A stretch of 64,000 bases of DNA, taken from NCBI GenBank assembly GCA_964230645.1, contig CAXRHT010000002.1, positions 736,001 to 800,000 on the forward strand, read 5' to 3'. Below the pieces are notes generated by a model that saw only the letters and a program-made list of their open reading frames with translations, made no database searches and had not been told where the DNA came from. Both the position numbers and the translations under genes were made by a program. This DNA comes from Bdellovibrionales bacterium. GTDB lineage: Bacteria > Bdellovibrionota > Bdellovibrionia > Bdellovibrionales > JAGQZY01. Positions 1-64,000 of this stretch are shown here, in pieces (positions within the stretch are counted from its first letter, which is position 1; each line of letters starts with the position of its first letter).

Positions 1-419
1 TCGGTCGAGGGAATATCTGACAGGCTCATCCTTTCAACCGGAGAGGCTGGAATGCCTCCTTGCAAATGGATCAGAGCAATGTCTCTTTTAGGATACTGAG
101 TGTTGTCGACATCCACTTCCCCATACTCGGGATGCCTTTGCACACGGGTCTGACTAGAGGCAATGGGCACTTCGCTAGTGACACACTTTATTTCAAAAGG
201 CTTTTCATCTTCTACACAGTGGGAGGCTGTCATTATTGTTTTCGAATCGATGAGAATACCTGTACAAAAATCCAAATACTGGTCTCTCTCAAAAGAGCGA
301 TCGATAATGCAGACCTGATGAAAAGCACTCGAACCTGAAACCTCTTCTCCCAGTCCTGCATTAACAGAGATTGAAAACACCGATAGAATTAAAATAAGAA
401 AAACTAAAAGTCCCCGCAT
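1..419 (-). CDS. Secreted trypsin-like (S1) serine protease, 3' end outside window
   Basis: Not in ORF track. Manual translation from ATG 419 (AGGAGG RBS upstream): signal peptide MRGLLVFLILILSVFSISVNA, CTGILID, TASHC (catalytic His) and RDIALIHL (catalytic Asp). Confidence 0.85.
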   Translation of the reverse strand, partial: MRGLLVFLILILSVFSISVNAGLGEEVSGSSAFHQVCIIDRSFERDQYLDFCTGILIDSKTIMTASHCVEDEKPFEIKCVTSEVPIASSQTRVQRHPEYGEVDVDNTQYPKRDIALIHLQGGIPASPVERMSLSDIPST

Positions 420-551
420 GACCCCTCCTTGTCCCAATAGGTCACGGCTACTTTACCAAAGACTTTCTAGCTTGGGGGTTCACTCAGGCTCATTGTGAAA
501 ACTTTACTAATTAAGAGATGAAAGAGACTCTTTTTGCCGCCCCACTAGCAA

Positions 552-586
552 AAAAAAGAGACAGTGTTTTTAACCGTCTCTTTTTT
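552..586 (-). terminator. Intrinsic terminator after DEAD-box helicase
   Basis: AAAAAAGAGAC...GTCTCTTTTTT stem with A and T tracts. Confidence 0.7.
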
Positions 587-613
587 GAATGTTATTAAAC
601 TATTGAAAGCGAA

Positions 614-1879
614 TTAAGCGTGAGCTGATGATTGGCGTTTTTTGGATTTTGAGCCAAACTTGCCTTTGCCGCGAAATTTGCCTGAGGCCTTAGACTTAGG
701 TTTGCCCTTTCCTCTGGCTTTACTAAAACGAGAACCACCTTTTTTCTTTTTCTTGTTTCTAGAAGGTTTTCTCAAGTTGTTGGGTTCAAGCATAACATTA
801 GGAATATCGTATTTTTTAACAATACGGTTCCAATCGTTGTGCTCTTCTGGAGTGACAAAACTAACGGCCTCTCCTTCAGCACCATTTCGCGCAGTTCGTC
901 CCACGCGGTGAACATAGTCCTCATCCTGCATGGGAAGATCAAAGTTAATGACATGCTCAACATGGGGCACATCAATTCCGCGAGCGGCAACGTCAGTGGC
1001 AACGAGAACTCTCACTTTACCAGCTTTGAAAGCTTTAATTGCGCGGTTTCTCTGCCCTTGGGTTCTTCCACCGTGGATCTGCTCCACAGACACTCCATAC
1101 TCGGAGAGATACTTCTTCAAGCGGTCCGTGCGATGCTTTGTTTTAAGGAAAACAATTGTGGAGCCAGCGCGAACATTGAGTTCGTTTAAGATACACTCGT
1201 CTTTGTCTTTAAAATCCACTGTGACTACAGTCTGCTTGATCTTCGCCACGGGGCGAGAGTTGTTGATCATAATGGAAACAGGATTTTTTAAATACTTCTG
1301 GGCCAATTCTTTTACTTTTTTATCAAGGGTTGCCGTGAAAAAAGAAGTTTGACGATTATCGGGAAGGAACTTCAAAATTTGTTGAAGCTGAGGTGCAAAG
1401 CCCATATCAATCATACGGTCACCTTCATCGAGAACCAAATATTTTGTTTTGTTGAGCTGTACCGTGTTTCTTTTTAAGTGATCGATCAATCGTCCGGGAG
1501 TGGCCACAATGATACGTGGTTTTCTTTGAAGCGATTTGAACTGTTTTCTAATGTCTTGGCCACCTACAAGGCGAGTGGTGTGAAAAAAACGATCATCAGG
1601 TAGAAGAGACTTCATAAATTCAGAGATTTGCTGAGCGAGCTCCCTAGTTGGGGCCATGATCAAGCCCTGCTCTTTTGGGTTTTCTAAAAGGAACTTTATC
1701 ATCGGAATGAGATAGGCTCCGGTTTTACCTGAACCCGTTTCTGAACAAGCTAATATGTCTCGCCCCTCAAGTATTGAAGGGATCGATTTACCTTGAATCT
1801 CCGTGGGCTCGACAAAACCAATTTTATCAAGAGCTTGGCTGAGAAGTTCAGGCAGGTTTAATTCATTAAATGTTTGCAT
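614..1879 (-). CDS. DEAD-box RNA helicase with basic K/G-rich C-tail
   Basis: Q motif, ETGSGKT, PTRELA, TPGRL, DEGD, TAT, HRVGRTAR. Confidence 0.95.
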   Translation of the reverse strand: MQTFNELNLPELLSQALDKIGFVEPTEIQGKSIPSILEGRDILACSETGSGKTGAYLIPMIKFLLENPKEQGLIMAPTRELAQQISEFMKSLLPDDRFFHTTRLVGGQDIRKQFKSLQRKPRIIVATPGRLIDHLKRNTVQLNKTKYLVLDEGDRMIDMGFAPQLQQILKFLPDNRQTSFFTATLDKKVKELAQKYLKNPVSIMINNSRPVAKIKQTVVTVDFKDKDECILNELNVRAGSTIVFLKTKHRTDRLKKYLSEYGVSVEQIHGGRTQGQRNRAIKAFKAGKVRVLVATDVAARGIDVPHVEHVINFDLPMQDEDYVHRVGRTARNGAEGEAVSFVTPEEHNDWNRIVKKYDIPNVMLEPNNLRKPSRNKKKKKGGSRFSKARGKGKPKSKASGKFRGKGKFGSKSKKRQSSAHA

Positions 1880-2039
1880 AAGGGGGAATCCTTTATTCTG
1901 TATTTCTTCACGAAAAGAGAATACAGCTTATCCAGATTCTCTTGAGAAAGAATGGGTGTACCGTTTATGAAGCATAGTGTCAACTGGCGTGATGCGCGGG
2001 GTGCATACTTTTTTCAAAATATGAAACTTGGATCAGGGA

Positions 2040-2378
2040 TTAACATTGATTGGGGCCACAGGCCCTCTCGTTAAGAAATCCAGAGAAATCACCCCAAAGC
2101 TTTTCGACCTCTTTGATGGTGTCGTAGTCCACGCAGTAACATGATCTGGGACCATCGATTTCGCCTTTCACCAGACCAGCTTGTTTAAGCACTTTTAGGT
2201 GCTGGCTTACGGTGGATTGAGCCATGGGGAGTTGGCTTACGAGCTCTCCACATATGCAGGATTGCTTCTCGGCTAGAACTCGCAAAATGGCGACCCGTCC
2301 CGGGTGAGATAAAGCTTTAAAAATACTCGCGATCCGGATGTCTTTTTGTGGAAACTCATTAATTGTTGCAAAGGCCAT
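2040..2378 (-). CDS. arsR: ArsR/SmtB family repressor
   Basis: FKALSHPGR, SCICGEL, QSTVSQHLKVLK; divergent from ars genes; start moved to MAFAT. Confidence 0.9.
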   Translation of the reverse strand: MAFATINEFPQKDIRIASIFKALSHPGRVAILRVLAEKQSCICGELVSQLPMAQSTVSQHLKVLKQAGLVKGEIDGPRSCYCVDYDTIKEVEKLWGDFSGFLNERACGPNQC

Positions 2379-2391
2379 ATCAAGAATGTAT

Positions 2392-2407
2392 ATCGTAAAT
2401 ATACGAT
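2392..2407. promoter_or_regulatory. Probable ArsR operator palindrome
   Basis: ATCGTA-AATA-TACGAT in the 57-bp divergent arsR/arsI gap. Confidence 0.65.
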
Positions 2408-2435
2408 TAAGCAAGATTAAATTTAGGAGATCCCC

Positions 2436-2879
2436 ATGAAACGACTGCATATCCATTTATCCGTTGATGACCTGACTCAGTCCATTGGCTTTTATACCGA
2501 TCTTTTTGGCGAGAATCCCTCAAAGCAAAAAGACGACTATGCCAAATGGATGCTTGATAATCCGAGGATAAATTTTGCCATTTCGACTCGAGGAGAAAAA
2601 AAGGGCCTCGATCACCTCGGCATTCAAGTCGAAGACGAAGCCGAACTCAAAGAAATCACGGAGCGCTTAGAAAAAGCCGACCGTGGACTTTTTGATCAAG
2701 GAGTGACCGAGTGCTGTTACTCACGTTCGAACAAAGCTTGGGTTCAAGACCCAGGAGGTATTGCTTGGGAGGCCTATCAAAGTATGGCCGACGTTGAAGT
2801 GTTTAGCCCCAAAAAAGAGACGAGCGCCAGTGCTTGCTGCGCCCCTGAAACACTCGCACCCAAATCCTCTTGTTGTTAG
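2436..2879 (+). CDS. arsI: ArsI/CadI family VOC metalloenzyme
   Basis: RLHIHL, DYAKW, LDHLG, ECCY Cys pair, WVQDPGGIAWE, C-terminal CC pairs. Confidence 0.8.
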   Translation: MKRLHIHLSVDDLTQSIGFYTDLFGENPSKQKDDYAKWMLDNPRINFAISTRGEKKGLDHLGIQVEDEAELKEITERLEKADRGLFDQGVTECCYSRSNKAWVQDPGGIAWEAYQSMADVEVFSPKKETSASACCAPETLAPKSSCC

Positions 2880-2888
2880 GCCTTGGAA

Positions 2889-3923
2889 ATGGCAACGGAA
2901 ACTAAGAAATCAATCGGTTTTTTTGAAAAGTATCTAAGCCTTTGGGTTCTTTTTTGTATCATCTTTGGAGTGGCTCTCGGTCAGCTAGTAGGAGAATCCA
3001 TTTCCTTTCTCAGTGAAATGAGTATAGCTACCGTGAATCTCCCGGTGGCTGTTCTTGTGTGGCTGATGATTTACCCCATGATGGTTCAAATTGATTTTAG
3101 TTCTCTCAAAGAGGCTGGCAAAAACCCAAAGGGATTACTACTCACCCTCACGCTCAATTGGCTCATTAAACCCTTCACCATGGCCTTTTTTGCATGGATA
3201 TTCTTTGGCAATCTTTATTCCGCTTTCTTAAGTCCGGAAATTGCCAATCAATACATTGCCGGAGCCATACTTCTTGGGGCCGCTCCTTGTACCGCTATGG
3301 TTTTTGTCTGGTCTTATCTTACCGATGGTGATCCTGGCTACACTCTCGTACAGGTGTCTGTGAATGATCTGATTTTGCTTGTGGCATTTATTCCTATTGT
3401 TCAGCTTCTTTTAGGAGTTACGAATATTGCCATACCTTTTGACACCTTGCTGGCTTCTGTCGTCATTTTTGTGGTTATCCCTCTTGTGGCTGGTTTTTTA
3501 TCCAATCAAATTTTGATCGCAAAGTTTGGTGAGAGTTGGTTCAAACAAAAATTTCTTCCAGTTTTAAAACCAATTTCTATTTTGGCTTTACTTTCAACCC
3601 TCGTTCTTTTGTTTGCGTTTCAAGGCGAAAGAATTCTGGCCTCCCCTATTGATATTCTTCTCATCGCTATTCCCTTAACCTTACAGACTTATTTTATCTT
3701 TTTTATCGCCTGGTTTATGGGCCGACGCATGAATCTTCGTCATTGCATTCTCTCTCCCGCCGCTATGATTGGAGCGAGCAATTTTTTTGAGTTAGCCGTG
3801 GCCGTGGCGATCGCCCTTTTTGGCCTTAACTCAGGAGCAGCCCTTGCTACAGTCGTTGGAGTTCTAATTGAGGTACCTGTGATGCTTCACTTGGTGAGAA
3901 TTGCCAACAAATGGAAATATTAA
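2889..3923 (+). CDS. acr3: ACR3 family arsenite efflux transporter
   Basis: [44 protein letters not shown]. Confidence 0.95.
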
Positions 3924-3941
3924 TTTTTTTAGGAGAAGAAA

Positions 3942-4352
3942 GTGAAAATCTTATTTTTATGTGTCGCAAATTCTGCAAGAAGCCAAATGGCTGAAGGCTT
4001 GGCTAAAGAACTTCTGGCTGACAAAGCTGTTATCAAAAGTGCAGGTTCTGAGCCCTCTGGTAAAGTTCATCGAGATGCCATAAATGTGATGAGTGAAATG
4101 GGTATTGATATCTCAAATCACTCTTCAAAATCCATTGATGACCTACCTGCTGAATTTATGAACGAGCTTGATTATGCCATCACTCTTTGTGGAGAAGAAG
4201 TCTGCCCCGTTCTGCACTCAAAAGCCACAAAGTTACATTGGGGATATCCCGACCCTGCCGGTGTTGCAGAGGCTGAACGCCTGCAGAGTTTCAGAAATAT
4301 TCGAGATCAACTAAAGACCCGCTTAGAATCTTGGGTAAAAACGATCTCATAA
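3942..4352 (+). CDS. arsC: Arsenate reductase (LMW-PTPase fold)
   Basis: CVANSARSQMAEG P-loop, CGEEVCP, HWGYPDP. Confidence 0.92.
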   Translation: MKILFLCVANSARSQMAEGLAKELLADKAVIKSAGSEPSGKVHRDAINVMSEMGIDISNHSSKSIDDLPAEFMNELDYAITLCGEEVCPVLHSKATKLHWGYPDPAGVAEAERLQSFRNIRDQLKTRLESWVKTIS

Positions 4353-4365
4353 TATTGTTACCAGC

Positions 4366-7300
4366 TTAATCGTCGTCCAAATTGATTAGATTCATATTGT
4401 CCGGACGTTCGCGGCGGTAGCCGAAATCATTAGAGGCCGCCTGGCCAAATTGGAGTTGATAGCTCTGGTCTCCATCCTTGATATCATCATCCACTCCCGT
4501 GATCCAGATTCTTTGAGGTGAATCCCAATTTTCAGGGGTAAAAATAAGTTGGTTACCAGATACCACTCCCTCACTGTTATCACTAGAGGCATAGGGTAAA
4601 AATACGAGGTCAGAGGGTTGGGTGGTAAGGAGTACGTCAATAAAAGCACCTTTACCTTGTTCACTGGTTTTCACAGCCCCGGCTCCTGCCGAAGTACTCG
4701 GAGTGGCGAAGATTTCTCTCAACTCGTTATCAATACAAAGAGCACGTATATCATTCACTCCGACTCCGTTGTAACTAGGGTCCGGCGAATTAACGTTCAG
4801 TGAAAAATTGACGTTACGGTGATTGTCGAAATTGTTGTCATCCACACCATTGATGATAACTGTTTGAGCGACATTCCAATTGTCAGGTGTGAACCGAATG
4901 ACCGGTGTGGAAGTGTTAGCCTCCGAGTTGTCTCTTGAAGCAATGGAAACCGTAACTACCTCTGTTGGCTCGGAATTAAGAACGATCTCAAACTCTTGAG
5001 AGCTACCATACTCATTGACGATGACAGGGTGGTTTTGAGTATCAGGAAAGACACTCACACCGGGAGTGTCATCATCTTTTGTCGTGACGAAAACACTTTT
5101 TATAAGCAAAGCTGCATAGTCCGCATCGGCACTCACCGGGGCTGCAAACTCAACCTCCCAGTCTGTGGGCCCGTCTTGGATTAAATCGTCCACAGAACTC
5201 ACTGTAAATTCCTGTGGGATATTCCAATTATCCTTAGTAAATGCCAGCTGACTTTTAGAAACGCTCCCCTCGGACGGGTCATTAGAGCTAAAGTTTAAAG
5301 TCACATTCGACGTAGGCTCAGACGCAAGACTCAAGAAGACCACCTGCTCTCCTCCGGCCTCGTTAAGAGTGATACGGTCAGTATTTCCTGTAAGAGGTGT
5401 GACTCGGATACCAGGTGTGTCGTCATCTTGGTTAGAAACTACGATGTCTTGCGGATCAAGATTATTATAATTCGGGTCAGAGCTACTGGCGGGTTCCGTT
5501 ATGACATTGATGAGAATCGTTCCATCTTGAAGGGCATCATCCACTCCGCTAAAAATGACTTCCTGCTCCTGCATCCAATTGCTGCCATTAAAAACCAAAG
5601 TGCTTTTACTTAAGGCCACTTCGGTCAAATCAGGATTATTGAAATTCAAGGTCACCTCACCACTGGGAGCTGATTTAAGAGACACTTTCAGGTTTGCGCG
5701 GTTTCCGCCTTCACTGGTAACCAGTCCCAATGAAGGATTAAATCGAAAACCGGTGGAATCATTATCTAGGTTTTTTAGCTCTAAACCCGTTAAAATAAGA
5801 TTGTTGTAGTTGGGGTCAGTGCTTGAGGAAGCATTGAATTTGACTTCTACATTTTGATCCCCATCTTGTAGGGCATCATCAAGCCCTTCAACTGTAACCG
5901 TCTGGGACTGATTCCAGTTAGCGGCTTCGAAACGAAGGGATGTTTTGTCTAAACGAATTTCCGATGAATCTGAAACATTGAAACTAAGATCCACGAAGTC
6001 AGCCGGTGGCGATTGTAATTTCACGGTGAAGCTTTGTTCGCTACCTTCCTCGTCTGTATCACCAGTGAGTTCGGAAATGATAAAGCCGTGACTATCGTTA
6101 TCAAGATTTCTTAAAAAGATGTCGGGAGGATTGATACCGTTATAGTTCAAATCTGAAGAACTTGTCGCTTGTAGCTCAATGGAATAAATTTGATCACCAT
6201 CTTGTTTGGCATCGTCGAGCCCCTGTACGATCACCCACTGCGGTGTTCTCCAGTTAGAGGGTGTGAAAACAAGGCTCGTTTTATCGACATCGCCCTCATT
6301 TGTGTTTGTACTTTGTAGGGGAAGAGTGACATTACCACTTGGCGCAGAAGAGAGGCGAACACTAAACTGTGCCGAGTCACCACTTTCACTGGTGTCGCTT
6401 GAGATATTAGTGACATGTATCCCAACTTTGTCGTTATCGAAATTAAAGCCTTCGATATCACGAGGGTCAATACCGTCATAGGCAGGATTGGCACTGATTG
6501 TAGGAGCTATATTGATCCGAAAGGGTTGATCACCATCTTCAAGAGCGTCGTCAAGACCTTGAACATTCACTTCTTGAGCGACATGCCAATTCTCCTGGTT
6601 AAAAATCAATTTCGTTTTATTAATCGCAACCTCGGTGCTATCAGACACAGTTAGATCGATATCAACCTGCTGTGTGGGTGGAGACTCTAAAACAACCGAG
6701 AAAACCCCTGTCGCTCCAAATTCGTCAATCTCGCCGACAAGACTTGAAACCTGAACTCCTGGACTCGCACCACTATCCACATTCACTAAGCGATAATCAT
6801 CAAGATCAATATTTTGGAAATTGGGATCACTAGTTAAGGTCTCTAAAAGTTCAAATTGAAATTCGACATTACCATCAGCCAATGAGTCAGAAAGACCTGT
6901 CACTTGAATCACCTGAGGGGTAGACCAGTTAGAGGGAGTAAAGCGAATAAGGCTAGTATTCAAAGAGGCCTCAGTGCTATCACTCACCTGCAGTGGAATT
7001 TCCACATCGGCCAGAGGCTTTTTATTCAAACGAAGATCTAGGCGCACGTGAGCACCGTTTTCATCAGTAAAAGTTTGTGACAGATCGGAGACCTCTACAA
7101 TCCCCGTGGGATTAATGTCAAAAAGAGCTGAAAGGACACTAATACCACCGGCTGTGGATGCTTGCAGTCGATAGCCAAGAGCGGGATAATCAATATTGAT
7201 ATCATCGAAACGAGCGACCCCTCCTGTGGCGTTCTGGGTCACACCACCAATAAGGCTGGCACTCCCTGCCGAAGGGTCTTCACCAAGAGATAGGGTTACA

Positions 7301-8313
7301 GACTCAGTGGAATGACTGACAACATTGCCAAAAGCGTCCCTTAACAACACTTCAATAACTGGATTGATGGTCTCATAGGAATCAGTCGAACTAGGTTGTA
7401 CCTGGAAAAAAAGATTGTCGGTCTCCCCGGCACTAAAAACGATATCCTGAGTGCTGGTAACATCAAGCCCCGTGCCCCCTGAATCAATAAGACCTAGGAA
7501 AACTTGCTCAGCGACTTGATTCTGTAAATCGATCCGTCCCTCCCCTGCTGTTAGAGTAAGGACTCCTTCTCCGGTGGCTGATCCAGAGGCTGTCAACGTG
7601 ACCTCTCCTGAATAATCATCCACCCTGATTCCAGTGCTCGTCTGAGCTTGAACAACGATACTTGTACTCAAACCGACAGTTGTATCGCTAGGATCTAGGA
7701 TGACCAATTGGGTGGGCATTGGTTTTTTAATCGGCTCTGGTTCTCTAATGTCTCCAATACTCAGTTCTAAAGATTCCTGCTGACCCGCCTGGCAGAAACT
7801 AAAACCCTGACTGGCTATACGAGTAGAGACATAACGCTCTAAAATCATTTTTTCTGATATGATAGCACAGGTGGAATAGTTATTTTGAAAGTTGATCGGC
7901 TCTTTTGAGGACTGACATTGAAAGTAATCACTCTGACAGGAGGAAACCTCATTAAGGTTTGAGCCTTGAAAACATTTGCGACCAGAAAGAGGAACAAAAA
8001 AAGTTTCGCCCTTCTCCTGCCCTAACTTCACTTTCCATTCGGTTTTTTCAAAGCAGTCGCGGTCACCTCTTTGAAAAAAAACTTTTTCCCCCGGTTGGTA
8101 GAAAAGAGAAAGATAGTATTTGTTCTGAGTGGGCGCACCATCACAGGTAATAGAGGAAACAACCCAAGAGTGACTTGAGTTAGAACAACTCAACTCAATG
8201 GCTAAATCCTTATTTTCATCCTGGGTACAACCCAAAACAAAAATGAGAGGGAAAATACATAAACAAAGATTTGCATAAGCTTTTATTTCAGACCCTAAAA
8301 CGTACCACATCAC
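4366..8313 (-). CDS. Large exported adhesin-like protein with 8 Calx-beta/cadherin-like repeats
   Basis: Eight ~113-aa repeats with F(T)PxNWxxxQxVxVxG(L/V)DD; Cys-rich N-terminus with possible lipobox VLGC; start uncertain. Confidence 0.75.
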   Translation of the reverse strand: MMWYVLGSEIKAYANLCLCIFPLIFVLGCTQDENKDLAIELSCSNSSHSWVVSSITCDGAPTQNKYYLSLFYQPGEKVFFQRGDRDCFEKTEWKVKLGQEKGETFFVPLSGRKCFQGSNLNEVSSCQSDYFQCQSSKEPINFQNNYSTCAIISEKMILERYVSTRIASQGFSFCQAGQQESLELSIGDIREPEPIKKPMPTQLVILDPSDTTVGLSTSIVVQAQTSTGIRVDDYSGEVTLTASGSATGEGVLTLTAGEGRIDLQNQVAEQVFLGLIDSGGTGLDVTSTQDIVFSAGETDNLFFQVQPSSTDSYETINPVIEVLLRDAFGNVVSHSTESVTLSLGEDPSAGSASLIGGVTQNATGGVARFDDINIDYPALGYRLQASTAGGISVLSALFDINPTGIVEVSDLSQTFTDENGAHVRLDLRLNKKPLADVEIPLQVSDSTEASLNTSLIRFTPSNWSTPQVIQVTGLSDSLADGNVEFQFELLETLTSDPNFQNIDLDDYRLVNVDSGASPGVQVSSLVGEIDEFGATGVFSVVLESPPTQQVDIDLTVSDSTEVAINKTKLIFNQENWHVAQEVNVQGLDDALEDGDQPFRINIAPTISANPAYDGIDPRDIEGFNFDNDKVGIHVTNISSDTSESGDSAQFSVRLSSAPSGNVTLPLQSTNTNEGDVDKTSLVFTPSNWRTPQWVIVQGLDDAKQDGDQIYSIELQATSSSDLNYNGINPPDIFLRNLDNDSHGFIISELTGDTDEEGSEQSFTVKLQSPPADFVDLSFNVSDSSEIRLDKTSLRFEAANWNQSQTVTVEGLDDALQDGDQNVEVKFNASSSTDPNYNNLILTGLELKNLDNDSTGFRFNPSLGLVTSEGGNRANLKVSLKSAPSGEVTLNFNNPDLTEVALSKSTLVFNGSNWMQEQEVIFSGVDDALQDGTILINVITEPASSSDPNYNNLDPQDIVVSNQDDDTPGIRVTPLTGNTDRITLNEAGGEQVVFLSLASEPTSNVTLNFSSNDPSEGSVSKSQLAFTKDNWNIPQEFTVSSVDDLIQDGPTDWEVEFAAPVSADADYAALLIKSVFVTTKDDDTPGVSVFPDTQNHPVIVNEYGSSQEFEIVLNSEPTEVVTVSIASRDNSEANTSTPVIRFTPDNWNVAQTVIINGVDDNNFDNHRNVNFSLNVNSPDPSYNGVGVNDIRALCIDNELREIFATPSTSAGAGAVKTSEQGKGAFIDVLLTTQPSDLVFLPYASSDNSEGVVSGNQLIFTPENWDSPQRIWITGVDDDIKDGDQSYQLQFGQAASNDFGYRRERPDNMNLINLDDD

Positions 8314-8467
8314 ATATAACTATCGGTAATCAGGAAATTTTCATGAGCTATGTGGATCCTTCTACACAAAAAAGCAGTGGACTTTCTTTGAACCGTCTCA
8401 TTTTGAGATTAGCCTCAACTTTTGTCACTTTTCCAAGACTCAAAATGAATGAGACGAGTCTGTTTTT

Positions 8468-9496
8468 TTAGCGGGACGGAGGAGTGTAGTTGAGAATAGA
8501 GTTATAAACACCCGCTACAACTAAACTCATTTTATTATAGTCCAGTCTAGAGGCGGTGTCGCCGGGTTCGTGGTATTCTCGGTTTCTTAAAAAAGCGGTG
8601 TCTGTCACCATAACGGCTTTCCATCCGTATCTCCAGTAACTGCGATGATCAGAATAATCGACACCTTCAAGCCCTGGGGGTGCGCTGATGGAATAGGTGT
8701 TTAGGTCTGCAATAGCAAAAAATGATTTTTTTAACTCCTGGACAACTTGATACTCTTTTGCTGTCCCAACAAGTCCAATGAAATTCCCCTTCCAAGGGTA
8801 AAAAAGTCCAAGCAATAAGATATTAAAATGTTGGGAAAACCACTTCTCTGAAAAATATCCGATCATTTCTAGGGAAAACATCAACTCCACTCTCTGCTTT
8901 TGTTTCATCAAACTTCTAGCATGAACGGCACTTCCCATATTGCGAGTGGCGAAATAAGGGGGCTCTTCTGTGGTGTAGGCGACGAACTGAACCGGATATT
9001 GAAGTCCCGGATTTTTTTGTTTGAAAAGTTTGGCGAGCTCTAAAAGCCCCGCCACCCCGCTGGCATTGTCATCAGCTCCTGGGTTGGTCTTACCGTGAGA
9101 GTCGTAGTGAGCTCCAACCACGATCCAAGAATAAGGAGAAGAGGAATCGAAGTTTTCTGGGTACCACTTTACGATAATATTATAGGTATCAAGGCCTTCA
9201 ATAGGAACAGCCTGTGTCTCCACTCCGTAACCCATTTCTTCAAATTCCCTTATAATATACTGGGCAGCTTTTTCCAGGGACTCGGGATGGTGAACGCTTC
9301 GAGTGGGAGTAAGCCCCGCGAGGAATTCCACATGCTCTCGAAGATCACTCGGCTCGGGGGAGGCGAGCCACGGATTTCGCCCATAAGATCCTGTAACAGG
9401 AGCTCTAAGTGCAAAGAAAAGCGCTGTGTACAGAGCCATAAAAACTATGGCGCTAAGAAGCCCAATTCGTTTTAAAGATACTTTCAGTAGAGTCAT
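8468..9496 (-). CDS. M28 family metallopeptidase
   Basis: GAHYDS, GADDNASG, TTEE, LEMIG, SDH, YH; N-terminal TM. Confidence 0.9.
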   Translation of the reverse strand: MTLLKVSLKRIGLLSAIVFMALYTALFFALRAPVTGSYGRNPWLASPEPSDLREHVEFLAGLTPTRSVHHPESLEKAAQYIIREFEEMGYGVETQAVPIEGLDTYNIIVKWYPENFDSSSPYSWIVVGAHYDSHGKTNPGADDNASGVAGLLELAKLFKQKNPGLQYPVQFVAYTTEEPPYFATRNMGSAVHARSLMKQKQRVELMFSLEMIGYFSEKWFSQHFNILLLGLFYPWKGNFIGLVGTAKEYQVVQELKKSFFAIADLNTYSISAPPGLEGVDYSDHRSYWRYGWKAVMVTDTAFLRNREYHEPGDTASRLDYNKMSLVVAGVYNSILNYTPPSR

Positions 9497-9721
9497 GAGG
9501 GCAGTGTATGTCGAAAAAAATGATTTTCAAATGCCTTTTGCTCTGTAGCCTGTAAGGCTAACTCATTGGCCCGGAAGCCTTTAATTGGGGCTAGAATCTA
9601 TTGTGATTAATTTTTAATCAGATATTTTTTAGTTTTCTTCTCAACCCCTTTGAAACCCCACCTCGTCCTTTACAAAGGGTTCAAGCTTAAGGTTAAATAA
9701 AGGAAATTTCGGGGAGGGAAT

Positions 9722-10396
9722 ATGAATTCTTTTAAGCGTTTCGCTTTTGTATTATTAACTGTACTTCTAGCCGCTGGATGCTCCAGTGATATGGATAACG
9801 ACCCAAGAGTGTTTGATGTCGAGCCAGGAGACACCCAAAAAAACACACCAGTGTTTCCAACAGACTTGACCGGCCTTGAACCTCTTAACCTCATCAACAC
9901 CAAATACGATCGTTTTGATCTGAACTGTAAACTTTGGACTCAGAAAGGGCTAGGATTAAATACGAATGTCACTCCTAATGATGAGTTCACTTGGAAAGTT
10001 TCGGAAATCTACAATCAATCAGCTCAACTGGTTTTACAAAGTGTTTTAGAAAGTTACCAAGTCGATGTGGAAATCCAAATTGATGAGATTTTTCACCTTA
10101 ATGCTCACAAAGTAAAAACCACAGACGACACTTTATACAATTTCAGTCATACCCCTGAAGTTCTTCTCGCTTATCAGTACAGCGGTAAGACGTTCAAAGG
10201 AAACCAGGTCACTATTGACTCGCAACACGAAGGTCGACTTCCCATCCTGGAGAAGGTCAATTATCAGGTTGTCGATCAAAGTCATAAAACAGCCGATGAC
10301 AACAATGTAAAATATCTTTCACAAGTGGACTGTGTGATTCTTTCTGAAATCAAAACACCTTATCAACAGCAGTTTCAAAAGACAGAAAGCAACTAA
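9722..10396 (+). CDS. Hypothetical lipoprotein
   Basis: LAAGC lipobox; GGGGAGGG RBS. Confidence 0.75.
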   Translation: MNSFKRFAFVLLTVLLAAGCSSDMDNDPRVFDVEPGDTQKNTPVFPTDLTGLEPLNLINTKYDRFDLNCKLWTQKGLGLNTNVTPNDEFTWKVSEIYNQSAQLVLQSVLESYQVDVEIQIDEIFHLNAHKVKTTDDTLYNFSHTPEVLLAYQYSGKTFKGNQVTIDSQHEGRLPILEKVNYQVVDQSHKTADDNNVKYLSQVDCVILSEIKTPYQQQFQKTESN

Positions 10397-10424
10397 TTTT
10401 TATACAACAATTAAAACGAAATCG

Positions 10425-10455
10425 AAGGTCACTTTTTTGTCAAAGTGACCTTTTT
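10425..10455 (+). terminator. Intrinsic terminator
   Basis: AAGGTCACTTT/AAAGTGACCTT stem followed by T-run. Confidence 0.75.
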
Positions 10456-10587
10456 ATTTTTGGTAGACATTGCTGATCGCAGACATTTCATCATCTGGCT
10501 AGAATATTGCTGAAAAGATTTCCCGCCTCCACTCTCCAAGTAGAAGCTTTTCTATACAGAGCGGGCTTCTTTTGCTAAGGTACCGCC

Positions 10588-12237
10588 ATGGAAAAACATT
10601 ACGATTACCTTATTGTGGGTGGTGGCTCAGCGGGTTGTGTTCTCGCCAATCGATTGAGCGAAGATAAGAACACAAAGGTTTTAATGCTTGAAGCTGGAAG
10701 GCCTGACTATTGGTGGGATATTTTTATCCACATGCCAGCCGCCCTCACCATACCTATCGGAAATAAAAATTATGACTGGTGTTATGAGTCAGAACCGGAA
10801 CCTCACCTTGGAGGACGACGGATCTTTCACGCAAGAGGGAAGGTTCTCGGAGGTTCGAGCTCAATTAATGGAATGATTTTCCAAAGAGGTAATCCCATGG
10901 ATTTTCAGCGCTGGGCCGCAGACTCCGGTATGGAAAATTGGGACTACTATCACTGTCTCCCCTATTTCAAGAAAATGGAAAACTGTATTGCTGGTGGTGA
11001 TGAGTATCGTGGGACTAAGGGGCCTCTTGAGCTCGAACGTGGACCAGGGAAAAATCCGCTTTTCCAAAGTTTTTTGCAGGCTTGCGAAGAGGCTGGGCAT
11101 CCACGCACAAAAGATGTGAACGGCTACCAGCAAGAGGGTTTTGCTCTTTTTGATCGAAATGTTAGGAAAGGACGCAGGCTTTCTGCAGCCAGAGCTTATT
11201 ACCATCCCGTAAAGAACCGAGAAAATTTGGAACTCAGAACCCGAGTCCACACCAACAAAATTTTATTTGATGGTTTAAAAGCGGTTGGAGTGGAATACCA
11301 AGACTCCCGTGGAAAAGTTCATCAAGTGAAAGCCAACGAAGTGATTCTTTGCACAGGGGCTGTAACCTCCCCTCAACTTCTCCAGCTCTCAGGCATCGGC
11401 AACCCGGAATTGCTGCAGTCTTTGGATATACCCGTAAAACTTCCATTAAACGGAGTGGGTGAAAACCTGCAGGACCATCTGGAAGTTTATGTTCAGTACA
11501 AATGCAAAAAGCCGGTCTCAATGAACCCGGCCTTAAAATGGTATCGCAAACCCGATATCGGACTGCAGTGGCTCTTTCGAAAAGGTCCAGCAGCAACAAA
11601 TCACTTTGAAGCCGGTGGTTTTATAAAGTCCAATGACAGCTATCAATACCCTAACCTGATGTTTCACTTTCTTCCACTAGCCGTGCGCTACGATGGCTCC
11701 TCTCCTGAGGGAGATCACGGCTATCAGGTGCATGTAGGCCCGATGTACTCAAACTCGCGTGGTAGCGTTAAGATTAAAACAACGAACCCTAAAGATTACC
11801 CTGCTCTTTTATTCAATTACCTCTCCACTGCCGAGGACGAACAGGAATGGGTGGAGGCGATTGAAAAAGCCAGAGAAATACTCTCGCAACCGGCCATGAA
11901 GGAGTTCAACGGCGGAGAAATTTCGCCGGGCCCTCAGGTAAAATCAAGAGAAGAAATTCTCGACTGGGTTCGTAGAGATAGCGAAACAGCCATTCACCCC
12001 TGTGGTACCTGTAAAATGGGAACAGACGAACTCTCAGTGGTTGATCCAAAGACTATGCGGGTCCATGGCACCGAAGGCCTAAGAATCGTTGACGGCTCGG
12101 TGATGCCCTACATTCCCAATGGAAATATCTACGCTCCCATTATGATGACAGCCGAAAAGTCCGCAGACCTAATCTTAGGAAAAACACCTTTAGTTCCTGA
12201 GAAAGTCGATTTTTATGCAGGCAAAGAGTCGGTTTAA
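10588..12237 (+). CDS. betA: Choline dehydrogenase (GMC oxidoreductase)
   Basis: [50 protein letters not shown]. Confidence 0.88.
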
Positions 12238-12270
12238 AACAATAGCTCTAACGACTCCCTTTCTCCGTCC

Positions 12271-12376
12271 CACATGCAGTCCTGGGCCCAAATGTCGTCC
12301 TGAGCTCAAATGCCGTCCTGAGCGCCAAATGTCGTCCTGGGCCCAAATGTCGTCCTGAGGCGAAGCCGAAGGACCT
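12271..12376. repeat. Five 18-19 bp tandem repeats ending in a REP-like hairpin
   Basis: Units CAAATGTCGTCCTG(A/G)GC at 12271, 12289, 12307, 12326 and 12344; the last continues GTCCTGAGGCGAAGCCGAAGGAC. Confidence 0.85.
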
Positions 12377-12517
12377 ATCAAGCCTCGATTCGAAGCCCAC
12401 AGCCCTCCCTACTTCAGATACCAATCGATTCCGCTTGAAAACGATCTATCTGTAGAATTTCGAGAAACTCATAGTCCTGAGTGGGATTGATGAGCTCGTT
12501 TAATTTCGCAAAATTAA

Positions 12518-13924
12518 TTAAAAAACCCGACTCTCACCATTTTCATAATTAAAATTTTGAAGTTCATTCCATATATAATTGATGACAGTGCTATAGTTAT
12601 TTCGAACTAGAGGATGAACGGTGTTGGGTATGTTTAGATTGTCTGGTGGCTGAGTTTTATAAATCGCAGAGTAAGTAATCAACGAAGCCAGGAAGTAGAG
12701 AGTCGGTTGCCCATGGGGAGCATCATCTTCATAAAGAGAAGTTAAGGGAATGCCCTGTAAAGGTGTTTGCGTAACCAGACCGCTAATAATAGGCCCCACT
12801 GGAATCATTTTAATCTGACTGCCAGGGCGAGCTGACAGCAGAGAGTCGTGATAGTCTAAAAACCACTGATGAAAATCACCGGTCCTGGTGTCACGGTTGT
12901 AACGCGCAAAATCCACTCCACCGGGGAAGGCCCCATAGCCTCCCATGTCGGGCCAGTTTTCATAAATGTAAAAGGGAATTCCTGGATGAGCCGCCCGCGA
13001 CTGATCATAAATTTCAAGGGTCGCGGATAAGGGACTCACCGACGGATTGTCAAAATAGGGAGCCGAAGGAGCCTGATACTGAATAAAATTGGCCGGCGTC
13101 ATCATAATCAAATTGAAATCGACCTGTGAAAAAGGCGTGTTCTCATTTGTCCAAGTCGAAGTCACATTGGGAAAACCCCACTGAGGGGAGATATTGTTAA
13201 AGTTGGCGTGATTTTGCAGAAAACCATACTGTCCGTCGGCGGCAAAACTTTTATTATCTTGTCCAGCAATCACCGACAGCCAGTGAGGGACTTTTTTCTC
13301 CTCCGTTGGACTGGGCGTATGCTCATGAACGATCAGGCTGTGACCAAAAATAAAAAGCCTTAGATCGTCGGGGCCCTCACTCACGGGAGGCTCCACGACA
13401 GGAGGTGGCTCAACTTCACAACTCCGGTGCACCAAAGGACCACTCCAATTAGAAAATTCTCCGTTGTTGCATTGCCTTGTTTGCGTCATGCCACTGCCGC
13501 AGCTCTGACCATAGGGAACAGTTTCTTGTGGATAAAAAGTTCCCACCTCAATGTCGCCATGAGGCGTGTTGCCACAAGAGGCGGTATTAACTCCTTGCAC
13601 TTCACAGGATGTAAACTGGTAGAGATCCGATCCTGAAAAAGAACTCCACTCCCCATTAAAGCAAGTTCGAGTGCGAGTTTGCCCCTCACACGTCGCTCCC
13701 CTTTCTTGCCGGTACATTCTTATTGATTCCGTTCCTAGGTGCGGAGTGGATCCACAGGAGAGCATAAGGGTTGGATTTTCGGTTTGAGGCCCTTGATTTT
13801 GGCTTTGCCCCGTCTTTTCTAAATTGGATTTAAAATCATTAGAACAATTCTGGAATAAAATCAGACAAAGCCCTACACTTAGTATAAGTATCAATTTTTT
13901 TTGATTTTTATAGGTGCCCACCAT
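12518..13924 (-). CDS. Lipoprotein with two Cys-rich repeats and an SGNH-like C-terminal domain
   Basis: LFQNC lipobox; SCG.TPH...R.C.NGE.S..SG repeats; EPPPVVEPP linker; FIFGHSL and DDAPH motifs. Confidence 0.6.
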   Translation of the reverse strand: MVGTYKNQKKLILILSVGLCLILFQNCSNDFKSNLEKTGQSQNQGPQTENPTLMLSCGSTPHLGTESIRMYRQERGATCEGQTRTRTCFNGEWSSFSGSDLYQFTSCEVQGVNTASCGNTPHGDIEVGTFYPQETVPYGQSCGSGMTQTRQCNNGEFSNWSGPLVHRSCEVEPPPVVEPPVSEGPDDLRLFIFGHSLIVHEHTPSPTEEKKVPHWLSVIAGQDNKSFAADGQYGFLQNHANFNNISPQWGFPNVTSTWTNENTPFSQVDFNLIMMTPANFIQYQAPSAPYFDNPSVSPLSATLEIYDQSRAAHPGIPFYIYENWPDMGGYGAFPGGVDFARYNRDTRTGDFHQWFLDYHDSLLSARPGSQIKMIPVGPIISGLVTQTPLQGIPLTSLYEDDAPHGQPTLYFLASLITYSAIYKTQPPDNLNIPNTVHPLVRNNYSTVINYIWNELQNFNYENGESRVF

Positions 13925-14096
13925 TTCTCCCCAAACTCTTCCTTAATTATAAAGAAAAAACCGCTCAGGGAGAACTCTGGTCTCAATTTAGGAAAAATTG
14001 ATCACTTTTATGACAAGTTATTAAATGGCCTATTTTCCTAAAAGTGATTGTAATTAGCCAGATTTTGGAGAGACTGGAGCTCTAAGGAGCACCTCA

Positions 14097-14876
14097 ATGA
14101 AATTTTTTAACTTACTAATGACCCTCTTGATCACGACCTGCCTTTTATCTTGCGAGAAAAAATCAGACTCCACCAATCAAGAAAAAGAAATTCGAAACAA
14201 AGAAAGTACTCCCGGTAGTGATTTGAGTCTCAAGGAGCAATTAGCCCAGAGGGCTCGGCAGTCGGCTCACAAAACTCCCAGCGAAAAAAGAAAAATTATG
14301 ATTCAGGCGATCGAGGATCTCAAAACAAGCCAGGTGATGAAATCCGCTTTAAGAAAAGGCGACAAGATGCCTCACTTTCGCCTGAGAAACCCGCAGCGAG
14401 AGCCTATCACTTCAAAAAAACTTTTGGAAAAAGGTCCCATTGTCCTTGTTTTTTATCGCGGTGGCTGGTGCCCCTATTGCAATCTGCAACTAAGAGACTT
14501 ACAAAAAAACCTCGATGCTATTAAAGCACAAGGTGCCGAGCTTGTGGCGATCTCACCAGAGAGTCTGGAAGCCGCTGGTGATACCGTCAGTAAACAGAAA
14601 TTAGGTTACCACGTTCTCAGTGATCAATATGGTGCTGTGGGAAAAGAGTTTGGCCTCATGTTTAAACTTCCAAAAGATCTTATTTCCGTCTACAAAGACT
14701 TCGGAATTCACCTTGATAAAACCAATCAAACGAAAAAATGGGAATTACCTTTAGCGGCCACCTATATCGTGGATCAAAAAGGTGTGATCCGTTATGCCTT
14801 CGTTGAAGCGGACTATAAACTGCGGGCTGAAACCACTGAGATTATCAAAGAACTGGCCAAATTGAATAAACCCTAA
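14097..14876 (+). CDS. Peroxiredoxin-like AhpC/TSA (redoxin) lipoprotein
   Basis: FYRGGWCPYCNLQL, VAISPE, LPLAATYIVD. Confidence 0.88.
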   Translation: MKFFNLLMTLLITTCLLSCEKKSDSTNQEKEIRNKESTPGSDLSLKEQLAQRARQSAHKTPSEKRKIMIQAIEDLKTSQVMKSALRKGDKMPHFRLRNPQREPITSKKLLEKGPIVLVFYRGGWCPYCNLQLRDLQKNLDAIKAQGAELVAISPESLEAAGDTVSKQKLGYHVLSDQYGAVGKEFGLMFKLPKDLISVYKDFGIHLDKTNQTKKWELPLAATYIVDQKGVIRYAFVEADYKLRAETTEIIKELAKLNKP

Positions 14877-14878
14877 AG

Positions 14879-14913
14879 AAAAGGCTCTTTCCCAAAATTA
14901 AAGAGCCTTTTTT
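14879..14913. terminator. Bidirectional intrinsic terminator
   Basis: AAAAGGCTCTTT/AAAGAGCCTTTT between converging genes. Confidence 0.8.
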
Positions 14914-14915
14914 AT

Positions 14916-15272
14916 TTAAACAAGACTCAAGGTAATATTCACCGAGTGAGTGTGACCGGCCACATTGGTGGATTCTAGTTGTACAGACTCTTGAGATAAG
15001 ATCTGAATCAATATCGATTCATCCAGCACGATCCCATGGGGGTGACCACTTTCTCCCTGAATATCCACTTCAATAGGGCCCATTTCTTTAGTTTCTTTTA
15101 ATAAGGCAATCACATCAGCGACTTCTAAAACCAAATCGTGTCCGTGGTTACTACCGATCTCAGTTGTGATTCTTACCCCTCCCACTTCTGTTTCAGCGGC
15201 TTTAAGACTAAATGGTAAACTCATCAGTGCGGCCGTACCACCGGCGACTTTAAAAAAATTTCTTCTTTGCAT
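14916..15272 (-). CDS. Small Tat-exported His-rich putative metal-binding protein
   Basis: QRRNFFK twin-arginine signal; NHGH, GHPH and GHTH motifs. Confidence 0.7.
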   Translation of the reverse strand: MQRRNFFKVAGGTAALMSLPFSLKAAETEVGGVRITTEIGSNHGHDLVLEVADVIALLKETKEMGPIEVDIQGESGHPHGIVLDESILIQILSQESVQLESTNVAGHTHSVNITLSLV

Positions 15273-15408
15273 CGGGACCTCCTCGATTCCTCGTTGTTTT
15301 CAAAATCCGTTATAAATAGAGAGTTAATGAAAATCGACTGAAAGCCCCTTGAAACCTTGTTGTGATTTGTTGGGAAAAATTCTGTGCTTTACAAGAAGCT
15401 AAAATGCG

Positions 15409-15652
15409 AAAGGCCTGCATCCGGCAGGCCTTTTAAGTGGTAGGTTTTAGAGCGAGTGAACACTCGCAGGTTTAAAAGAAAATTTAGGCATCCCTTCCTC
15501 TGGGATGAGTGCGGTTTGAAGCCACCCCCAAACTGGGCTCAAAACCTTTTGCCGAAAAAACTAAAGACTCTCAAAGGAGTGATCCGGGGCCGCCCCCAAA
15601 TTCGGCCCGGGAACACATTGTCTGTTTCGACTCCCCAAATATAGGAAATCGA
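15409..15652. ncRNA. Candidate structured ncRNA (hairpin array)
   Basis: Consecutive stem-loops at 15409-15434, 15452-15467, 15489-15507, 15515-15543, 15567-15580 and 15584-15610; no credible ORF. Confidence 0.45.
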
Positions 15653-15676
15653 GGTCAATTATTCCACTCATCCCGT

Positions 15677-15741
15677 TGACAGAAACTTAAATAAGTTGTC
15701 AGAATGATTGTGCTTTTTGACACTTTTCCTTGATTGTGTCA
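15677..15741. promoter_or_regulatory. Two TGACA-N14/15-TGTCA inverted repeats (putative TetR operators)
   Basis: 15677-15701 and 15718-15741, just upstream of the TetR gene. Confidence 0.5.
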
Positions 15742-15782
15742 GAAAACTTCCTTTTTTCATTAAAGTCTGCCACCCTCTTTCT

Positions 15783-16325
15783 ATGGCTGAAGAAAATAAA
15801 AAAGATGATCTCTACTGGAAGGTTTTAAACTGTGCTCTTGAATTGGAGTTCAAAAAGGGACACCTAAAGTGGACGATCACAGAGCTTTCTCGAAAAAGCC
15901 AAATCACCCGGTCTTTGATCTACTATTATTTTGGACGCTCTAAAATGGATATCCTTCAGGCAGCGGTCAGTATTATCGGAGAAGAGTTTATCGGGATGAC
16001 CGAGGAGCGCAAAAAATTGTGGCTCGATGGAGAGCTTGAGGCCGGCCTCAGGAAGTCTCGTGAAATCTACGATAAAATGCCCTACCTGTGCGCTTTTTAT
16101 CTCTCCTACCGCGAACAGACCAATGAGATTGGAGACTCCTTAAAAAAGATAGAAAAGAACTTCAAACAAAAACTAAAGCAGGCTCTTCCCGGCGCTAGCC
16201 CCGAGCAACTTAATACGGTTTTTGCCGTCTATTTTGGAGTGGTCTACTCCCCTTTTGTGGGTGAAAAAGAAATTCGTCTCTTTACTCAGTTTATGAAAGA
16301 CATATTCGCACAAATCAATCGGTAA
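15783..16325 (+). CDS. TetR/AcrR family regulator
   Basis: HTH WTITELSRKSQITRSLIYYYFG; start moved to MAEEN. Confidence 0.85.
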   Translation: MAEENKKDDLYWKVLNCALELEFKKGHLKWTITELSRKSQITRSLIYYYFGRSKMDILQAAVSIIGEEFIGMTEERKKLWLDGELEAGLRKSREIYDKMPYLCAFYLSYREQTNEIGDSLKKIEKNFKQKLKQALPGASPEQLNTVFAVYFGVVYSPFVGEKEIRLFTQFMKDIFAQINR

Positions 16326-16327
16326 CT

Positions 16328-16780
16328 ATGACGTCTGTGAACATTATCCAAACCCAAAATCTCAACCAGGATCAGATCAAAGCACTGACTTCACTAGAAA
16401 AAAAGGTCTTCCCCAACACCCCTACTCAAAAAAGCATACAAAAAAAACTTTCTTCAAAAGAAAATCTTTTAAGTTTTCTTGCTTATGAGGACCAAAACCT
16501 TATTGGTTGTAAAATTGGCTATCCTCTTGAAAGCAATGAATTCTATAGTTGGTATGGTGGCGTCGATCCCGCCTACAGAAAGAAGGGATATGCGCGCTTA
16601 ATGATGGAGTTGCAACATCAAGAACTGAAAAAAAGAGGCTACAAAAAAGTGATCACTAAAACCAGAGCCCCTTACAGAGAGATGCTAATACTAAACTTAC
16701 AACAAGGCTTTTACATAGTCCGTTGTGAGACCAAACCCCAGGTCGACTCAATCATAATTGTATTTGAAAAAAGCTTATAA
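16328..16780 (+). CDS. GNAT acetyltransferase
   Basis: GGVDPAYRKKGYA motif A; LNLQQGF. Confidence 0.88.
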   Translation: MTSVNIIQTQNLNQDQIKALTSLEKKVFPNTPTQKSIQKKLSSKENLLSFLAYEDQNLIGCKIGYPLESNEFYSWYGGVDPAYRKKGYARLMMELQHQELKKRGYKKVITKTRAPYREMLILNLQQGFYIVRCETKPQVDSIIIVFEKSL

Positions 16781-16783
16781 ACC

Positions 16784-19450
16784 CTAAATGGGTTGATTTT
16801 GCTTTTTAATTTTCATTTTCTGGCGCATACCTTTACAGATTTCGTTTTCATAGAGAGCGGCTTTTAAGCTCTTCACCACTGAAAAATTGAGGCTTTTTTT
16901 GGCTTCAATGTAATCCTGTAATTTGCGACTGCTGTCTTGATCACAAAAAATAGGGGCCACATTCTCGATCATCTCATTGGCGTAGAAGTCTCCGGCACCC
17001 TCTGCTAGTCCTGCTAAAGTGTCGTAAAAAGCCTCTGTGAAGTCTTTATGAAGGTCTTTTTGATTGCCCGGAAAAATTCCCTTCATGACGGCTTTCATCT
17101 CTCCAAAAGAATTTTCCTCGTGTTCCTGAGTGAGTTTTTTAAAGTACTTTTGTTTTACAGCTAAATCAGGTTCACTGGCTTTGGCATGCAGGGCGGAAAG
17201 GCGACTCCGTTTTGAGGGATCTTTTTTAAGCTCGCTTGCAATTAATTCGGTAGCCTGCGGATAACCGTTTCTTGAGAGGGCTTGAAGAATTTCCCACCTC
17301 TGATCAGGGTTGGCCAAAAAACTTAGCTCAAGATTTGTTCTTCTTTGTTTTAAGACTTCAGCGAGGGTTTTTAGGACAGAATCACTCTCACTGACTTTTA
17401 CCAAGTTATTAAACCACAAACGTTGCAACTCTTCCTTGTCTTTATTCTCTACAATACGAGTGATCGCGGCTTGCTCGAAAAACTTCACCCAAATATTTCT
17501 CTGCAATTTCCACTCATCGGTGTCGCTGGGATAATAAAACTTCAGGACTTCGTCGACAGAGTCCCAGATCTTAGTGAGAAGATCGGGTCTTTGCTCTGAA
17601 AGCCCGTTGAACTCCACCATTTCAAGGTATTCATTAAGACTCATTTTTTGGTCCACAGTCATCATCCAGAGATCGGACCACAAGAGACTTCGTAAAAACG
17701 GGTCTTGAATATTAGAGAGATTCCCTTTGACCTGGGCAAGACTCTTTTTATCAAGCACAACTTTAACGAAGTCATAGTCTCCATAGTTAGGATAAACCAT
17801 CGATGGACAGGCTTTACCAATCAAGGACTTCAAATAGGTTCGCTCACCGGAAAATTCCACCGTTTTTGTTTTCCAAACCTTTAGCACTCCCCCATAAGGC
17901 CTTAACAAGGCTACCTTAGTTTTATGAGTACGCAACATGGGATGCTCTCTTGTGCCGGTTTGGTAAATTTCAAAATTAGTGATCTTGTTATTTTCACATT
18001 GGTAATAGGTCTCGATTTTATTGTGCATCGCTGTTTTAAGCCATCTCTCATCCCAGGTGGAGAGATCACGGCCTGAGGCCTCAGCCATTGTCGCAATGAA
18101 ATCCTTAAGAGTTGTGTTTTGGCCAGCGAAGCGAGAAAAATAAAGGGCGAGTCCTTTTTTATAGTCCTTTCCAAGAAGAAAAGAGAGTTGCCTTAATGCT
18201 GAGCCCCCCTTGCGGTAAGTGATGGCATCAAAGCTAGCAAAGGCCTCATCGGTCGAGTGAACTTGATCGGTGGCGATCGCATGGGTGTTTTCCGACTGAT
18301 CCAACAAATAGGCCGCTTGTTTGCGAGAGTTCAGACTGGCCCAGCCTTCCTTAAACTCTGTGCTCTCCGTCACACCAACGTAAGAGGAATAAGTGGCAAA
18401 GCTCTCGTTGAGCCAAAGGTCATTCCACCACTCCATAGTGACAAGATTACCAAACCACATATGAGCCATCTCATGATAAAGGGTCACCGCGAGTTTTCTT
18501 TTTTCTTCTCGCGTTTTTTCTCCTTTGGTAACAAAGCGGTCTTCATTGAAGGTCACAGCTCCCACGTTTTCCATAGCCCCAAAGTTAAAATCAGGAACAA
18601 TAAGCTGATCGTATTTTTGATAGGGATAGGGATAACCAAAATAATCTTCGAAGAAATCAAAAGCTGTTTTCGTTAAACCAAACCACTCTTCAGGAACCAC
18701 GTAAGAGGCAAGCGATTTTCTAGCCATTAAACGAAGAGGTATTTCTCGTCCATTGACCTCGGCAACATTTTCCCAGATCTGGTAGTCACCGGCATGAAGT
18801 GAGAATGTATAGGTGGAAAAGCGCTCAGATTGCGGAAAAATCCACTCTTGGTGATTTTCTTTTTCGACAGTCTCGACTTCTCGAACAGAAGTCACAACCT
18901 CCCAAGCTTTTGGCGCCTGAACTTTCATTGTGAACCTTGCTTTGAGGTTCGGCTGGTCAAAGCAGGGAAACATCCTATTGGCCCGGTAAGGTTCAAACTG
19001 AGTGTAAAGATAGGTATTCTTATCTTTTACATCGACATATTTATAGAGTCCCTCACCATCATTTGAGTAGGGATGACTAAAAGACACGAAAACAGAATTA
19101 GAACCTTTTTTAAGATATTTTTTTGGAAGAGAAATATAGAAGCCATTGTACTTTTTCTTTTCGACCGATTTCCCATTGATCTCAAAGGCCAAGACTTTGC
19201 CCCCAAAAAAATCTAGGGTGAGATCCTCTTTTTCTGCCAATTCAAAGCGTACCTCCACCCGTCCTTTGAATTTATCCTTGAGGGTGAGGTCCATATTAAG
19301 ATCGTACTCAACATTAGAGATCAATTCTTTCCGAGTTTGGGCTTCTTCGAAGGTAAGTTGATCTTTTTTACTTCGCCCTTGATCCGAAAATCCCCAGTCC
19401 ACGCAACCCGTGGAGAAAAATAAAACAAGTGTTAGGTAAAAAAATCTCAT
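16784..19450 (-). CDS. pepN: Aminopeptidase N (M1), probably a lipoprotein
   Basis: GAMEN, HEMAH...WLNES; STGC lipobox after MRFFYL start. Confidence 0.93.
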   Translation of the reverse strand: MRFFYLTLVLFFSTGCVDWGFSDQGRSKKDQLTFEEAQTRKELISNVEYDLNMDLTLKDKFKGRVEVRFELAEKEDLTLDFFGGKVLAFEINGKSVEKKKYNGFYISLPKKYLKKGSNSVFVSFSHPYSNDGEGLYKYVDVKDKNTYLYTQFEPYRANRMFPCFDQPNLKARFTMKVQAPKAWEVVTSVREVETVEKENHQEWIFPQSERFSTYTFSLHAGDYQIWENVAEVNGREIPLRLMARKSLASYVVPEEWFGLTKTAFDFFEDYFGYPYPYQKYDQLIVPDFNFGAMENVGAVTFNEDRFVTKGEKTREEKRKLAVTLYHEMAHMWFGNLVTMEWWNDLWLNESFATYSSYVGVTESTEFKEGWASLNSRKQAAYLLDQSENTHAIATDQVHSTDEAFASFDAITYRKGGSALRQLSFLLGKDYKKGLALYFSRFAGQNTTLKDFIATMAEASGRDLSTWDERWLKTAMHNKIETYYQCENNKITNFEIYQTGTREHPMLRTHKTKVALLRPYGGVLKVWKTKTVEFSGERTYLKSLIGKACPSMVYPNYGDYDFVKVVLDKKSLAQVKGNLSNIQDPFLRSLLWSDLWMMTVDQKMSLNEYLEMVEFNGLSEQRPDLLTKIWDSVDEVLKFYYPSDTDEWKLQRNIWVKFFEQAAITRIVENKDKEELQRLWFNNLVKVSESDSVLKTLAEVLKQRRTNLELSFLANPDQRWEILQALSRNGYPQATELIASELKKDPSKRSRLSALHAKASEPDLAVKQKYFKKLTQEHEENSFGEMKAVMKGIFPGNQKDLHKDFTEAFYDTLAGLAEGAGDFYANEMIENVAPIFCDQDSSRKLQDYIEAKKSLNFSVVKSLKAALYENEICKGMRQKMKIKKQNQPI

Positions 19451-19595
19451 AGTCTCTCCCCTGCTTCTAGCCCTGCTCACCGAAAGGATTTGGTGGGAAA
19501 TGGAAGGCTTATTTTTACGGTTTATGGCAGAAAGCGTCAACTCCCATGTCTTAAAAAGGACTTGATTTAAAAGGCTCAGCCTTCAGAATGAATCT

Positions 19596-20291
19596 ATGAG
19601 TTCTATTAAAATACACCGCATTACTGCTGACGATTCCTGGGAAATGATGTGGAAAGGCTGGGAGCTGGCTCGCGTGAACTATCCCCTAGCTTTGATCATT
19701 TCGATCCTCTTTTTTGTAGGTACAATCTTGGGATCTATCCCATTTGTAGGACCCCTCATTGCGGGAGTGGTTACCACTCTTGCCCCTCTTGTTTTCCTTG
19801 AGGCCAGTCGTCTTTGGGAAAATGGTGAAAAGGGTGACTTCCAGACGGTTATGAAAGTTTTTGAAAATAAAGATCGTCTAAACGCCCTCACCCCTCTTCT
19901 TTTGATTCAGTTAGTTATCTCAGCCGGCCCCGGGCTTCTAGCCATGCTGCCTTTTTTAGGCGCTGTTGTTGGACTGCTATCGCTTATAACAATACCCATT
20001 TCCATTATTGTCAGCCTCTCAATTCCAATTTTGTTTTTTAATTATCTTTATGAGGATATGGACTACAAAAGGGCCCTAAGCTGGGCTGTTGAAGGGATTG
20101 TTCAAAACTTTGTCGCTTTTATCGTTCTGGTTCTTCTCGTGTGTGTGCTTTCAGTGATCTGTCTTATTCCACTAGGGCTGGGCATTATTTTTGTGGCATT
20201 CCCTATTTACATCACCATTGGTTATCTCTGGTACCGAAGCGTATACGAAGGTCTTCAGTTTGAAAAGGACAAAGAAAAAAGTCTTATTTAA
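19596..20291 (+). CDS. Integral membrane protein of unknown function
   Basis: About 5-6 hydrophobic segments. Confidence 0.7.
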   Translation: MSSIKIHRITADDSWEMMWKGWELARVNYPLALIISILFFVGTILGSIPFVGPLIAGVVTTLAPLVFLEASRLWENGEKGDFQTVMKVFENKDRLNALTPLLLIQLVISAGPGLLAMLPFLGAVVGLLSLITIPISIIVSLSIPILFFNYLYEDMDYKRALSWAVEGIVQNFVAFIVLVLLVCVLSVICLIPLGLGIIFVAFPIYITIGYLWYRSVYEGLQFEKDKEKSLI

Positions 20292-20703
20292 ATTGTGCCA
20301 CCGCTTTGAACTCAACGGCAATCGGTGTGGGTAAAGCCCCAACTTCTACTGTGGTTCGACAGGGTCCTGACTCCACCGAAAAATATTCGGCGTAAACTTC
20401 GTTAAAAGCCTTAAAATCTTTTTTCATATTGGTAAGAAAGCACTGCACATCAACAAGGTTCTCAAGATCAAGACCTGAATCCTGTAACACAAGGCGTACG
20501 TTTTCGATCACAGCTTTCGTTTGAACTTTCACATCATAGTCCAAGACACTGCCAGCATCATCAAAAACCACTCCAGGGATTTCTTTGGTACCCTTCTGCC
20601 TCGGCCCCACACCCGAGAGGAACAAAAGGTCTCCCACTCTGCGCGCATGAGGATAACTTCCAACAGGCTCCGGCGCCTTCTGACTGATCACTTGCTCATC
20701 CAT
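20284..20703 (-). CDS. RidA family protein, probable 2-aminomuconate deaminase
   Basis: PEPVGSYPHARRVGDLLFLSG, FNEVYAEYF, PCRTTVEV, LPTPIAVEFK; AAGGAG RBS. Confidence 0.85.
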   Translation of the reverse strand: MDEQVISQKAPEPVGSYPHARRVGDLLFLSGVGPRQKGTKEIPGVVFDDAGSVLDYDVKVQTKAVIENVRLVLQDSGLDLENLVDVQCFLTNMKKDFKAFNEVYAEYFSVESGPCRTTVEVGALPTPIAVEFKAVAQFK

Positions 20704-20726
20704 AACCACTCCTTTTCGAAACCACC

Positions 20727-20775
20727 AAAAGGTACCAGCTTCCCAATGGTAGCGCCAACGCGTTATTCACGACGC
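20727..20775. repeat. Degenerate half copy of the 56399-56477 palindromic element
   Basis: AAAAGGTACCAGCTTCCCAATGGTAGCG versus AAAAGGTACCTGCTTCCCCTTGGTAGCG. Confidence 0.65.
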
Positions 20776-20867
20776 CGTATGGCCATATAGAAAATTTAAA
20801 TAAAAGAGAATGCGTAGTTCAGTCCTGCTCCACTGAGAGCTAACTTTAAGCCCATTAAAATTTAGTT

Positions 20868-22070
20868 TTACAATGAGGACTCTGGAAGCTCCACTTCAGC
20901 GGTGATAGCATCGATGATGGGATTAAAAGGCTGGTGCCTTTGAGCTGTAGACCAATTGATTCCATCGCTAGAGATTTTTCGAGTGGATGAGGCATTCTCA
21001 CCCCAACTTCTCGAGAAGCTATAAAAAGTTCCATTTGAATAACCTTGAATGGAGTCTGACGAGTTCCCCATCGTTGTCCAGTTAAGCCCATCTGTAGAGG
21101 AATAATTTATGCGCCCGGCGCGTAAATAAAATGTGCTATTCTCTTTTGAAAAATAAATCGAACCAATACTATCAGCAAACTGGTGGCCAGTTACCCATTC
21201 CTCGGTTTGGGTATTGAAGAGCCTCAGTTGAGAATTTTCGGAACTATCGACGAAGAGAAAAATGCCGAGGCCTGCGCTGAACGTTGTCTGCACGCTTTCG
21301 CTAGTGTTAACATCCCAGTTCATGCCATCCTTACTAAAGGCAAGAGGGGCTCCGCCACTTCCTACCGCCATAAAATAACCGTTTTCAAACTCCATTCGGC
21401 GATATGCTCCATTGGGCCTTGAACCGCTAGCCCAATTTATACGTTGCCAGTTTTGACCGTCAGCACTCCAAACACTGGTTCCACCTCCCATGGAAGCAAA
21501 TACATTATTTCCGAAAGTGATATCTCCCGCCCAGGGGCAACCACCATATGTTACAGTGTCTTTATCGAGAACGATTTCATCCGTCCAATTCTCTCCATCT
21601 TTAGATGTTCTTACATTGACGTGACAACAGCCTCCAATAGCAACAAATTGATTGTTTCCAAAAGCAATCCCACGAAACATATGGGGATCATGATCGGGTG
21701 CGTAGGGTTCAAATTTTCCAAAACGGCACTGATCCTTTAAATAAGCCTCCGAATAGCTTTGCCCCGGAATCAATTGCTGCTCGATATGTTTGAGGGTTTC
21801 AAAGCCATCATGACTGGTCATAATGGCTCCCCCTCGTCCCACACCCACTGAAACACTTTGTTTTTTCAAAGGTGATGGTTGATCTGGAAGAGGTTCATCC
21901 TCTTCATTATCTAAATTGGTTTCATCATTTTGATTGGAAGACTCGCTGCCTTGTTGAGCGCCCAACTCAGCCTGAAAAGGAGTAGGACTGCACCCTTGAT
22001 AGATAAAAATAATACCTAGAAGAAGAACAAGAAAAATATTGATGCTTTTTGAATTTAAACTCAAGACCAC
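20868..22070 (-). CDS. Lipoprotein with BNR/Asp-box-like beta-propeller repeats
   Basis: IYQGC lipobox; repeated S.DG.NW and IAFGNN.FVA. Confidence 0.7.
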   Translation of the reverse strand: MVLSLNSKSINIFLVLLLGIIFIYQGCSPTPFQAELGAQQGSESSNQNDETNLDNEEDEPLPDQPSPLKKQSVSVGVGRGGAIMTSHDGFETLKHIEQQLIPGQSYSEAYLKDQCRFGKFEPYAPDHDPHMFRGIAFGNNQFVAIGGCCHVNVRTSKDGENWTDEIVLDKDTVTYGGCPWAGDITFGNNVFASMGGGTSVWSADGQNWQRINWASGSRPNGAYRRMEFENGYFMAVGSGGAPLAFSKDGMNWDVNTSESVQTTFSAGLGIFLFVDSSENSQLRLFNTQTEEWVTGHQFADSIGSIYFSKENSTFYLRAGRINYSSTDGLNWTTMGNSSDSIQGYSNGTFYSFSRSWGENASSTRKISSDGINWSTAQRHQPFNPIIDAITAEVELPESSL

Positions 22071-22226
22071 CCACCCTTTTTATTAGTATAGGGCGACCTT
22101 CCTCCGAGCAAAAGTCTTAATATTAAAAAGGATTTTATGACAAAAGCTCTGACGTTATTTTCGAAAAATACTTTTATTTTTCTCAGTTTGAAGCGATTTT
22201 AAACTTCGGAAAGTTCTCGAAACGAA

Positions 22227-23303
22227 TCACCAGTTATGGTTCTGATAATCGAAATACCAACGATCATGATCAGGGTCCCATTCATCCCAAGTGGGAACCT
22301 CTTCAATTTTGCTCACAAGGTTTTCCGGAACAATACCTGGAACAACGAAAGCTTTCTGTCTTTTTAGGGGATAAGGATTTCGCAGCTCCATTCCTAAAAC
22401 TCCAAGGATGGATCTTGCCACATACCAGGTGGCTTGTGGATTCCAACCATGGGCAATTTTAATAACCACACCAAGGCCTTTAGGATACTCAGGATGTTCG
22501 ATGGCCATTCCCAAAAGTCCATCGGCTCCCTCTTTAGCGATCACCTTTCCTTTACAAGATTTAATCACTGTTGTGTCGAGGCGATTAAAGCCACCAATCA
22601 GATCGGGCTCTTTAGTAAAGGCCTCCCAAATCCAGTCCTCATCTTTCTTCTGAGCGAGCTTAGCGTAACACTGAGCCAATTCATTCACGGTCATTGCCAC
22701 TGTAGGCAGACCATCCCCGTCTCTCGCTACCCTTGGTGGCTCATAATCTTCCCCTAAATAATCTCTGACAATTTCAAGGTAAGCCTTGAAAATGGGGTGA
22801 TTGGGGAGAGTGTAGCCGGCCCGGTTCCAACCTTTTAAACGGCAACCTTTTAAAATGGCGGCGTGATGTCCCGAAGAATTATTGTACCATCTTCGAGGTC
22901 GACGCACCTGTCTTCCAAATTGCACAAGAGGAAGATCGAGAGGTGTGAGCATGAGTCCCCACTCCCCTTCACTTAATAAACTTTGAGCCGCTTCCACATG
23001 TTGAGCCGTGCCGTTGTGGCTAGCCAGCGCAATAGCCTTTTGTTTCCAATCGGTGACCTCAGACAATTCATCGGCAAAGACTTTTATATAAAAAGGCTTC
23101 ATCATGGAGCGCCCATAGCAAAGGACATTTCCGCCCCAGGCGTGTATTTTTTCATCGCCACTGTACCAAGATACCGCTCCGTGAATAGTGTTTTCACTCA
23201 CACCATTTCGCCTAAAATCGACAAGAGGTTCCCACTCCACATCGCGTCCTGTGGGCAAGTTGGATTCTTTTTCACCTAAGGGACTGGAAGGATAGACTTT
23301 CAT
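22227..23303 (-). CDS. Class 3 (Rhizobium-type, asparaginase II) amidohydrolase homologue
   Basis: RSMMKP, ASHNG, NNSSGHH, DGDG, KEGADG; ATGA overlap with upstream gene. Confidence 0.8.
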   Translation of the reverse strand: MKVYPSSPLGEKESNLPTGRDVEWEPLVDFRRNGVSENTIHGAVSWYSGDEKIHAWGGNVLCYGRSMMKPFYIKVFADELSEVTDWKQKAIALASHNGTAQHVEAAQSLLSEGEWGLMLTPLDLPLVQFGRQVRRPRRWYNNSSGHHAAILKGCRLKGWNRAGYTLPNHPIFKAYLEIVRDYLGEDYEPPRVARDGDGLPTVAMTVNELAQCYAKLAQKKDEDWIWEAFTKEPDLIGGFNRLDTTVIKSCKGKVIAKEGADGLLGMAIEHPEYPKGLGVVIKIAHGWNPQATWYVARSILGVLGMELRNPYPLKRQKAFVVPGIVPENLVSKIEEVPTWDEWDPDHDRWYFDYQNHNW

Positions 23304-24271
23304 AGGGACTCATCCTCAAGGGGTTCATCTTCTGATGAGAGAACATTACGATCTCCCGGAAAGAAATCCACATTGTCTTCATCAAACTCCAGATCAGGAG
23401 CAGGATGCGAAGTCGGAGTTAGACCTACAACAGCGGCTCCTGTTCCTTGAATAGGTTGATACTCAAAGATCTCTCCTTTATAGGCATTGGTCTCTCCCAT
23501 CACAGAAGCCAGCCACCAAAAGGGCTTAAAGTTTACCACTTTTTTCGTCACTCTCGCTTCTCTATGAAATTGCCTTGAAAGCTGTGACACATCCTCTAAG
23601 CGTCCGCGGGACAAAAACTCAAGAAACTTTTGATTCCACTCTTCATCTTTTTTTGATGAGATTTCATCAGGACACTCTTTGGGGTCCTTTAATGTGTAAC
23701 GGTTAGATAAACTACTGATCGAAATCACCACCGCTTTTTTGTTTTGTTTTTTAAGGGCGTCTTTGGCCCCTTTGCCTAGAATAATTTGCTCGGCGCGGTC
23801 CGAATAGATGTTGCTCGAAACAATGCAGGATTTAAATTTATTTTTAGGATCGAGAAGTTTTAAACAAACCACAGAGCCTGTATCAATAGGAAAACCCTCG
23901 TAGGCCGTAAGCCTTGAGGTGAGTCCTCTTTCGATGTTGGCTTCATTATAGGCTTTGGCGAATTCCACATCGGTTTGAAATTCATAGGGAATACTGCCAA
24001 GTGAGTGCCATTCATCATCAACGAGAGTCCATTTTGGCTTAGGAAGCGCTTGAATCTGATGACCTAAAATACTGGCCCAGTAGGTTGAGTAAACAAGGAT
24101 CAAATCAGGATTTAACTCATCCACTTCTTTGGCGACTTTATCATAAGCCTGTCGGACCTTTTTCCAACTGCTTCTCTCATCAGGCTTTAATAACGGGTGA
24201 GGTAAACCGGGAAGCACATAACCCTTCAAAACATTTTCGCAGTGACTGCTGGTGTATTCTGCTTTTTCCAT
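23300..24271 (-). CDS. amnA: 2-aminophenol 1,6-dioxygenase alpha subunit-like (LigB family)
   Basis: VLPGLPHPLLKP, PDLILVYSTYW, GFPIDTG, GTGAAVV; acidic C-terminal extension. Confidence 0.75.
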   Translation of the reverse strand: MEKAEYTSSHCENVLKGYVLPGLPHPLLKPDERSSWKKVRQAYDKVAKEVDELNPDLILVYSTYWASILGHQIQALPKPKWTLVDDEWHSLGSIPYEFQTDVEFAKAYNEANIERGLTSRLTAYEGFPIDTGSVVCLKLLDPKNKFKSCIVSSNIYSDRAEQIILGKGAKDALKKQNKKAVVISISSLSNRYTLKDPKECPDEISSKKDEEWNQKFLEFLSRGRLEDVSQLSRQFHREARVTKKVVNFKPFWWLASVMGETNAYKGEIFEYQPIQGTGAAVVGLTPTSHPAPDLEFDEDNVDFFPGDRNVLSSEDEPLEDESL

Positions 24272-25155
24272 CACTTAGCCCTCCACTCAGCGACCACATT
24301 ACCGGTACCAATCACGGTGCCATAGCCATGAATTTTCGCCGGTGCTTGAGGCATGCCCATAGCCGAGAGCATCCACATCAGCCCTCCGGCATCACACTCA
24401 CTAATGGTTTGTTCAGTAAAGTCAGTCATCACCTCAAAGATTGTCTGCACATCTCCTTTTTTCATAAGATCAATCATCTTCATGTCCCATAGATATTGAC
24501 CATGATGGTAAATATGCTCGGCACTCATGTCCTCTGGAACATCAGGCTCTGTAATAAAATGGCGATGAGACAGGGAGTGACTGGCAAGAAGAAGGCATTT
24601 CTTACCAGACTCCTCAATGGCTTTTTTTGTGGCCTCGCCGAGTTTAAGCATTTCCTCTTGCATCACGTCCATAGAAAAATAAGAAGCTCTTCCAACACTG
24701 GAAATGCCGACAATGGGTTTATCCCAAGAGGGATTTGTCATTTGCAAGGCTGTAATCGTTCCGTAGTCGATTCTGAAATCGGGATTTCTCATCATCTCTA
24801 CAAGCATTTCATTGTTCTTAGCTTCTTGATAAATCTTTTCAGCCAAATCGACGTCGACTTTTAAATCGTAATTAAAGCGAAACAAATGAGGAAAGATAGG
24901 GTCCACTGATTTCGATTTAAATTCAGGACACCCCAGAAAGTGCGTGGCAATTTGGGTTCTCCAATGAGGGGAGTGGACCAATATCACATCGTAATCCACA
25001 TCACTTAAAGAATCTCTTAATCTCTCATAGGCCCATCTCAAAGTTTCCCAGCCACACTCTGAGCGAGGCTCGTTCTGAGGGGGGTTCTCTCCATAGACAA
25101 GATGGGGAGGATGGGGCGCTAAACATCCAGCAACAATTTGACCTTTTTGACTCAT
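24271..25155 (-). CDS. amnB: 2-aminophenol 1,6-dioxygenase beta (catalytic) subunit-like
   Basis: APHPPHLVYGENPPQNEPRS..GWE, HSPHW, SHSLSHRH, YGTVIGTGN. Confidence 0.88.
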   Translation of the reverse strand: MSQKGQIVAGCLAPHPPHLVYGENPPQNEPRSECGWETLRWAYERLRDSLSDVDYDVILVHSPHWRTQIATHFLGCPEFKSKSVDPIFPHLFRFNYDLKVDVDLAEKIYQEAKNNEMLVEMMRNPDFRIDYGTITALQMTNPSWDKPIVGISSVGRASYFSMDVMQEEMLKLGEATKKAIEESGKKCLLLASHSLSHRHFITEPDVPEDMSAEHIYHHGQYLWDMKMIDLMKKGDVQTIFEVMTDFTEQTISECDAGGLMWMLSAMGMPQAPAKIHGYGTVIGTGNVVAEWRAK

Positions 25156-25427
25156 AGTCTGGCAATATAAGAGTTGAAGAGGAGCTTGTCTAGCCTCCAT
25201 TTCTATTGTTCATTATCTATTGCCCCTGTGATTTCAATCCTTTAGCAGGAAGACCCCTTTCATATCTGAGGCAAGACTTCCCTACGTGCTTAAATCCAGA
25301 GGGCTTCCCCTATTCTATTTGATATTGTCGATTTTTTTCTCGATTGGACTTTTTGCCCCACTCAAATCCAAGAAAATGGCTTTTCTCCCTATTCCCTCTT
25401 GTTTCGCCCAAGCTCGTACCCTCAAAC

Positions 25428-25435
25428 TCCGATAA
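25428..25435 (+). promoter_or_regulatory. Sigma-28-like -10 box
   Basis: CAAG-N15-TCCGATAA upstream of 25485. Confidence 0.5.
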
Positions 25436-25484
25436 GACAAACAGAGGAGACAGGTGATGAGGAAGCAACAAAAGGAATGAAACC

Positions 25485-26144
25485 ATGGAAAAGTCCAAGC
25501 TAATCTTTATATTAGGATTTTCTTCTCTATTAATGAGTTGCTCTGGAGGGTCCGACTCTAGCAACACACTCGATTCACAACTGATTTCGTCTGATGTCGC
25601 CTACGCTTCTTGGCCCAACAGCACCACCACAAAAACAAACTCCATTCAGATCACTTCCCCTGTTCTTCTTTCTGACATGAACAAAGACGGAGTACTGGAA
25701 AACATTTTCATTACAGTTTTACCAAACTCCACTCAACCGGAAAATAGTGTTCTGCGCGTAACAAGTGGTGAGGCCTATGATGAAATCGTAAACTACGATG
25801 CCAACAGGACTCCCCTTTTTCAAAATTCTTATCCCTTCGTCTACGACGTCAATGATGATGGTGATAAGGAGCTTCTCCTAGTTGGATACGATCTTGATAA
25901 AGTTTACTGCTTTGACTTTAAAGACAATGAGCTGGACCAAATTTATATCCGCTGGTCGGCTCGCCTCCCTCAGGCTCTCCCCTCTGGTTTTGATCCTCGA
26001 ATGAAGCTTATTGAAAAAGACGAGCAGATCATGATTCAAATTGAAAACTATGGGATTTTTGAGAAAAAACACAGAAAACCCAAAGTTGTTTTTATTAATC
26101 CTCCCGGTAAAGACCAAGAGGATGATGACGACGACGATGACTGA
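25485..26144 (+). CDS. Lipoprotein with FG-GAP-like Ca-binding motifs and poly-Asp tail
   Basis: LMSC lipobox; DMNKDG and DVNDDGDKE. Confidence 0.7.
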   Translation: MEKSKLIFILGFSSLLMSCSGGSDSSNTLDSQLISSDVAYASWPNSTTTKTNSIQITSPVLLSDMNKDGVLENIFITVLPNSTQPENSVLRVTSGEAYDEIVNYDANRTPLFQNSYPFVYDVNDDGDKELLLVGYDLDKVYCFDFKDNELDQIYIRWSARLPQALPSGFDPRMKLIEKDEQIMIQIENYGIFEKKHRKPKVVFINPPGKDQEDDDDDDD

Positions 26145-26311
26145 GCGCACTCGAAGGATCGCCTCATTTTAAGAAATCTTCCAGCCTCTCTAAGACTCTG
26201 AACTTCTTTTTGTCGCAGCTTAGAAGCTGGCCTTTTATCCAATGAGTCCTTAAGCGATTAAAATCACTAAAGATATAACACCTTTTCACCTTCCCACTTG
26301 AAACAACCCCC

Positions 26312-26338
26312 TAATATTTCTCCTGTTTTCTCCGATAT
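26312..26338 (+). promoter_or_regulatory. Sigma-28-like promoter
   Basis: TAAT-N15-TCCGATAT upstream of the kinase. Confidence 0.5.
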
Positions 26339-26365
26339 ATAGGATGGAGACATCAGAGGAACCTC

Positions 26366-28372
26366 ATGAACCTACCAAAAATTAATGATCAATTTGAGCA
26401 TTATAAAATCCTCTCTACTTTGGGAGAAGGAGCCATGGGACAGGTCTTCCTTGCTGAGGACCTCAAGTTAGGAAGAAAAGTCGCCTTAAAGTTCTCCGGT
26501 ACAGACAAACAGAAATCGAATCCCGTTTTATTAAAACGCTTTGAAAACGAAGCTAGAACTTTAGCCGCTCTCAATCATCCAAATATCGTCAACGTCTTCG
26601 ACTTCGGCCATTGCGGTGATTTACGTTATTTGGCTATGGAATACGTACAGGGTGACACCCTGATGCGGATCATTCAGAAAAAAGCCTTTGGTATAAAAGA
26701 CAGTTTAGAAACCATTAGACAAGTCGCCAGTGGTGTTGGGGCGTCTCACCAAAAAGGTGTTCTTCACCGGGATATTAAACCAGCTAATATCCTTATAGAC
26801 GAAAATAAAAAAGTAAAACTCGTGGACTTCGGCATTGCAAAGTCCTTGCAGTCCGAAGATGGCAATCTGACCCAGGCCGATCACTTCATTGGAACTATTA
26901 ATTACATCGCTCCTGAGATATTAACCGGTCACCCTCCCTCTCCCTGCTCAGATATATTTTCCATAGGAGTTGTTTTTTACGAATTGGTCACAGGACTTCA
27001 TCCATTCACTGGAGAAAATAAGTTTGAAACCATGGAAAAGGTAAAATTTCAGGAAATCACTTTCCCCCCAGATATGGAATCTCTCCTTCCTGAGTCTCTA
27101 AAGGGACTCATTATGAAAATGCTTTCCAAAGATAAAACGAAGCGCTTTCAGTGCACAGATGATCTTATCAAATCTATTGATAAAAGCTTTGAACACCTAC
27201 ATCCTGATTTGCATCAAATCTCGATTCGCCCCGACATCATTGTACTTAATCGCTCGGAATTGCGTCTGCAATTACTAAAACAAGGTTATCAAGAAAATGA
27301 AATTCGACTGATCATTCATCAAGCCGCACAGCTCGAGGATATGGGGCAAGTGTTCGGCCCCGATGAGGGTGATCAAACACTTGATACGTCGAATATGAGC
27401 TTGAAAAACAAGATCACCATAAGTCCGATGAACCTCAAAGCATCTATAACTAGCTTTGAAAACTCGAAAACACAAATCTCAAAATCCACCGCCACAGTGG
27501 TAACAAAGACCAAAACCAAACCAGAAAACAATAAACAAACACAAAAGCCCACGGCCCAAAACCTCTATCCCAATGACACTGATCAAGAAGAAATTCCCTA
27601 TCCACTTTACAAGCCCAACTTTTTTAAAAAGGCCTTTGTCTTCCTCGGGTTCATTACCCTATTAGGCAGTGGAATCTATAATTACAAATCTAAGACGGTT
27701 TTCTACAAAAAAGCCCTCGAGTACTCTTCCATTTTTCTAGAACAAAAAGGAGAAACAGAAGAAAAGGTAGTCGTCGATACTAAACAAAGAGAAATATCCT
27801 CCCTACCGTCCGTGTATATGGACTCTCCTCCCGCTGGCTCACAGTTTACTTTTCGTCATGTTAAAACAAGTGGTGATGAACGTAAAACAGACCTTGATGT
27901 GCAAAAATTGCTAAAAATCAAAAGAAGTGCTAACGGGGTCATCTCTCTTAATATCAAAAATCTCAGTACCGGCAAATGGAGTCAAGCTCGATGGTCGGAG
28001 AATGTGATTGCACCTCCACTGAGGTATTATGAAAAAAATGGTCGCAATGAAAAGACGACCCTTCCTCCGAACCATAAATCTATCTATCCGCTCAATATCG
28101 GACGCAAAGGTCAATTTCGCTATCAGATTGTCAATACCGATGGAAGCTTCTCTCAAGGAGAGAAAAACTGTGAGGTTTCTGGCCATATGGAAAAAGTCGT
28201 TCTCGGTAAGGCCCGATCGATATTGGTTATCCAATGTCAGAACACAGTCGATGGAATAAAGCGGGACACAAGCATCCACTATGCACCCGATCTTAAGATA
28301 AGCGTCAAAAGAGAGTCCCACTGGAAACAAGGGGTAACGCCTCATTACGAGCTGTGGGAACTGGTTAAATAA
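26366..28372 (+). CDS. Hanks-type Ser/Thr protein kinase with TM and C-terminal extracytoplasmic domain
   Basis: LGEGAMGQV, VALK, HRDIKPAN, DFG, GTINYIAPE; TM near residues 423-438. Confidence 0.93.
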   Translation: MNLPKINDQFEHYKILSTLGEGAMGQVFLAEDLKLGRKVALKFSGTDKQKSNPVLLKRFENEARTLAALNHPNIVNVFDFGHCGDLRYLAMEYVQGDTLMRIIQKKAFGIKDSLETIRQVASGVGASHQKGVLHRDIKPANILIDENKKVKLVDFGIAKSLQSEDGNLTQADHFIGTINYIAPEILTGHPPSPCSDIFSIGVVFYELVTGLHPFTGENKFETMEKVKFQEITFPPDMESLLPESLKGLIMKMLSKDKTKRFQCTDDLIKSIDKSFEHLHPDLHQISIRPDIIVLNRSELRLQLLKQGYQENEIRLIIHQAAQLEDMGQVFGPDEGDQTLDTSNMSLKNKITISPMNLKASITSFENSKTQISKSTATVVTKTKTKPENNKQTQKPTAQNLYPNDTDQEEIPYPLYKPNFFKKAFVFLGFITLLGSGIYNYKSKTVFYKKALEYSSIFLEQKGETEEKVVVDTKQREISSLPSVYMDSPPAGSQFTFRHVKTSGDERKTDLDVQKLLKIKRSANGVISLNIKNLSTGKWSQARWSENVIAPPLRYYEKNGRNEKTTLPPNHKSIYPLNIGRKGQFRYQIVNTDGSFSQGEKNCEVSGHMEKVVLGKARSILVIQCQNTVDGIKRDTSIHYAPDLKISVKRESHWKQGVTPHYELWELVK

Positions 28373-28389
28373 AGAACGAATAAATAGAA

Positions 28390-29838
28390 TTAAAGCTCGT
28401 AGTTCATACTCACGTTTTGAGTCTCTGTGAAAAACTCTAGGGAGTAATCCCCGCCTTCTCGACCGACACCGGATTGCTTCATACCACCAAGGGGAGTCCT
28501 TAAATTTCGGTACATCCAAGTATTCACCCACACGGTCCCGGCCTGAATTTTCTTCGACAAACGGTGAACCCGTGAGTGATCATTGGTCCAAAGAGTGGCC
28601 GAGAGTCCATAGGGGACACTATTGGCCATTTCTAGAACTTCGTCCTCGCTTTTGAAAGAAGTGAGAGTGACAACGGGACCAAAAATTTCTTCGTTCTGTA
28701 CACGGCAGTCTTGGCTCAAACCAGAGAGGACTGTCGGACGCATAAAATAGCCGTCTTTCATTTCACTAGGCAGGTTCTTCACTTCCTGACTGGTGTGAAC
28801 CACTCCGCCTTCTTTTCTCGCAAGCTCAACATAACTTTGAACTTTTTCCAGATGCTCTTTTGAAACCAAGGCCCCTAAGAAGTTGCTGTCATCGGATGGA
28901 TCTCCAACCTTGAGCTTCTCGGCTTCAACGACGAGATCTTTTAAAAACTGGTCATAAATCTCTTCTTGTATAAAAATGCGAGACCCACAGAGACATATTT
29001 CTCCTTGGTTCAGGAAGCTTGATCGCAAGGTTGTTTTTAGGGCCTTTTTGTAATCGCAGTCAGAAAAAATAATATTGGGATTCTTTCCGCCCAGCTCAAA
29101 ACTCGTTTTCTTAAAGTCTCCCGCTACGCTCTTTGCAATGTGGGCCCCTGTTTTGGTTCCGCCGGTGAATGAAATTACCGGCACATCCGGGTGTTCTATG
29201 AGTGCTTGTCCTGTCTGTGTTCCTAATCCATGGACAATATTGATCACACCCGGTGGAAGACCGGCTTCAATGGTTAATTTTCCGAACAGGTAGGCTGTCA
29301 TCGGTGTTAGTTCCGAAGGTTTACAGACGGCAGTGTTTCCAGCCGCGATACAGGGAGCAATCTTCCAGGTGAGTAAATAAAGAGGAAGATTCCAGGGGGA
29401 GATCAAAGCACAAGGCCCATAGGGGATATGATTGACGTATTCGACTTTCCCCTTCTCATCGGTGAAAGCTGTCGATTTAAAACTTTGAATAGCATGGGCA
29501 AAAAATCGTAAATTTTGACTGGCCCGTGGTATGTCTACTTTCTTAGTCAGCCAAAGAGGCTTTCCCTGATCTAAGCTTTCAGCTTGGGCGAGTTGTTCAA
29601 AGTTTTGATCAATCAAATCGGCTAAACGCATAAGGGCCGCGGCTCGATCTCCGGGCGAAAAATCAGACCAAATACCAAAGGCTTGCTTAGCAGCACCCAC
29701 AGCTCTATTGACATCTTCGGAGTCGGAGTTGGGGGTTTGGCTATAAACTTGACCCGTTGCAGGCGTGAAATTATCAAGGTAATTTCCACCCACGGGATCA
29801 ACAAACTCTCCACCAATCAAATTTTTGATTTTCTCCAT
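28390..29838 (-). CDS. 2-aminomuconate 6-semialdehyde dehydrogenase-like ALDH (ALDH8/AmnC type)
   Basis: ISPWNLPLYLLTWKIAP, ELGGKNP, NQGEICLCGSR, EEIFGPV; TAATG overlap with LLM gene. Confidence 0.88.
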   Translation of the reverse strand: MEKIKNLIGGEFVDPVGGNYLDNFTPATGQVYSQTPNSDSEDVNRAVGAAKQAFGIWSDFSPGDRAAALMRLADLIDQNFEQLAQAESLDQGKPLWLTKKVDIPRASQNLRFFAHAIQSFKSTAFTDEKGKVEYVNHIPYGPCALISPWNLPLYLLTWKIAPCIAAGNTAVCKPSELTPMTAYLFGKLTIEAGLPPGVINIVHGLGTQTGQALIEHPDVPVISFTGGTKTGAHIAKSVAGDFKKTSFELGGKNPNIIFSDCDYKKALKTTLRSSFLNQGEICLCGSRIFIQEEIYDQFLKDLVVEAEKLKVGDPSDDSNFLGALVSKEHLEKVQSYVELARKEGGVVHTSQEVKNLPSEMKDGYFMRPTVLSGLSQDCRVQNEEIFGPVVTLTSFKSEDEVLEMANSVPYGLSATLWTNDHSRVHRLSKKIQAGTVWVNTWMYRNLRTPLGGMKQSGVGREGGDYSLEFFTETQNVSMNYEL

Positions 29839-31064
29839 TACGCGTCCTTTATATGAGGAGCCACTTTTTCCATAAACGTTCTCATATTTTGGCAAACCTC
29901 TGGGCTATTGTGATTGTTAAAATCAAACCAAAGCATCAAACGATCTTCTGGATGAAATCTTTCTTTAATTTGTTCGATGATCGTTTCGGGATGACCGACC
30001 AAGGCATTATCTACTGCCTTTGCTAACTTCACAGGATCGATCGTTCCCTGTATGGCTGACCAGTAGGCTTTGTTAGCATCGGTGGCAAGCTCAGTGGCTC
30101 GCTTATCGTTTTCTTCTTTTGAGAGCTTGGGATCGTCACTTGGAAAAACTAATACAGTTCTAGGCATATGAGATCTTTTCCACTCGCCTTTGTAGGTCTT
30201 CTTCATGCGCTCATGGGTTTTCTCAATCACTTCTGGAGGAGTGATGGAAAGATTAAAAACTCCACAGGGTAAGAATTGATTGGCCCACTCGTGCGCTTCG
30301 GCCCAGTGTGCCCCTATGGTTAGGTTCAAATACTCTAAAGGCGCTTCAAAGGGAATCACACCCACTTTTTCAAAATCCCAAAAAGAGGGAAGTTCAATTT
30401 TTTCGGGCTCGCCCGTTGTATTATTTTCTTTGTTGTAGGCTTCAACAACCTTTTGCCAGTCTTCCTCTGTGCGGAAAAATTCCTTTTTAAGATACATAGG
30501 TGCGATGTCTTTGGAAGAAAACACTTCACTTTTAAGAAAACGTAAAAAGATCTCTGTGGCTTGTAAAAAAGCTCGGCCGTTTACTACGGGCCAACCCACT
30601 TTTTCCACTTCAGAGCGAGGCTTGATCCCATAAGGTCGATTGGAAAAAGGAAAACGTCCAGCAGCAAAACCTAATTCAAGCTTTCGATCGGTATTGTGGT
30701 GAAGAGCATGAAGACTCAAAAAGGTCTTTACAGCTTCAGCATGGGCAATGGGACCACCGTTACAAAGAATATTTCTAATGGCAGAGCCAACATTTATTTG
30801 CTTCGTTTGTGAGAAGAGAAGATGCGCGACCTGCAAGACATCTGTGTTAAGCCCAATTTCTCCTTTGAAATTGGGAATAACGGCCCCTGGGTTTTCTTTT
30901 TGAACCTGGCAGGAAAGGTGAGTTTCAGCCACCCAAGCGGTTTGAAACCCAAGTTCATCCGCAAGTTTGGCCTGCTCAAAAAAGTTTTTGAGCATTGTCT
31001 TTTCATTGGGTTTATGGCCCTTCACTTCATTTTGGCATATGGATAAAAATATATCGAGAGTCAT
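29838..31064 (-). CDS. Luciferase-like (LLM) flavin-dependent monooxygenase
   Basis: AKLADELGFQTAWVAETH, INVGSAI, LELGFAAG, ALVGHPE. Confidence 0.82.
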   Translation of the reverse strand: MTLDIFLSICQNEVKGHKPNEKTMLKNFFEQAKLADELGFQTAWVAETHLSCQVQKENPGAVIPNFKGEIGLNTDVLQVAHLLFSQTKQINVGSAIRNILCNGGPIAHAEAVKTFLSLHALHHNTDRKLELGFAAGRFPFSNRPYGIKPRSEVEKVGWPVVNGRAFLQATEIFLRFLKSEVFSSKDIAPMYLKKEFFRTEEDWQKVVEAYNKENNTTGEPEKIELPSFWDFEKVGVIPFEAPLEYLNLTIGAHWAEAHEWANQFLPCGVFNLSITPPEVIEKTHERMKKTYKGEWKRSHMPRTVLVFPSDDPKLSKEENDKRATELATDANKAYWSAIQGTIDPVKLAKAVDNALVGHPETIIEQIKERFHPEDRLMLWFDFNNHNSPEVCQNMRTFMEKVAPHIKDA

Positions 31065-31825
31065 ATCGCCCCCACTCTTCCACCGTCCACAGCAATGCTT
31101 TGGCCGGTAATATAATTGGCTTTTTCGGAACAAATAAATCGAATGAGGTCGGCTGTTTCTTCAGGCTGGGCAAAGCGTTTCATCGGCACTTTACTCATCC
31201 ACTCCCTTTCTACATCGGCGTAACTTTTATTCTCTTGGTCGGCCTTGGCCCGAATCAGGGACTCCAGCCTCGGAGTTTGAGTGAAACCAGGCATCACATT
31301 GTTGACTGTAATCCCGTGAGGGGCGAGCTCCAAAGATAAGGTTTTTCCCCAACTCGCAACAGCGGCTCTGACAGTGTTCGATACTCCCAAGTGAGGGATC
31401 GGGATCTTTACAGAAGTTGATGTGATAGTCACAAAGCGACCCCAGTTTTTCTTTTTCATTTCATCGAGAACAATTCTTGTAATCATCGAATTTGCAATGA
31501 GGTGATTATTCATGCCACCCAAAAATTCCTCAGGCATGGCTTTTGAGATAGGGCCACCTTTGGGCCCTCCTGAATTGAGAATCACAATATTGAAGGGAGC
31601 CTTTTCATGCTCGGCCCCAATGGCTCCCTGCCAGGTTTCCGACCTTCCAATATCACCAGCAAGATAATTATGCCCTCGACCTGGAAGATCACTCACTATT
31701 TTTTTTAGCTTGTCCTCACTGCGAGAGAATAGGCAGACACTGACACCATCACTAGCCAAACCTTTTGCGACCGCTTCACCGATCCCCTGTGAAGCGCCTA
31801 GCACCAAAGCTCGTTTGTTTTCCAT
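31061..31825 (-). CDS. SDR oxidoreductase
   Basis: GASQGIG, NSGGP, SN..RAAV, ITVNNVMPG, GQSIAVDGG; ATGA overlap with LLM gene. Confidence 0.92.
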   Translation of the reverse strand: MENKRALVLGASQGIGEAVAKGLASDGVSVCLFSRSEDKLKKIVSDLPGRGHNYLAGDIGRSETWQGAIGAEHEKAPFNIVILNSGGPKGGPISKAMPEEFLGGMNNHLIANSMITRIVLDEMKKKNWGRFVTITSTSVKIPIPHLGVSNTVRAAVASWGKTLSLELAPHGITVNNVMPGFTQTPRLESLIRAKADQENKSYADVEREWMSKVPMKRFAQPEETADLIRFICSEKANYITGQSIAVDGGRVGAI

Positions 31826-32098
31826 GGACCCACCCTCTCGTAAAATATTATGGTTCTGAGCGTGCCCTGTAGGTAACAAAAGCTTGGAAAAAGATCAATA
31901 ATTCCGATAATTTCAGCCTGCTCTTTAAGCCTTCTCCCCCATTTTTCGTGATTCATTAATAATCAGTCTGCTTTTGATCCGCCTTGCAATCATCAAAAAA
32001 CTGTCTCATTCCAAGACATTAGAGCCTTCAAAGCGACGAAAAACTAGAGGTTTAGGGCCAAAGTCGATAAAATAAAAGGAACAGTATTCGGGGGGATA

Positions 32099-32746
32099 TT
32101 GAAACGATTCAGCTTCGTGATGACCTTATTTAGTTTATTAATGGGCGTCACATTCTTATTTCAAAACTGTGCTGATTTTAAAGGAGCACAGCTGACGAAT
32201 TCCGCAGGTTCCGGAGCGATCCCCCTTGATGTGCCTTTATTTCACCTCAATCGTCCCTTAGATCTCGACAATAAAAACACCACTGGGAAATCTCGTTGGA
32301 CAGTTGGAGGGGATGACATCTTCTATTACGAGTCCCTTGTTGGAGCGACCTATCGTACAACGCTTATTACCATCACAGGACGAAACAGTGTGGCCTATCT
32401 TCATGTAGATGCCGATACCTGCACAGGCGAAAGAGCTCTTAACCGAGAAGAAAGAGAAACTCTCAGTGGTTTTTTTGGTTACTACATTGAAAAAACCGAA
32501 GAAAAAATGGCGAAAAAAGATAGAGAGGACCCTCTGGGCTGTAGCTTTCCTCGCCTCGCAGTGGATTCCAAACATGTCTACGCAGGTAACACGCCGGCTG
32601 TCGATTACGAAATCTATTTTACCTCTGAAGAATGCACTCCCGATGGAGAGCTCTATGTGGTAAACCAAGGGGGAGCCGATCCGAAAATAGCTCGCCAAGA
32701 GGTCGAAGCTTTTTTCAATCGTCAAATTGACCTGATTTGTAACTAA
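32099..32746 (+). CDS. Hypothetical lipoprotein
   Basis: LFQNC lipobox, TTG start; GTCGATAA sigma-28-like box at 32063-32070. Confidence 0.7.
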   Translation: MKRFSFVMTLFSLLMGVTFLFQNCADFKGAQLTNSAGSGAIPLDVPLFHLNRPLDLDNKNTTGKSRWTVGGDDIFYYESLVGATYRTTLITITGRNSVAYLHVDADTCTGERALNREERETLSGFFGYYIEKTEEKMAKKDREDPLGCSFPRLAVDSKHVYAGNTPAVDYEIYFTSEECTPDGELYVVNQGGADPKIARQEVEAFFNRQIDLICN

Positions 32747-32759
32747 GTATCGAGAGACT

Positions 32760-33017
32760 ATGGGCACCCAGAAAAAACGCAAAGCTCCCACCTTAGACCT
32801 CCACGGTCGCCGTGTTGAAGAAATCTTTGATCTGGTCGATCAATTTATCACTCGCCACCAAAATAAGCCTCGATTAAGAATCTTGCCTGGCAAGGGTACG
32901 GGTAAAGTCAAAGGAGAACTGACTCGTTATCTGAAACTGGGTGGCTACCCTTGGGAGTACGAGACTCTCGAAAGTGGTAAAAAAAACACAGGCTGTTTTA
33001 TAATTATTCTCGACTAA
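32760..33017 (+). CDS. Smr/MutS2 domain protein
   Basis: LDLHG, PGKGTG, NTG. Confidence 0.88.
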   Translation: MGTQKKRKAPTLDLHGRRVEEIFDLVDQFITRHQNKPRLRILPGKGTGKVKGELTRYLKLGGYPWEYETLESGKKNTGCFIIILD

Positions 33018-33082
33018 CCCCCTAGAGACCAATGGGGCTATGAGACTTCCCAACCAGCTTCTTAGCGTTTACCCTTCCAGTC

Positions 33083-33601
33083 ATGGATAATTTATTATGG
33101 CTAGATATGGAAATGACAGGACTCGATGTTCAAAAAGAACGCATCATTGAAGTGGCAGCAATTGTCACAGATAAAGATCTAAACCCCATAGATACTTTCG
33201 AATCGGTGGTTTTTCAGGAACAAAAGTTCCTTGATGCCATGGACGACTGGAACACCAAACAACACAATGAAAGTGGCTTGGTTGCTAAAATCCCGTCCGC
33301 CCCCTCGAGTGAGGAAGTCGAAAAAAAACTTTGTGCCTTTGTTAAAAAACATTTTAAAGAAGAGCCCGCCATTCTTTCAGGCAACAGCATCGGTCAAGAC
33401 CGTAAATTTATTGATGCTTATATGCCGGAACTTGCGAGACTGCTGCACTATCGACTTCTTGATGTCACCTCTTGGAAGCTCATCATGGGCCCGAGATTTA
33501 ATGTTGAATATGAAAAAAAGGAAAGCCACAGGGCTTTAGATGACATCAAAGAAAGTATCGCTGAACTAAAAACCTTTATAGATTTTATAGATAACAAATA
33601 A
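33083..33601 (+). CDS. orn: Oligoribonuclease
   Basis: WLDMEMTGL, GNSIGQDR, HYRLLDV, HRALDDI. Confidence 0.95.
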   Translation: MDNLLWLDMEMTGLDVQKERIIEVAAIVTDKDLNPIDTFESVVFQEQKFLDAMDDWNTKQHNESGLVAKIPSAPSSEEVEKKLCAFVKKHFKEEPAILSGNSIGQDRKFIDAYMPELARLLHYRLLDVTSWKLIMGPRFNVEYEKKESHRALDDIKESIAELKTFIDFIDNK

Positions 33602-33613
33602 AAGGAGGAGTTT

Positions 33614-34156
33614 ATGAAAAAACTCGTTTTAATTTTCAGTATATTAAGTCTTCCACTCATGTCTCAGGCACAAGATGCATTCTATGTCTCGGGACTTCTT
33701 GGACTCACCTCACCCAACTACTCTGATTCGGATCTCGAAACCGATACAGAACTCTCCTATGGTGCCAGAGCTGGACTTTTATTTAACGAGAATGTTTCCG
33801 CTGGGATTTACCTACAAAGATATGCAGGCTCTGACCCTGACTTTACGGTTGGCGAAACTGACGTCAGCTTAACAAATATTATGGCTGAGGTGACCTACTA
33901 TGCCAACATGGCCGATGAAAATACTTTTTGGATCAGTGGTCTTTTAGGTGTCACACAAAGCTCAACGGAATTTAGCAGCGGCTTAGTGGCTGATAACGAC
34001 GAAAGTGACACGGCTTTTGGTTTCGCTGCTGGTTACCACTTTATGGTAGCCCCCAACTTTTCCCTTAGCCCGCAAATCACCTACATCTATACCGATACGG
34101 ACACATCCTCTTATTCCGAAATTTCAGGCTTAGCCAATCTAACCATCTGGCTTTAA
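33614..34156 (+). CDS. Outer-membrane beta-barrel protein
   Basis: Signal peptide, amphipathic strands, aromatic C-terminus. Confidence 0.78.
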   Translation: MKKLVLIFSILSLPLMSQAQDAFYVSGLLGLTSPNYSDSDLETDTELSYGARAGLLFNENVSAGIYLQRYAGSDPDFTVGETDVSLTNIMAEVTYYANMADENTFWISGLLGVTQSSTEFSSGLVADNDESDTAFGFAAGYHFMVAPNFSLSPQITYIYTDTDTSSYSEISGLANLTIWL

Positions 34157-34170
34157 AGCCTTTCTTTTAA

Positions 34171-34200
34171 TGAGGCATCTACTAGCAAGTAGGTGCTTCA
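34171..34200. terminator. Hairpin between converging genes
   Basis: TGAGGCATCTACT/AGTAGGTGCTTCA. Confidence 0.5.
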
Positions 34201-34265
34201 GCGCCTCGATCAATTATCTCTTAAACAATTGGCGCGACAGCCCAGATTTTCGGGCGAGTATATAA

Positions 34266-34763
34266 TCAGTTTACAACAACAGCGGAGAGAACGCCCCCGA
34301 TAATTCCACCGCCCATAGCGGCTTTTGTTTTATTGTGACCTAATTGCGAGCGTTTTAAAATCTGCTCCGGATAATAATTAGGATCAGTAGTGAGTCCTAA
34401 GGTCTTTTCAATTGATAAAAAATCGGCTTTGGCCCGGTAGCAGGTGCTCCAAAAATCAGGCTGAGTCTCACTGGTAATATTTATGACATTAGCCCCCAGT
34501 GCACAGGCATCACTGATAAAATTCTTAATCACATAGTCTTCTTGGCAATTAACACCCATACCGGAATCAGAGGCTTCTATAGCCCCGAGCTTTTTAGCTT
34601 TGTGGAAAGAACTCTCTTTCTTCGATGTGATAAAGACTTTGCAATCACCAATTTTAACCTTCTGGTCTTCACTCAGCCTATAACCCTTTCTTGTTAATTT
34701 TGAGTTCGTTGAGCACGAAGTGATAAAAGTCAGTGTTAAAGCGAAAAATAGAATTCTTTTCAT
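34266..34763 (-). CDS. Hypothetical lipoprotein
   Basis: ITSC lipobox; C-terminal glycine-zipper-like GGGIIGG. Confidence 0.7.
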   Translation of the reverse strand: MKRILFFALTLTFITSCSTNSKLTRKGYRLSEDQKVKIGDCKVFITSKKESSFHKAKKLGAIEASDSGMGVNCQEDYVIKNFISDACALGANVINITSETQPDFWSTCYRAKADFLSIEKTLGLTTDPNYYPEQILKRSQLGHNKTKAAMGGGIIGGVLSAVVVN

Positions 34764-34804
34764 TGGTAAACCTCACAGGTTAAAGACTTTTCCTTTTTAA
34801 ACAT

Positions 34805-34836
34805 AAAAAAAGAGGAGTCAAAGAACTCCCCTTTTT
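34805..34836 (-). terminator. Terminator after ahcY
   Basis: GGAGT/ACTCC stem with flanking A and T tracts. Confidence 0.6.
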
Positions 34837-34861
34837 GAACCTTATAAATATTAAATCGCAC

Positions 34862-36223
34862 TTAGTAACGGTAGTGAGCCGGCTTGAAAGGACCTTTTTG
34901 GTCGATTCCAAGGTACTCTGACTGCTTATCAGAAAGAGTTGTGATCTTAACACCGATTTGCTCAAGGTGAAGAAGAGCCACTTTCTCATCCAATTCTTTA
35001 GGAAGCATAAAAACACCAACGTCTTGATACTTTCCTTTGTTTTGGAAAAGATCCATTTGAGCCAACACCTGGTTTGTAAATGAGTTACTCATTACAAAAG
35101 AAGGGTGACCTGTGGCGCAACCAAGGTTTACTAGGCGACCTTTAGCAAGCACGATGATCTCGTTACCGTTTTTCATCTTGTGAATATCCACCTGAGGCTT
35201 CACTTCACGAACTTCGGAGTTGGCATTGAGCCAAGCCATATCGATTTCGATATCGAAGTGACCAATGTTACAAACGATGGCTCCGTTTTTCATTTTGCTG
35301 AAGTGCTTTTCAGTGATGATGTCACAACAACCGGTGGTTGTTACAAAAATATCAGCACGCTCAGCCATGGCTTCCATGGTCGTTACTTCAAAACCTTCCA
35401 TAGCGGCTTGAAGAGCACAGATCGGATCGATCTCAGTGATCACAACACGAGCTCCGTAGGACTTCATAGAGTGGGCACAACCCTTTCCAACATCACCGTA
35501 ACCAGCAACAACAACCACTTTACCAGCAAGCATGACGTCAGTGGCACGCTTGATTCCGTCGGCCAAGGACTCACGGCAACCGTAAAGGTTATCAAATTTT
35601 GATTTTGTGACTGAATCGTTCACGTTAATAGCAGGAACTTTTAGTTTTCCAGCTTTCAACATTTTTTCAAGATTGTGAACACCCGTGGTTGTTTCTTCAG
35701 AGATACCAATGATGTTTTCCATCATCTTGGCGTATTTCTCTTGGTGCATCATAAGAGTGAGGTCACCACCATCATCAAGGATAAGGTTGAAACCTTCGTC
35801 TCCCCAACCTTCGATCGTTTGCTCAATACACCAGTCGTACTCTTCGTCTGTTTCATTTTTCCAAGCAAAAACCGGAATTCCAGCAGCAGCCATGGCTACA
35901 GCGGCGTGGTCTTGGGTGGAGAAGATATTACAAGAAGACCAACGAACTTCGGCTCCAAGGTGCACAAGAGTTTCGATCAATACAGCCGTTTGAATGGTCA
36001 TATGAAGGCAACCTGTGATCTTCGCCCCTTTTAAAGGTTGAGATTTTCCATACTCGGTTCTTAAAGCCATTAGGCCTGGCATTTCTTGCTCAGCGATTTT
36101 AATTTCTTCACGTCCCCAACGAGCCAACTCACCAAATGTCTTTGGATCATCCATAGCCGCTTTACATACGCGGTAATCTGGTTCACCCGTGGTTTTTTTC
36201 GGTGTGTTTGTCGTCTCAGACAT
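34862..36223 (-). CDS. ahcY: S-adenosyl-L-homocysteine hydrolase
   Basis: [50 protein letters not shown]. Confidence 0.97.
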
Positions 36224-36442
36224 AGTTTCTCCCATCATTTATTCACCTCATGGTCTATAATTCTTGTGATTTTTCAGGCCCCTAGTGAATCAGGACTCCC
36301 CGCCTGGGTCAAGCTCTGAAGAGGCCTTTTGAGTCATTACATGACCCGTTAGAGCCTAAAATAAGCGCATTTAATTGAATTTCATATTTGATTCAAAATT
36401 TAACAAGAATTCTTGCTATCAAATGGCATTTTGAGAGCTATT

Positions 36443-37198
36443 TTAGGCTTGTGTGAGAATTTCGTAGCCAGAGTCTGTGATGAGTACGGTGTGTTCAAAT
36501 TGGGCCGAGAGAGTCTTGTCTTGAGTCTCATAATACTTGATAGTCGAGTTCGGAATATCAAACTCTTTGATCGCTTTACTGTTCTCGTTGACCATGGGCT
36601 CGACTGTGATCGTTCCAAAGGGCTTTAAACGATCCCCTTTTCCCTTTTTCCCGAAGGAGGGCACGAATGGGTCCTCATGAAACTCTTTACCAATACCATG
36701 GCCGCCAATTTCTCTCACAGCGAAATAGCCTTTACGGGTCACATATTTGTTGATGGCAAAGCCGATGTCTCCGACAGTCCCTGTGGGTCTAATGGCTTCA
36801 ATTCCCTTGTACATGGCACCCTCAGCCACCTCAGTGATCTTTTTGGCGGCTTCGCTCACCTCGCCCACGTAAAAAGTGGCGGATGTGTCTCCGTGAAAGC
36901 CAAATTTATAACTGGTGACATCAATATTCACGATGTCCCCGTCTTTAAGGGGCTGGTCATCAGGCACTCCGTGGCAGATACAATGATTTACCGAAGTACA
37001 GATGGATTTAGGAAAACCGTTATAGTTCAGAGGAGCTGGTTTGGCATCATTAGAGAGAGTGTAGTCGTAGACGATCTGATCCAGCTCATTGGTGGTGATT
37101 CCAGGTCTTACGAATTTGCCAACGTGAACAAGAGTTTGAGCGGCCAGTTGGCAGACCTTTTCCATTGATTTAATGTCACTGGCTGTTTTTACGTTCAT
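36443..37198 (-). CDS. map: Methionine aminopeptidase type I
   Basis: SICTSVN..CHG, NIDVT, GDTS, GHGIG, EPM, AQFEHT. Confidence 0.96.
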   Translation of the reverse strand: MNVKTASDIKSMEKVCQLAAQTLVHVGKFVRPGITTNELDQIVYDYTLSNDAKPAPLNYNGFPKSICTSVNHCICHGVPDDQPLKDGDIVNIDVTSYKFGFHGDTSATFYVGEVSEAAKKITEVAEGAMYKGIEAIRPTGTVGDIGFAINKYVTRKGYFAVREIGGHGIGKEFHEDPFVPSFGKKGKGDRLKPFGTITVEPMVNENSKAIKEFDIPNSTIKYYETQDKTLSAQFEHTVLITDSGYEILTQA

Positions 37199-37242
37199 GG
37201 GAGCAATTTGGCGAAAAAGAGAAGAAATTGCAAGCTTCAAAT

Positions 37243-37273
37243 AAAAAAGGGAGCCCAAGTGGAGCTCCCCTTT
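37243..37273 (-). terminator. Terminator after SWIB gene
   Basis: GGGAGC/GCTCCC stem with A-tract (T-tract on the minus strand). Confidence 0.65.
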
Positions 37274-37294
37274 CCTCATCGTTAGAGAACAGGC

Positions 37295-37822
37295 CTATTT
37301 AAGGTGCTTGTTCACTAATTTTGTCATTTCAAACATAGAAACTTGGTTCTTACCGAAAACTTTTTTCAAGTTATCATCGGCATTGATCATTCTTCTGTTT
37401 TTAGAGTCTTGAAGGTCGTTCTTCTTGATGTATACCCAAAGGTTTTTAATCGCTTGAGTACGAGGAAGAGGTTTACCTCCAACAACAGCGGCAAGATCAT
37501 CCGTAGGAGTCAAAGGCTTCATGAAAGCCGCGTTTGGTTTACGCTTAGACTTCTTCTTAGTCGCCTTTTTCTTTTTAGCTGTTTTTTTCTTAGTGGCTTT
37601 TTTAGCGGCTTTCTTTTTAGTCGCTTTTTTCTTAGTGGCTTTTTTCTTAGTTTTCTTTTTAGCCGCTTTTTTCTTAGTAGCCTTCTTCTTAGTTTTCTTT
37701 TTAGCCGCTTTTTTCTTAGTGGCTTTCTTCTTCGCTTTTTTAGCTACTTTTTTCTTAGCCGTCTTTTTCTTAGTGGCTTTTTTCTTTGTCTTCTTCTTAC
37801 TGGCTTTCTTTTTTCTTGCCAT
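37295..37822 (-). CDS. Histone H1-like K/A/T-rich protein fused to a SWIB/MDM2 domain
   Basis: ~93 aa of KKKA/KKAT repeats, then AFMKPL..LAAVVG..PR...LWVYIKKNDLQD..NRRMINAD..L..VFG..VSMFEM. Confidence 0.9.
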   Translation of the reverse strand: MARKKKASKKKTKKKATKKKTAKKKVAKKAKKKATKKKAAKKKTKKKATKKKAAKKKTKKKATKKKATKKKAAKKATKKKTAKKKKATKKKSKRKPNAAFMKPLTPTDDLAAVVGGKPLPRTQAIKNLWVYIKKNDLQDSKNRRMINADDNLKKVFGKNQVSMFEMTKLVNKHLK

Positions 37823-38112
37823 GTATCCCCCGTTGCTAGAGTGGTTAATTAGTTTGTTCCACCCCTACAGTTCATAGTTAACTGGTATAACAGTCAACAA
37901 AAAAGCAGCGCTTTTTTCCTCCCAAGGGGCAATATGAACCCACAGGACACCTTTTAGAGCCTTTTTCAGCACTCAAGAATTTCCAAATACGCCCAAGTAG
38001 AGCGACCACGTCCCTCTGTAAACCACTCCTATAGCCACTTTTAACTCAAACCCCCTATGAAGCCCGACTTAGGGTTAAAAGATGTTTGAACAAAACCGGA
38101 AAATTATTCCCG

Positions 38113-38139
38113 TTAAGGAAAAACCGCATCATCCGATAA
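38113..38139 (+). promoter_or_regulatory. Sigma-28-like promoter
   Basis: TTAAG-N14-TCCGATAA, 6 nt before ATG 38146. Confidence 0.55.
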
Positions 38140-38145
38140 GAAAGT

Positions 38146-38646
38146 ATGAGTTTTAAAGGGGAATTTGCCGACATTTTAAAGGAAAAACTAGGAGAGCCGG
38201 TCCAAACCGAGGCACCTAAAGAGACAAAAAACACCTATGTCTCACGCTCCATCGACTGGATTCTTCCTATTTTTGCCCCCCGAAGAACCTGGACTCCCCA
38301 ACAAATCCCAGGGGCATATCCTAAGGTAGTGGTAACAAAAAGAACGAAAACCACCCCTCAGTCAAACACCCCCCAACCCGAGAAAGTGCAAGAAAAAGAA
38401 AACACGATTTTACTCTCCACTCTCTCGACAAAAGCCAAAAAAGCCCACGGCATTCTGGTAAAACTGGGCGCAGAATTCAACGAAGACACAGGCTTTAGAG
38501 CCAGCGAACTAAAAACCCAATACCGCAAACTAGCCAGAACCTACCACCCCGACAGCCAGAGTGTAAAAGCCAGCAACAAGTACTTCAACATGGTCAGCGT
38601 CTGCTACAAATTCATCTCAAAAGAATTAGCAGAAAAGAACCACTAA
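38146..38646 (+). CDS. C-terminal J-domain protein
   Basis: ELKTQYRKLARTYHPD. Confidence 0.8.
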   Translation: MSFKGEFADILKEKLGEPVQTEAPKETKNTYVSRSIDWILPIFAPRRTWTPQQIPGAYPKVVVTKRTKTTPQSNTPQPEKVQEKENTILLSTLSTKAKKAHGILVKLGAEFNEDTGFRASELKTQYRKLARTYHPDSQSVKASNKYFNMVSVCYKFISKELAEKNH

Positions 38647-38696
38647 AAAAACATTCCACCAAAATGAAATAAGAATATCCTCACAGAAGCACGATC

Positions 38697-38876
38697 CCTG
38701 GACCGGGAGCCTAAGCTCAAGAACTTTTCGAAGCTTCTGGCCGAGGCTCGAGCAACGAGCGCTGCGTATCTCGGGTTGCAGCACAAAGTGATGCAATCCG
38801 AGAGACGAAGTGCACCCGGGTGCGTGCCTCGGCCAGAAGCTTCGAAAAGTTCTTGAGCTTAGGGGCCCGGACCAGG
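38697..38876. repeat. Long palindromic element A
   Basis: Perfect 38-bp inverted arms 38710-38747 / 38826-38863 around an inner hairpin 38764-38807. Confidence 0.9.
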
Positions 38877-38895
38877 CCCCCGGCCCAACCCCATA

Positions 38896-40575
38896 CTACG
38901 ACTGTAGTTTACGGTAACGAATTCTCTTAGGAGTCAAAGTATCGATCCCCATACGCTTCTTATAGTCCTCCTCCCACTCGGTATAGTTACCTTGGAAGAA
39001 GTTCACCTGCGAGTCGTTTTCAAAGGCCATGATATGTGTACAGATTCGATCGAGGAACCAGCGATCGTGACTAATGCAAACCACACAACCACCAAATTCT
39101 AACAGGGCCTCTTCAAGAGCTCTCATTGTATTAACATCAAGATCGTTGGTCGGCTCATCCAGAAGTAAAACATTGCCTCCGGAAAGAAGAAGCTTTGCCA
39201 TATTCACACGATTGCGCTCCCCACCGGAAAGCACTCCCGTTTTCTTCTGCTGATCACCACCCACAAAGTTAAAGCGAGAAACATAAGCGCGGGAATTCAT
39301 CTCGCGGTTACCCACTTGAATCACTTCGTTACCTCCAGAGATCTCCTCCCAAATCGTTTTGTTGGGATCCAGGGTGGCACGATCTTGATCGACATAGGCA
39401 AGCTTCACAGTATCCCCAACAATGATTTCACCACTGTCTGGCTTCTCGCGACCGGACATCATATTAAAAAGAGTGGTTTTACCAGCGCCGTTAGGACCTA
39501 TAATCCCAACAATCCCTCCTCGGGGAAGAGAAAAACTAAAATCATCAATCAAAAGCTTATCGCCAAAGGCCTTAGTGATATTTTTACCTTCAATCACCGT
39601 ATTTCCTAGACGAGGCCCAGGAGGGATATAAATTTGCATATCTTGAAGCTTCTCAGGGGTTGGATCTTTGAGAAGACTTTCATAGGCCTGCAGTCTCGCC
39701 TTAGATTTTGAATGACGCCCTTTTTGCCCCTGCTTTACCCACTCCAACTCTCTTTCAAGAGTTCTGGCTCTTTTGTTTTCCTGTTTTTCTTCCGTTTTTA
39801 TGCGCTTTTCTTTTTGCTCTAGCCAAGAAGAATAATTGCCCTTCCAAGGAATACCCTCACCGCGGTCGAGCTCTAAAATCCAACCGGCCACATTATCAAG
39901 AAAGTAGCGATCGTGGGTCACAGCAATCACTGTTCCTGGAAACTGATCCAGGTAATGCTCTAACCATGCCACTGTTTCAGCGTCCATGTGGTTGGTCGGC
40001 TCATCCATTAAGAGGATATCGGGATTGGATAAAAGAAGACGGCACATCGCCACTCGTCTTTTTTCCCCTCCAGAGAGAGTCTTAATTAGTGTGTCTTCTG
40101 GTGGACAACGAAGAGAGTCCATAGCCTGTTCTAATTTAGAGTCCAATTCCCAACCATCTTGGGCTTCAATACGCTCTTGAATCTGTCCCTGCTTTTCAAT
40201 GAGTTTTTCCATCTCATCGGGCGTGATATTTTCATCACACATTTGCTCACTGATTTTATTGAAGGCCTGCAAGTCTTCAGCTAGGGGCCCCACCCCTTCC
40301 ATAACAACTTCTTTGACCGTTTTCTCAGGATCCACCTCAGGCTCTTGATGAAGAAATCCGAGTTTGAAATCTTTGGCGGGAAAAGATTCACCGAGGAAGT
40401 CTTGATCCTCACCTGCCATAATTTTTAACAAACTCGATTTACCACTTCCATTAAGGCCGAGAACACCAATCTTAGCACCGTAAAAATAAGAAAGGTAGAT
40501 ATCTTTTAGAACGTATTTTTTAGGCGGATAAACTTTTGAAACGCCCTTCATTGTATAAATTATTTCTTCCGACAT
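38896..40575 (-). CDS. ettA: Energy-dependent translational throttle ABC-F protein
   Basis: GAKIGVLGLNGSGKS, LSGGEKRRV, ELEW, PPGPRLG, two ABC domains. Confidence 0.96.
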   Translation of the reverse strand: MSEEIIYTMKGVSKVYPPKKYVLKDIYLSYFYGAKIGVLGLNGSGKSSLLKIMAGEDQDFLGESFPAKDFKLGFLHQEPEVDPEKTVKEVVMEGVGPLAEDLQAFNKISEQMCDENITPDEMEKLIEKQGQIQERIEAQDGWELDSKLEQAMDSLRCPPEDTLIKTLSGGEKRRVAMCRLLLSNPDILLMDEPTNHMDAETVAWLEHYLDQFPGTVIAVTHDRYFLDNVAGWILELDRGEGIPWKGNYSSWLEQKEKRIKTEEKQENKRARTLERELEWVKQGQKGRHSKSKARLQAYESLLKDPTPEKLQDMQIYIPPGPRLGNTVIEGKNITKAFGDKLLIDDFSFSLPRGGIVGIIGPNGAGKTTLFNMMSGREKPDSGEIIVGDTVKLAYVDQDRATLDPNKTIWEEISGGNEVIQVGNREMNSRAYVSRFNFVGGDQQKKTGVLSGGERNRVNMAKLLLSGGNVLLLDEPTNDLDVNTMRALEEALLEFGGCVVCISHDRWFLDRICTHIMAFENDSQVNFFQGNYTEWEEDYKKRMGIDTLTPKRIRYRKLQS

Positions 40576-40652
40576 CGTTCCTCCAAATTTGGCCCATGAA
40601 TTTTTGGAATTTTCCTTGTGTTATTCGCAAAAGCTTTTTACGATCTCTCCTT

Positions 40653-40895
40653 ATGTCACAACGAAAACCCGTATCCAATCGGTTAAAAACCGCTCTCAAT
40701 GAACTCGATTCTGCGATTGAACAATGGGATAGCCTTACCAATAAGCCTGAGGGAGAGCAAGTCACTTCCCATGAGAAGGTTCAGAGGAAGGCAAAATCTT
40801 TGCTCAAAGAGTTACGGGACCAAATTGACGACTTTGATAATCTCTCACCTGCTGAGAAAAACACCAACGCCACCGAAAAGTTCTCGGACCAGTAA
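40653..40895 (+). CDS. Small hypothetical helical protein
   Basis: 80-aa ORF filling the gap; amphipathic helices. Confidence 0.6.
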   Translation: MSQRKPVSNRLKTALNELDSAIEQWDSLTNKPEGEQVTSHEKVQRKAKSLLKELRDQIDDFDNLSPAEKNTNATEKFSDQ

Positions 40896-40937
40896 GCTTT
40901 ATTTTTGCACTATTTTTGTTCAGTTCCAGGAAGGGAG

Positions 40938-41252
40938 TTATTTCTTTTTAGATCCCTGACAATCGGGGGAGCGAAACTCTCCCTCTTGAGCTTCAAACTC
41001 TTGAGGAGTTAAAAGGCGCATAGTGAAAGCGTGAAGCCCGTTATCGAATTCTTTTTCTAGAAGACCTTGGACTTTTCTGTGGCGCTGCACCCGGCTCATA
41101 TCTTCGAAGTCTTCAGTGACCAAAAGAAGTTTGAAATGAGACTCCATACCTTTTCGACCGGCATGCTGATGACTTTCGTCTTCAAGTTCGCACTGCTCCC
41201 AGTTAGGAAACCTCTCTTTGACTATTTTCTCAATACGATCAATGCGCGCCAA
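40938..41252 (-). CDS. bolA: BolA family protein
   Basis: DESHQH, ESHFK, F..MSRVQRHR, GLHA. Confidence 0.92.
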   Translation of the reverse strand: MARIDRIEKIVKERFPNWEQCELEDESHQHAGRKGMESHFKLLLVTEDFEDMSRVQRHRKVQGLLEKEFDNGLHAFTMRLLTPQEFEAQEGEFRSPDCQGSKKK

Positions 41253-41922
41253 CCGGTATCACCTTTCTTAAAACTTTCGGATTATAGTCACCCGCAAAAG
41301 GAGAGGCTTCGTGTTGGATTAAAAAGTCCTCAAAACGTCTTAATTGTTTCTTGGCCTTATTGATCGTCCGACCTAATTTGACTTCACCGACAGCTATGGT
41401 TTCACACGTGTCGCGACGGCCCACCAGCACATCAAGTTCGCCGATGGTTTGTGGAGAATAACTCTCATGATACTGTACACTTCCGGTGATAAAATAGAGA
41501 TTTTCTGGAAATTCTTGATAGAGATGGTGAATGGCCAAGGATTCTAAAACTTCTCCTTCTGATTGAAAATCAAAGCCCTGCTCATCGTAATTACTCATTA
41601 TGATGTCGAGGTCTCGTTTAAGTTGAGGGCTTTTTTGAATTTTCTCATAAAGCTCGTAGTTTTCGATGCCAAAGGAATAGTCTTTAAGATAGTGCCACAA
41701 GATTTTAGCATTCTGTCTTTCTATCGGATATTCGAAGGTAAACCCCATGGAAAGAGCGCCTTTACGACCCACATAAAATTTTTCACTTGGAATCTGAAAG
41801 AAAACCAGTCTTGGCTCTTTGCAGTTGTCGGGAAGGCTTAAGTCTTCACGAAGAGGTGTAAAGTAAGGGCCTGCATGCCCAAAGGAAACAAAGGTGAGAA
41901 TCCACGCCAAAACAACAACCAT
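41239..41922 (-). CDS. Exported protein with PD-(D/E)XK-like motifs
   Basis: Signal peptide ending GHA; GEVLE...GELDVLV...GEVK. Confidence 0.55.
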   Translation of the reverse strand: MVVVLAWILTFVSFGHAGPYFTPLREDLSLPDNCKEPRLVFFQIPSEKFYVGRKGALSMGFTFEYPIERQNAKILWHYLKDYSFGIENYELYEKIQKSPQLKRDLDIIMSNYDEQGFDFQSEGEVLESLAIHHLYQEFPENLYFITGSVQYHESYSPQTIGELDVLVGRRDTCETIAVGEVKLGRTINKAKKQLRRFEDFLIQHEASPFAGDYNPKVLRKVIPVGAH

Positions 41923-42079
41923 AATAAACCCCCGTATTTTTTGTTTAAATCAAAATTCCCTTCCTTTGACAAGTTTTGATTTTGTTGGACTCAGTCGCAC
42001 CCGGACTAAGATGAATTTTTAGGCGAATTTACCAAAAAGGCCTTTCCTAAGTGATTGAATTTGCTAGAATACTCATCAG

Positions 42080-43432
42080 ATGCCTGAAAAATTTAAAACC
42101 CAAGCCCAAGGAGCCCACTACTTAGTCTTTCAAGGACTGCTGCTTTTGGCTTTTATGTTCCATCAATTTGAGGACTGGCGCGATCGCCCTTACGCTTTCT
42201 TTTCCCTAGCCTGCCTTTTGCTTTTTGTGCTTTTAAAAAAATACCGCCAGTTTGTTTTTCTTTTCTTTCTTGTCGTGGGCTCGGCCCGCTATATTTATCT
42301 TTTTCCAAACCTTGCCAATCACTCAAACCTCAATCTTTTTCTTTTTCTGGCTATTCTCCCCTATCAATGGACTCTAACTCGGGGAAAGACAGCTCCTAAA
42401 CTTGAAAACCTAATGAGTCTATTGCGCTCATTAATCTTTGTGCTCTACTTTTTCACCTTCTTTCACAAATTTAACTGGGACTTTCTTTTCCCGGGCACAA
42501 GTTGTGCCAGCAGTAAACTACAAGACTATATTGATCTTATCCCCCATTCTTGGACGAGCTTAAGATACTTTGCTTACAAATCAGGGCCTTGGTTTGGACT
42601 TATTATTGAGGGGATCATTCCACTGACTCTTCCTTTTAAGCAAACAAGAAGGTTTGCTCTCTTTTTTCTTATAGGTCTGCATTTTCTCCTAGCTCCTATG
42701 GGCTTTACCGACTTCTCAAGCCTCGCTATGGCCATGGCCTGGTGCTTTGTTGATGTTCAAAAATTAAAAACGGATCAGCTAGAACGACATTTAAGCCACT
42801 TGATTGGCTTTTGTTTATTTTTCGAATTGATCTTTGCTTTCTCTCGCTTTCCTAGTGGGCGGGAGTCCAATGAAATGCTCGAGGGCTTTCTTTTTGCTTT
42901 AGCCTACACCCCTTTTCTTCTCATTCACTTCTGGGGCCAGGTCGACCGCTCTTCATTGAAAATACCACCGAGCCCTTTTGGAAAAGCTTTTATTTTGATC
43001 GTTTTTCTTTTTGGTTTTAACAACTACCTAGGGCTAAGAACGGCCGGTAATTTTTCAATGTTTTCTAATCTTGTCACCGAAGGGGAGCGTGGCAATCACG
43101 TGCTTCTTGGCAATAATCCTTTTAAAATTTTTGGCTTTCAAGAGGATGTGGTGAAAATTTTGAAAGTGAACGCCCATGGCAGAGATGTTTATAAAAATAT
43201 GCCCATGAAAGGCCAACTTATTCCAAGAGTGGAGTTTTCTCGTATCCTTGATGTCTACCGCGAATGGGGCTACCAGCGGGTTTCTATGACAATCTTATAC
43301 GAAGGGGAAGTGAGACAAACCTCTTCTGCTGGCTTTGATGAAAATTTTGATTTGCCCTCTCCTTGGATCTACAAGAAACTTCTTAAATTTCGTGCGATTC
43401 AACCCAGCGGAAGACAATACTGCTATTGGTAA
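42080..43432 (+). CDS. Multi-pass membrane protein (HTTM-like)
   Basis: About 10 TMs; ANH, FHKFNWDF, FSMFSNL. Confidence 0.6.
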   Translation: MPEKFKTQAQGAHYLVFQGLLLLAFMFHQFEDWRDRPYAFFSLACLLLFVLLKKYRQFVFLFFLVVGSARYIYLFPNLANHSNLNLFLFLAILPYQWTLTRGKTAPKLENLMSLLRSLIFVLYFFTFFHKFNWDFLFPGTSCASSKLQDYIDLIPHSWTSLRYFAYKSGPWFGLIIEGIIPLTLPFKQTRRFALFFLIGLHFLLAPMGFTDFSSLAMAMAWCFVDVQKLKTDQLERHLSHLIGFCLFFELIFAFSRFPSGRESNEMLEGFLFALAYTPFLLIHFWGQVDRSSLKIPPSPFGKAFILIVFLFGFNNYLGLRTAGNFSMFSNLVTEGERGNHVLLGNNPFKIFGFQEDVVKILKVNAHGRDVYKNMPMKGQLIPRVEFSRILDVYREWGYQRVSMTILYEGEVRQTSSAGFDENFDLPSPWIYKKLLKFRAIQPSGRQYCYW

Positions 43433-43452
43433 AGCATTACGATGCTAAAGGC

Positions 43453-44172
43453 TCAAAGGGATAGATCTGCTATTAGGGGCTTGTGATCAGAAAGTCTTTT
43501 CCAAACATCCCGCCTCGGTGACCAAAGCTTGCGAACCTGCATGCCATGGATATAAATACGATCAAGAGGAAGTATGGGAAGAGTGGCCGGATAAGTGTTA
43601 ACGGGTCTTGGGGTCTTTTGAAAATTTAACTCATGGTCACCAAAGACTCGGCGAATCTCTTTATCAAGCTTACGATTCCAATCATTAAAATCCCCACAAA
43701 AAATAAGAGGAATTTCAGAGGTTGAACCCTCACTCATAATGCGAGCTAAATTCTCCAATTGTCGATTTCTAGCCTTTTGGAACAAATCGAGATGAGTGGA
43801 ATAAAGTTGCAGCTTCTTTTCTCCGACCATAATTCGACAAGACAAAAGCCCTCTTTTGGCCATACGGGTCTCAGAAATATCGAGATTGTTTGAAGACTCG
43901 ATGGGGTATCGACTTATCACTGCGTTACCATGTCGTCCCTTGCGGGTTTTGGCATTAAATCCGTAGGCATGGTACTTTAACTCTTGAGTTGAAAAAATAT
44001 TGAGGGACGCTTCTTCTTCCTGGCTGACTAAGCTCAAATCAGGAAACTCCTGTAGAACGAGTATATCAGGCTCGAGCTTCCAAAGAGCTTGAGCCATTTC
44101 CTCTTGTACGTGGCGTCCAAGTACAAGACTGCGTCCTTTAAGCATATTGTAGGATACGATTCTAAGTTCCAA
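43453..44172 (-). CDS. Endonuclease/exonuclease/phosphatase family (YbhP-like)
   Basis: SYN, LQE, GNAVISR, GDFN, LDRIY, SDH. Confidence 0.9.
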   Translation of the reverse strand: MELRIVSYNMLKGRSLVLGRHVQEEMAQALWKLEPDILVLQEFPDLSLVSQEEEASLNIFSTQELKYHAYGFNAKTRKGRHGNAVISRYPIESSNNLDISETRMAKRGLLSCRIMVGEKKLQLYSTHLDLFQKARNRQLENLARIMSEGSTSEIPLIFCGDFNDWNRKLDKEIRRVFGDHELNFQKTPRPVNTYPATLPILPLDRIYIHGMQVRKLWSPRRDVWKRLSDHKPLIADLSL

Positions 44173-44173
44173 A

Positions 44174-45277
44174 TTAAAGCCTCTTTTCTAGATAAACCAC
44201 AAGACCACTGATGATTCGTTGCCAAAAACTCATCTTGATGTCGTCAATTTCCACAGCTCTTGAATTATTCATCTCAGCTTCCACTTTCTCTATAATGACA
44301 TCCTTTGAGATCTTATCTTGTATATAATAGTCCACCTCTAAATTAGTAAAAAGGCTGCGGTGATCCAAATTGCTACTTCCCACAATAACTCGATCGTCGA
44401 TCACTGAAACCTTCATATGAAGAAAGTTTTTCCTGTATTCATGGATCTTCACTCCCCTTTTTAAAAAAATGGGATAGTAATAGCGGGCGACCCATTTCAT
44501 AAAGGGAATATCCACTTTTTCAGGAAGCAGTAAGCGCACATCCACTTTTCTGTTGGCTGCGGTTAGAAGATGCTTGATTAGAAAAACCGACGGTAGGAAG
44601 TAAGGACTTACAAACCAAAGTCTTTTTTCAGCGCCCTTTATAGCTTTATAAAGCTTATTGATATTTTTTCTCCTGACATTGAAATTAAAATTCCAACGCA
44701 AGAGTTCTGTGTGTGGCATGTCGTGTGGCTTTTTTTTCTTGAATGGTACCAGTGATTGGCTATTAAGATCGCGTGATCTCGACCACGTGTAATCAAAATA
44801 CCATTGCAACTCTCTTGTGGCGTATTGAGTTGCCAGTCCAAGCTCAGTTTGCTTAAGGGAGGTTTCTGTAAAATTGATACTTCCCAAAAAGGCCCGCTCC
44901 TGATCAATCACAACCAGTTTCTTGTGATCTCTTCGGTTGATTTTTGACATCAGCTTTAATCCATAACGAGACCAGTTTCTGGGATTGAGAAACCAGTAAT
45001 GCGGGATGGGGTTAAATACCCTGACCTCAAAATTGGGGGTTGAAACCTGAGGCTGTACACTTTGAATCCATCGCTTAGCGCCAAAACCATCGACCAAGAG
45101 CCGGCACTGCACCCCCCTTCTGGCTGCGTTTTGAAGCTCTTCGATCAATTCATTTCCCACCGCATCGGGACTTAATATATAAACATTCACATCCACCTGG
45201 TGCCGAGCCCTTCGAATGGCCTCAAAAACATGATCAAAGTATTTTCTAGAATCCAAAAAGACTGTCTCAGAGTTCAT
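44174..45277 (-). CDS. Cardiolipin synthase ClsB-like phospholipase D
   Basis: Two HKD motifs (HKKLVVID, HMKVSVID) and GSSNLD; adjacent to a YbhP-like gene. Confidence 0.88.
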   Translation of the reverse strand: MNSETVFLDSRKYFDHVFEAIRRARHQVDVNVYILSPDAVGNELIEELQNAARRGVQCRLLVDGFGAKRWIQSVQPQVSTPNFEVRVFNPIPHYWFLNPRNWSRYGLKLMSKINRRDHKKLVVIDQERAFLGSINFTETSLKQTELGLATQYATRELQWYFDYTWSRSRDLNSQSLVPFKKKKPHDMPHTELLRWNFNFNVRRKNINKLYKAIKGAEKRLWFVSPYFLPSVFLIKHLLTAANRKVDVRLLLPEKVDIPFMKWVARYYYPIFLKRGVKIHEYRKNFLHMKVSVIDDRVIVGSSNLDHRSLFTNLEVDYYIQDKISKDVIIEKVEAEMNNSRAVEIDDIKMSFWQRIISGLVVYLEKRL

Positions 45278-45312
45278 AGACACCCGCACCACCAAGAGAT
45301 AAGACTAATGAG

Positions 45313-45756
45313 ATGAGTGAAGGTGAAACTATCGACAAAACATTTTTCCAATGGATCGAACAATTCATTACGATTTTTCCTACAGAGTTTCTTATCACTC
45401 TTTCCTTTCTGTCTTTATTAACTCTTCTCCTTACTCCGCTTTACTTGAAACAGCTTCCTCAAGATTACTTTATACGTCTTGAAAGTCAAAGCTCTCCCTT
45501 TTTCCTGCGCTGGACAAGAAATATTATAGGCGTCCTTTTTATCTTCGCCGGACTCTTAATGCTTGTCCTCCCAGGGCAAGGTTTATTGACCTTGTTAATT
45601 GGGCTTTGCCTTATTGAGTCCCCGCTGAGAAAGGGGCTTATCAAAAAACTCACTCAGTCCGAGAGTTTTCGAGGTAAAATCAATAAACTAAGGCGCTCAC
45701 TAGGTTCTTCGCCGTTTCTCTGGCCCGAGGACGTCAAAAAAACTTTGGACCCTTGA
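45313..45756 (+). CDS. PGPGW-type small membrane protein
   Basis: LPQDYF, RNIIG, LPGQGLLT. Confidence 0.75.
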   Translation: MSEGETIDKTFFQWIEQFITIFPTEFLITLSFLSLLTLLLTPLYLKQLPQDYFIRLESQSSPFFLRWTRNIIGVLFIFAGLLMLVLPGQGLLTLLIGLCLIESPLRKGLIKKLTQSESFRGKINKLRRSLGSSPFLWPEDVKKTLDP

Positions 45757-45880
45757 TTCGACTCAATGCCCTCTCAACCTAAGATTTGTTGAATAGTTAA
45801 AATTTGCTAAACAGGCAATTGATGAATTTATAGGCCCTTATTGCCTAAACTAAGCGTTGAACTCAATCAAGGAGATGTCA

Positions 45881-46519
45881 ATGCAACAAATTCTTGTGAG
45901 CCTCTTAGCTATGATTCTAACCTACCCAATATTTGCTAAAAGCACATCGAAACTGCAAAAAGCCTATGATGGTGAAACCATCACGGTGTCAGGGAAAGTC
46001 ACCTCTGTTAACGCCGATGCCTTTCGCCTGAAAACGAAGAACAAGAGTATCATCGTCGAGATGGACGACTGGGACGCTGATGCCGATGGTTTTAAATTGA
46101 AAAAAGGCGACCGAGTGGTCGTACGAGGTGCGGCTGATAAGGATCTTTTTCAAAAAAACCGATTGGAAGCTGGCAGTGTCTACGTTGAAAACCTAAACTC
46201 TTATTTTTACGCCAGCGCCGCAGATGAGGAAGAGGCTCCCGTCCTACTGAGCACTAGTATCTACAACACTCAAAAACTTCCGGAGGGCGCCTATGTGGAC
46301 CTCATCGGTAGAGTCGACTCAGTTGTAGGCAGGGCTTTTACAATCGACACGGGAGTTCGGGAGGTAAACGTCAACACTGGTGACTTGATTTTTAACCCTC
46401 TCGACGACAAAGGCCAGGTGCAAGTGGATGTTGGCGATCAAGTTCGCCTCGGAGGGCTTGTCGATGATGGCTACTTCAATAAGCGCTCAATCAAAGCGTC
46501 CTATATTCAAGAATTGTAA
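45881..46519 (+). CDS. Exported tandem OB-fold (BOF/YdeI-like) protein
   Basis: Signal peptide; two repeats of G.V..V....F.....I.V...GD.V.V.G. Confidence 0.65.
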   Translation: MQQILVSLLAMILTYPIFAKSTSKLQKAYDGETITVSGKVTSVNADAFRLKTKNKSIIVEMDDWDADADGFKLKKGDRVVVRGAADKDLFQKNRLEAGSVYVENLNSYFYASAADEEEAPVLLSTSIYNTQKLPEGAYVDLIGRVDSVVGRAFTIDTGVREVNVNTGDLIFNPLDDKGQVQVDVGDQVRLGGLVDDGYFNKRSIKASYIQEL

Positions 46520-46546
46520 AACATAAAAAAATGAAAGGATCTTAAA

Positions 46547-47149
46547 ATGAACGAAAAGACAATCAACCCAAATAGGTTTCAAATGGGACGCTCAATTCGT
46601 CAAAAATTTGAAGATCGACCGGGATGGCTTTACTTCATTGGAGCCACGCATATCCTTGTGGGAACTGTCGCACTGCTCATGCCTTTTGTCGCCTCTTTGG
46701 CAGTGGAAATCACCATAGGAGTTTTACTAACTATCTCCGGTTGTTTTTACGCTTACAAAACCATTATGAGCCAAAGAAAAACCCAAGCGGCCACAAATTT
46801 TCTCCTCTGTCTCTTCTCGTTTGGAATTGGACTAAGTTTCCTGGCCGTCAGTGGTTTGGGTCGATTAAGTCTAACGACAGTTGCAGCTGTTCTCTTTCTA
46901 GTTATCGGTGGAGCGCGCTTGGCTGAAACATTTAGCTCGGATCCCGTTGTCGGTAGAGGTTGGCTCGTGCTGTCCGCCGTAATGAATTTCGCCCTTGGAG
47001 GGCTTATTCTTTTTGGTCTCCCAGGAAGTGCCTTCTGGATGCTGGGAATTCTCCTTGGTGTGGACTTCCTTTTTATTGGATTTCATATGGTAGGCCTTGG
47101 CCTTGAAGTCAGTCGGACGAGCCCGCAAACGGCTCCATCGGCGGCCTAG
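46547..47149 (+). CDS. HdeD/DUF308 family membrane protein
   Basis: Six TMs; RGWLVLS, W.LG.LLGVD. Confidence 0.85.
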   Translation: MNEKTINPNRFQMGRSIRQKFEDRPGWLYFIGATHILVGTVALLMPFVASLAVEITIGVLLTISGCFYAYKTIMSQRKTQAATNFLLCLFSFGIGLSFLAVSGLGRLSLTTVAAVLFLVIGGARLAETFSSDPVVGRGWLVLSAVMNFALGGLILFGLPGSAFWMLGILLGVDFLFIGFHMVGLGLEVSRTSPQTAPSAA

Positions 47150-47181
47150 AGTATCTCTTATTAGATCGACAATGCCTCTGA

Positions 47182-49236
47182 TTAAAGGGAGTTGTCGATC
47201 TTTTGTTTTTCCATATTTTGCGCCAATTGCGATTTTAGTTTTTCAAGCAAATCCGTTTTTGAATCCTCACTCACTGGGCGATACCCTGAAGGATAATGCT
47301 CGTAGAACTGAGGATCAATCTCGGAGAGAAAACGAGAGGGTAAAACTTCTCGCAACTTGCCATGCCTCTTACGAAGTCTCGTATGAGTCATAATCAAATG
47401 TTCCTTAGCTCTGGTCACACCCACATAAAAAAGTCGGCGCTCTTCAGCAATATCAGAACCAAGACGTTGATGGGGAATTAAATCCTCCTCCACTCCAATC
47501 ACAAAGACGATAGGAAATTCAAGACCCTTAGCCGCATGCATAGTCATTAGTTGCACTTCATCTTTTTGCCCTGATTCAAGCTCGCTCTCATACTCCCTTA
47601 GGAGCATCATATCGATAAAATCTTTAAGACCCGACTTTTTTTCTTTTTTCTTTTGCATGAAGTTATTAAAAACGCGCGCAAAAATTTCCACCGAGTTCCA
47701 TCGTTTTTTAAGGGCTTCGTCATTTTTACAAAACTTAGATAAATATTTCCTGTAGCCAATGTCGTGAAGGAAACGCACCAAAAAGCGCTCCCAATCCATA
47801 CTTTCATTGGTTAAAAAGGGAGCCCTGAGTTTTTCCAGGTCTTCAAGAAAACTAGCAATCCCTGTTCTCCCTCCTTGATTGATAAAATCGTAGTGTCTGG
47901 AAAGTTTAAGAGCTTGCAGAAAACTCATCTCCTCTTTTCTCGAGAGCATATACTCTTCGACCTTTTTTATGGTCTCATCACCCACACCACGATTGGGAAC
48001 GTTTACCACCCGTCTTAAACTCACCTCTTTGGCCATAAACACACAGACTAGGTAAGCCAGAATATCTTTCACCTCTTTTCTATCGAAAAAAGCGGTTCCC
48101 CCAGAAATCTTATAGGGAATCTGCATCTGTCTAAGCTCGGTTTCTAAGAACCCCCCTTGGCCGTTCGAGCGATAAAGAACAGCCATGTCCTTAAACGCCA
48201 CACCCTCCCTGTGATAGTTGTCAATGAGGCGCGAGACTTGCTGAATCTCCTCTTCGTCGTTCTCATATACAAACACCTCTGGTACCGCTTGCCTGTCCCA
48301 TTGGGATTGGGCTTTCAATACTTTACCGTGGCGATCTTTGTTTTTTGCGATCACGTCATTGGCAAGATCAAGAATCGGTTTTGATGAGCGATAGTTTCTA
48401 TTCAGCTGAATCACCTCACAGTTGGGAAACATTTTGGGAAACTCTAGAATGTTTTTAACCCGTGCGCCCCTCCAACCGTAAATGGCCTGATCGTCATCAC
48501 CGACAACAACAAGGTTATGAGTTTGGTTGACCAACATTTTTAAAAGCTTCATTTGAGTTTCATTAGTGTCTTGAAACTCATCGACCATAAAATACTGAAA
48601 TAGATTTTGGACTTTAGCTAACACCTCTGGGTGTCTTTCAAAAAGCTCAATAGGAAGAGAAAGGAGGTCTTCAAAGTCGACCACTCCCAGTGCTCTTTTG
48701 CGGCTTTCGTATTTTGGCAGCAACACTTTGGCCACATCCAAATAGTCTTCTTGTTCAATGACTGTGGCATGGGGATTGACCTTATAGGTCTGCATAATAT
48801 CCAAGAGCTTATCGACTTGGAAAGAATTTTTCCCAGTATTGGCCACCTTAGTGAGCAGCTCTCTCACAATCCCCTGACAATCCGAAGTGTCAGCCACATG
48901 AAAGCGAGGATTCAGATCAATACGACGCCAGTACTTTCTCAAAAGCTGTAAACCGAAGGAATGAAAGGTTCCAGCCCAAAGGGCTTTACCTAAATTACCT
49001 CGACCAATCTGATCGCGAACTCGGTGCTTCAGCTCCTTAGCGGATTTGTTGGTAAAGGTTAAAACGCAGATACCGGGCGGATTTTCAGGCCTTTCTCCAA
49101 GGAGTCTTGCCACCCTTGAAACCAACACTCGAGTTTTTCCGGAACCCGCTCCTGCTAAGATTAGCAAAGGACCTTCGTTATGGGCGACAGCCTGGCGTTG
49201 TTCGGGATTTAAATTTTCTAAATCAAATGAGCTCAT
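47182..49236 (-). CDS. Rep/UvrD family DNA helicase
   Basis: AGAGSGKT, TFHS, DEFQD, GDDDQAIYGWRG, NYRS, HAAKGLEF, EERRLFYV. Confidence 0.95.
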   Translation of the reverse strand: MSSFDLENLNPEQRQAVAHNEGPLLILAGAGSGKTRVLVSRVARLLGERPENPPGICVLTFTNKSAKELKHRVRDQIGRGNLGKALWAGTFHSFGLQLLRKYWRRIDLNPRFHVADTSDCQGIVRELLTKVANTGKNSFQVDKLLDIMQTYKVNPHATVIEQEDYLDVAKVLLPKYESRKRALGVVDFEDLLSLPIELFERHPEVLAKVQNLFQYFMVDEFQDTNETQMKLLKMLVNQTHNLVVVGDDDQAIYGWRGARVKNILEFPKMFPNCEVIQLNRNYRSSKPILDLANDVIAKNKDRHGKVLKAQSQWDRQAVPEVFVYENDEEEIQQVSRLIDNYHREGVAFKDMAVLYRSNGQGGFLETELRQMQIPYKISGGTAFFDRKEVKDILAYLVCVFMAKEVSLRRVVNVPNRGVGDETIKKVEEYMLSRKEEMSFLQALKLSRHYDFINQGGRTGIASFLEDLEKLRAPFLTNESMDWERFLVRFLHDIGYRKYLSKFCKNDEALKKRWNSVEIFARVFNNFMQKKKEKKSGLKDFIDMMLLREYESELESGQKDEVQLMTMHAAKGLEFPIVFVIGVEEDLIPHQRLGSDIAEERRLFYVGVTRAKEHLIMTHTRLRKRHGKLREVLPSRFLSEIDPQFYEHYPSGYRPVSEDSKTDLLEKLKSQLAQNMEKQKIDNSL

Positions 49237-49266
49237 AAATTAATACCGGACTAAATTGCGATGTTA

Positions 49267-50049
49267 TTAGAAAATGTCTAAGACCACTTTAACAATCAGA
49301 AAAGTGAGTAGAAAAGCCAATAATAGCGATTTGATTTTAAAAGGCAATTTGTTTTGGTGAGGTCGAAAGAAATGGCTAAAAAAGCCAGCACAAAGGAAAA
49401 CGCCCAAAGCAATGTCCCAGCGTATCAAGCCCCACTGGTTCCATTTGACAACATGGCCTGAGAAAATAAAGGTCAGTGACGCAGCCAAAGTGGTAAACAT
49501 CATATTGGCATTGGCCGTGGGCACAAGCTGATGAGGAAAAACGAGGCGTAAGAAAATCATCACAGGTGACAAGATCACACCAGCTCCCACGCCAGCAAAA
49601 CCTGAGGTCAAACCAGCTAGAGCTCCCCCACCACCAGCAAGAATTTTTTCACGCACGCCGAAATCTTTTATGGGTCGATATTCTTTTTTAGAAAAGCTTG
49701 TCAGAAAAGTTTTAAGCGCTACTAGAATTAACAGAAGGACGAGGACTGTTAAGATCAAATCGCCGTCCGCTTTTTGAGAAAGACGGGCTGCGATCACAGC
49801 AAAAATGGCGGAAAAAGGTCCCATAAGCTTTACCACGGGCCAATTGACGACCTTCATTTTTGAAAATTTGTAGGTGTTTTCAGTAACCACAAATACAATG
49901 GTTAGAAGACTTGTTGCAACTGCCTCATGAACACTGAGGCCAAACAATGTGGGTAGTAAGGGGACCAGGAGAATTCCTCCACCGAGTCCAATAAATACAC
50001 TAACTAAGGAAACGCACAATCCCATGAGCGGGATCGTTAAAAAGATCAT
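49267..50049 (-). CDS. TauE/SafE family exporter
   Basis: GLGGG..LVP, AVATSL, G..GVGAG. Confidence 0.85.
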   Translation of the reverse strand: MIFLTIPLMGLCVSLVSVFIGLGGGILLVPLLPTLFGLSVHEAVATSLLTIVFVVTENTYKFSKMKVVNWPVVKLMGPFSAIFAVIAARLSQKADGDLILTVLVLLLILVALKTFLTSFSKKEYRPIKDFGVREKILAGGGGALAGLTSGFAGVGAGVILSPVMIFLRLVFPHQLVPTANANMMFTTLAASLTFIFSGHVVKWNQWGLIRWDIALGVFLCAGFFSHFFRPHQNKLPFKIKSLLLAFLLTFLIVKVVLDIF

Positions 50050-50465
50050 GGCTCGCGACGATGCATAAGGGTCTTCATACCCTCTTCAAAGCAAACTTCG
50101 ATTTTCCGGTTGTGAGACTCTGTGATCACTCCAATTCCGAAAGTGGGATGATCGATCACAGTGTCTGCTCGGTAAGATCCACGAATGGAGTAAACCTCAG
50201 GGGGAAGGTCAGAATATTTTTCCTGTAATTCCTTCCAAGTCTCTTCATGCTTTGAAGCCGACTTTGTCTTGCGGGTTTTCTTCTTCGTTTTCTTCTTTGC
50301 AGCCATTTGACTTCCTATTTTGTATTTCTTCTTTGATCCGCAAACCTCACACTCAAGTTTGGCCTCCGTCTCAGACAGGTGAGCCAGTACCTTATGGTAT
50401 CGTTCGGCATCACATTTATTACATGGATAGTAAAAGTTCTTTGCAACAGCGGGGAGTTTTTCCAT
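50046..50465 (-). CDS. Zinc-ribbon protein with basic linker and Tudor-like C-terminus
   Basis: CNKC...CEVC; KKKTKKKTRK; IDHPTFGIGVI...IEVCF. Confidence 0.7.
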   Translation of the reverse strand: MEKLPAVAKNFYYPCNKCDAERYHKVLAHLSETEAKLECEVCGSKKKYKIGSQMAAKKKTKKKTRKTKSASKHEETWKELQEKYSDLPPEVYSIRGSYRADTVIDHPTFGIGVITESHNRKIEVCFEEGMKTLMHRREP

Positions 50466-50521
50466 TCACGTAGTGTAGCAGCTCTCAGGGCTTCTCGCTA
50501 AGGACTATCCCTTTCGACGCA

Positions 50522-51394
50522 TCACTTCACGGGCTGAAAGAGGTTCAGAGGCGCACCCACGTCTTTGGCCAAAATTTCCTGAGAATTGAGAAAGAAGGGA
50601 CCTTTTCCACTTTCAAGGGAGGTCTGTAGATCAATAAGGCTCTGATCCTCTTTCGGTTTAATCGTGCGGCCAGAGGATTTGAAGTTCTGATCGAATTGCT
50701 CCAAAGGCTCTTTAGAAAAGAAATGAGGCCACATTTGTGGATTGACCTTCACTCGGTAAGTCAGAGTGCGGGCATAAGAGTGTAGAGGTGTATAGGCCGT
50801 TAGAATTTGAAAGGGTCCATAATAAGAGTGCAGCTTGATGGCAGCATTGCCCCACTGTGTGAATCCACAGCAGATATTGACGTTGGCGTACCAAAGACCA
50901 AAGGCTTTAGAGAGAAAGCCTAAACCATAATAGCCTTGCCCTTTTGGAAGTAAAGCGTTCACAGAACAAAGGTTGTGGGCCACCCACTCCCCCTCCCGAG
51001 ACATTGTTGGAATAATGATAAAAAGACTGAGGGGCGTCCACTCATGGGTGTCTTTAAGATTCATTTGTTTGCGAATTTCGGGATCAAGAGACTTTGTTTT
51101 AATAGCGTACCCCGCCACAAAACCCGGAGTTACAGCACAATCAAAGAAGACCCACCTGGGCATTGCCATATTCGAAGGGCCGAAGGCTTGCGCTTCTAGC
51201 TGTAAAATCTGATTCCCAAAACCCACCTCATCCATTTCCAGTGGATTGATATAAACAGGCTTTTCACCTTCAAACCAATCCAGACTTCCATGCAAACTCC
51301 CCGGGTCTTTGATTCGATTCTCACTTCGAACAAACACGTAGGGGCGAATATCTGGGTTTTTTAACCAATCAAGGCGAGGATTATCTTTTAGCAT
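50522..51394 (-). CDS. Hypothetical protein, possibly divergent GNAT fold
   Basis: 290-aa ORF overlapping the LOG gene; YYGLG and GNAAIKLHSYYGPF. Confidence 0.6.
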   Translation of the reverse strand: MLKDNPRLDWLKNPDIRPYVFVRSENRIKDPGSLHGSLDWFEGEKPVYINPLEMDEVGFGNQILQLEAQAFGPSNMAMPRWVFFDCAVTPGFVAGYAIKTKSLDPEIRKQMNLKDTHEWTPLSLFIIIPTMSREGEWVAHNLCSVNALLPKGQGYYGLGFLSKAFGLWYANVNICCGFTQWGNAAIKLHSYYGPFQILTAYTPLHSYARTLTYRVKVNPQMWPHFFSKEPLEQFDQNFKSSGRTIKPKEDQSLIDLQTSLESGKGPFFLNSQEILAKDVGAPLNLFQPVK

Positions 51395-51923
51395 AACATT
51401 CCTTCAAAACGTCTTCGACAGAGTCAACAGACACAAATGATTTCATAGTTTCAGGATAAAATAAATTGGTCTTCTCGAATTTTTTAAGCATTTCAAAAAA
51501 AGGATCCCAAAAGCCATTCCAATTAAAAAAGACAACTGGCTTATTGATATCCTTATAGACCGTTTTCCATGTGATCACCTCTAGGGCCTCATCGATCGTT
51601 CCAATCCCCCCAGGGAAGATAACAAAAGCCTCTGAGAGTTCCATCATTAGGCGCTTTCGATCAAGCATATCTCTGGTGTAATGAAGCTCGGTAAGCCCTT
51701 TGTGAGCCGCCTCTTGCGGAAAGGTTTTCTCGGGCATTACTCCAAAAGCTTTACCGCCAAGACTCAAAACTTCATCGGCAAAAAAGCCCATCAAACCATC
51801 TGCCCCTCCCCCGTAGACAAAGCTGTCTCCTTTTTCCACCAACATTTTAGAGAAAAGCTTAGCCTGATCAAAAACACTGGGCTCAAGGTCTGATTTCGAA
51901 CTACAAAAAACGCAGATATTCAT
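51381..51923 (-). CDS. LOG family phosphoribohydrolase
   Basis: [27 protein letters not shown]. Confidence 0.92.
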
Positions 51924-53311
51924 TTTTTCAAAGGTCCCGTCATAGATTCTGGTACAACATACTCGTCAAATTGTTTTTCCGTGAGAAAGCCAAGTTCCAC
52001 TGCTGCACTCTTAAGGGTGCTGTTGTTTTCAAAAGCGTGCTTTGCGATTTTCGCCGCATTGTCGTACCCCACATGAGGATTAAGAGCTGTCACAAGCATC
52101 AATGAATTATTGAGGTGGTCTTTTATCTTTTCTTTGTTGGCTTCAATCCCCACAACACAGTTATCAGTAAAACTTACAGACGCATTGGCAAGAAGGCGGA
52201 TAGAATTGAGAACGTTGAACACCATCATGGGTTTAAAAACATTCAACTCAAAATGTCCCGTGCACCCACCCACACTCACAGCCGTATCATTTCCAATCAC
52301 CTGAGCACAAACCATTGTTAGGGCCTCACTCTGGGTAGGATTCACTTTGCCTGGCATAATCGAGCTTCCAGGTTCGTTGGCAGGAAGAGCGAGCTCTCCA
52401 ATTCCGCATCGAGGTCCACTTCCTAGCATACGAATATCATTGCCGATTTTCATTAAACTTACTGCCACTGTTTTTAAAGCACCACTCATCTCCACAAGAG
52501 CATCATGAGCTGCAAGCGCTTCAAATTTATTGGGAGCCGTCTTAAAGGGAAGCCCTGTTTCCTTAGCGATATTAGCTGCGGCTTTCACAGCAAACTCAGG
52601 ATGAGTGTTCAGTCCCGTGCCGACGGCTGTTCCACCGAGGGCTAGAGCATAAACATTTTGCAAAGCCCCTTCCACTCTTTGAATACCAAGACTCACTTGA
52701 TGAATATATCCAGAAAACTCCTGTCCGAGTGTGAGAGGTGTGGCATCCATAAAATGAGTGCGTCCAATTTTTACGATATCTTCAAACTCATTTTGCTTTT
52801 CACTTAAAGCTTTTTCTAATTTTTTTAAAGAGGGCACTAAACTATTCACTATCTGTTCAGCCACTGCGATATGCATAGCCGTTGGAAAGGTGTCATTAGA
52901 GGACTGACCACGATTCACATCATCATTGGGGTGGATGTATTTTTCGGTAAGATCTCCAGATTTTAATTCATTGGCGTAGTTGGCAATAACCTCGTTGGAA
53001 TTCATATTCGTTTGGGTTCCACTTCCCGTTTGCCAAACCACTAAAGGAAAATGCTCGTCTAACTCTCCAGAGATCACTTGATCGGCGGCTTTTTGAATCA
53101 ACTCTGATTTGTCTTTTTCAAGGTTATCTAATTCTGCATTTGTCATAGCCGCACATTTTTTTAGAATCCCGAGGGCTCGGATCATTTCTCTTGGAAAGGT
53201 GTCGTTGCCGATTTTAAAGTTTTGCAGAGAACGCTGGGTTTGGGCGCCCCAATATTTTTCGGCAGGGACTTGGATCTCTCCCATTGAATCTTTTTCCACA
53301 CGATGGCTCAT
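51920..53311 (-). CDS. fumC: Fumarate hydratase class II
   Basis: [33 protein letters not shown]; start moved to MSHRVE. Confidence 0.97.
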
Positions 53312-53338
53312 GGCTTTTCTCCTTGGTTGGGGGCTTGT

Positions 53339-53512
53339 CCTCCGGATGGGCGTGCTGGGGAATTTTTGAGCGCTGGGTGAACAAGCACGCATGTGGCCGC
53401 AAGTCGTCTTCGGATTGCATCATCTGCGATGCTGCAACCCGGATACGCCTTGCACACCGCTTGAGCTTGCCCACCCAGCGCTCAAAAATTCCCCAGCACG
53501 CCCATCCGGAGG
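53339..53512. repeat. Long palindromic element B
   Basis: Perfect 41-bp inverted arms 53339-53379 / 53472-53512 around an inner hairpin 53405-53448. Confidence 0.9.
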
Positions 53513-53601
53513 CCAAGGTAATCAGTGTTTCGGATAAGGTTGTAATATAAAGGGGGAGGAAAAGGTATCTTAGCCGGTGTGAGATGCGAGGCTTCAAAAA
53601 T

Positions 53602-53626
53602 AAAAAAGCCCTCTTGTGAGGGCTTT
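53602..53626 (-). terminator. Terminator after OMP gene
   Basis: AAAGCCCTC/GAGGGCTTT. Confidence 0.75.
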
Positions 53627-53656
53627 CCTTAATTCCTTTGTTTCTTTAGTTTGTTC

Positions 53657-54196
53657 TTAGAACATGAACCAAAGAGAAACGTAAGGGGCTATGCTGGTGT
53701 TTTTGAGGTCGGTATCTTGTGAGAGACCATTAGTTTCTACTTTATCATACTCGATACTTCTCCAAGTCAGCTGAGGACCAATTGCGAAGAATGAGGAAAG
53801 TGGGAATACCCAACCCACATCCACTTGAGGGCCTTGAGCGCCAGTGAACTTTGGATCGTCTCCTAATTCTCCTGTGATATGGTAGGTGAAAAGTGTGTAA
53901 AATCCGCGCATTGAGTAGTAACCGATCGTGGGTCCCATCATGTTTCCACCGCCATCAGTACAAGTGGCACCGTTACAGTTTTCTTGGCTCATATAAGAGT
54001 AGGTTCCCCCTAGGTAAAGTCCCATAGGCAACACATAACCAAATCGGGCATCAAGGCGAGTTTCTGTACTCTCAGACTCAGAATTGTTTATTTCAGATTT
54101 ATCAGAGTAATAACCAATTCCTGGACTCACAACAAACTGAGCCAGCGCTGGAGTGGCTATAAAAGCAGATATAAGGACTATCACTATCTTTTTCAT
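53657..54196 (-). CDS. Outer-membrane beta-barrel protein
   Basis: Signal peptide ending ALA, amphipathic strands, C-terminal F. Confidence 0.78.
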   Translation of the reverse strand: MKKIVIVLISAFIATPALAQFVVSPGIGYYSDKSEINNSESESTETRLDARFGYVLPMGLYLGGTYSYMSQENCNGATCTDGGGNMMGPTIGYYSMRGFYTLFTYHITGELGDDPKFTGAQGPQVDVGWVFPLSSFFAIGPQLTWRSIEYDKVETNGLSQDTDLKNTSIAPYVSLWFMF

Positions 54197-54326
54197 ACGA
54201 GCTCCTTTTAAAAGACACCTTATTCTTTTACTGGACTACACACATGTCAATCATAGGCTTGAAAGGGCCATCGAGTAGCGTTATACACAGTGAGTTACAA
54301 CCCAATGGCCCAAAAAGGACACTTAA

Positions 54327-54788
54327 ATGCCCCAATACTGGTTGATGAAATCTGAACCCGACGTCTATTCCTTTGATCAATTGAAAAAAGACAAAACCAC
54401 CTCCTGGGATGGAGTGCGAAACTATCAGGCTCGCAATTTTATGCGTGATGAGATGAAAAAGGGTGACCAAGTCCTCTTTTACCACTCCAATACTAAGCCT
54501 CCAGGTATCGCCGGAGTGGCGGAGGTTTCTAAAGAGAGCTTCCCCGACGCTAGCCAGTATAAAGAGGATGGAGAGTACTTTGATCCTAAAGCGACTAAAG
54601 AAAAACCACGCTGGTTTTGTGTGCAGGTAAAATACAAAAAAACTTTCAAAGATTATGTTTCACTCGATGATTTAAAAAACAGAAAAAGTCTCTCTGATAT
54701 GCTTGTGGTACAAAAGGGCCAAAGGCTTTCCGTACAGCCTGTTTCCAAAAAACACTTCGATACCGTTTGTAAAATGGGTGGGCTGTGA
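54327..54788 (+). CDS. EVE domain protein
   Basis: YWLMKSEP, WDGVRNYQARN, FYHS, RLSVQPV. Confidence 0.95.
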   Translation: MPQYWLMKSEPDVYSFDQLKKDKTTSWDGVRNYQARNFMRDEMKKGDQVLFYHSNTKPPGIAGVAEVSKESFPDASQYKEDGEYFDPKATKEKPRWFCVQVKYKKTFKDYVSLDDLKNRKSLSDMLVVQKGQRLSVQPVSKKHFDTVCKMGGL

Positions 54789-55756
54789 AAGTTTTGCTCG
54801 CTCCTATGGAAGGAGTGGTGGACCCGGTAATACGTGAGCTTTTTACCGCCATCGGAGGAATTGACTATTGTGTTACAGAATTTGTGCGCGTCACTTCCAC
54901 CCTCTTACCTCCCAAGGTTTTTTACAAATACTGTCCTGAGCTTCACACTCAGTCCCGCACTAAAGCCGGCACTCCTGTTTTTGTACAACTCCTTGGAAGT
55001 GATCTTGTAACTATGGGTGAGAACGCTCAAAGAGCTTGTGAACTGGGAGCCTACGGGATTGATATCAATTTCGGTTGCCCAGCAAAAACGGTTAACCGCC
55101 ATGATGGGGGCGCGGCTTTATTAAAAGACCCGAACCGAGTATTCCAGGTCACTCAATCCGTTCGCAGAGCTGTCCCCAAAGAAATCCCAGTGACCACAAA
55201 AGTGCGCCTCGGTTTTGAGGATAAAGGTTTCACCCGGGAAATTGCTCAAGCGGCCGAGGCTGGTGGCTCCCATTGGCTCACCGTGCACGCACGCACAAAA
55301 AAAGAGGGCTACCGTCCACCTGCGCATTGGGAATATATCCGCGGCATGAAGGAGAGTGTAAAACTTCCCGTCATCGCCAATGGTGACATTTGGACTAAAG
55401 AAGACCATGCCCGCTGTGTGGAAATTTCTGGCTGCTCGGACACTATGCTTGGCCGAGGTCTTATTGCCACTCCTGATCTCGCTTTTCAAATTAAGACGGG
55501 GCAAATCGGAAGGGATTATTTCCAGTGGTCTGAACTTTTAAAAAACTTCATGGACTCAAGTCAGAAATATCGTAACTCTATTTATGCTGTGCAAAGAATG
55601 AAGCAACTTACCAAACTCATGGCTCGGACCTACCCAGCTTCAAAAGATCTTTTTGAAAACATCAAACGTTTGAGAGACTTTGATCTTATCAAAAATCAAG
55701 TCGACTCTTTTTTTCTAAACAAAGAAATTCGTCCTTTAGAAAAGATGACTTCGTAG
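54785..55756 (+). CDS. dusC: tRNA-dihydrouridine synthase (DusC-like)
   Basis: LAPMEG, INFGCP, HART, ANGDI, MLGRG. Confidence 0.88.
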   Translation: MKVLLAPMEGVVDPVIRELFTAIGGIDYCVTEFVRVTSTLLPPKVFYKYCPELHTQSRTKAGTPVFVQLLGSDLVTMGENAQRACELGAYGIDINFGCPAKTVNRHDGGAALLKDPNRVFQVTQSVRRAVPKEIPVTTKVRLGFEDKGFTREIAQAAEAGGSHWLTVHARTKKEGYRPPAHWEYIRGMKESVKLPVIANGDIWTKEDHARCVEISGCSDTMLGRGLIATPDLAFQIKTGQIGRDYFQWSELLKNFMDSSQKYRNSIYAVQRMKQLTKLMARTYPASKDLFENIKRLRDFDLIKNQVDSFFLNKEIRPLEKMTS

Positions 55757-56388
55757 TTCCACTGCTCCGCGATCCAGTCTACCGTCTGGTCATTGAGAAA
55801 ACAGACATGGGTGTTGTCAGTGCGATAACCCCATTTTTCAAACTCAGGGAGTTCTTTTCTTTTTTCCGTCATAATCAGTAAAAGTCCACCTGGCTTGACC
55901 AATTGATAAAGCCCCTGCATTTCTCGGCCAGGATTGTAAAAATGCTCGAAAGCCTCAGTACAGGTCACAAAGTCATAACATTTTATAAGAGCTCGGCGGT
56001 CTGGATAGAAATAAGGGTCATAATTTGTGACTGATACTTTAAGGGGGGAGAGCAACTGATCCAGAATGGGCCCTGGGCCACAGCCAAAGTCCAAGCCTTC
56101 CTCCCCGGGCATAATATAAGGACGAAGACTTTCCACCACCGGAGTCAAAAATTTCACATACCCCTTATTTTCAATAGAGTTATTGTGGGTTTCGTAGCGT
56201 TTTTTCTCTGCCTCAGGAGGAAGCAGACTGTCTGGGCTTCGAAAAACAAGCCCACACTGCCCGCATTCTCCATAGGACCATTGACGCCTGGAATCTTCAA
56301 AAAAGGGCTCCGTCTGAGAGCTATAGCAAAGAGTGCATTCCACTAAAAAAGGCTCTACCTGATTCGGTCCGACTTGTCGACACCCCAT
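55696..56388 (-). CDS. Class I SAM methyltransferase with N-terminal Zn-ribbon
   Basis: CTLC..CGQC, LDFGCGPG, TEAFEH; start uncertain. Confidence 0.88.
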   Translation of the reverse strand: MGCRQVGPNQVEPFLVECTLCYSSQTEPFFEDSRRQWSYGECGQCGLVFRSPDSLLPPEAEKKRYETHNNSIENKGYVKFLTPVVESLRPYIMPGEEGLDFGCGPGPILDQLLSPLKVSVTNYDPYFYPDRRALIKCYDFVTCTEAFEHFYNPGREMQGLYQLVKPGGLLLIMTEKRKELPEFEKWGYRTDNTHVCFLNDQTVDWIAEQWNYEVIFSKGRISLFRKKEST

Positions 56389-56398
56389 CCTTGCCGTA

Positions 56399-56477
56399 AA
56401 AAGGTACCTGCTTCCCCTTGGTAGCGATTATGCGTCATATTTTGACGCGCAAACAGTACCAAGGGGAAGCAGGTACC
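56399..56477. repeat. REP-like palindromic element C
   Basis: Perfect 21-bp arms GGTACCTGCTTCCCCTTGGTA at 56403-56423 / 56457-56477; inner GCGTCA-TATTT-TGACGC. Confidence 0.85.
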
Positions 56478-56491
56478 CGGACGGAGGATTT

Positions 56492-56743
56492 ATGGCGAAA
56501 GTAGTGGTTTATAGTAAGACGGTATGCCCTTATTGTGTGCGAGCTAAAAAATTACTGGAAGGAAAAGGAGTCGATTTTGAAGAAATCATGGTGGACTCCG
56601 ACCCAGACCTCTTCAACGAACTCAAGCAAAAGTCGGGCATGCTGACTGTCCCCCAAATTTTTATCGATGATCAACTGATTGGTGGATACACCGAACTTGC
56701 CGAACTTGAATCAAAAGGAGAATTGGACAGCAAGCTAAACTGA
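56492..56743 (+). CDS. grxC: Glutaredoxin 3
   Basis: CPYC, TVPQIFI, GG. Confidence 0.95.
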   Translation: MAKVVVYSKTVCPYCVRAKKLLEGKGVDFEEIMVDSDPDLFNELKQKSGMLTVPQIFIDDQLIGGYTELAELESKGELDSKLN

Positions 56744-57075
56744 ATAAGTTTAGCTTTTGGTTGGCATAAATATAGAATATTTATAAAGACTCCCTCTTTA
56801 AAACGAAAATAGAGCTTTTCAGCTCCAAATATTTCAGACCTACGAAAAGATTCTTTCTTCTTTTTCCTCAGCAAAAAACCAAAATTTAAAAAAATAAAAT
56901 GTCACACCGTAGTATTTTTGCGTTTTAACACAAACGTTCGCACTAAAAGGTCCTGTTTTCCGTCCAGATTATCAAACTAGAACCCGAACCCGTTCTGTTT
57001 TTTGAAAGGAGGACGCTATTTCTACAAAAAAACCGTAATTTAATAAGTGAACTCGTCAAAACAAGGAGTGCAAAG

Positions 57076-57354
57076 ATGCAAGCGCTACAAAATGATGATT
57101 TAAGTGGGATCCTCGAAATGAATCCCCAAATTTTAGAAGAACTTAAAAGAAGTCCCGAAATGGATGTGAAAGTAGTGAACTTTTCAAGCCGCGAGCATGT
57201 ATTGAGAGTGATGGCTAATACGGAAGCGGATTTTGTGCTCGTGCTTAACGATAATAAGCCTTTAACAACAGTGGCCGAGATCATGGAAGAAATTGGTGAG
57301 GGAGATAAGAATATTCCTGTACTGTTTTTTAACTTTAAAGACTTTTATCAATAA
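57076..57354 (+). CDS. Small hypothetical protein (receiver-like alpha/beta pattern)
   Basis: AAGGAG RBS; ADFVLV...NIPVLFF. Confidence 0.55.
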   Translation: MQALQNDDLSGILEMNPQILEELKRSPEMDVKVVNFSSREHVLRVMANTEADFVLVLNDNKPLTTVAEIMEEIGEGDKNIPVLFFNFKDFYQ

Positions 57355-57500
57355 TATTAATTATTTATGGGTGTGTGTTGAAGTTGTCGTTTGAAATTTG
57401 CCCCTCTATGTTGGAGCTGAAGTTGTTGCTGTTTGAATGAGAGTGGAAGTTGGAGTTAGGTGGGCAATAATTGTTATTGCGGATAAGTGTTCAGATACCC

Positions 57501-57536
57501 AGGGCAGTGGAACTATCCCTCCACTGCCCTTTTTTT
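57501..57536 (+). terminator. Strong intrinsic terminator
   Basis: AGGGCAGTGGA/TCCACTGCCCT followed by T-run. Confidence 0.85.
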
Positions 57537-57575
57537 ATCAAAATGAGATGAATTAAACAAGACGTATTTGTTTCT

Positions 57576-58463
57576 TCAGAGATTTTCTTTGTAGTAGGAA
57601 GGCAGCCACATTTTTGGCTCCTTTTTGAAAGCCTCGATGGGCTCCATCTTTTTATCACTGATCAGAAATACCCTTTTTCTATTTTTTGTGTTGTACGACC
57701 TGAAATGGCTGTGGTGATACTTCCAAAAAATTTTGTAAAACTCTCCGGACTCCAGAAGCATCTTCATACCTTTTTCAAGCCGCTCGGCGAGCTCTTTTTT
57801 TGCAGGAGATACATGCAGAATTCGAGGCTCATCGAGAACGAAAAGAAACTTTTTCTCGATATGAATATTGTATTTAAAAAATTTGAGGGCCTCCAGCCCA
57901 ATTTCAGAGAGATTTCTCAAAAAGCAGCGAGGAGTTTGGTTGGAAACAAGACCAAAGAGATCCTCGTAGCGCTCAGCCGCCACTGTCTTTAGGCCTTGTT
58001 TCTGAAGAAGGCTTTCATCCGCACTCCCCTTTGGAACCACAAATTCCACTCCCACTCTCTTCATTTCATCCAAGCTTTCAAAGTTTTGAAAGGTGCTCTG
58101 GTGGGCTTTCGCTATCAAACAAATGCGAAGACCATAAAGGCCCCTGGCCACGGGAATATAGATAGGACGCAAACGCTTGATACTTTCCTCTGAGGGTATC
58201 AAAGAGACCACTTGTACGGAATCTCCCTCTTGCGCTTCAGCTATAATATTGGCTTCGTCGATATCAAGACTTGGAGCCACTTGGTAAGACTGAGCTTCAC
58301 TCGTTAACTCTAAGGAGCGCTCAATCAATGTCAGGGTGGAGGAGAAACTAGAGAGTTTTTGCCAAACTAAAATCTTTTCAGGCACACCTGTTTCAGGAGA
58401 GGTCATTGAAAAACTTGGCAAGCTAAACATCAATACTACTAATGAAAATATCATACTTCTCAT
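57576..58463 (-). CDS. Periplasmic binding protein type II-like
   Basis: Signal peptide; LRPIYIPVARGLYGLR, LAERLEKG...SGEF. Confidence 0.65.
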   Translation of the reverse strand: MRSMIFSLVVLMFSLPSFSMTSPETGVPEKILVWQKLSSFSSTLTLIERSLELTSEAQSYQVAPSLDIDEANIIAEAQEGDSVQVVSLIPSEESIKRLRPIYIPVARGLYGLRICLIAKAHQSTFQNFESLDEMKRVGVEFVVPKGSADESLLQKQGLKTVAAERYEDLFGLVSNQTPRCFLRNLSEIGLEALKFFKYNIHIEKKFLFVLDEPRILHVSPAKKELAERLEKGMKMLLESGEFYKIFWKYHHSHFRSYNTKNRKRVFLISDKKMEPIEAFKKEPKMWLPSYYKENL

Positions 58464-58507
58464 AAATCCTTTGATACTCCACTTCTGGAGGTGATACAAA
58501 AACCTTT

Positions 58508-59692
58508 ATGATTGACTCTATGAGACTTCTCTTATCTTTAGTCAGCCTTCTGGTGGGACTAAAGCTAGTGGCTCTATTCTTTTTAAGCTTTGGAAGAAAG
58601 GCTAAAAACCTTTCTCTTTTCCTGCTTGAAGCCCTACTTTTTTTAGAGGTCCTAGAGACCTACCTCATTATAAAAGGGGATATTGTCAACTACCCTGCCT
58701 TTTTCATGCTTCCTAACTTTTTACACTGCCTGATCGGAATTCTCCCCTATTGGTACATCAAAAAAATCTCCCGAGAAAAAAGCACCCAAAAAGATTGGCT
58801 TGTTTTCCTATGGCCAGTGGCTTTCTTTTTTGCCTACCTTCCCCTCTACCTTAGCGACACAATTGTGTTGCTTGATCGATTTTATCTCGGTTTTTTTAAT
58901 AGCTACAATATGACTCTAGAAGCTTTGAGTTTTTCCGTGGCGGTGTTTTTTACCTTTCGAGCGATTCAAATCTCTAATTCTTTGCTTGCAAAAGGCTACA
59001 ATCACTTTTCCAGTTACCAGTTTGAAAAGTTTAAGCTTTTCAATCTACTTCTTCTCACAATGATCATTTTTTATTTTGTCTGCTTCACCCTCCCCCTTCT
59101 GGCTATGGGATCATTTTACCCCATTGATTTTAGCTTTAGCATCAGCCTGGTCTTTTTCCTCTTAAGTGTCGTTCTTGTCGTAGTGGCCCTATCTCGTCTT
59201 CCCGATTTTATTGTTCCTTCCTCTGAGACGAAAGCAAAGAAGGACGAGGAAAAATCCTCCTCCCAAGAAAAAGAAAAAGATCCTGAAGAAAGCAATGGCT
59301 CCGGGAAGAAACAACAAGACGAAGAGGACGAGGAGCCGAAGTTTGAAGAGTATATCCCCAAGCTTCATAGCTATATCCGAACCCATAAGCCCTATCTTAA
59401 TCCCAATTTAAAAATCTCTGATCTGGCGAATGAGTCCAAAATTCCTCAGTATATAATTACCCATGTGATTAACACTCATATGAACAAAAACTTTTTTGAG
59501 TACGTCAATGATCTTCGAGTCGAAGAGTTTACCAAGAAATTAAAAGATCCTGAAAACAGCAGCAAGACCATTATGGAACTAGCCTTGGACTCAGGCTTCA
59601 ACTCAAAATCGAGTTTTAATAGCCACTTTAAAAAGAAGCTTGAAATGACTCCCAACCAATATCGTAAGCAATTAAAAGAGTCCTCACATTAA
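58508..59692 (+). CDS. Membrane-anchored AraC family regulator
   Basis: About 7 TMs, then PYLNPNL, NFFEYVNDLRV and GFNSKSSFNSHFKK. Confidence 0.92.
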   Translation: MIDSMRLLLSLVSLLVGLKLVALFFLSFGRKAKNLSLFLLEALLFLEVLETYLIIKGDIVNYPAFFMLPNFLHCLIGILPYWYIKKISREKSTQKDWLVFLWPVAFFFAYLPLYLSDTIVLLDRFYLGFFNSYNMTLEALSFSVAVFFTFRAIQISNSLLAKGYNHFSSYQFEKFKLFNLLLLTMIIFYFVCFTLPLLAMGSFYPIDFSFSISLVFFLLSVVLVVVALSRLPDFIVPSSETKAKKDEEKSSSQEKEKDPEESNGSGKKQQDEEDEEPKFEEYIPKLHSYIRTHKPYLNPNLKISDLANESKIPQYIITHVINTHMNKNFFEYVNDLRVEEFTKKLKDPENSSKTIMELALDSGFNSKSSFNSHFKKKLEMTPNQYRKQLKESSH

Positions 59693-60943
59693 GGACTGCA
59701 TCTCGGGAATTAACTCAATCAGCTTTTGCTCTCTTAACTGGTCAAACTGCTTATTGTAGGCGACAAATTCTTTTGTGAGCCGGACATCCTCCTGTCCTTC
59801 AATCATTGTCCAGTTACTCAGATGAACTCTGTGCTTGTCTTGATTGATCGAAGCAAAAGGCCCTTGAAAGTAAACCGACTGGTTTTGCTCGATAAAATCA
59901 AAAATCTCTTTTTTGGCTCTCATTCTTATATCTAAAGGCAAAGCTTTGACTCCAAGATAATCGGGGCGATCTAAGAAAATAAGGTGAGGATAAATCGGCA
60001 TTTGCTGTTCAAATTGCAATAGGTAGTCAAAAAGAGGCTTTAATCGCAAAATCGAGAGAGCTTGAAAACAGGTGTGAATTTCTACCCTCAAAGGGTGGGT
60101 TGTTTTAAGTGCAAGAAGTTTTCTCAAATGCTCATCGACCTTGGCCCACTTGGAAGGAAAACGAATATAGTCATTCAGTAACCCATGAGCCTCAACACTA
60201 CAGTGGACCTCTACCTGCTTAAAGTGCTTCCATAGTTCTATCAATTTTTCTGGAAGGACTGTCACATTGGAGTGATAACGTAGGATTATTTTGTGAGACA
60301 GACCAAGCTCGACTGCTTGTTCTAGGATGTAAACCTGTTGTTTGGATAAAAAAGGTTCCCCTCCTGTAAACAACATCTCCTCAAGGGAGGGCAGCATTTC
60401 ATTAACTAATGTTTTGAAACTCTCATCAAGTTTCCATTTCTCTTGGGAGAGTTTGTAACCTTGCTCACTGAATTCGAGACCCAGTTTTTTAAAATCATCG
60501 TAAAGTGAGTGACTAGCCACAGGGTTGCACATGCGACACTTCAGATTGCAGGTATTACTGAGAGAAAAATCGAGGTAGTGAATTTTCGCATCGACACTCC
60601 CATCTTTACCTGTGCCCTCGTAGATATCTGGAATCTTTGCTTCCCACAGCTCTCTATAGATTTGCCTCAAGGACTTTCCACCATTTCTTTCTGTATTAAA
60701 GCAACGCCGACAGGAGGAGGGCTCCTCTCCGTTTAACATCTGAAGTCTTACTTTTTTATAATAGTCTAAGTTAAGGCCCTGCTCGGGTGAGGAAATCTCA
60801 TCGATATAAATACTTTTACCCTCACTGGATTTGATCACACCCGCACCGGAGGTGTTACAGCAAATTCTAAGTGTGCCATCGGTATTAACACTAAAATGCA
60901 TCCACGGGAGAGGGCATTTTTTATCGCCATTTTTCACGGACAA
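59684..60943 (-). CDS. Twitch-domain radical SAM protein
   Basis: N-terminal CPLPW..CCN..CRRC; CNLKCRMC; GGEP. Confidence 0.9.
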   Translation of the reverse strand: MSVKNGDKKCPLPWMHFSVNTDGTLRICCNTSGAGVIKSSEGKSIYIDEISSPEQGLNLDYYKKVRLQMLNGEEPSSCRRCFNTERNGGKSLRQIYRELWEAKIPDIYEGTGKDGSVDAKIHYLDFSLSNTCNLKCRMCNPVASHSLYDDFKKLGLEFSEQGYKLSQEKWKLDESFKTLVNEMLPSLEEMLFTGGEPFLSKQQVYILEQAVELGLSHKIILRYHSNVTVLPEKLIELWKHFKQVEVHCSVEAHGLLNDYIRFPSKWAKVDEHLRKLLALKTTHPLRVEIHTCFQALSILRLKPLFDYLLQFEQQMPIYPHLIFLDRPDYLGVKALPLDIRMRAKKEIFDFIEQNQSVYFQGPFASINQDKHRVHLSNWTMIEGQEDVRLTKEFVAYNKQFDQLREQKLIELIPEMQSLM

Positions 60944-62408
60944 AAGCTTCCTTCCTTATGACTTCTCTTCGTTTAATTTCCTCGAGATTAATATTTTCTG
61001 CTAAAAGTTCGTCTCTTACGATCTCATAAAGAAGCGGATCAACAGCCTGTAAACTCTCCCCTCGATGTTCATCAATAATGTGGGTAAAGTGCCAGAAAAT
61101 TTTAAGCTGACGGATGTGATCTTTTGAAACGGGCTCCTCTAGCATCGTGATCAGTTGAGCGAAACGCTCATCAAGTTCCGGAAATTTCGCAATAAAACGA
61201 GAGGAGTTTCTATATTCCTCAATTCGCCCAATGGCGATTTCTCGTCCCCGCCTTGGTAATATCCCTATGGAGAGATGCTTTGGAAATTGCAGAATATTAA
61301 GGTTGAACGGATGATGAAAAAAGTGAGGCGGTTTTTCGTCAAGCGTCTCAAGCCAGTTTAATAGGTCCGTAAAATGGAGAATGTTATTGAGCTGAATGGT
61401 ACTATTAACAAGAATTTTCGTCGACTCTGGACTCATTCTTTCTTTTACCTTCAAAAAATTTTCTTCAACGACTGACCAATCCGATGGATGGCGAATGTAC
61501 TCTTGTATGGCTCCCACTCCATCAATGCTGGCTATAAATTCAAACATTTTGAAGCGAGTCGATACATCCAGAAGGTTCTGATTCACCTTCATAAAATTAC
61601 TAGCAAGATAGACCGTGATATCTTTTGACCGACCTCGTTTGACAGTGTCTTTCAAAAACTTCTGCACCCCGGGCAACAAGCTTGGCTCCCCGCCCGCGAA
61701 ACTCAATTTCTCGATCGAAGGTAGAAACTGGACAACATTTTCCCACAGCACTTCATTTCTCATCCAATCGACATTAGACAACTGCTTGGCTTCCTCGTCC
61801 ATATGGTCATACATAAGATAAGAGGAGTTATCTTTGATTTCAGCGCTTTGGTATTTCTCTGAAAGCTCTTCAAGTTCCTTTTCAATCTGATTGCTGTCAT
61901 ACTTGTGACACATGCGGCATTTCAGATTGCATACATTACCCGGCTTTAACTCTAAATAGCGAGGGCTCGAGGAAACCTCTGAATCATTCTTTTCAGCCGT
62001 TACAATATCTTTTTTAACATCCAAACGATCCTCAGAAAGCCATTCATCAAAGCTACGGGTGCGCATACTGCCACCATGGGCCTTCTCTTCGTTGTAACAT
62101 TGCACACAGGCTGGGATTTTTTCACCAGCTAGCATCTTCTTCCTAATTTCTTTAAAACCCTGGCCATTCCATATTTTCTTTAAAGAATCTTCCCCCATGT
62201 TAAAGATTTCACCATCCTCTTTTTTGATGGGGTCATAGAAAAAACAACAAGGACGAATGGTTCCCCGGGGTGTTGAAGAAATATGAACAAATGGATTGGC
62301 ACAAAAGCTGGGATTTTTTTTCAACTCTTCGATCCGAGCATTAACCTCTTCTTCTGGGACATCTGGAGTTACCAGAGATTTGATACGTTCTGTGATTTGA
62401 CTGAACAT
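60921..62408 (-). CDS. Twitch-domain radical SAM protein
   Basis: CANPF..PCC..CVQC; CNLKCRMC; GGEP. Confidence 0.9.
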   Translation of the reverse strand: MFSQITERIKSLVTPDVPEEEVNARIEELKKNPSFCANPFVHISSTPRGTIRPCCFFYDPIKKEDGEIFNMGEDSLKKIWNGQGFKEIRKKMLAGEKIPACVQCYNEEKAHGGSMRTRSFDEWLSEDRLDVKKDIVTAEKNDSEVSSSPRYLELKPGNVCNLKCRMCHKYDSNQIEKELEELSEKYQSAEIKDNSSYLMYDHMDEEAKQLSNVDWMRNEVLWENVVQFLPSIEKLSFAGGEPSLLPGVQKFLKDTVKRGRSKDITVYLASNFMKVNQNLLDVSTRFKMFEFIASIDGVGAIQEYIRHPSDWSVVEENFLKVKERMSPESTKILVNSTIQLNNILHFTDLLNWLETLDEKPPHFFHHPFNLNILQFPKHLSIGILPRRGREIAIGRIEEYRNSSRFIAKFPELDERFAQLITMLEEPVSKDHIRQLKIFWHFTHIIDEHRGESLQAVDPLLYEIVRDELLAENINLEEIKRREVIRKEAFVREKWR

Positions 62409-62579
62409 AGGTTCCTCTACGAATAAAATTTGACACTAGCATTGCCAAAACCAAAGGTCCATCAACTCGCAACCAAAACCTCAATGATGGCTTCTAGGCC
62501 GGTCAAAGTTCAATTGAAGGCATTGGCTTCATCCTATTTGTCTCGGCTCTGAAACATCGCATTAGCCGATGGGATGCTA

Positions 62580-64000
62580 TTATTCGGGAGGGGGTGAAAT
62601 TTCGTCGATTCTGTAAATCCTAAACCGATCATTTTTATACTTCTGTTTCAATTGAAAGCGCATAACTCGCGTTTGCTGGGCCTTTTGATGCTCTTTCACA
62701 AGAGTGTCATAGAGTGTGTTTTCCTCGAGGAGTAAAACATCGCCCCCGTGCTCTTTAAATAGAACTTCGAGATCCTCAGGAGTTCTATAGTCTTCCTTGT
62801 CAATCATACGTTCTCGTTTATTGGAAAGGTCTTGAGTCTGATAGATGGGAAGACCAGACTTAATGGAAAACCAACAATGATTGTAATTGGTGACAGCCAT
62901 GAGGAGCCGATCACTTGGGCGAAGTTCATTCAGCAGCGCCCTTTGTGCTGAGTTGTAAAAAGGATCAAACTTCTCATCAATGGGTTTTAAAATATTTGAA
63001 ATAGAATTAGCAAGCATGATCCCCGCAAAGGTCACTAAAACGAAGCCTAAAAGTCGCCGAGGGACCCAGCGCTGCCAAAAAAACAAGGCGAAGGGAAGAC
63101 CTCCCAGGAAAAAAAGAAAGAAATAGCGAGCCTCAGGAAGAACCTCGTTATTCCCGACCCCAATGATTTTTAACGAAGTCACGATAAACACACTCATCGC
63201 GCAAACCCAGGCCCAACTCTTCTTCTTTTCCCAAAAGAGAAACCCGAGAACCCCTAGTGCGACAAAAATACCGTAGGGATAGCCGCCGAAGCCCGAGAAG
63301 ATCTTTGCCAAGCCTTCCCAATTAAGCCCGCTGAAGTCTCTTAAAATCTTATCAACTTGTTGCGCTTGGTAGTGTTCTTCAAAGGGTTTGAGTAAATTGC
63401 CCTCATAATAAAAATAATTAATGAAAAATAATAGGAGAGAGGAAAAAGCCAATTTACTATAATTTTTCCAGGAAATAGACTTCGCAAAACTCAAAAGAAA
63501 TCCAAACCCTAAAAAGAGGAACAAAATAGCCCAGCCTTCGATACGGACAAGGGCTCCTAATCCCAAAAACACTCCAGACAACCAATAGTTATTTTTAAGA
63601 ATAAAATAAAAAGCCGCAAAGGTAAGAAGGAGGTGAAGGGGTTCTGAGGCACCCATGGTCGAAAACTCAAGAAAAGGCCAGCACAGGGAAAGGACGACAA
63701 CGGAAAGTAGAGAAAGAATTCGATTCAGTCTGAGTCGACAAAAAAAGTAAAACAAGACACTCAGAAGGCTCGCCGCTACAACCGAAGACAATTCGGCGGA
63801 CTGAATGTAATCCGACTCGGTAAGGGGAAGATGCAGACGAATAAACAGGAAATGTAAGGGTGGCCAATTGGAAGGAGGAAAAAAGACCTCGCTTTCCACC
63901 CAGAGCTGGGTCTTACGTGAGCGACAGTAGTTGTCTTTAAGCCATCGATTCAACCCAGAGAGTTCAATCATAATCAGCAAACGATAAACATATGTGGATA
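62580..64000 (-). CDS. GT-C (ArnT/PMT-like) membrane glycosyltransferase, 5' end outside window
   Basis: Frame stays open to the window edge; WPPL, SE.L, LVRIEG, EARY; multiple TMs. Confidence 0.65.
   Translation of the reverse strand, partial: STYVYRLLIMIELSGLNRWLKDNYCRSRKTQLWVESEVFFPPSNWPPLHFLFIRLHLPLTESDYIQSAELSSVVAASLLSVLFYFFCRLRLNRILSLLSVVVLSLCWPFLEFSTMGASEPLHLLLTFAAFYFILKNNYWLSGVFLGLGALVRIEGWAILFLFLGFGFLLSFAKSISWKNYSKLAFSSLLLFFINYFYYEGNLLKPFEEHYQAQQVDKILRDFSGLNWEGLAKIFSGFGGYPYGIFVALGVLGFLFWEKKKSWAWVCAMSVFIVTSLKIIGVGNNEVLPEARYFFLFFLGGLPFALFFWQRWVPRRLLGFVLVTFAGIMLANSISNILKPIDEKFDPFYNSAQRALLNELRPSDRLLMAVTNYNHCWFSIKSGLPIYQTQDLSNKRERMIDKEDYRTPEDLEVLFKEHGGDVLLLEENTLYDTLVKEHQKAQQTRVMRFQLKQKYKNDRFRIYRIDEISPPPE

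Follow-up and report, generated by a model that had tools for sequence, protein, structure and literature searches.

We found that seven genes in a 64,000-nucleotide stretch of the genome of a Bdellovibrionales bacterium (the window) are a split copy of an operon conserved across phyla, and that in the genomes sampled this operon occurs together with tryptophan dioxygenase and never with four canonical kynurenine genes. It is probable, in our judgement, that a luciferase-like monooxygenase (LLM) and an asparaginase homologue (ASP) encoded in it convert kynurenine to L-aspartate and 2-aminophenol by Baeyer-Villiger oxidation and hydrolysis, and that AmnAB, ALDH, RidA and SDR then degrade the 2-aminophenol; each of these reactions is a predicted one.

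The gene cluster and its conservation

The cluster consists of the following features.

31061..31825, minus strand: SDR oxidoreductase (Pfam adh_short_C2)
29838..31064, minus strand: LLM, divergent luciferase-like flavin monooxygenase, 408 aa (weak match to Pfam PF00296 Bac_luciferase, 1.9e-11)
28390..29838, minus strand: ALDH, 2-aminomuconate 6-semialdehyde dehydrogenase-like, AmnC type (Pfam Aldedh)
24271..25155, minus strand: AmnB, beta (catalytic) subunit of 2-aminophenol 1,6-dioxygenase (Pfam LigB)
23300..24271, minus strand: AmnA, 2-aminophenol 1,6-dioxygenase alpha subunit extended at its C terminus (Pfam LigB)
23339..23395, minus strand: acidic motif conserved in the AmnA tail (residues 293-311)
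22227..23303, minus strand: ASP, class 3 asparaginase homologue, 358 aa (Pfam PF06089 Asparaginase_II, 2.7e-47)
20284..20703, minus strand: RidA, Rid-family 2-aminomuconate deaminase-like protein (Pfam Ribonuc_L-PSP)

The seven genes and the four coupling overlaps described in the original prediction are all present, with the junction sequences exactly as claimed (SDR/LLM ATGA, LLM/ALDH TAATG, amnB/amnA TGATG and amnA/ASP ATGA). For amnB, which starts at 25155, there is an alternative upstream ATG at 25200. The cluster is split because two plus-strand genes, a 219-aa ORF (25485-26144) and a Ser/Thr kinase gene (26366-28372), were inserted into it, and ridA starts about 1.5 kb beyond the stop codon of ASP, from which a gene for a 400-aa protein separates it. 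These three additional genes were ruled out as cluster members, as they were found in 0-4 of 80 loci. A promoter and terminator scan gave results no better than chance.

The 80 loci are those retrieved with the ASP protein of the window, and many of them are incomplete; the partners found in them were amnA (73), amnB (68), ridA (66), ALDH (49), SDR (40) and LLM (39). All seven genes occur together in 34 loci, in the same order and on one strand in 31, and within 8 kb in 25. This clustering is not due to chance. Relatives carry the single operon SDR-LLM-ALDH-amnB-amnA-ASP-ridA, with the RidA gene directly after ASP in most of them, and the coupling of amnA to ASP is the commonest junction in these first 80 loci. 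In archaea and in the second phylum that we sampled, the adjacency of LLM and ASP is the prevailing arrangement. The linkage of LLM and ASP to amnAB in other genomes was borne out across phyla, and a lack of linkage elsewhere, which the original prediction had named as an observation that would speak against it, was not the outcome. The family is a large one: at E<=1e-20 it numbers 4,900 protein clusters. An LLM homologue (42%) on the Streptomyces clavuligerus megaplasmid has no partner gene within 12 kb, and two patterns gave no LLM relative in viral contigs.

In the second phylum, the operon additionally includes the genes for tryptophan dioxygenase (TDO) and the formamidase KynB. Among relatives, TDO immediately follows ridA in three loci (L067, L073 and L076), kynB is coupled to LLM in L067, L076 and L078, and the order TDO-SDR-LLM-ASP-ALDH-amnB-amnA-ridA-kynB is found in L137, L145 and L152. 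Sulfidibacter and Acanthopleuribacter, with the cultured carriers Sulfidibacter corallicola and Acanthopleuribacter pedis, have the gene order TDO-SDR-LLM-ALDH. The system also occurs in Acidobacteriota and in Poseidoniales archaea, so the use of prey aromatics, the role first suggested, is too narrow.

Exclusion of the canonical kynurenine genes

The genome of the window is 99.6% complete. A search for kyn genes, proposed along with the original prediction, found TDO (PF03301, E 3e-108, above the cut-off) and a KynB-like gene (216 bits, just under the TIGR03035 cut-off of 223), both on another contig than the cluster. Genome searches for KMO, KynU, HAO and ACMSD, the one for HAO run with a positive control and those for KMO and ACMSD with queries labelled by cluster position and family rather than by a curated model, did not find these genes; tblastn gave a single weak KynU-like match (26% over 161 aa). 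Because nadA, nadC and a nadB-like gene are present in the same genome, quinolinate from this route is not needed, and a role of the cluster in quinolinate or NAD supply was ruled out by the presence of nadA.

The pattern was the same in the two samples of genomes (151 of the own phylum and 181 of the second), in which kinship makes the counts non-independent. LLM was found in 24 of the 151 genomes; all 24 carry TDO, which is present in 104 genomes overall, and all 24 carry the ASP domain. Orthologues of KynU, HAO, ACMSD and KMO, which total 34, 31, 31 and 32 in the own phylum, are each absent from all 24. LLM accompanies amnB in all 19 own-phylum genomes that have it, and five LLM genomes without amnB keep the LLM-ASP pair. 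The exclusion of LLM and KynU also holds within families, as one family (f10) has 10 LLM and 12 KynU genomes of 28 and another (f3) has 6 and 3 of 12. In the second phylum, LLM (26/181) and KynU (36/181) do not overlap, and 24 of the 25 ASP orthologues accompany LLM, 17 of these 24 lying directly behind it. No sampled genome combines LLM with any of the four canonical enzymes. At the level of a single locus, ridA, ALDH and two hydratase genes are followed by LLM-ASP/kynB in L104 and by HAO-ACMSD-kynU-ASP/kynB in L103, so that LLM and HAO-ACMSD-KynU replace each other in place.

The behaviour of ASP in genomes with a partial or canonical gene set was also compared. In a single-contig genome without amnB (G086), LLM adjoins a stand-alone ASP with the catalytic motifs kept, so ring opening is not required to precede the action of ASP. 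Nine genomes with KynU/KMO/HAO and with neither LLM nor amnB keep a KynB-fused ASP domain with intact catalytic motifs. Decay of ASP in KynU genomes was not seen, as the ASP/KynB distance ratio was 0.96-1.57 in three KynU pairs and 1.10-1.60 in three LLM pairs. The KynB-fused ASP forms a clade distant from the ASP of the window and has the canonical Cys/Lys/Cys zinc site; judging from its sequence, it may be a plain asparaginase.

The two candidate upper enzymes

The structure model of LLM (pLDDT 93) has the TIM-barrel fold of the superfamily. It matched luciferases (Z 30-31), RslO1 (Z 30.3) and 3,6-diketocamphane monooxygenase (4UWM; Z 26.4, rmsd 3.6, 320 aligned, 16% identity), while a sequence search with LLM gave no match to 4UWM. 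The fold is thus common to this protein and to the type II Baeyer-Villiger monooxygenases (BVMOs) and other LLMs, among them LuxA and the progesterone LLM of Caenibius tardaugens (PMC12239570), at Z 26-31, but the identity to the fold matches is 16-20%, and an amino-aryl ketone amino acid is proposed here as the substrate. Within the LLM's own family, no characterised protein was found. As described in PMC12239570, LLMs catalyse Baeyer-Villiger chemistry on ketones with a flavin reductase encoded elsewhere. Peroxyflavin chemistry is plausible here too, and the reductase may likewise be encoded elsewhere; none was found inside the operon in any locus mapped, and the genome of the window has one candidate gene (PF01613) 290 kb away, at positions 473567-474235 of contig C2. 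The modelled fold does not tell which reaction is catalysed, and LLM is a candidate kynurenine Baeyer-Villiger monooxygenase.

ASP matches the Rhizobium etli asparaginases ReAIV and ReAV (PF06089) in sequence and in fold (TM about 0.7), at 21-25% identity. The residues R65, S66, K69, S95, H147, Y164, D195 and K257 are invariant in an alignment of 52 rows; they comprise the catalytic residues of the ReAIV/ReAV-type fold, with both Ser-Lys tandems of class 3 L-asparaginase and the equivalents of Arg47, His139, Tyr156 and Asp187. It was reported that this fold cleaves a beta-aspartyl bond, for which Ser48 serves as the nucleophile, and that the alpha-amino and alpha-carboxy groups are anchored in it (PMC12951835). 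In contrast to the Cys/Lys/Cys of ReAIV/ReAV, the zinc-ligand positions in the window are Ser143/His146/Asp197; the full Ser/His/Asp state is found in 74 of the 80 loci, Cys/Glu/Cys in 3 and other states in 3, and the archaea and the second phylum have Cys/Glu/Cys. ReAV is killed by the loss of either zinc cysteine (PMC11024299), and both are lost in the ASP of the window, so its substrate anchor must differ. ASP also differs from ReAIV/ReAV in having a conserved basic loop, and its stand-alone form is always tied to LLM. In G086, ASP evolves faster and the loop is lost. Taken together, the sequence makes ASP a candidate beta-aspartyl ester or anilide hydrolase.

The predicted lower pathway

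The adjacent beta and alpha LigB-type subunits are closest to solved AmnB and AmnA. AmnB has full-length matches to 3VSG_B (E 3.7e-106), 8IHG_A (3e-105) and 7TXY_B (1.8e-101). The positions that we take to be the Fe ligands (two His, one Glu) and the catalytic His and Tyr are identical in 3VSG_B and 8IHG_A. The residue after the catalytic His is Arg in 64 of 66 copies and Trp or Leu in the solved enzymes, a difference that could mean a different substrate. AmnA matches 7TXY_A (E 7e-41) and 3VSG_A (3e-37), with the alignment stopping at residue 282-290, and its acidic tail lies past the end of the solved alpha subunits. In the first 80 loci, every one of the 73 AmnA copies with more than 45% identity carries the tail motif, in which E295, D297, E298 and G306 are invariant in 46 rows. 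Poseidoniales and second-phylum copies have the motif too; it is absent in L107 and L114. It is possibly a docking peptide.

The top seven PDB sequences for ALDH are 2-aminomuconate semialdehyde dehydrogenases (AMSDH; E 5e-130 to 7e-122); its best NCBIfam model, TIGR03216, scored 527 bits, below the cut-off of 693. Both Arg of AMSDH that presumably bind the substrate align. The best PDB match of RidA is 2-aminomuconate deaminase (6IZH, E 4e-26). SDR is of the SNxxR type by motif tally, the usual catalytic Tyr being missing, and its PDB matches include the bacilysin oxidoreductase YwfH (E 6e-32), which we take to be a C=C reductase. SDR is a candidate for the reduction of 2-oxohex-3-enedioate (4-oxalocrotonate) to 2-oxoadipate. 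SDR was ruled out as a marker of the route, because homologues at 36-48% adjoin HAO/ACMSD in canonical clusters and 6 of 9 genomes of one genus (g9) carry close homologues with neither route. The genome of the window encodes glutaryl-CoA dehydrogenase and gave no tblastn match for 4-oxalocrotonate decarboxylase or 2-oxopent-4-enoate hydratase; such genes occur in other LLM lineages (L104, L107 and L114).

Both the ARO microcompartment and the meta-cleavage (amn/cnb) pathway by which nitrobenzene degraders break down 2-aminophenol (3VSG, 8IHG, 7TXY; PMC10470539) likewise have a two-subunit LigB dioxygenase, an AmnC-type ALDH and a Rid deaminase. The present system differs in that its upper route would start from kynurenine instead of nitroarene reduction, and it has no shell genes, no decarboxylase or hydratase found in the genome of the window, and an extra conserved tail on AmnA.

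The proposed route and its alternatives

Kynurenine is very likely the substrate of the upper enzymes, because TDO and KynB lie within the same operon in relatives. Indole, anthranilate and N-acyl-aminophenol, which the original prediction had listed, are thereby disfavoured; anthranilate is unlikely because its producer KynU is missing from all sampled LLM genomes. The undescribed upper route predicted from the LLM and the amidohydrolase is upheld as to linkage and as to position, since both sit where the canonical upper enzymes would, while the reactions themselves are predictions. LLM would insert an oxygen between the ring and the carbonyl of kynurenine (Baeyer-Villiger/Dakin type, with aryl migration), giving a 2-aminophenyl beta-aspartyl ester that could pass into the anilide by an O-to-N acyl shift, and ASP would hydrolyse either to L-aspartate and 2-aminophenol. 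The mass balance, kynurenine + O + H2O = 2-aminophenol + aspartate, calls for an oxygenase and a hydrolase, which are the two enzymes at hand. Ring opening by AmnAB would yield 2-aminomuconate semialdehyde, which ALDH would oxidise; the Rid protein would deaminate the product to 2-oxohex-3-enedioate, and SDR would probably reduce it to 2-oxoadipate for the glutaryl-CoA route. As there is no ACMSD, the ring must reach ALDH without a carboxyl. The canonical pathway to 2-aminomuconate (KynA/TDO, KynB, KMO, KynU, HAO/NbaC, ACMSD/NbaD, NbaE, NbaF) has in common TDO and KynB upstream, the semialdehyde dehydrogenase, the Rid deaminase, SDR/hydratases and the neighbourhood (L103, L120, L121), but it uses KMO, KynU, HAO and ACMSD in place of LLM, ASP and AmnAB, and releases alanine and CO2 instead of the predicted aspartate; the proposed route would lack both a PLP step and a branch to quinolinate. 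Among the papers listed by searches of an open-access library, none described this route.

The main rival holds that LLM is a kynurenine 3-hydroxylase, that AmnAB opens 3-hydroxykynurenine, and that ASP, in the manner of a meta-cleavage product hydrolase, splits the ring-opened enaminone at its C-C bond into aspartate and 2-aminomuconate semialdehyde. We regard it as unlikely, although it explains the whole exclusion pattern equally well and agrees with the frequent amnA-ASP junction, the system-specific acidic AmnA tail and basic ASP loop, the faster evolution and loop loss of ASP in G086, and the deviation of AmnB beside its catalytic His. We know of no class 3 asparaginase fold that hydrolyses a C-C bond, and the bulky aspartyl group beside the amine would hardly fit AmnB. 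LLM-ASP is moreover retained without amnB in five genomes, its adjacency prevails in archaea and the second phylum, and AmnB is a full-length, close match to enzymes taking 2-aminophenol (PMC10470539, section 8). We give a small chance to direct cleavage by ASP of the aryl-acyl bond of 3-hydroxykynurenine made by LLM, yielding 2-aminophenol and aspartate. Such retro-Friedel-Crafts cleavage is the mode of action of phloretin hydrolase; with the same gene content and no need of AmnAB, it explains the five genomes with LLM and ASP but no amnB, and could account for ASP kept beside KMO in the nine. However, the hydroxyl would be meta to the acyl group, leaving the ipso carbon unactivated, a Ser nucleophile would need to expel an aryl carbanion equivalent, and ASP would compete with the adjoining KynU-HAO-ACMSD in nine genomes without amnB.

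A one-for-one replacement, in which LLM stands in for KMO, ASP takes over from kynureninase with release of alanine, and AmnAB acts in place of HAO on 3-hydroxyanthranilate, is simple, and nadC is above the cut-off in 4 of 5 LLM genomes tested, which nadA (NAD synthesis) explains. We hold it very improbable, since ACMSD is absent from all 24 LLM genomes, yet ALDH and RidA depend on decarboxylation having taken place; kynureninase chemistry requires PLP, and single swaps would allow mixtures of LLM with canonical enzymes, which no genome has. There is only a slim chance that the substrate is not kynurenine (indole, anthranilate, N-formylkynurenine with KynB acting later, or a foreign N-acyl-aminophenol) and the TDO link merely regulatory or partial. 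The separate contig of TDO and kynB in the window's genome and the orphan LLM homologue of Streptomyces agree with it, but TDO and kynB are part of the operon in several lineages, there is no source of anthranilate where KynU is missing, and the strict exclusion would have no reason. The Baeyer-Villiger and hydrolysis route itself has observations against it, namely the persistence of KynB-fused ASP in nine KynU genomes, the loss of both zinc cysteines from the ASP of the window, the Arg that follows the catalytic His of AmnB, the identity of LLM to known type II BVMOs of only 16%, the lack of a flavin reductase in any mapped operon, the five LLM genomes without amnB, and the Streptomyces clavuligerus homologue without partner genes.

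Significance

On balance, we lean towards the view that this is a third main aerobic tryptophan route, combining a kynurenine BVMO with a beta-aspartyl-aminophenol hydrolase that docks with the acidic AmnA tail, and spread over Bdellovibrionota and Acidobacteriota, at least one further phylum of bacteria, and the marine Poseidoniales archaea. Docking on the dioxygenase tail, if true, would mean that the labile aminophenol is handed over from the hydrolase. In the ARO paper (PMC10470539), the precursor of 2-aminophenol is given as unknown, and the main text contains no mention of tryptophan, kynurenine, an asparaginase or a monooxygenase. The proposed route would answer this question, with tryptophan as the natural source of 2-aminophenol and the operon as the native context of the amn genes of nitrobenzene degraders, and a ring-cleavage pathway familiar from the degradation of pollutants would gain a natural role. 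It would add two new activities, a kynurenine Baeyer-Villiger oxygenase and an aspartyl-aminophenol hydrolase derived from class 3 asparaginase, and correct the annotation of the 4,900-cluster family and of many 'asparaginase II' genes. The textbook kynurenine pathway would gain a PLP-free branch, which would explain why 24 of the 104 TDO-bearing genomes of the phylum have TDO without kynureninase.

Gene set and its conservation

The seven minus-strand genes of the original prediction, SDR, LLM (a luciferase-like flavin monooxygenase), ALDH, amnB, amnA, ASP (an asparaginase-II homologue) and ridA, were present as described, with their four stop/start overlaps, in an ORF and junction check. Family scans returned SDR, luciferase-like (a weak match), ALDH, LigB twice, asparaginase II and Rid. 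The nearest ASP homologues (85–94% identity) were from Bdellovibrionales assemblies. In the best 80 of 321 confirmed loci fetched with ASP, which were used for gene counts, amnA was present in 73, amnB in 68, ridA in 66, ALDH in 49, SDR in 40 and LLM in 39; where 6.5 kb or more of sequence precedes ASP (54 loci), amnB was found in 52 and LLM in 35. All seven genes, on one strand and in the window's order, were found in 31 of these 80 loci (within 8 kb in 25), so the proposed linkage of LLM, the ASP-like gene, amnAB and ALDH recurs in relatives. In the window this conserved operon is interrupted by a 400-aa gene and by two plus-strand genes inserted into it, and the gene set is real and conserved across phyla and domains. 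The features referred to are as follows.

20868–22070, minus strand: secreted-looking 400-aa protein between ASP and ridA, without a Pfam match
22227–23303, minus strand: ASP
23339–23395, minus strand: acidic tail of AmnA
37295–37822, minus strand: Lys/Ala-rich histone-like repeat fused to a C-terminal domain, which we take to resemble SWIB/MDM2

No homologue of the 400-aa protein was found in the 80 loci. AmnA-RidA fusion proteins are encoded at L112:5737-7140 and L113:5232-6515, and in locus L036 ridA is a near-identical duplicate (11098-11508 and 13052-13462), one copy on each side of a presumably Fic-like ORF.

Link to kynurenine and exclusion of the canonical pathway

The kynurenine genes that the original prediction had left to a genome search were found in part. 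In the window's own genome (G000, 99.6% complete), tryptophan dioxygenase (TDO, kynA) lies on contig C1 with a gene like the formamidase KynB 4 kb away, and searches for KynU, HAO, KMO and ACMSD found none. In G000, G156 and G086 (L158:1192-4270, L133, L159), TDO stands behind a threonine-aldolase-like PLP gene and a ureohydrolase-like one. TDO follows ridA in L067, L073 and L076, kynB is coupled to LLM in L067, L076 and L078 and lies behind ridA in L037, and the order TDO-SDR-LLM-ALDH occurs in Sulfidibacter corallicola and Acanthopleuribacter pedis. In a second phylum (that of G155), 16 LLM loci were fetched, from 16 of 26 LLM genomes: three held the entire set TDO-SDR-LLM-ASP-ALDH-amnB-amnA-ridA-kynB, nine held kynB, and none held KMO, KynU, HAO or ACMSD. 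Poseidoniales archaea carry SDR-LLM-ASP-ALDH at one site and amnB-amnA-ridA at another, with TDO in two of three assemblies tested and KynU in neither of two. The substrate of the upper enzymes is very likely kynurenine-derived.

Among 151 Bdellovibrionota genomes, LLM was found in 24, amnB in 19, TDO in 104, KynU in 34, HAO and ACMSD in 31 each and KMO orthologues in 32. For KMO and ACMSD, the queries used were natural proteins, assigned by their position in canonical clusters; NCBIfam had no model naming either. Two extra KMO matches at 29–30% identity, of which one lay in G133, an LLM genome, were dismissed as other FAD monooxygenases. All 24 LLM genomes had TDO and an ASP domain (stand-alone in 12, fused in 12), and none had KynU, HAO, ACMSD or a KMO orthologue; among TDO genomes about 8 LLM genomes would share KynU by chance. 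The genomes being related and so not independent, the P value of this comparison is an overstatement. LLM was present in every amnB genome, and five LLM genomes were without amnB. The exclusion was also seen inside families f10 and f3. One and the same operon position is occupied by HAO-ACMSD-kynU in L103 and by LLM in L104. In the second phylum (181 genomes), LLM (26) and KynU (36) did not overlap, and 24 of 25 ASP orthologues were in LLM genomes, 17 directly behind LLM by coordinate reading. Neither KynU nor LLM was found in 46 of the 104 TDO-bearing genomes of the 151-genome sample. By its membership, the gene set differs from the canonical kynurenine pathway, and we are highly confident that it serves a kynurenine-linked bypass of it.

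Proposed mechanism and its rival

Chemically, kynurenine is an aryl ketone with a beta-aspartyl group as its acyl moiety. LLM would insert oxygen with migration of the electron-rich o-aminophenyl group, giving 2-aminophenyl beta-aspartate, and an O-to-N acyl shift could turn this into N4-(2-hydroxyphenyl)-asparagine. Either ester or anilide would be an asparagine-like substrate, and ASP hydrolysis would release aspartate and 2-aminophenol, the known AmnAB substrate, which would pass to AmnAB. The mass balance closes (C10H12N2O3 + O + H2O = C6H7NO + C4H7NO4), and this route would make four enzymes, decarboxylase included, dispensable together.

The predicted LLM model (pLDDT 93) is a luciferase-like barrel that matched 8CBB (Z 31.3), RslO1 and LuxA (Z 30.3) and 3,6-diketocamphane monooxygenase (Z 26.4), all at 16–20% identity. 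Its family (4,900 clusters) has generic names only, and no characterised close relative was found. PMC12239570 reports Baeyer-Villiger oxidation of the acyclic ketone progesterone by an LLM enzyme with an unlinked reductase. An orphan LLM homologue (42%) on a Streptomyces clavuligerus megaplasmid (L162:12001-13245) is flanked by an eCIS-core-domain gene on one side and by DUF389/polyprenyl synthetase genes on the other; pathway partners are absent within 12 kb.

The predicted ASP model (pLDDT 92) matches the class 3 L-asparaginases ReAV and ReAIV of Rhizobium etli. In ReAV, Ser48 is reported to attack the beta-aspartyl carbonyl, with the alpha-amino and alpha-carboxy groups anchored by zinc (PMC12951835), and removal of either zinc cysteine inactivates the enzyme (PMC11024299). 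Both Ser-Lys tandems and the equivalents of Arg47, His139, Tyr156 and Asp187 were invariant in 52 rows. Ser/His/Asp occupies the zinc-ligand positions in 74 of the 80 loci; archaea and the second phylum have Cys/Glu/Cys there, and KynB fusions Cys/Lys/Cys. At this site the window's ASP differs from class 3 asparaginases.

AmnB aligned over its full length to solved 2-aminophenol 1,6-dioxygenase beta subunits (E 1e-101 to 1e-106) and AmnA to the alpha subunits; the seven best PDB sequences for ALDH were all 2-aminomuconate semialdehyde dehydrogenases, and 2-aminomuconate deaminase was the best PDB match of the Rid protein. Neither 4-oxalocrotonate decarboxylase nor hydratase had a match in G000, and glutaryl-CoA dehydrogenase was present. 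The SDR, without the catalytic Tyr in a motif tally, has homologues adjoining HAO/ACMSD in canonical clusters, and it is predicted to reduce 2-oxohex-3-enedioate to 2-oxoadipate, the least supported step of the scheme. In genus g9, 6 of 9 genomes of the 151-genome sample have a 45–47% SDR homologue.

In 64 of 66 AmnB copies the residue following the catalytic His is Arg, AmnA carries a conserved, system-specific acidic tail missing in solved alpha subunits, and stand-alone ASP has a conserved Arg-rich basic loop (residues 128-139; 39–40 of 40 rows at most positions). The loop is kept in L112 and L113, where the AmnA tail is missing, and is gone from the one stand-alone ASP of a genome without amnB, whose branch is longer. 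From sequence, charge-complementary docking of tail and loop is a guess. These features would fit aminophenol hand-over, but also a rival order in which the ring of 3-hydroxykynurenine is opened first and ASP acts after ring cleavage.

Further observations count against the proposed mechanism: no flavin reductase was linked to the operon in the loci mapped, the Streptomyces homologue is partnerless, and KynB-fused ASP is intact in nine KynU genomes without LLM, where it evolves no faster; of six copies inspected, one (L118) is altered in the second tandem motif. These fusions (about 530 aa; L102-L109, L114-L119; families f10/f20) occur in LLM and KynU genomes alike, usually beside TDO. Since they form a clade distant from that of stand-alone ASP and keep the canonical zinc site, ordinary asparaginase activity could, as a guess, maintain them in KynU genomes. 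On balance, the exact order of LLM Baeyer-Villiger oxidation, ASP hydrolysis and AmnAB is held with moderate confidence.

Significance

The individual parts appear, from alignments and models, to behave like members of known families. PMC10470539 describes the 2-aminophenol precursor of ARO (2-aminophenol microcompartment) loci as unknown, and preprint 10.64898/2026.06.05.730449 concerns eukaryotic steps after 2-aminomuconate rather than the route proposed here. No description of the route was found in searches of the open-access literature. The gene set most likely represents a previously undescribed branch of tryptophan breakdown, in which two predicted enzyme activities would be new.

Follow-up and report, generated by a model that had tools for sequence, protein, structure and literature searches.

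An asparaginase-fold hydrolase with exchanged zinc ligands and its predicted place in an alternative route of tryptophan breakdown

Introduction

The locus described here raises the question of what a hydrolase of the class 3 asparaginase fold does among genes for 2-aminophenol breakdown, and what it means that all three of its zinc ligands have been exchanged. The gene, called X below, lies in a stretch of 64,000 nucleotides from a Bdellovibrionales bacterium (the window). A first-pass annotation had read the exchange as a re-engineered metal site that confers a new amidohydrolase or formamidase specificity, rather than as decay.

Results

Family, fold and active site of X

The PF06089 profile matches X with 161.8 bits, above its curated cut-off of 25. 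Among solved structures, X can be aligned by sequence only to ReAIV and ReAV, class 3 asparaginases of Rhizobium, which account for 14 distinct sequences (best E value 1e-16) and are 21–25% identical to it. The AlphaFold2 model of X, a single chain that carries no metal geometry, has a mean pLDDT of 82.8, with residues 120–143 (Ser143 included) below 50. Superposed on ReAV, the model reveals a ReAV-like fold with a Z score of 30.2 and an rmsd of about 3 Å over about 290 residues, compared to a Z score of 14 for glutaminases, and Foldseek matches it to the class 3 asparaginase fold with an E value of 1e-16 and a TM score of 0.66. Neither the KynB-type cyclase family (PF04199/TIGR03035) nor the KynU model TIGR01814 matches X, and no NCBIfam family is assigned to it at all; any replacement of kynureninase by X would thus be one of function only.

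Alignment to ReAIV (8cly) and ReAV places NNSSGHH of X opposite NNCSGKH, and RDGDGLP opposite TDGCSIP or TDGCNLP. Alignment and codons agree with the first-pass annotation that the zinc ligands Cys135/Lys138/Cys189 have become Ser143/His146/Asp197 and that the motifs RSMMKP, SHNG and KEGADG are kept, with S66/K69, S95 and K257 verified at the codon level (Table 1). The codons are CGC for R65, TCC for S66, AAG for K69, AGC for S95, TCT for S143, CAT for H146, CAC for H147, GAC for D195, GAT for D197 and AAA for K257. X would work in the manner of a class 3 asparaginase, but as the Cys/Lys/Cys zinc site of the ReAV type is not found in it, we class it as a variant within PF06089 rather than among the ReAV-type asparaginases.

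X has in common with ReAV and ReAIV of Rhizobium etli (7os3, 8cly, 9g66) the fold (Z about 30), two Ser-Lys tandems (S66/K69 and S95/K257), the equivalents of Arg47, Asp187, His139 and Tyr156 (R65, D195, H147 and Y164) and the oxyanion-hole alanine (A260). In the alignment, these residues, which in ReAV bind and cut the aspartyl group, are all retained, as are the equivalents of the Arg47 network, R32/E37/D261. Their roles in ReAV are as given in excerpts of PMC12292245 and PMC12951835. Cross-subunit salt bridges at Arg47 are a feature of the ReAV homodimer, and E37 and D261 are conserved in the X subfamily. Unlike the Rhizobium enzymes, X has Ser/His/Asp for Cys/Lys/Cys, a glutamate at the Leu264 position, an Arg-rich loop, a Trp/Asp-rich tail and an operon of kynurenine and aminophenol genes. 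The tail, already noticed in the first pass, is real: TWDEWDPDHDRWY covers residues 338–350 and is conserved in homologues. The position after the second-tandem lysine, Glu258 in X, faces the leaving group in beta-lactamases. As a speculation, Glu258 may bind aminophenol, and the Arg-rich loop and the tail may form a lid.

Table 1 Features of X and of the surrounding operon, in window coordinates
Feature	Position	Strand	Remarks
X: class-3 asparaginase-fold hydrolase, PF06089, Ser/His/Asp variant	22227..23303	minus	358 aa, ATG start
R65-S66-M-M-K69: alpha-carboxylate-binding Arg, nucleophile Ser, general-base Lys (ReAV R47/S48/K51)	23097..23111	minus	alignment and codons; roles from an excerpt of PMC12292245
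S95-H-N-G: second-tandem Ser (ReAV S80)	23010..23021	minus	alignment and codons
Arg-rich loop LVQFGRQVRRPRRW (126–139)	22887..22928	minus	near-invariant in close homologues; low model confidence
N142-S143-S-G-H146-H147: Ser and His in place of ReAV Zn ligands C135 and K138	22863..22880	minus	alignment and codons
D195-G-D197: ReAV D187 retained; Asp in place of Zn ligand C189	22713..22721	minus	alignment and codons
K257-E258-G-A260-D-G: second-tandem Lys, subfamily marker Glu258, oxyanion-hole Ala	22518..22535	minus	Glu in 58/60 subfamily rows vs 1/32 canonical
Trp/Asp-rich tail TWDEWDPDHDRWY (338–350)	22254..22292	minus	beyond the ReAV-alignable region; missing from shorter subfamily members
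RidA family, predicted 2-aminomuconate deaminase	20284..20709	minus	common to canonical kynurenine cluster of relatives, 55–60% identity
amnA-like: 2-aminophenol 1,6-dioxygenase alpha subunit, LigB family	23300..24274	minus	overlaps X by 4 bp
amnB-like: 2-aminophenol 1,6-dioxygenase beta subunit	24271..25200	minus	E 4e-106 to 3vsg_B
ALDH, 2-hydroxy/aminomuconate semialdehyde dehydrogenase-like	28390..29895	minus	best NCBIfam TIGR03216, below cut-off; common to canonical cluster
LLM: luciferase-like monooxygenase, predicted kynurenine Baeyer-Villiger monooxygenase	29838..31133	minus	in 48/48 genomes with X
SDR: short-chain reductase	31061..31879	minus	32% identical SDR in canonical cluster

The operon around X

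X is coupled to amnA, as the first-pass annotation had it, through a 4-bp overlap (ATGA at 23300–23303). The order SDR-LLM-ALDH-amnB-amnA-X-RidA recurs across 80 genome loci, the best 80 of 321, and an amnA-like gene lies directly upstream of X in 70 of 78 scored ORFs, a set that contains the one in the window; ORF calling missed X in 3 of the 80 loci (L011, L026 and L052). The module for meta-cleavage of 2-aminophenol is present here, with genes for AmnB, AmnA, the semialdehyde dehydrogenase and the deaminase. AmnB matches the solved 2-aminophenol 1,6-dioxygenases with E values of 1e-101 to 1e-106; of the 62 rows aligned, at least 95% keep its residues H30, H79, Y146, H212 and E268. The model of an LLM orthologue (from L009; pLDDT 91.6) is a luciferase-like barrel that matches luciferase, RslO1 and 3,6-DKCMO. 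The luciferase-fold enzymes that match by structure catalyse many kinds of reaction and are 10–17% identical to LLM, and sequence searches against solved structures gave weak matches only. No flavin reductase was recognised in the operon, and one PF01613 gene lies elsewhere in the genome. A scan for promoters and terminators stayed at chance level (19 vs 19.5 and 13 vs 13.8).

In some loci TDO and KynB are added to X (L066, L102 and L105), one of them being the LLM-X-KynB-TDO cassette of G043 (L102). X is fused to a KynB-like cyclase domain in four representatives (P0128, P0231, P0243 and P0254; 43–51% identity to the KynB queries), three of which, P0231, P0243 and P0254, form a more distant branch with altered motifs. 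In loci with a cysteine-bearing X, the gene adjoins LLM and not amnA.

The window operon is broken up where most relatives have it contiguous, by three genes: at 20868–22070 one for a 400-aa protein without matches in Pfam or NCBIfam, at 25485–26144 one for a 219-aa protein that Pfam does not match, and at 26366–28372, in opposite orientation, one for a Ser/Thr kinase. The Bdellovibrionia loci with Cys/Lys/Cys (L107, L105 and L220–L222) have an amnA-like ORF of about 480–520 aa, longer than usual and possibly with a fused deaminase domain. The record titles of L038 (Enterobacteriaceae) and L076 (Streptomyces griseus) seem at odds with the surrounding gene content, and these labels may be wrong.

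Distribution of X and of the canonical kynurenine pathway

The genome that contains the window is 99.6% complete and has TDO and a KynB-like gene (G000 C1; 216 bits, cut-off 223). Queries for KynU, 3-HAO, KMO, ACMSD and an oxalocrotonate decarboxylase-like protein found no match in it; the positive control of the 3-HAO model was silent in this search, and the same model matched 29 relatives. The query ORFs for KMO, ACMSD and oxalocrotonate decarboxylase carry provisional labels, based on their position beside KynU; NCBIfam gives a VioC-like match only for the KMO query and none for the ACMSD query. Since the decarboxylase-like query is unmatched, SDR may act on the product of the deaminase and reduce it towards 2-oxoadipate; alternatively, it might be a source of reduced flavin. 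X is the sole PF06089-like gene of this genome, which also has a short gene of the class-1 asparaginase family (G000:C1:411667-412185, a 178-aa frame).

The distribution profile covers 161 genomes from the class, all with a completeness of 90% or more and many of them incomplete assemblies. The X subfamily occurs in 48, of which 46 have it at 57% identity or more (one as a fragment) and the others are G043 and G050. LLM is found in 49 genomes, AmnB in 45 and TDO in 139, and KynU, 3-HAO and the KMO-like gene in 29 each, the same 29. All 48 X genomes have TDO and LLM. None has KynU, although about 10 such genomes would be expected among the 139 with TDO; the Fisher p value of 1e-6 for this exclusion is overstated, as the genomes are related. 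Both states occur inside each of four families (f1, f2, f3 and f8), and 62 of the 139 TDO genomes have neither route. Nor was KynU found in 50 further X genomes, searched from among the 80 locus genomes.

Canonical clusters of relatives have the same ALDH (51–53% identity), RidA (55–60%) and KynB, and an SDR, around KMO/KynU/HAAO/ACMSD; the 32% identical SDR lies at L126:10376-11113. Because X and KynU exclude each other in the 161 genomes, and ALDH, RidA, KynB and an SDR are shared, we read KMO, KynU, 3-HAO and ACMSD as one set and LLM, X and AmnBA as its alternative. We conclude with high confidence that X belongs to an alternative route of tryptophan breakdown.

Three genomes with TDO, KynB, LLM and X gave no match to a LigB-family dioxygenase: G019 (one contig, 99% complete), G043 and G050. 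They imply that X likely acts before ring cleavage, with a dependence on LLM rather than on the opening of the ring. Of 81 genomes in the archaeal order of G161, 80 have X and one, G199, has KynU; G199 also has SDR-LLM-X-ALDH genes (L218:5089-6330). A TDO-LLM-KynB cassette occurs in G061 (L125:7291-10169), where no X-subfamily gene was found, only a canonical Cys/Lys/Cys asparaginase elsewhere. In genus g12 (L109, L111 and L121), all 31 genomes have TDO and neither KynU nor LLM; 30 of them have a weak X match, and the three that were read are canonical Cys/Lys/Cys asparaginases. Canonical Cys/Lys/Cys paralogues separate from X occur in G126, G071 and G072.

Conservation and history of the exchanged site

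All of the best 120 of 1670 homologues (75–100% identity) have S143 and D197, and 119 have H146. On this conservation, Ser/His/Asp in X is neither chance nor decay, which bears out the first-pass annotation: far from being unique to this sequence, the exchange is nearly fixed in the 120 homologues. All six serine codons occur at position 143 among the homologues. The 80 matches classified (one locus counted twice) comprise 76 TCN and 4 AGY codons, which gives no separation of origins.

A tree that extends to canonical enzymes was built from 92 full-length homologues with the motif columns retained, 5 of 97 rows having been left out as partial or duplicate. Positions 143 and 197 in these rows are Ser and Asp in 17, Cys and Cys in 75 and mixed in none. 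Position 146 is Lys in 62, His in 16, Glu in 9, Asn in 3 and Gln in 2, and in the 75 Cys and Cys rows it is Lys in 62, Glu in 9, Asn in 2 and Gln in 2. The cysteine pair is thus the distinctive change, as the lysine position varies even where both cysteines are kept. Of the 17 Ser/Asp representatives, 16 have His146, and Asn142 accompanies Ser143 in every one. The X subfamily, marked by Glu258, makes up 60 of the 92 rows, 43 of which keep both cysteines. For ReAV orthologues, an excerpt of PMC11024299 gives 99% conservation of both cysteines and 97% of Lys138.

Metagenomes were queried with an alignment of 23 divergent X-subfamily members, 20 of them cysteine-bearing. The best 80 of 504 confirmed loci, at 43–72% identity to X, have Cys/Glu/Cys in 70 and Cys/Lys/Cys in 10. 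Cys/Glu/Cys represents a third form of the zinc site, seen in these 70 loci (of L132–L211) and in all seven archaeal X genes read (L212–L219).

In trees of 28 rows built without the motif columns (19 of 47 rows left out as long branches or near-duplicates), close orthologues with cysteines are nested within the Ser/Asp rows, which amounts to two changes, and a topology with one change occurs in 0% of 200 bootstrap trees. A single Ser/Asp clade is not rejected by the AU test (p 0.46). We regard the following picture as doubtful when taken as a whole: the cysteine pair would have been lost once and then regained in a lineage that includes the archaea, zinc-anchored (Cys/Lys/Cys and Cys/Glu/Cys) and metal-free (Ser/His/Asp) forms would exist side by side in nature, and the route through LLM and X would operate in 80 of the 81 genomes of the archaeal order and in many predatory bacteria.

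Discussion

Kynurenine is an aspartate whose side-chain carbonyl bears a 2-aminophenyl group. In the route that we propose, TDO and KynB would form kynurenine by known reactions, and their genes are present. LLM would then insert an oxygen between ring and carbonyl in a Baeyer-Villiger or Dakin reaction. The product would be the 2-aminophenyl ester of aspartate, and an O-to-N shift would turn it into N4-(2-hydroxyphenyl)-asparagine. X would cut the ester or the anilide through a beta-aspartyl-Ser66 intermediate, in the way that ReAV acts on asparagine, and AmnBA, ALDH and RidA, as their homology suggests, would carry 2-aminophenol to 2-aminomuconate and on. In a variant, LLM would already oxidise N-formylkynurenine. 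The net effect would be that LLM, X and AmnBA replace KMO, KynU, 3-HAO and ACMSD with no need for a kynureninase; the carbon balance of the route holds because aspartate equals alanine plus CO2.

That X releases aspartate is a prediction that we consider probable. To the complete reading, in which X is a beta-aspartyl hydrolase that frees L-aspartate and 2-aminophenol from kynurenine oxidised by LLM in the Baeyer-Villiger manner, we give a probability of about 55%. The conservation of Arg65, the alpha-carboxylate binder, implies an amino-acid acyl group, and the analogy with ReAV suggests that an asparaginase fold with intact aspartyl-binding and Ser-Lys apparatus would be the expected recruit for aspartate release. 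We infer the Baeyer-Villiger chemistry from the pathway gap only, as LLM is without a close solved relative. Also counting against the reading are G199 with both X and KynU, G061 with LLM but only a canonical asparaginase, the 62 TDO genomes that have neither route, and the operon in which no flavin reductase gene was recognised. Baeyer-Villiger oxidation of aminoacetophenone with an acyl shift is the chemistry assumed for the oxygen insertion and the O-to-N shift, and our literature search found no usable paper on it. In excerpts of the respective papers, a Baeyer-Villiger reaction of an LLM is shown on progesterone (PMC12239570), and an LLM with an adjacent hydrolase is proposed for anthraquinone, an aryl ketone (PMC9836352).

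Several other readings of X have to be weighed against this one. LLM could hydroxylate kynurenine at position 3, and X could then break a carbon-carbon bond of 3-hydroxykynurenine by hydrolysis, giving aspartate and 2-aminophenol directly. The net products would be identical, all co-occurrence data would fit, X would function without AmnBA too, and the subfamily-specific Glu258 could protonate the ring. However, aryl-carbonyl cleavage requires a strongly activated ring, and the active site of X is an unmodified Ser-Lys amidase set; we consider this version unlikely. A scheme in which AmnBA opens the ring of 3-hydroxykynurenine made by LLM, and X then removes the aspartyl group in a retro-Claisen reaction to leave 2-aminomuconate semialdehyde, is very improbable in view of G019, G043 and G050, which have X and LLM with no LigB-family match, of the closeness of AmnB to solved 2-aminophenol dioxygenases and of the neighbourhood of X to LLM in the cysteine-bearing loci. 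It would account for the translational coupling to amnA in the window and for the 70 of 78 ORFs with amnA directly upstream, and its carbon-carbon hydrolysis would be chemically easy, as in meta-cleavage product hydrolases.

The first-pass reading itself, a rebuilt metal site that makes X an amidohydrolase or formamidase for formyl or acetyl anilides, draws on the perfect coupling of positions 143 and 197, on the co-variation of Asn142 and on His and Asp as plausible ligands. Against it stand the kept Arg65, the non-catalytic zinc of ReAV (excerpt of PMC12951835) and the cysteine-bearing orthologues with the same operon. A formamidase role would moreover be redundant, as the genome has its own KynB and cysteine-bearing relatives of X are fused to a kynurenine formamidase. 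The chance that this reading holds is very small, and its formamidase part is not supported in view of the KynB gene and the X-KynB fusions. An ordinary or decayed asparaginase that lies in the operon by coincidence is the least credible explanation: X has the Pfam profile and fold of a class 3 asparaginase and is the only PF06089-like gene of its genome, but it keeps 75–93% identity across distant lineages among the best 120 of 1670 homologues, co-occurs strictly with LLM and is fused to KynB in some representatives, the genome has a class-1 asparaginase-family gene, and some X genomes (G126, G071 and G072) have separate canonical paralogues.

For the beta-aspartyl hydrolase that we favour, the role of the exchange itself has to be considered. 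The best 80 of 504 metagenome loci, all with a cysteine-bearing X, contain LLM in 65 cases (45 of the 48 loci of at least 8 kb), ALDH in 64, Amn in 38, KynB in 8 and TDO in 3, and archaeal and some Bdellovibrionia orthologues with cysteines have the same gene set around X. The zinc of ReAV anchors the substrate only (excerpt of PMC12951835). Since Cys/Lys/Cys and Cys/Glu/Cys orthologues share the operon, and given this role of zinc, the exchange is probably not the origin of the new role. What stands of the earlier interpretation is thus a conserved variant under selection that is very likely no ordinary asparaginase; that the exchange created the specificity is not supported, given the cysteine-bearing orthologues in all 80 metagenome loci obtained with the mostly cysteine-bearing query, 65 of them with the same LLM.

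Excerpts on ReAV report near-native kinetics of the zinc-stripped enzyme and a hydrogen bond between Cys135 and Lys51 (PMC8602277), and loss of all activity in the C135A and C189A mutants (PMC11024299). Given these dead mutants, the loss of the cysteines in X must be compensated. Judging from the residues involved, the exchange likely alters how the amino-acid end is held and not which group leaves. We lean towards a putative metal-free site, in which Asp197 would pair with the alpha-ammonium group and Ser143 would keep the hydrogen bond to Lys69. It is also quite possible that Ser/His/Asp forms a putative O/N metal site, for example for a different ion held by His146/Asp197/Asp195. The pairing of His146 with Ser/Asp in 16 of 17 representatives fits a metal ligand and counts against the metal-free model. 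PDB entry 9g67 is reportedly the K138H mutant of ReAV.

The proposed route combines features of several known systems. It shares TDO, KynB, ALDH, RidA and an SDR with the canonical kynurenine pathway (TDO, KynB, KMO, KynU, 3-HAO, ACMSD, AMSDH and deaminase) and has the same predicted end product, 2-aminomuconate semialdehyde; LLM, X and AmnBA replace the unmatched KMO, KynU, 3-HAO and ACMSD, and where the canonical pathway gives alanine and CO2 the predicted co-product is aspartate. AmnBA, the semialdehyde dehydrogenase and the RidA-type deaminase are those of 2-aminophenol meta-cleavage, as in amn/cnb clusters and the ARO microcompartment (PMC10470539, in the part available, where the word asparaginase is absent). 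Unlike that pathway, the route would be fed from tryptophan by LLM and X, and the oxalocrotonate decarboxylase-like query is unmatched in the genome. Type II Baeyer-Villiger pairs of an LLM and a hydrolase (diketocamphane monooxygenases; sphantq_4473/4474 of Sphingobium AntQ-1) likewise have a luciferase-fold monooxygenase beside a hydrolase and a proposed logic of ketone to ester to hydrolysis. They differ in that the window LLM is about 14% identical to 3,6-DKCMO, its proposed substrate is an amino-acid aryl ketone, and X has the asparaginase/beta-lactamase fold. No description of a tryptophan route through LLM and X was found in the literature searched, a search with subscription journals largely outside its scope; in the part of PMC12624862 that was available, the relevant terms are confined to one legend and a count of MAGs.

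If the site is metal-free, X would be the first metal-free enzyme of the class 3 asparaginase fold. In ReAV, replacing the cysteines by alanine abolishes activity and stripping the zinc does not; X offers a natural experiment on what the zinc does, and paired orthologues about 60–70% identical, with and without the cysteines, make the zinc question directly testable. AmnBA is known mainly from pollutant degraders. If the proposed route is right, AmnBA would have a natural role, two novel activities would bridge the gap between kynurenine and 2-aminophenol, and a large set of genes now named ‘asparaginase II’ would be re-annotated, among them one that is nearly universal in a marine archaeal order. 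Tryptophan would then be broken down by a luciferase-like Baeyer-Villiger enzyme and an asparaginase-fold aryl-aspartyl hydrolase, with four textbook enzymes replaced and aspartate returned.
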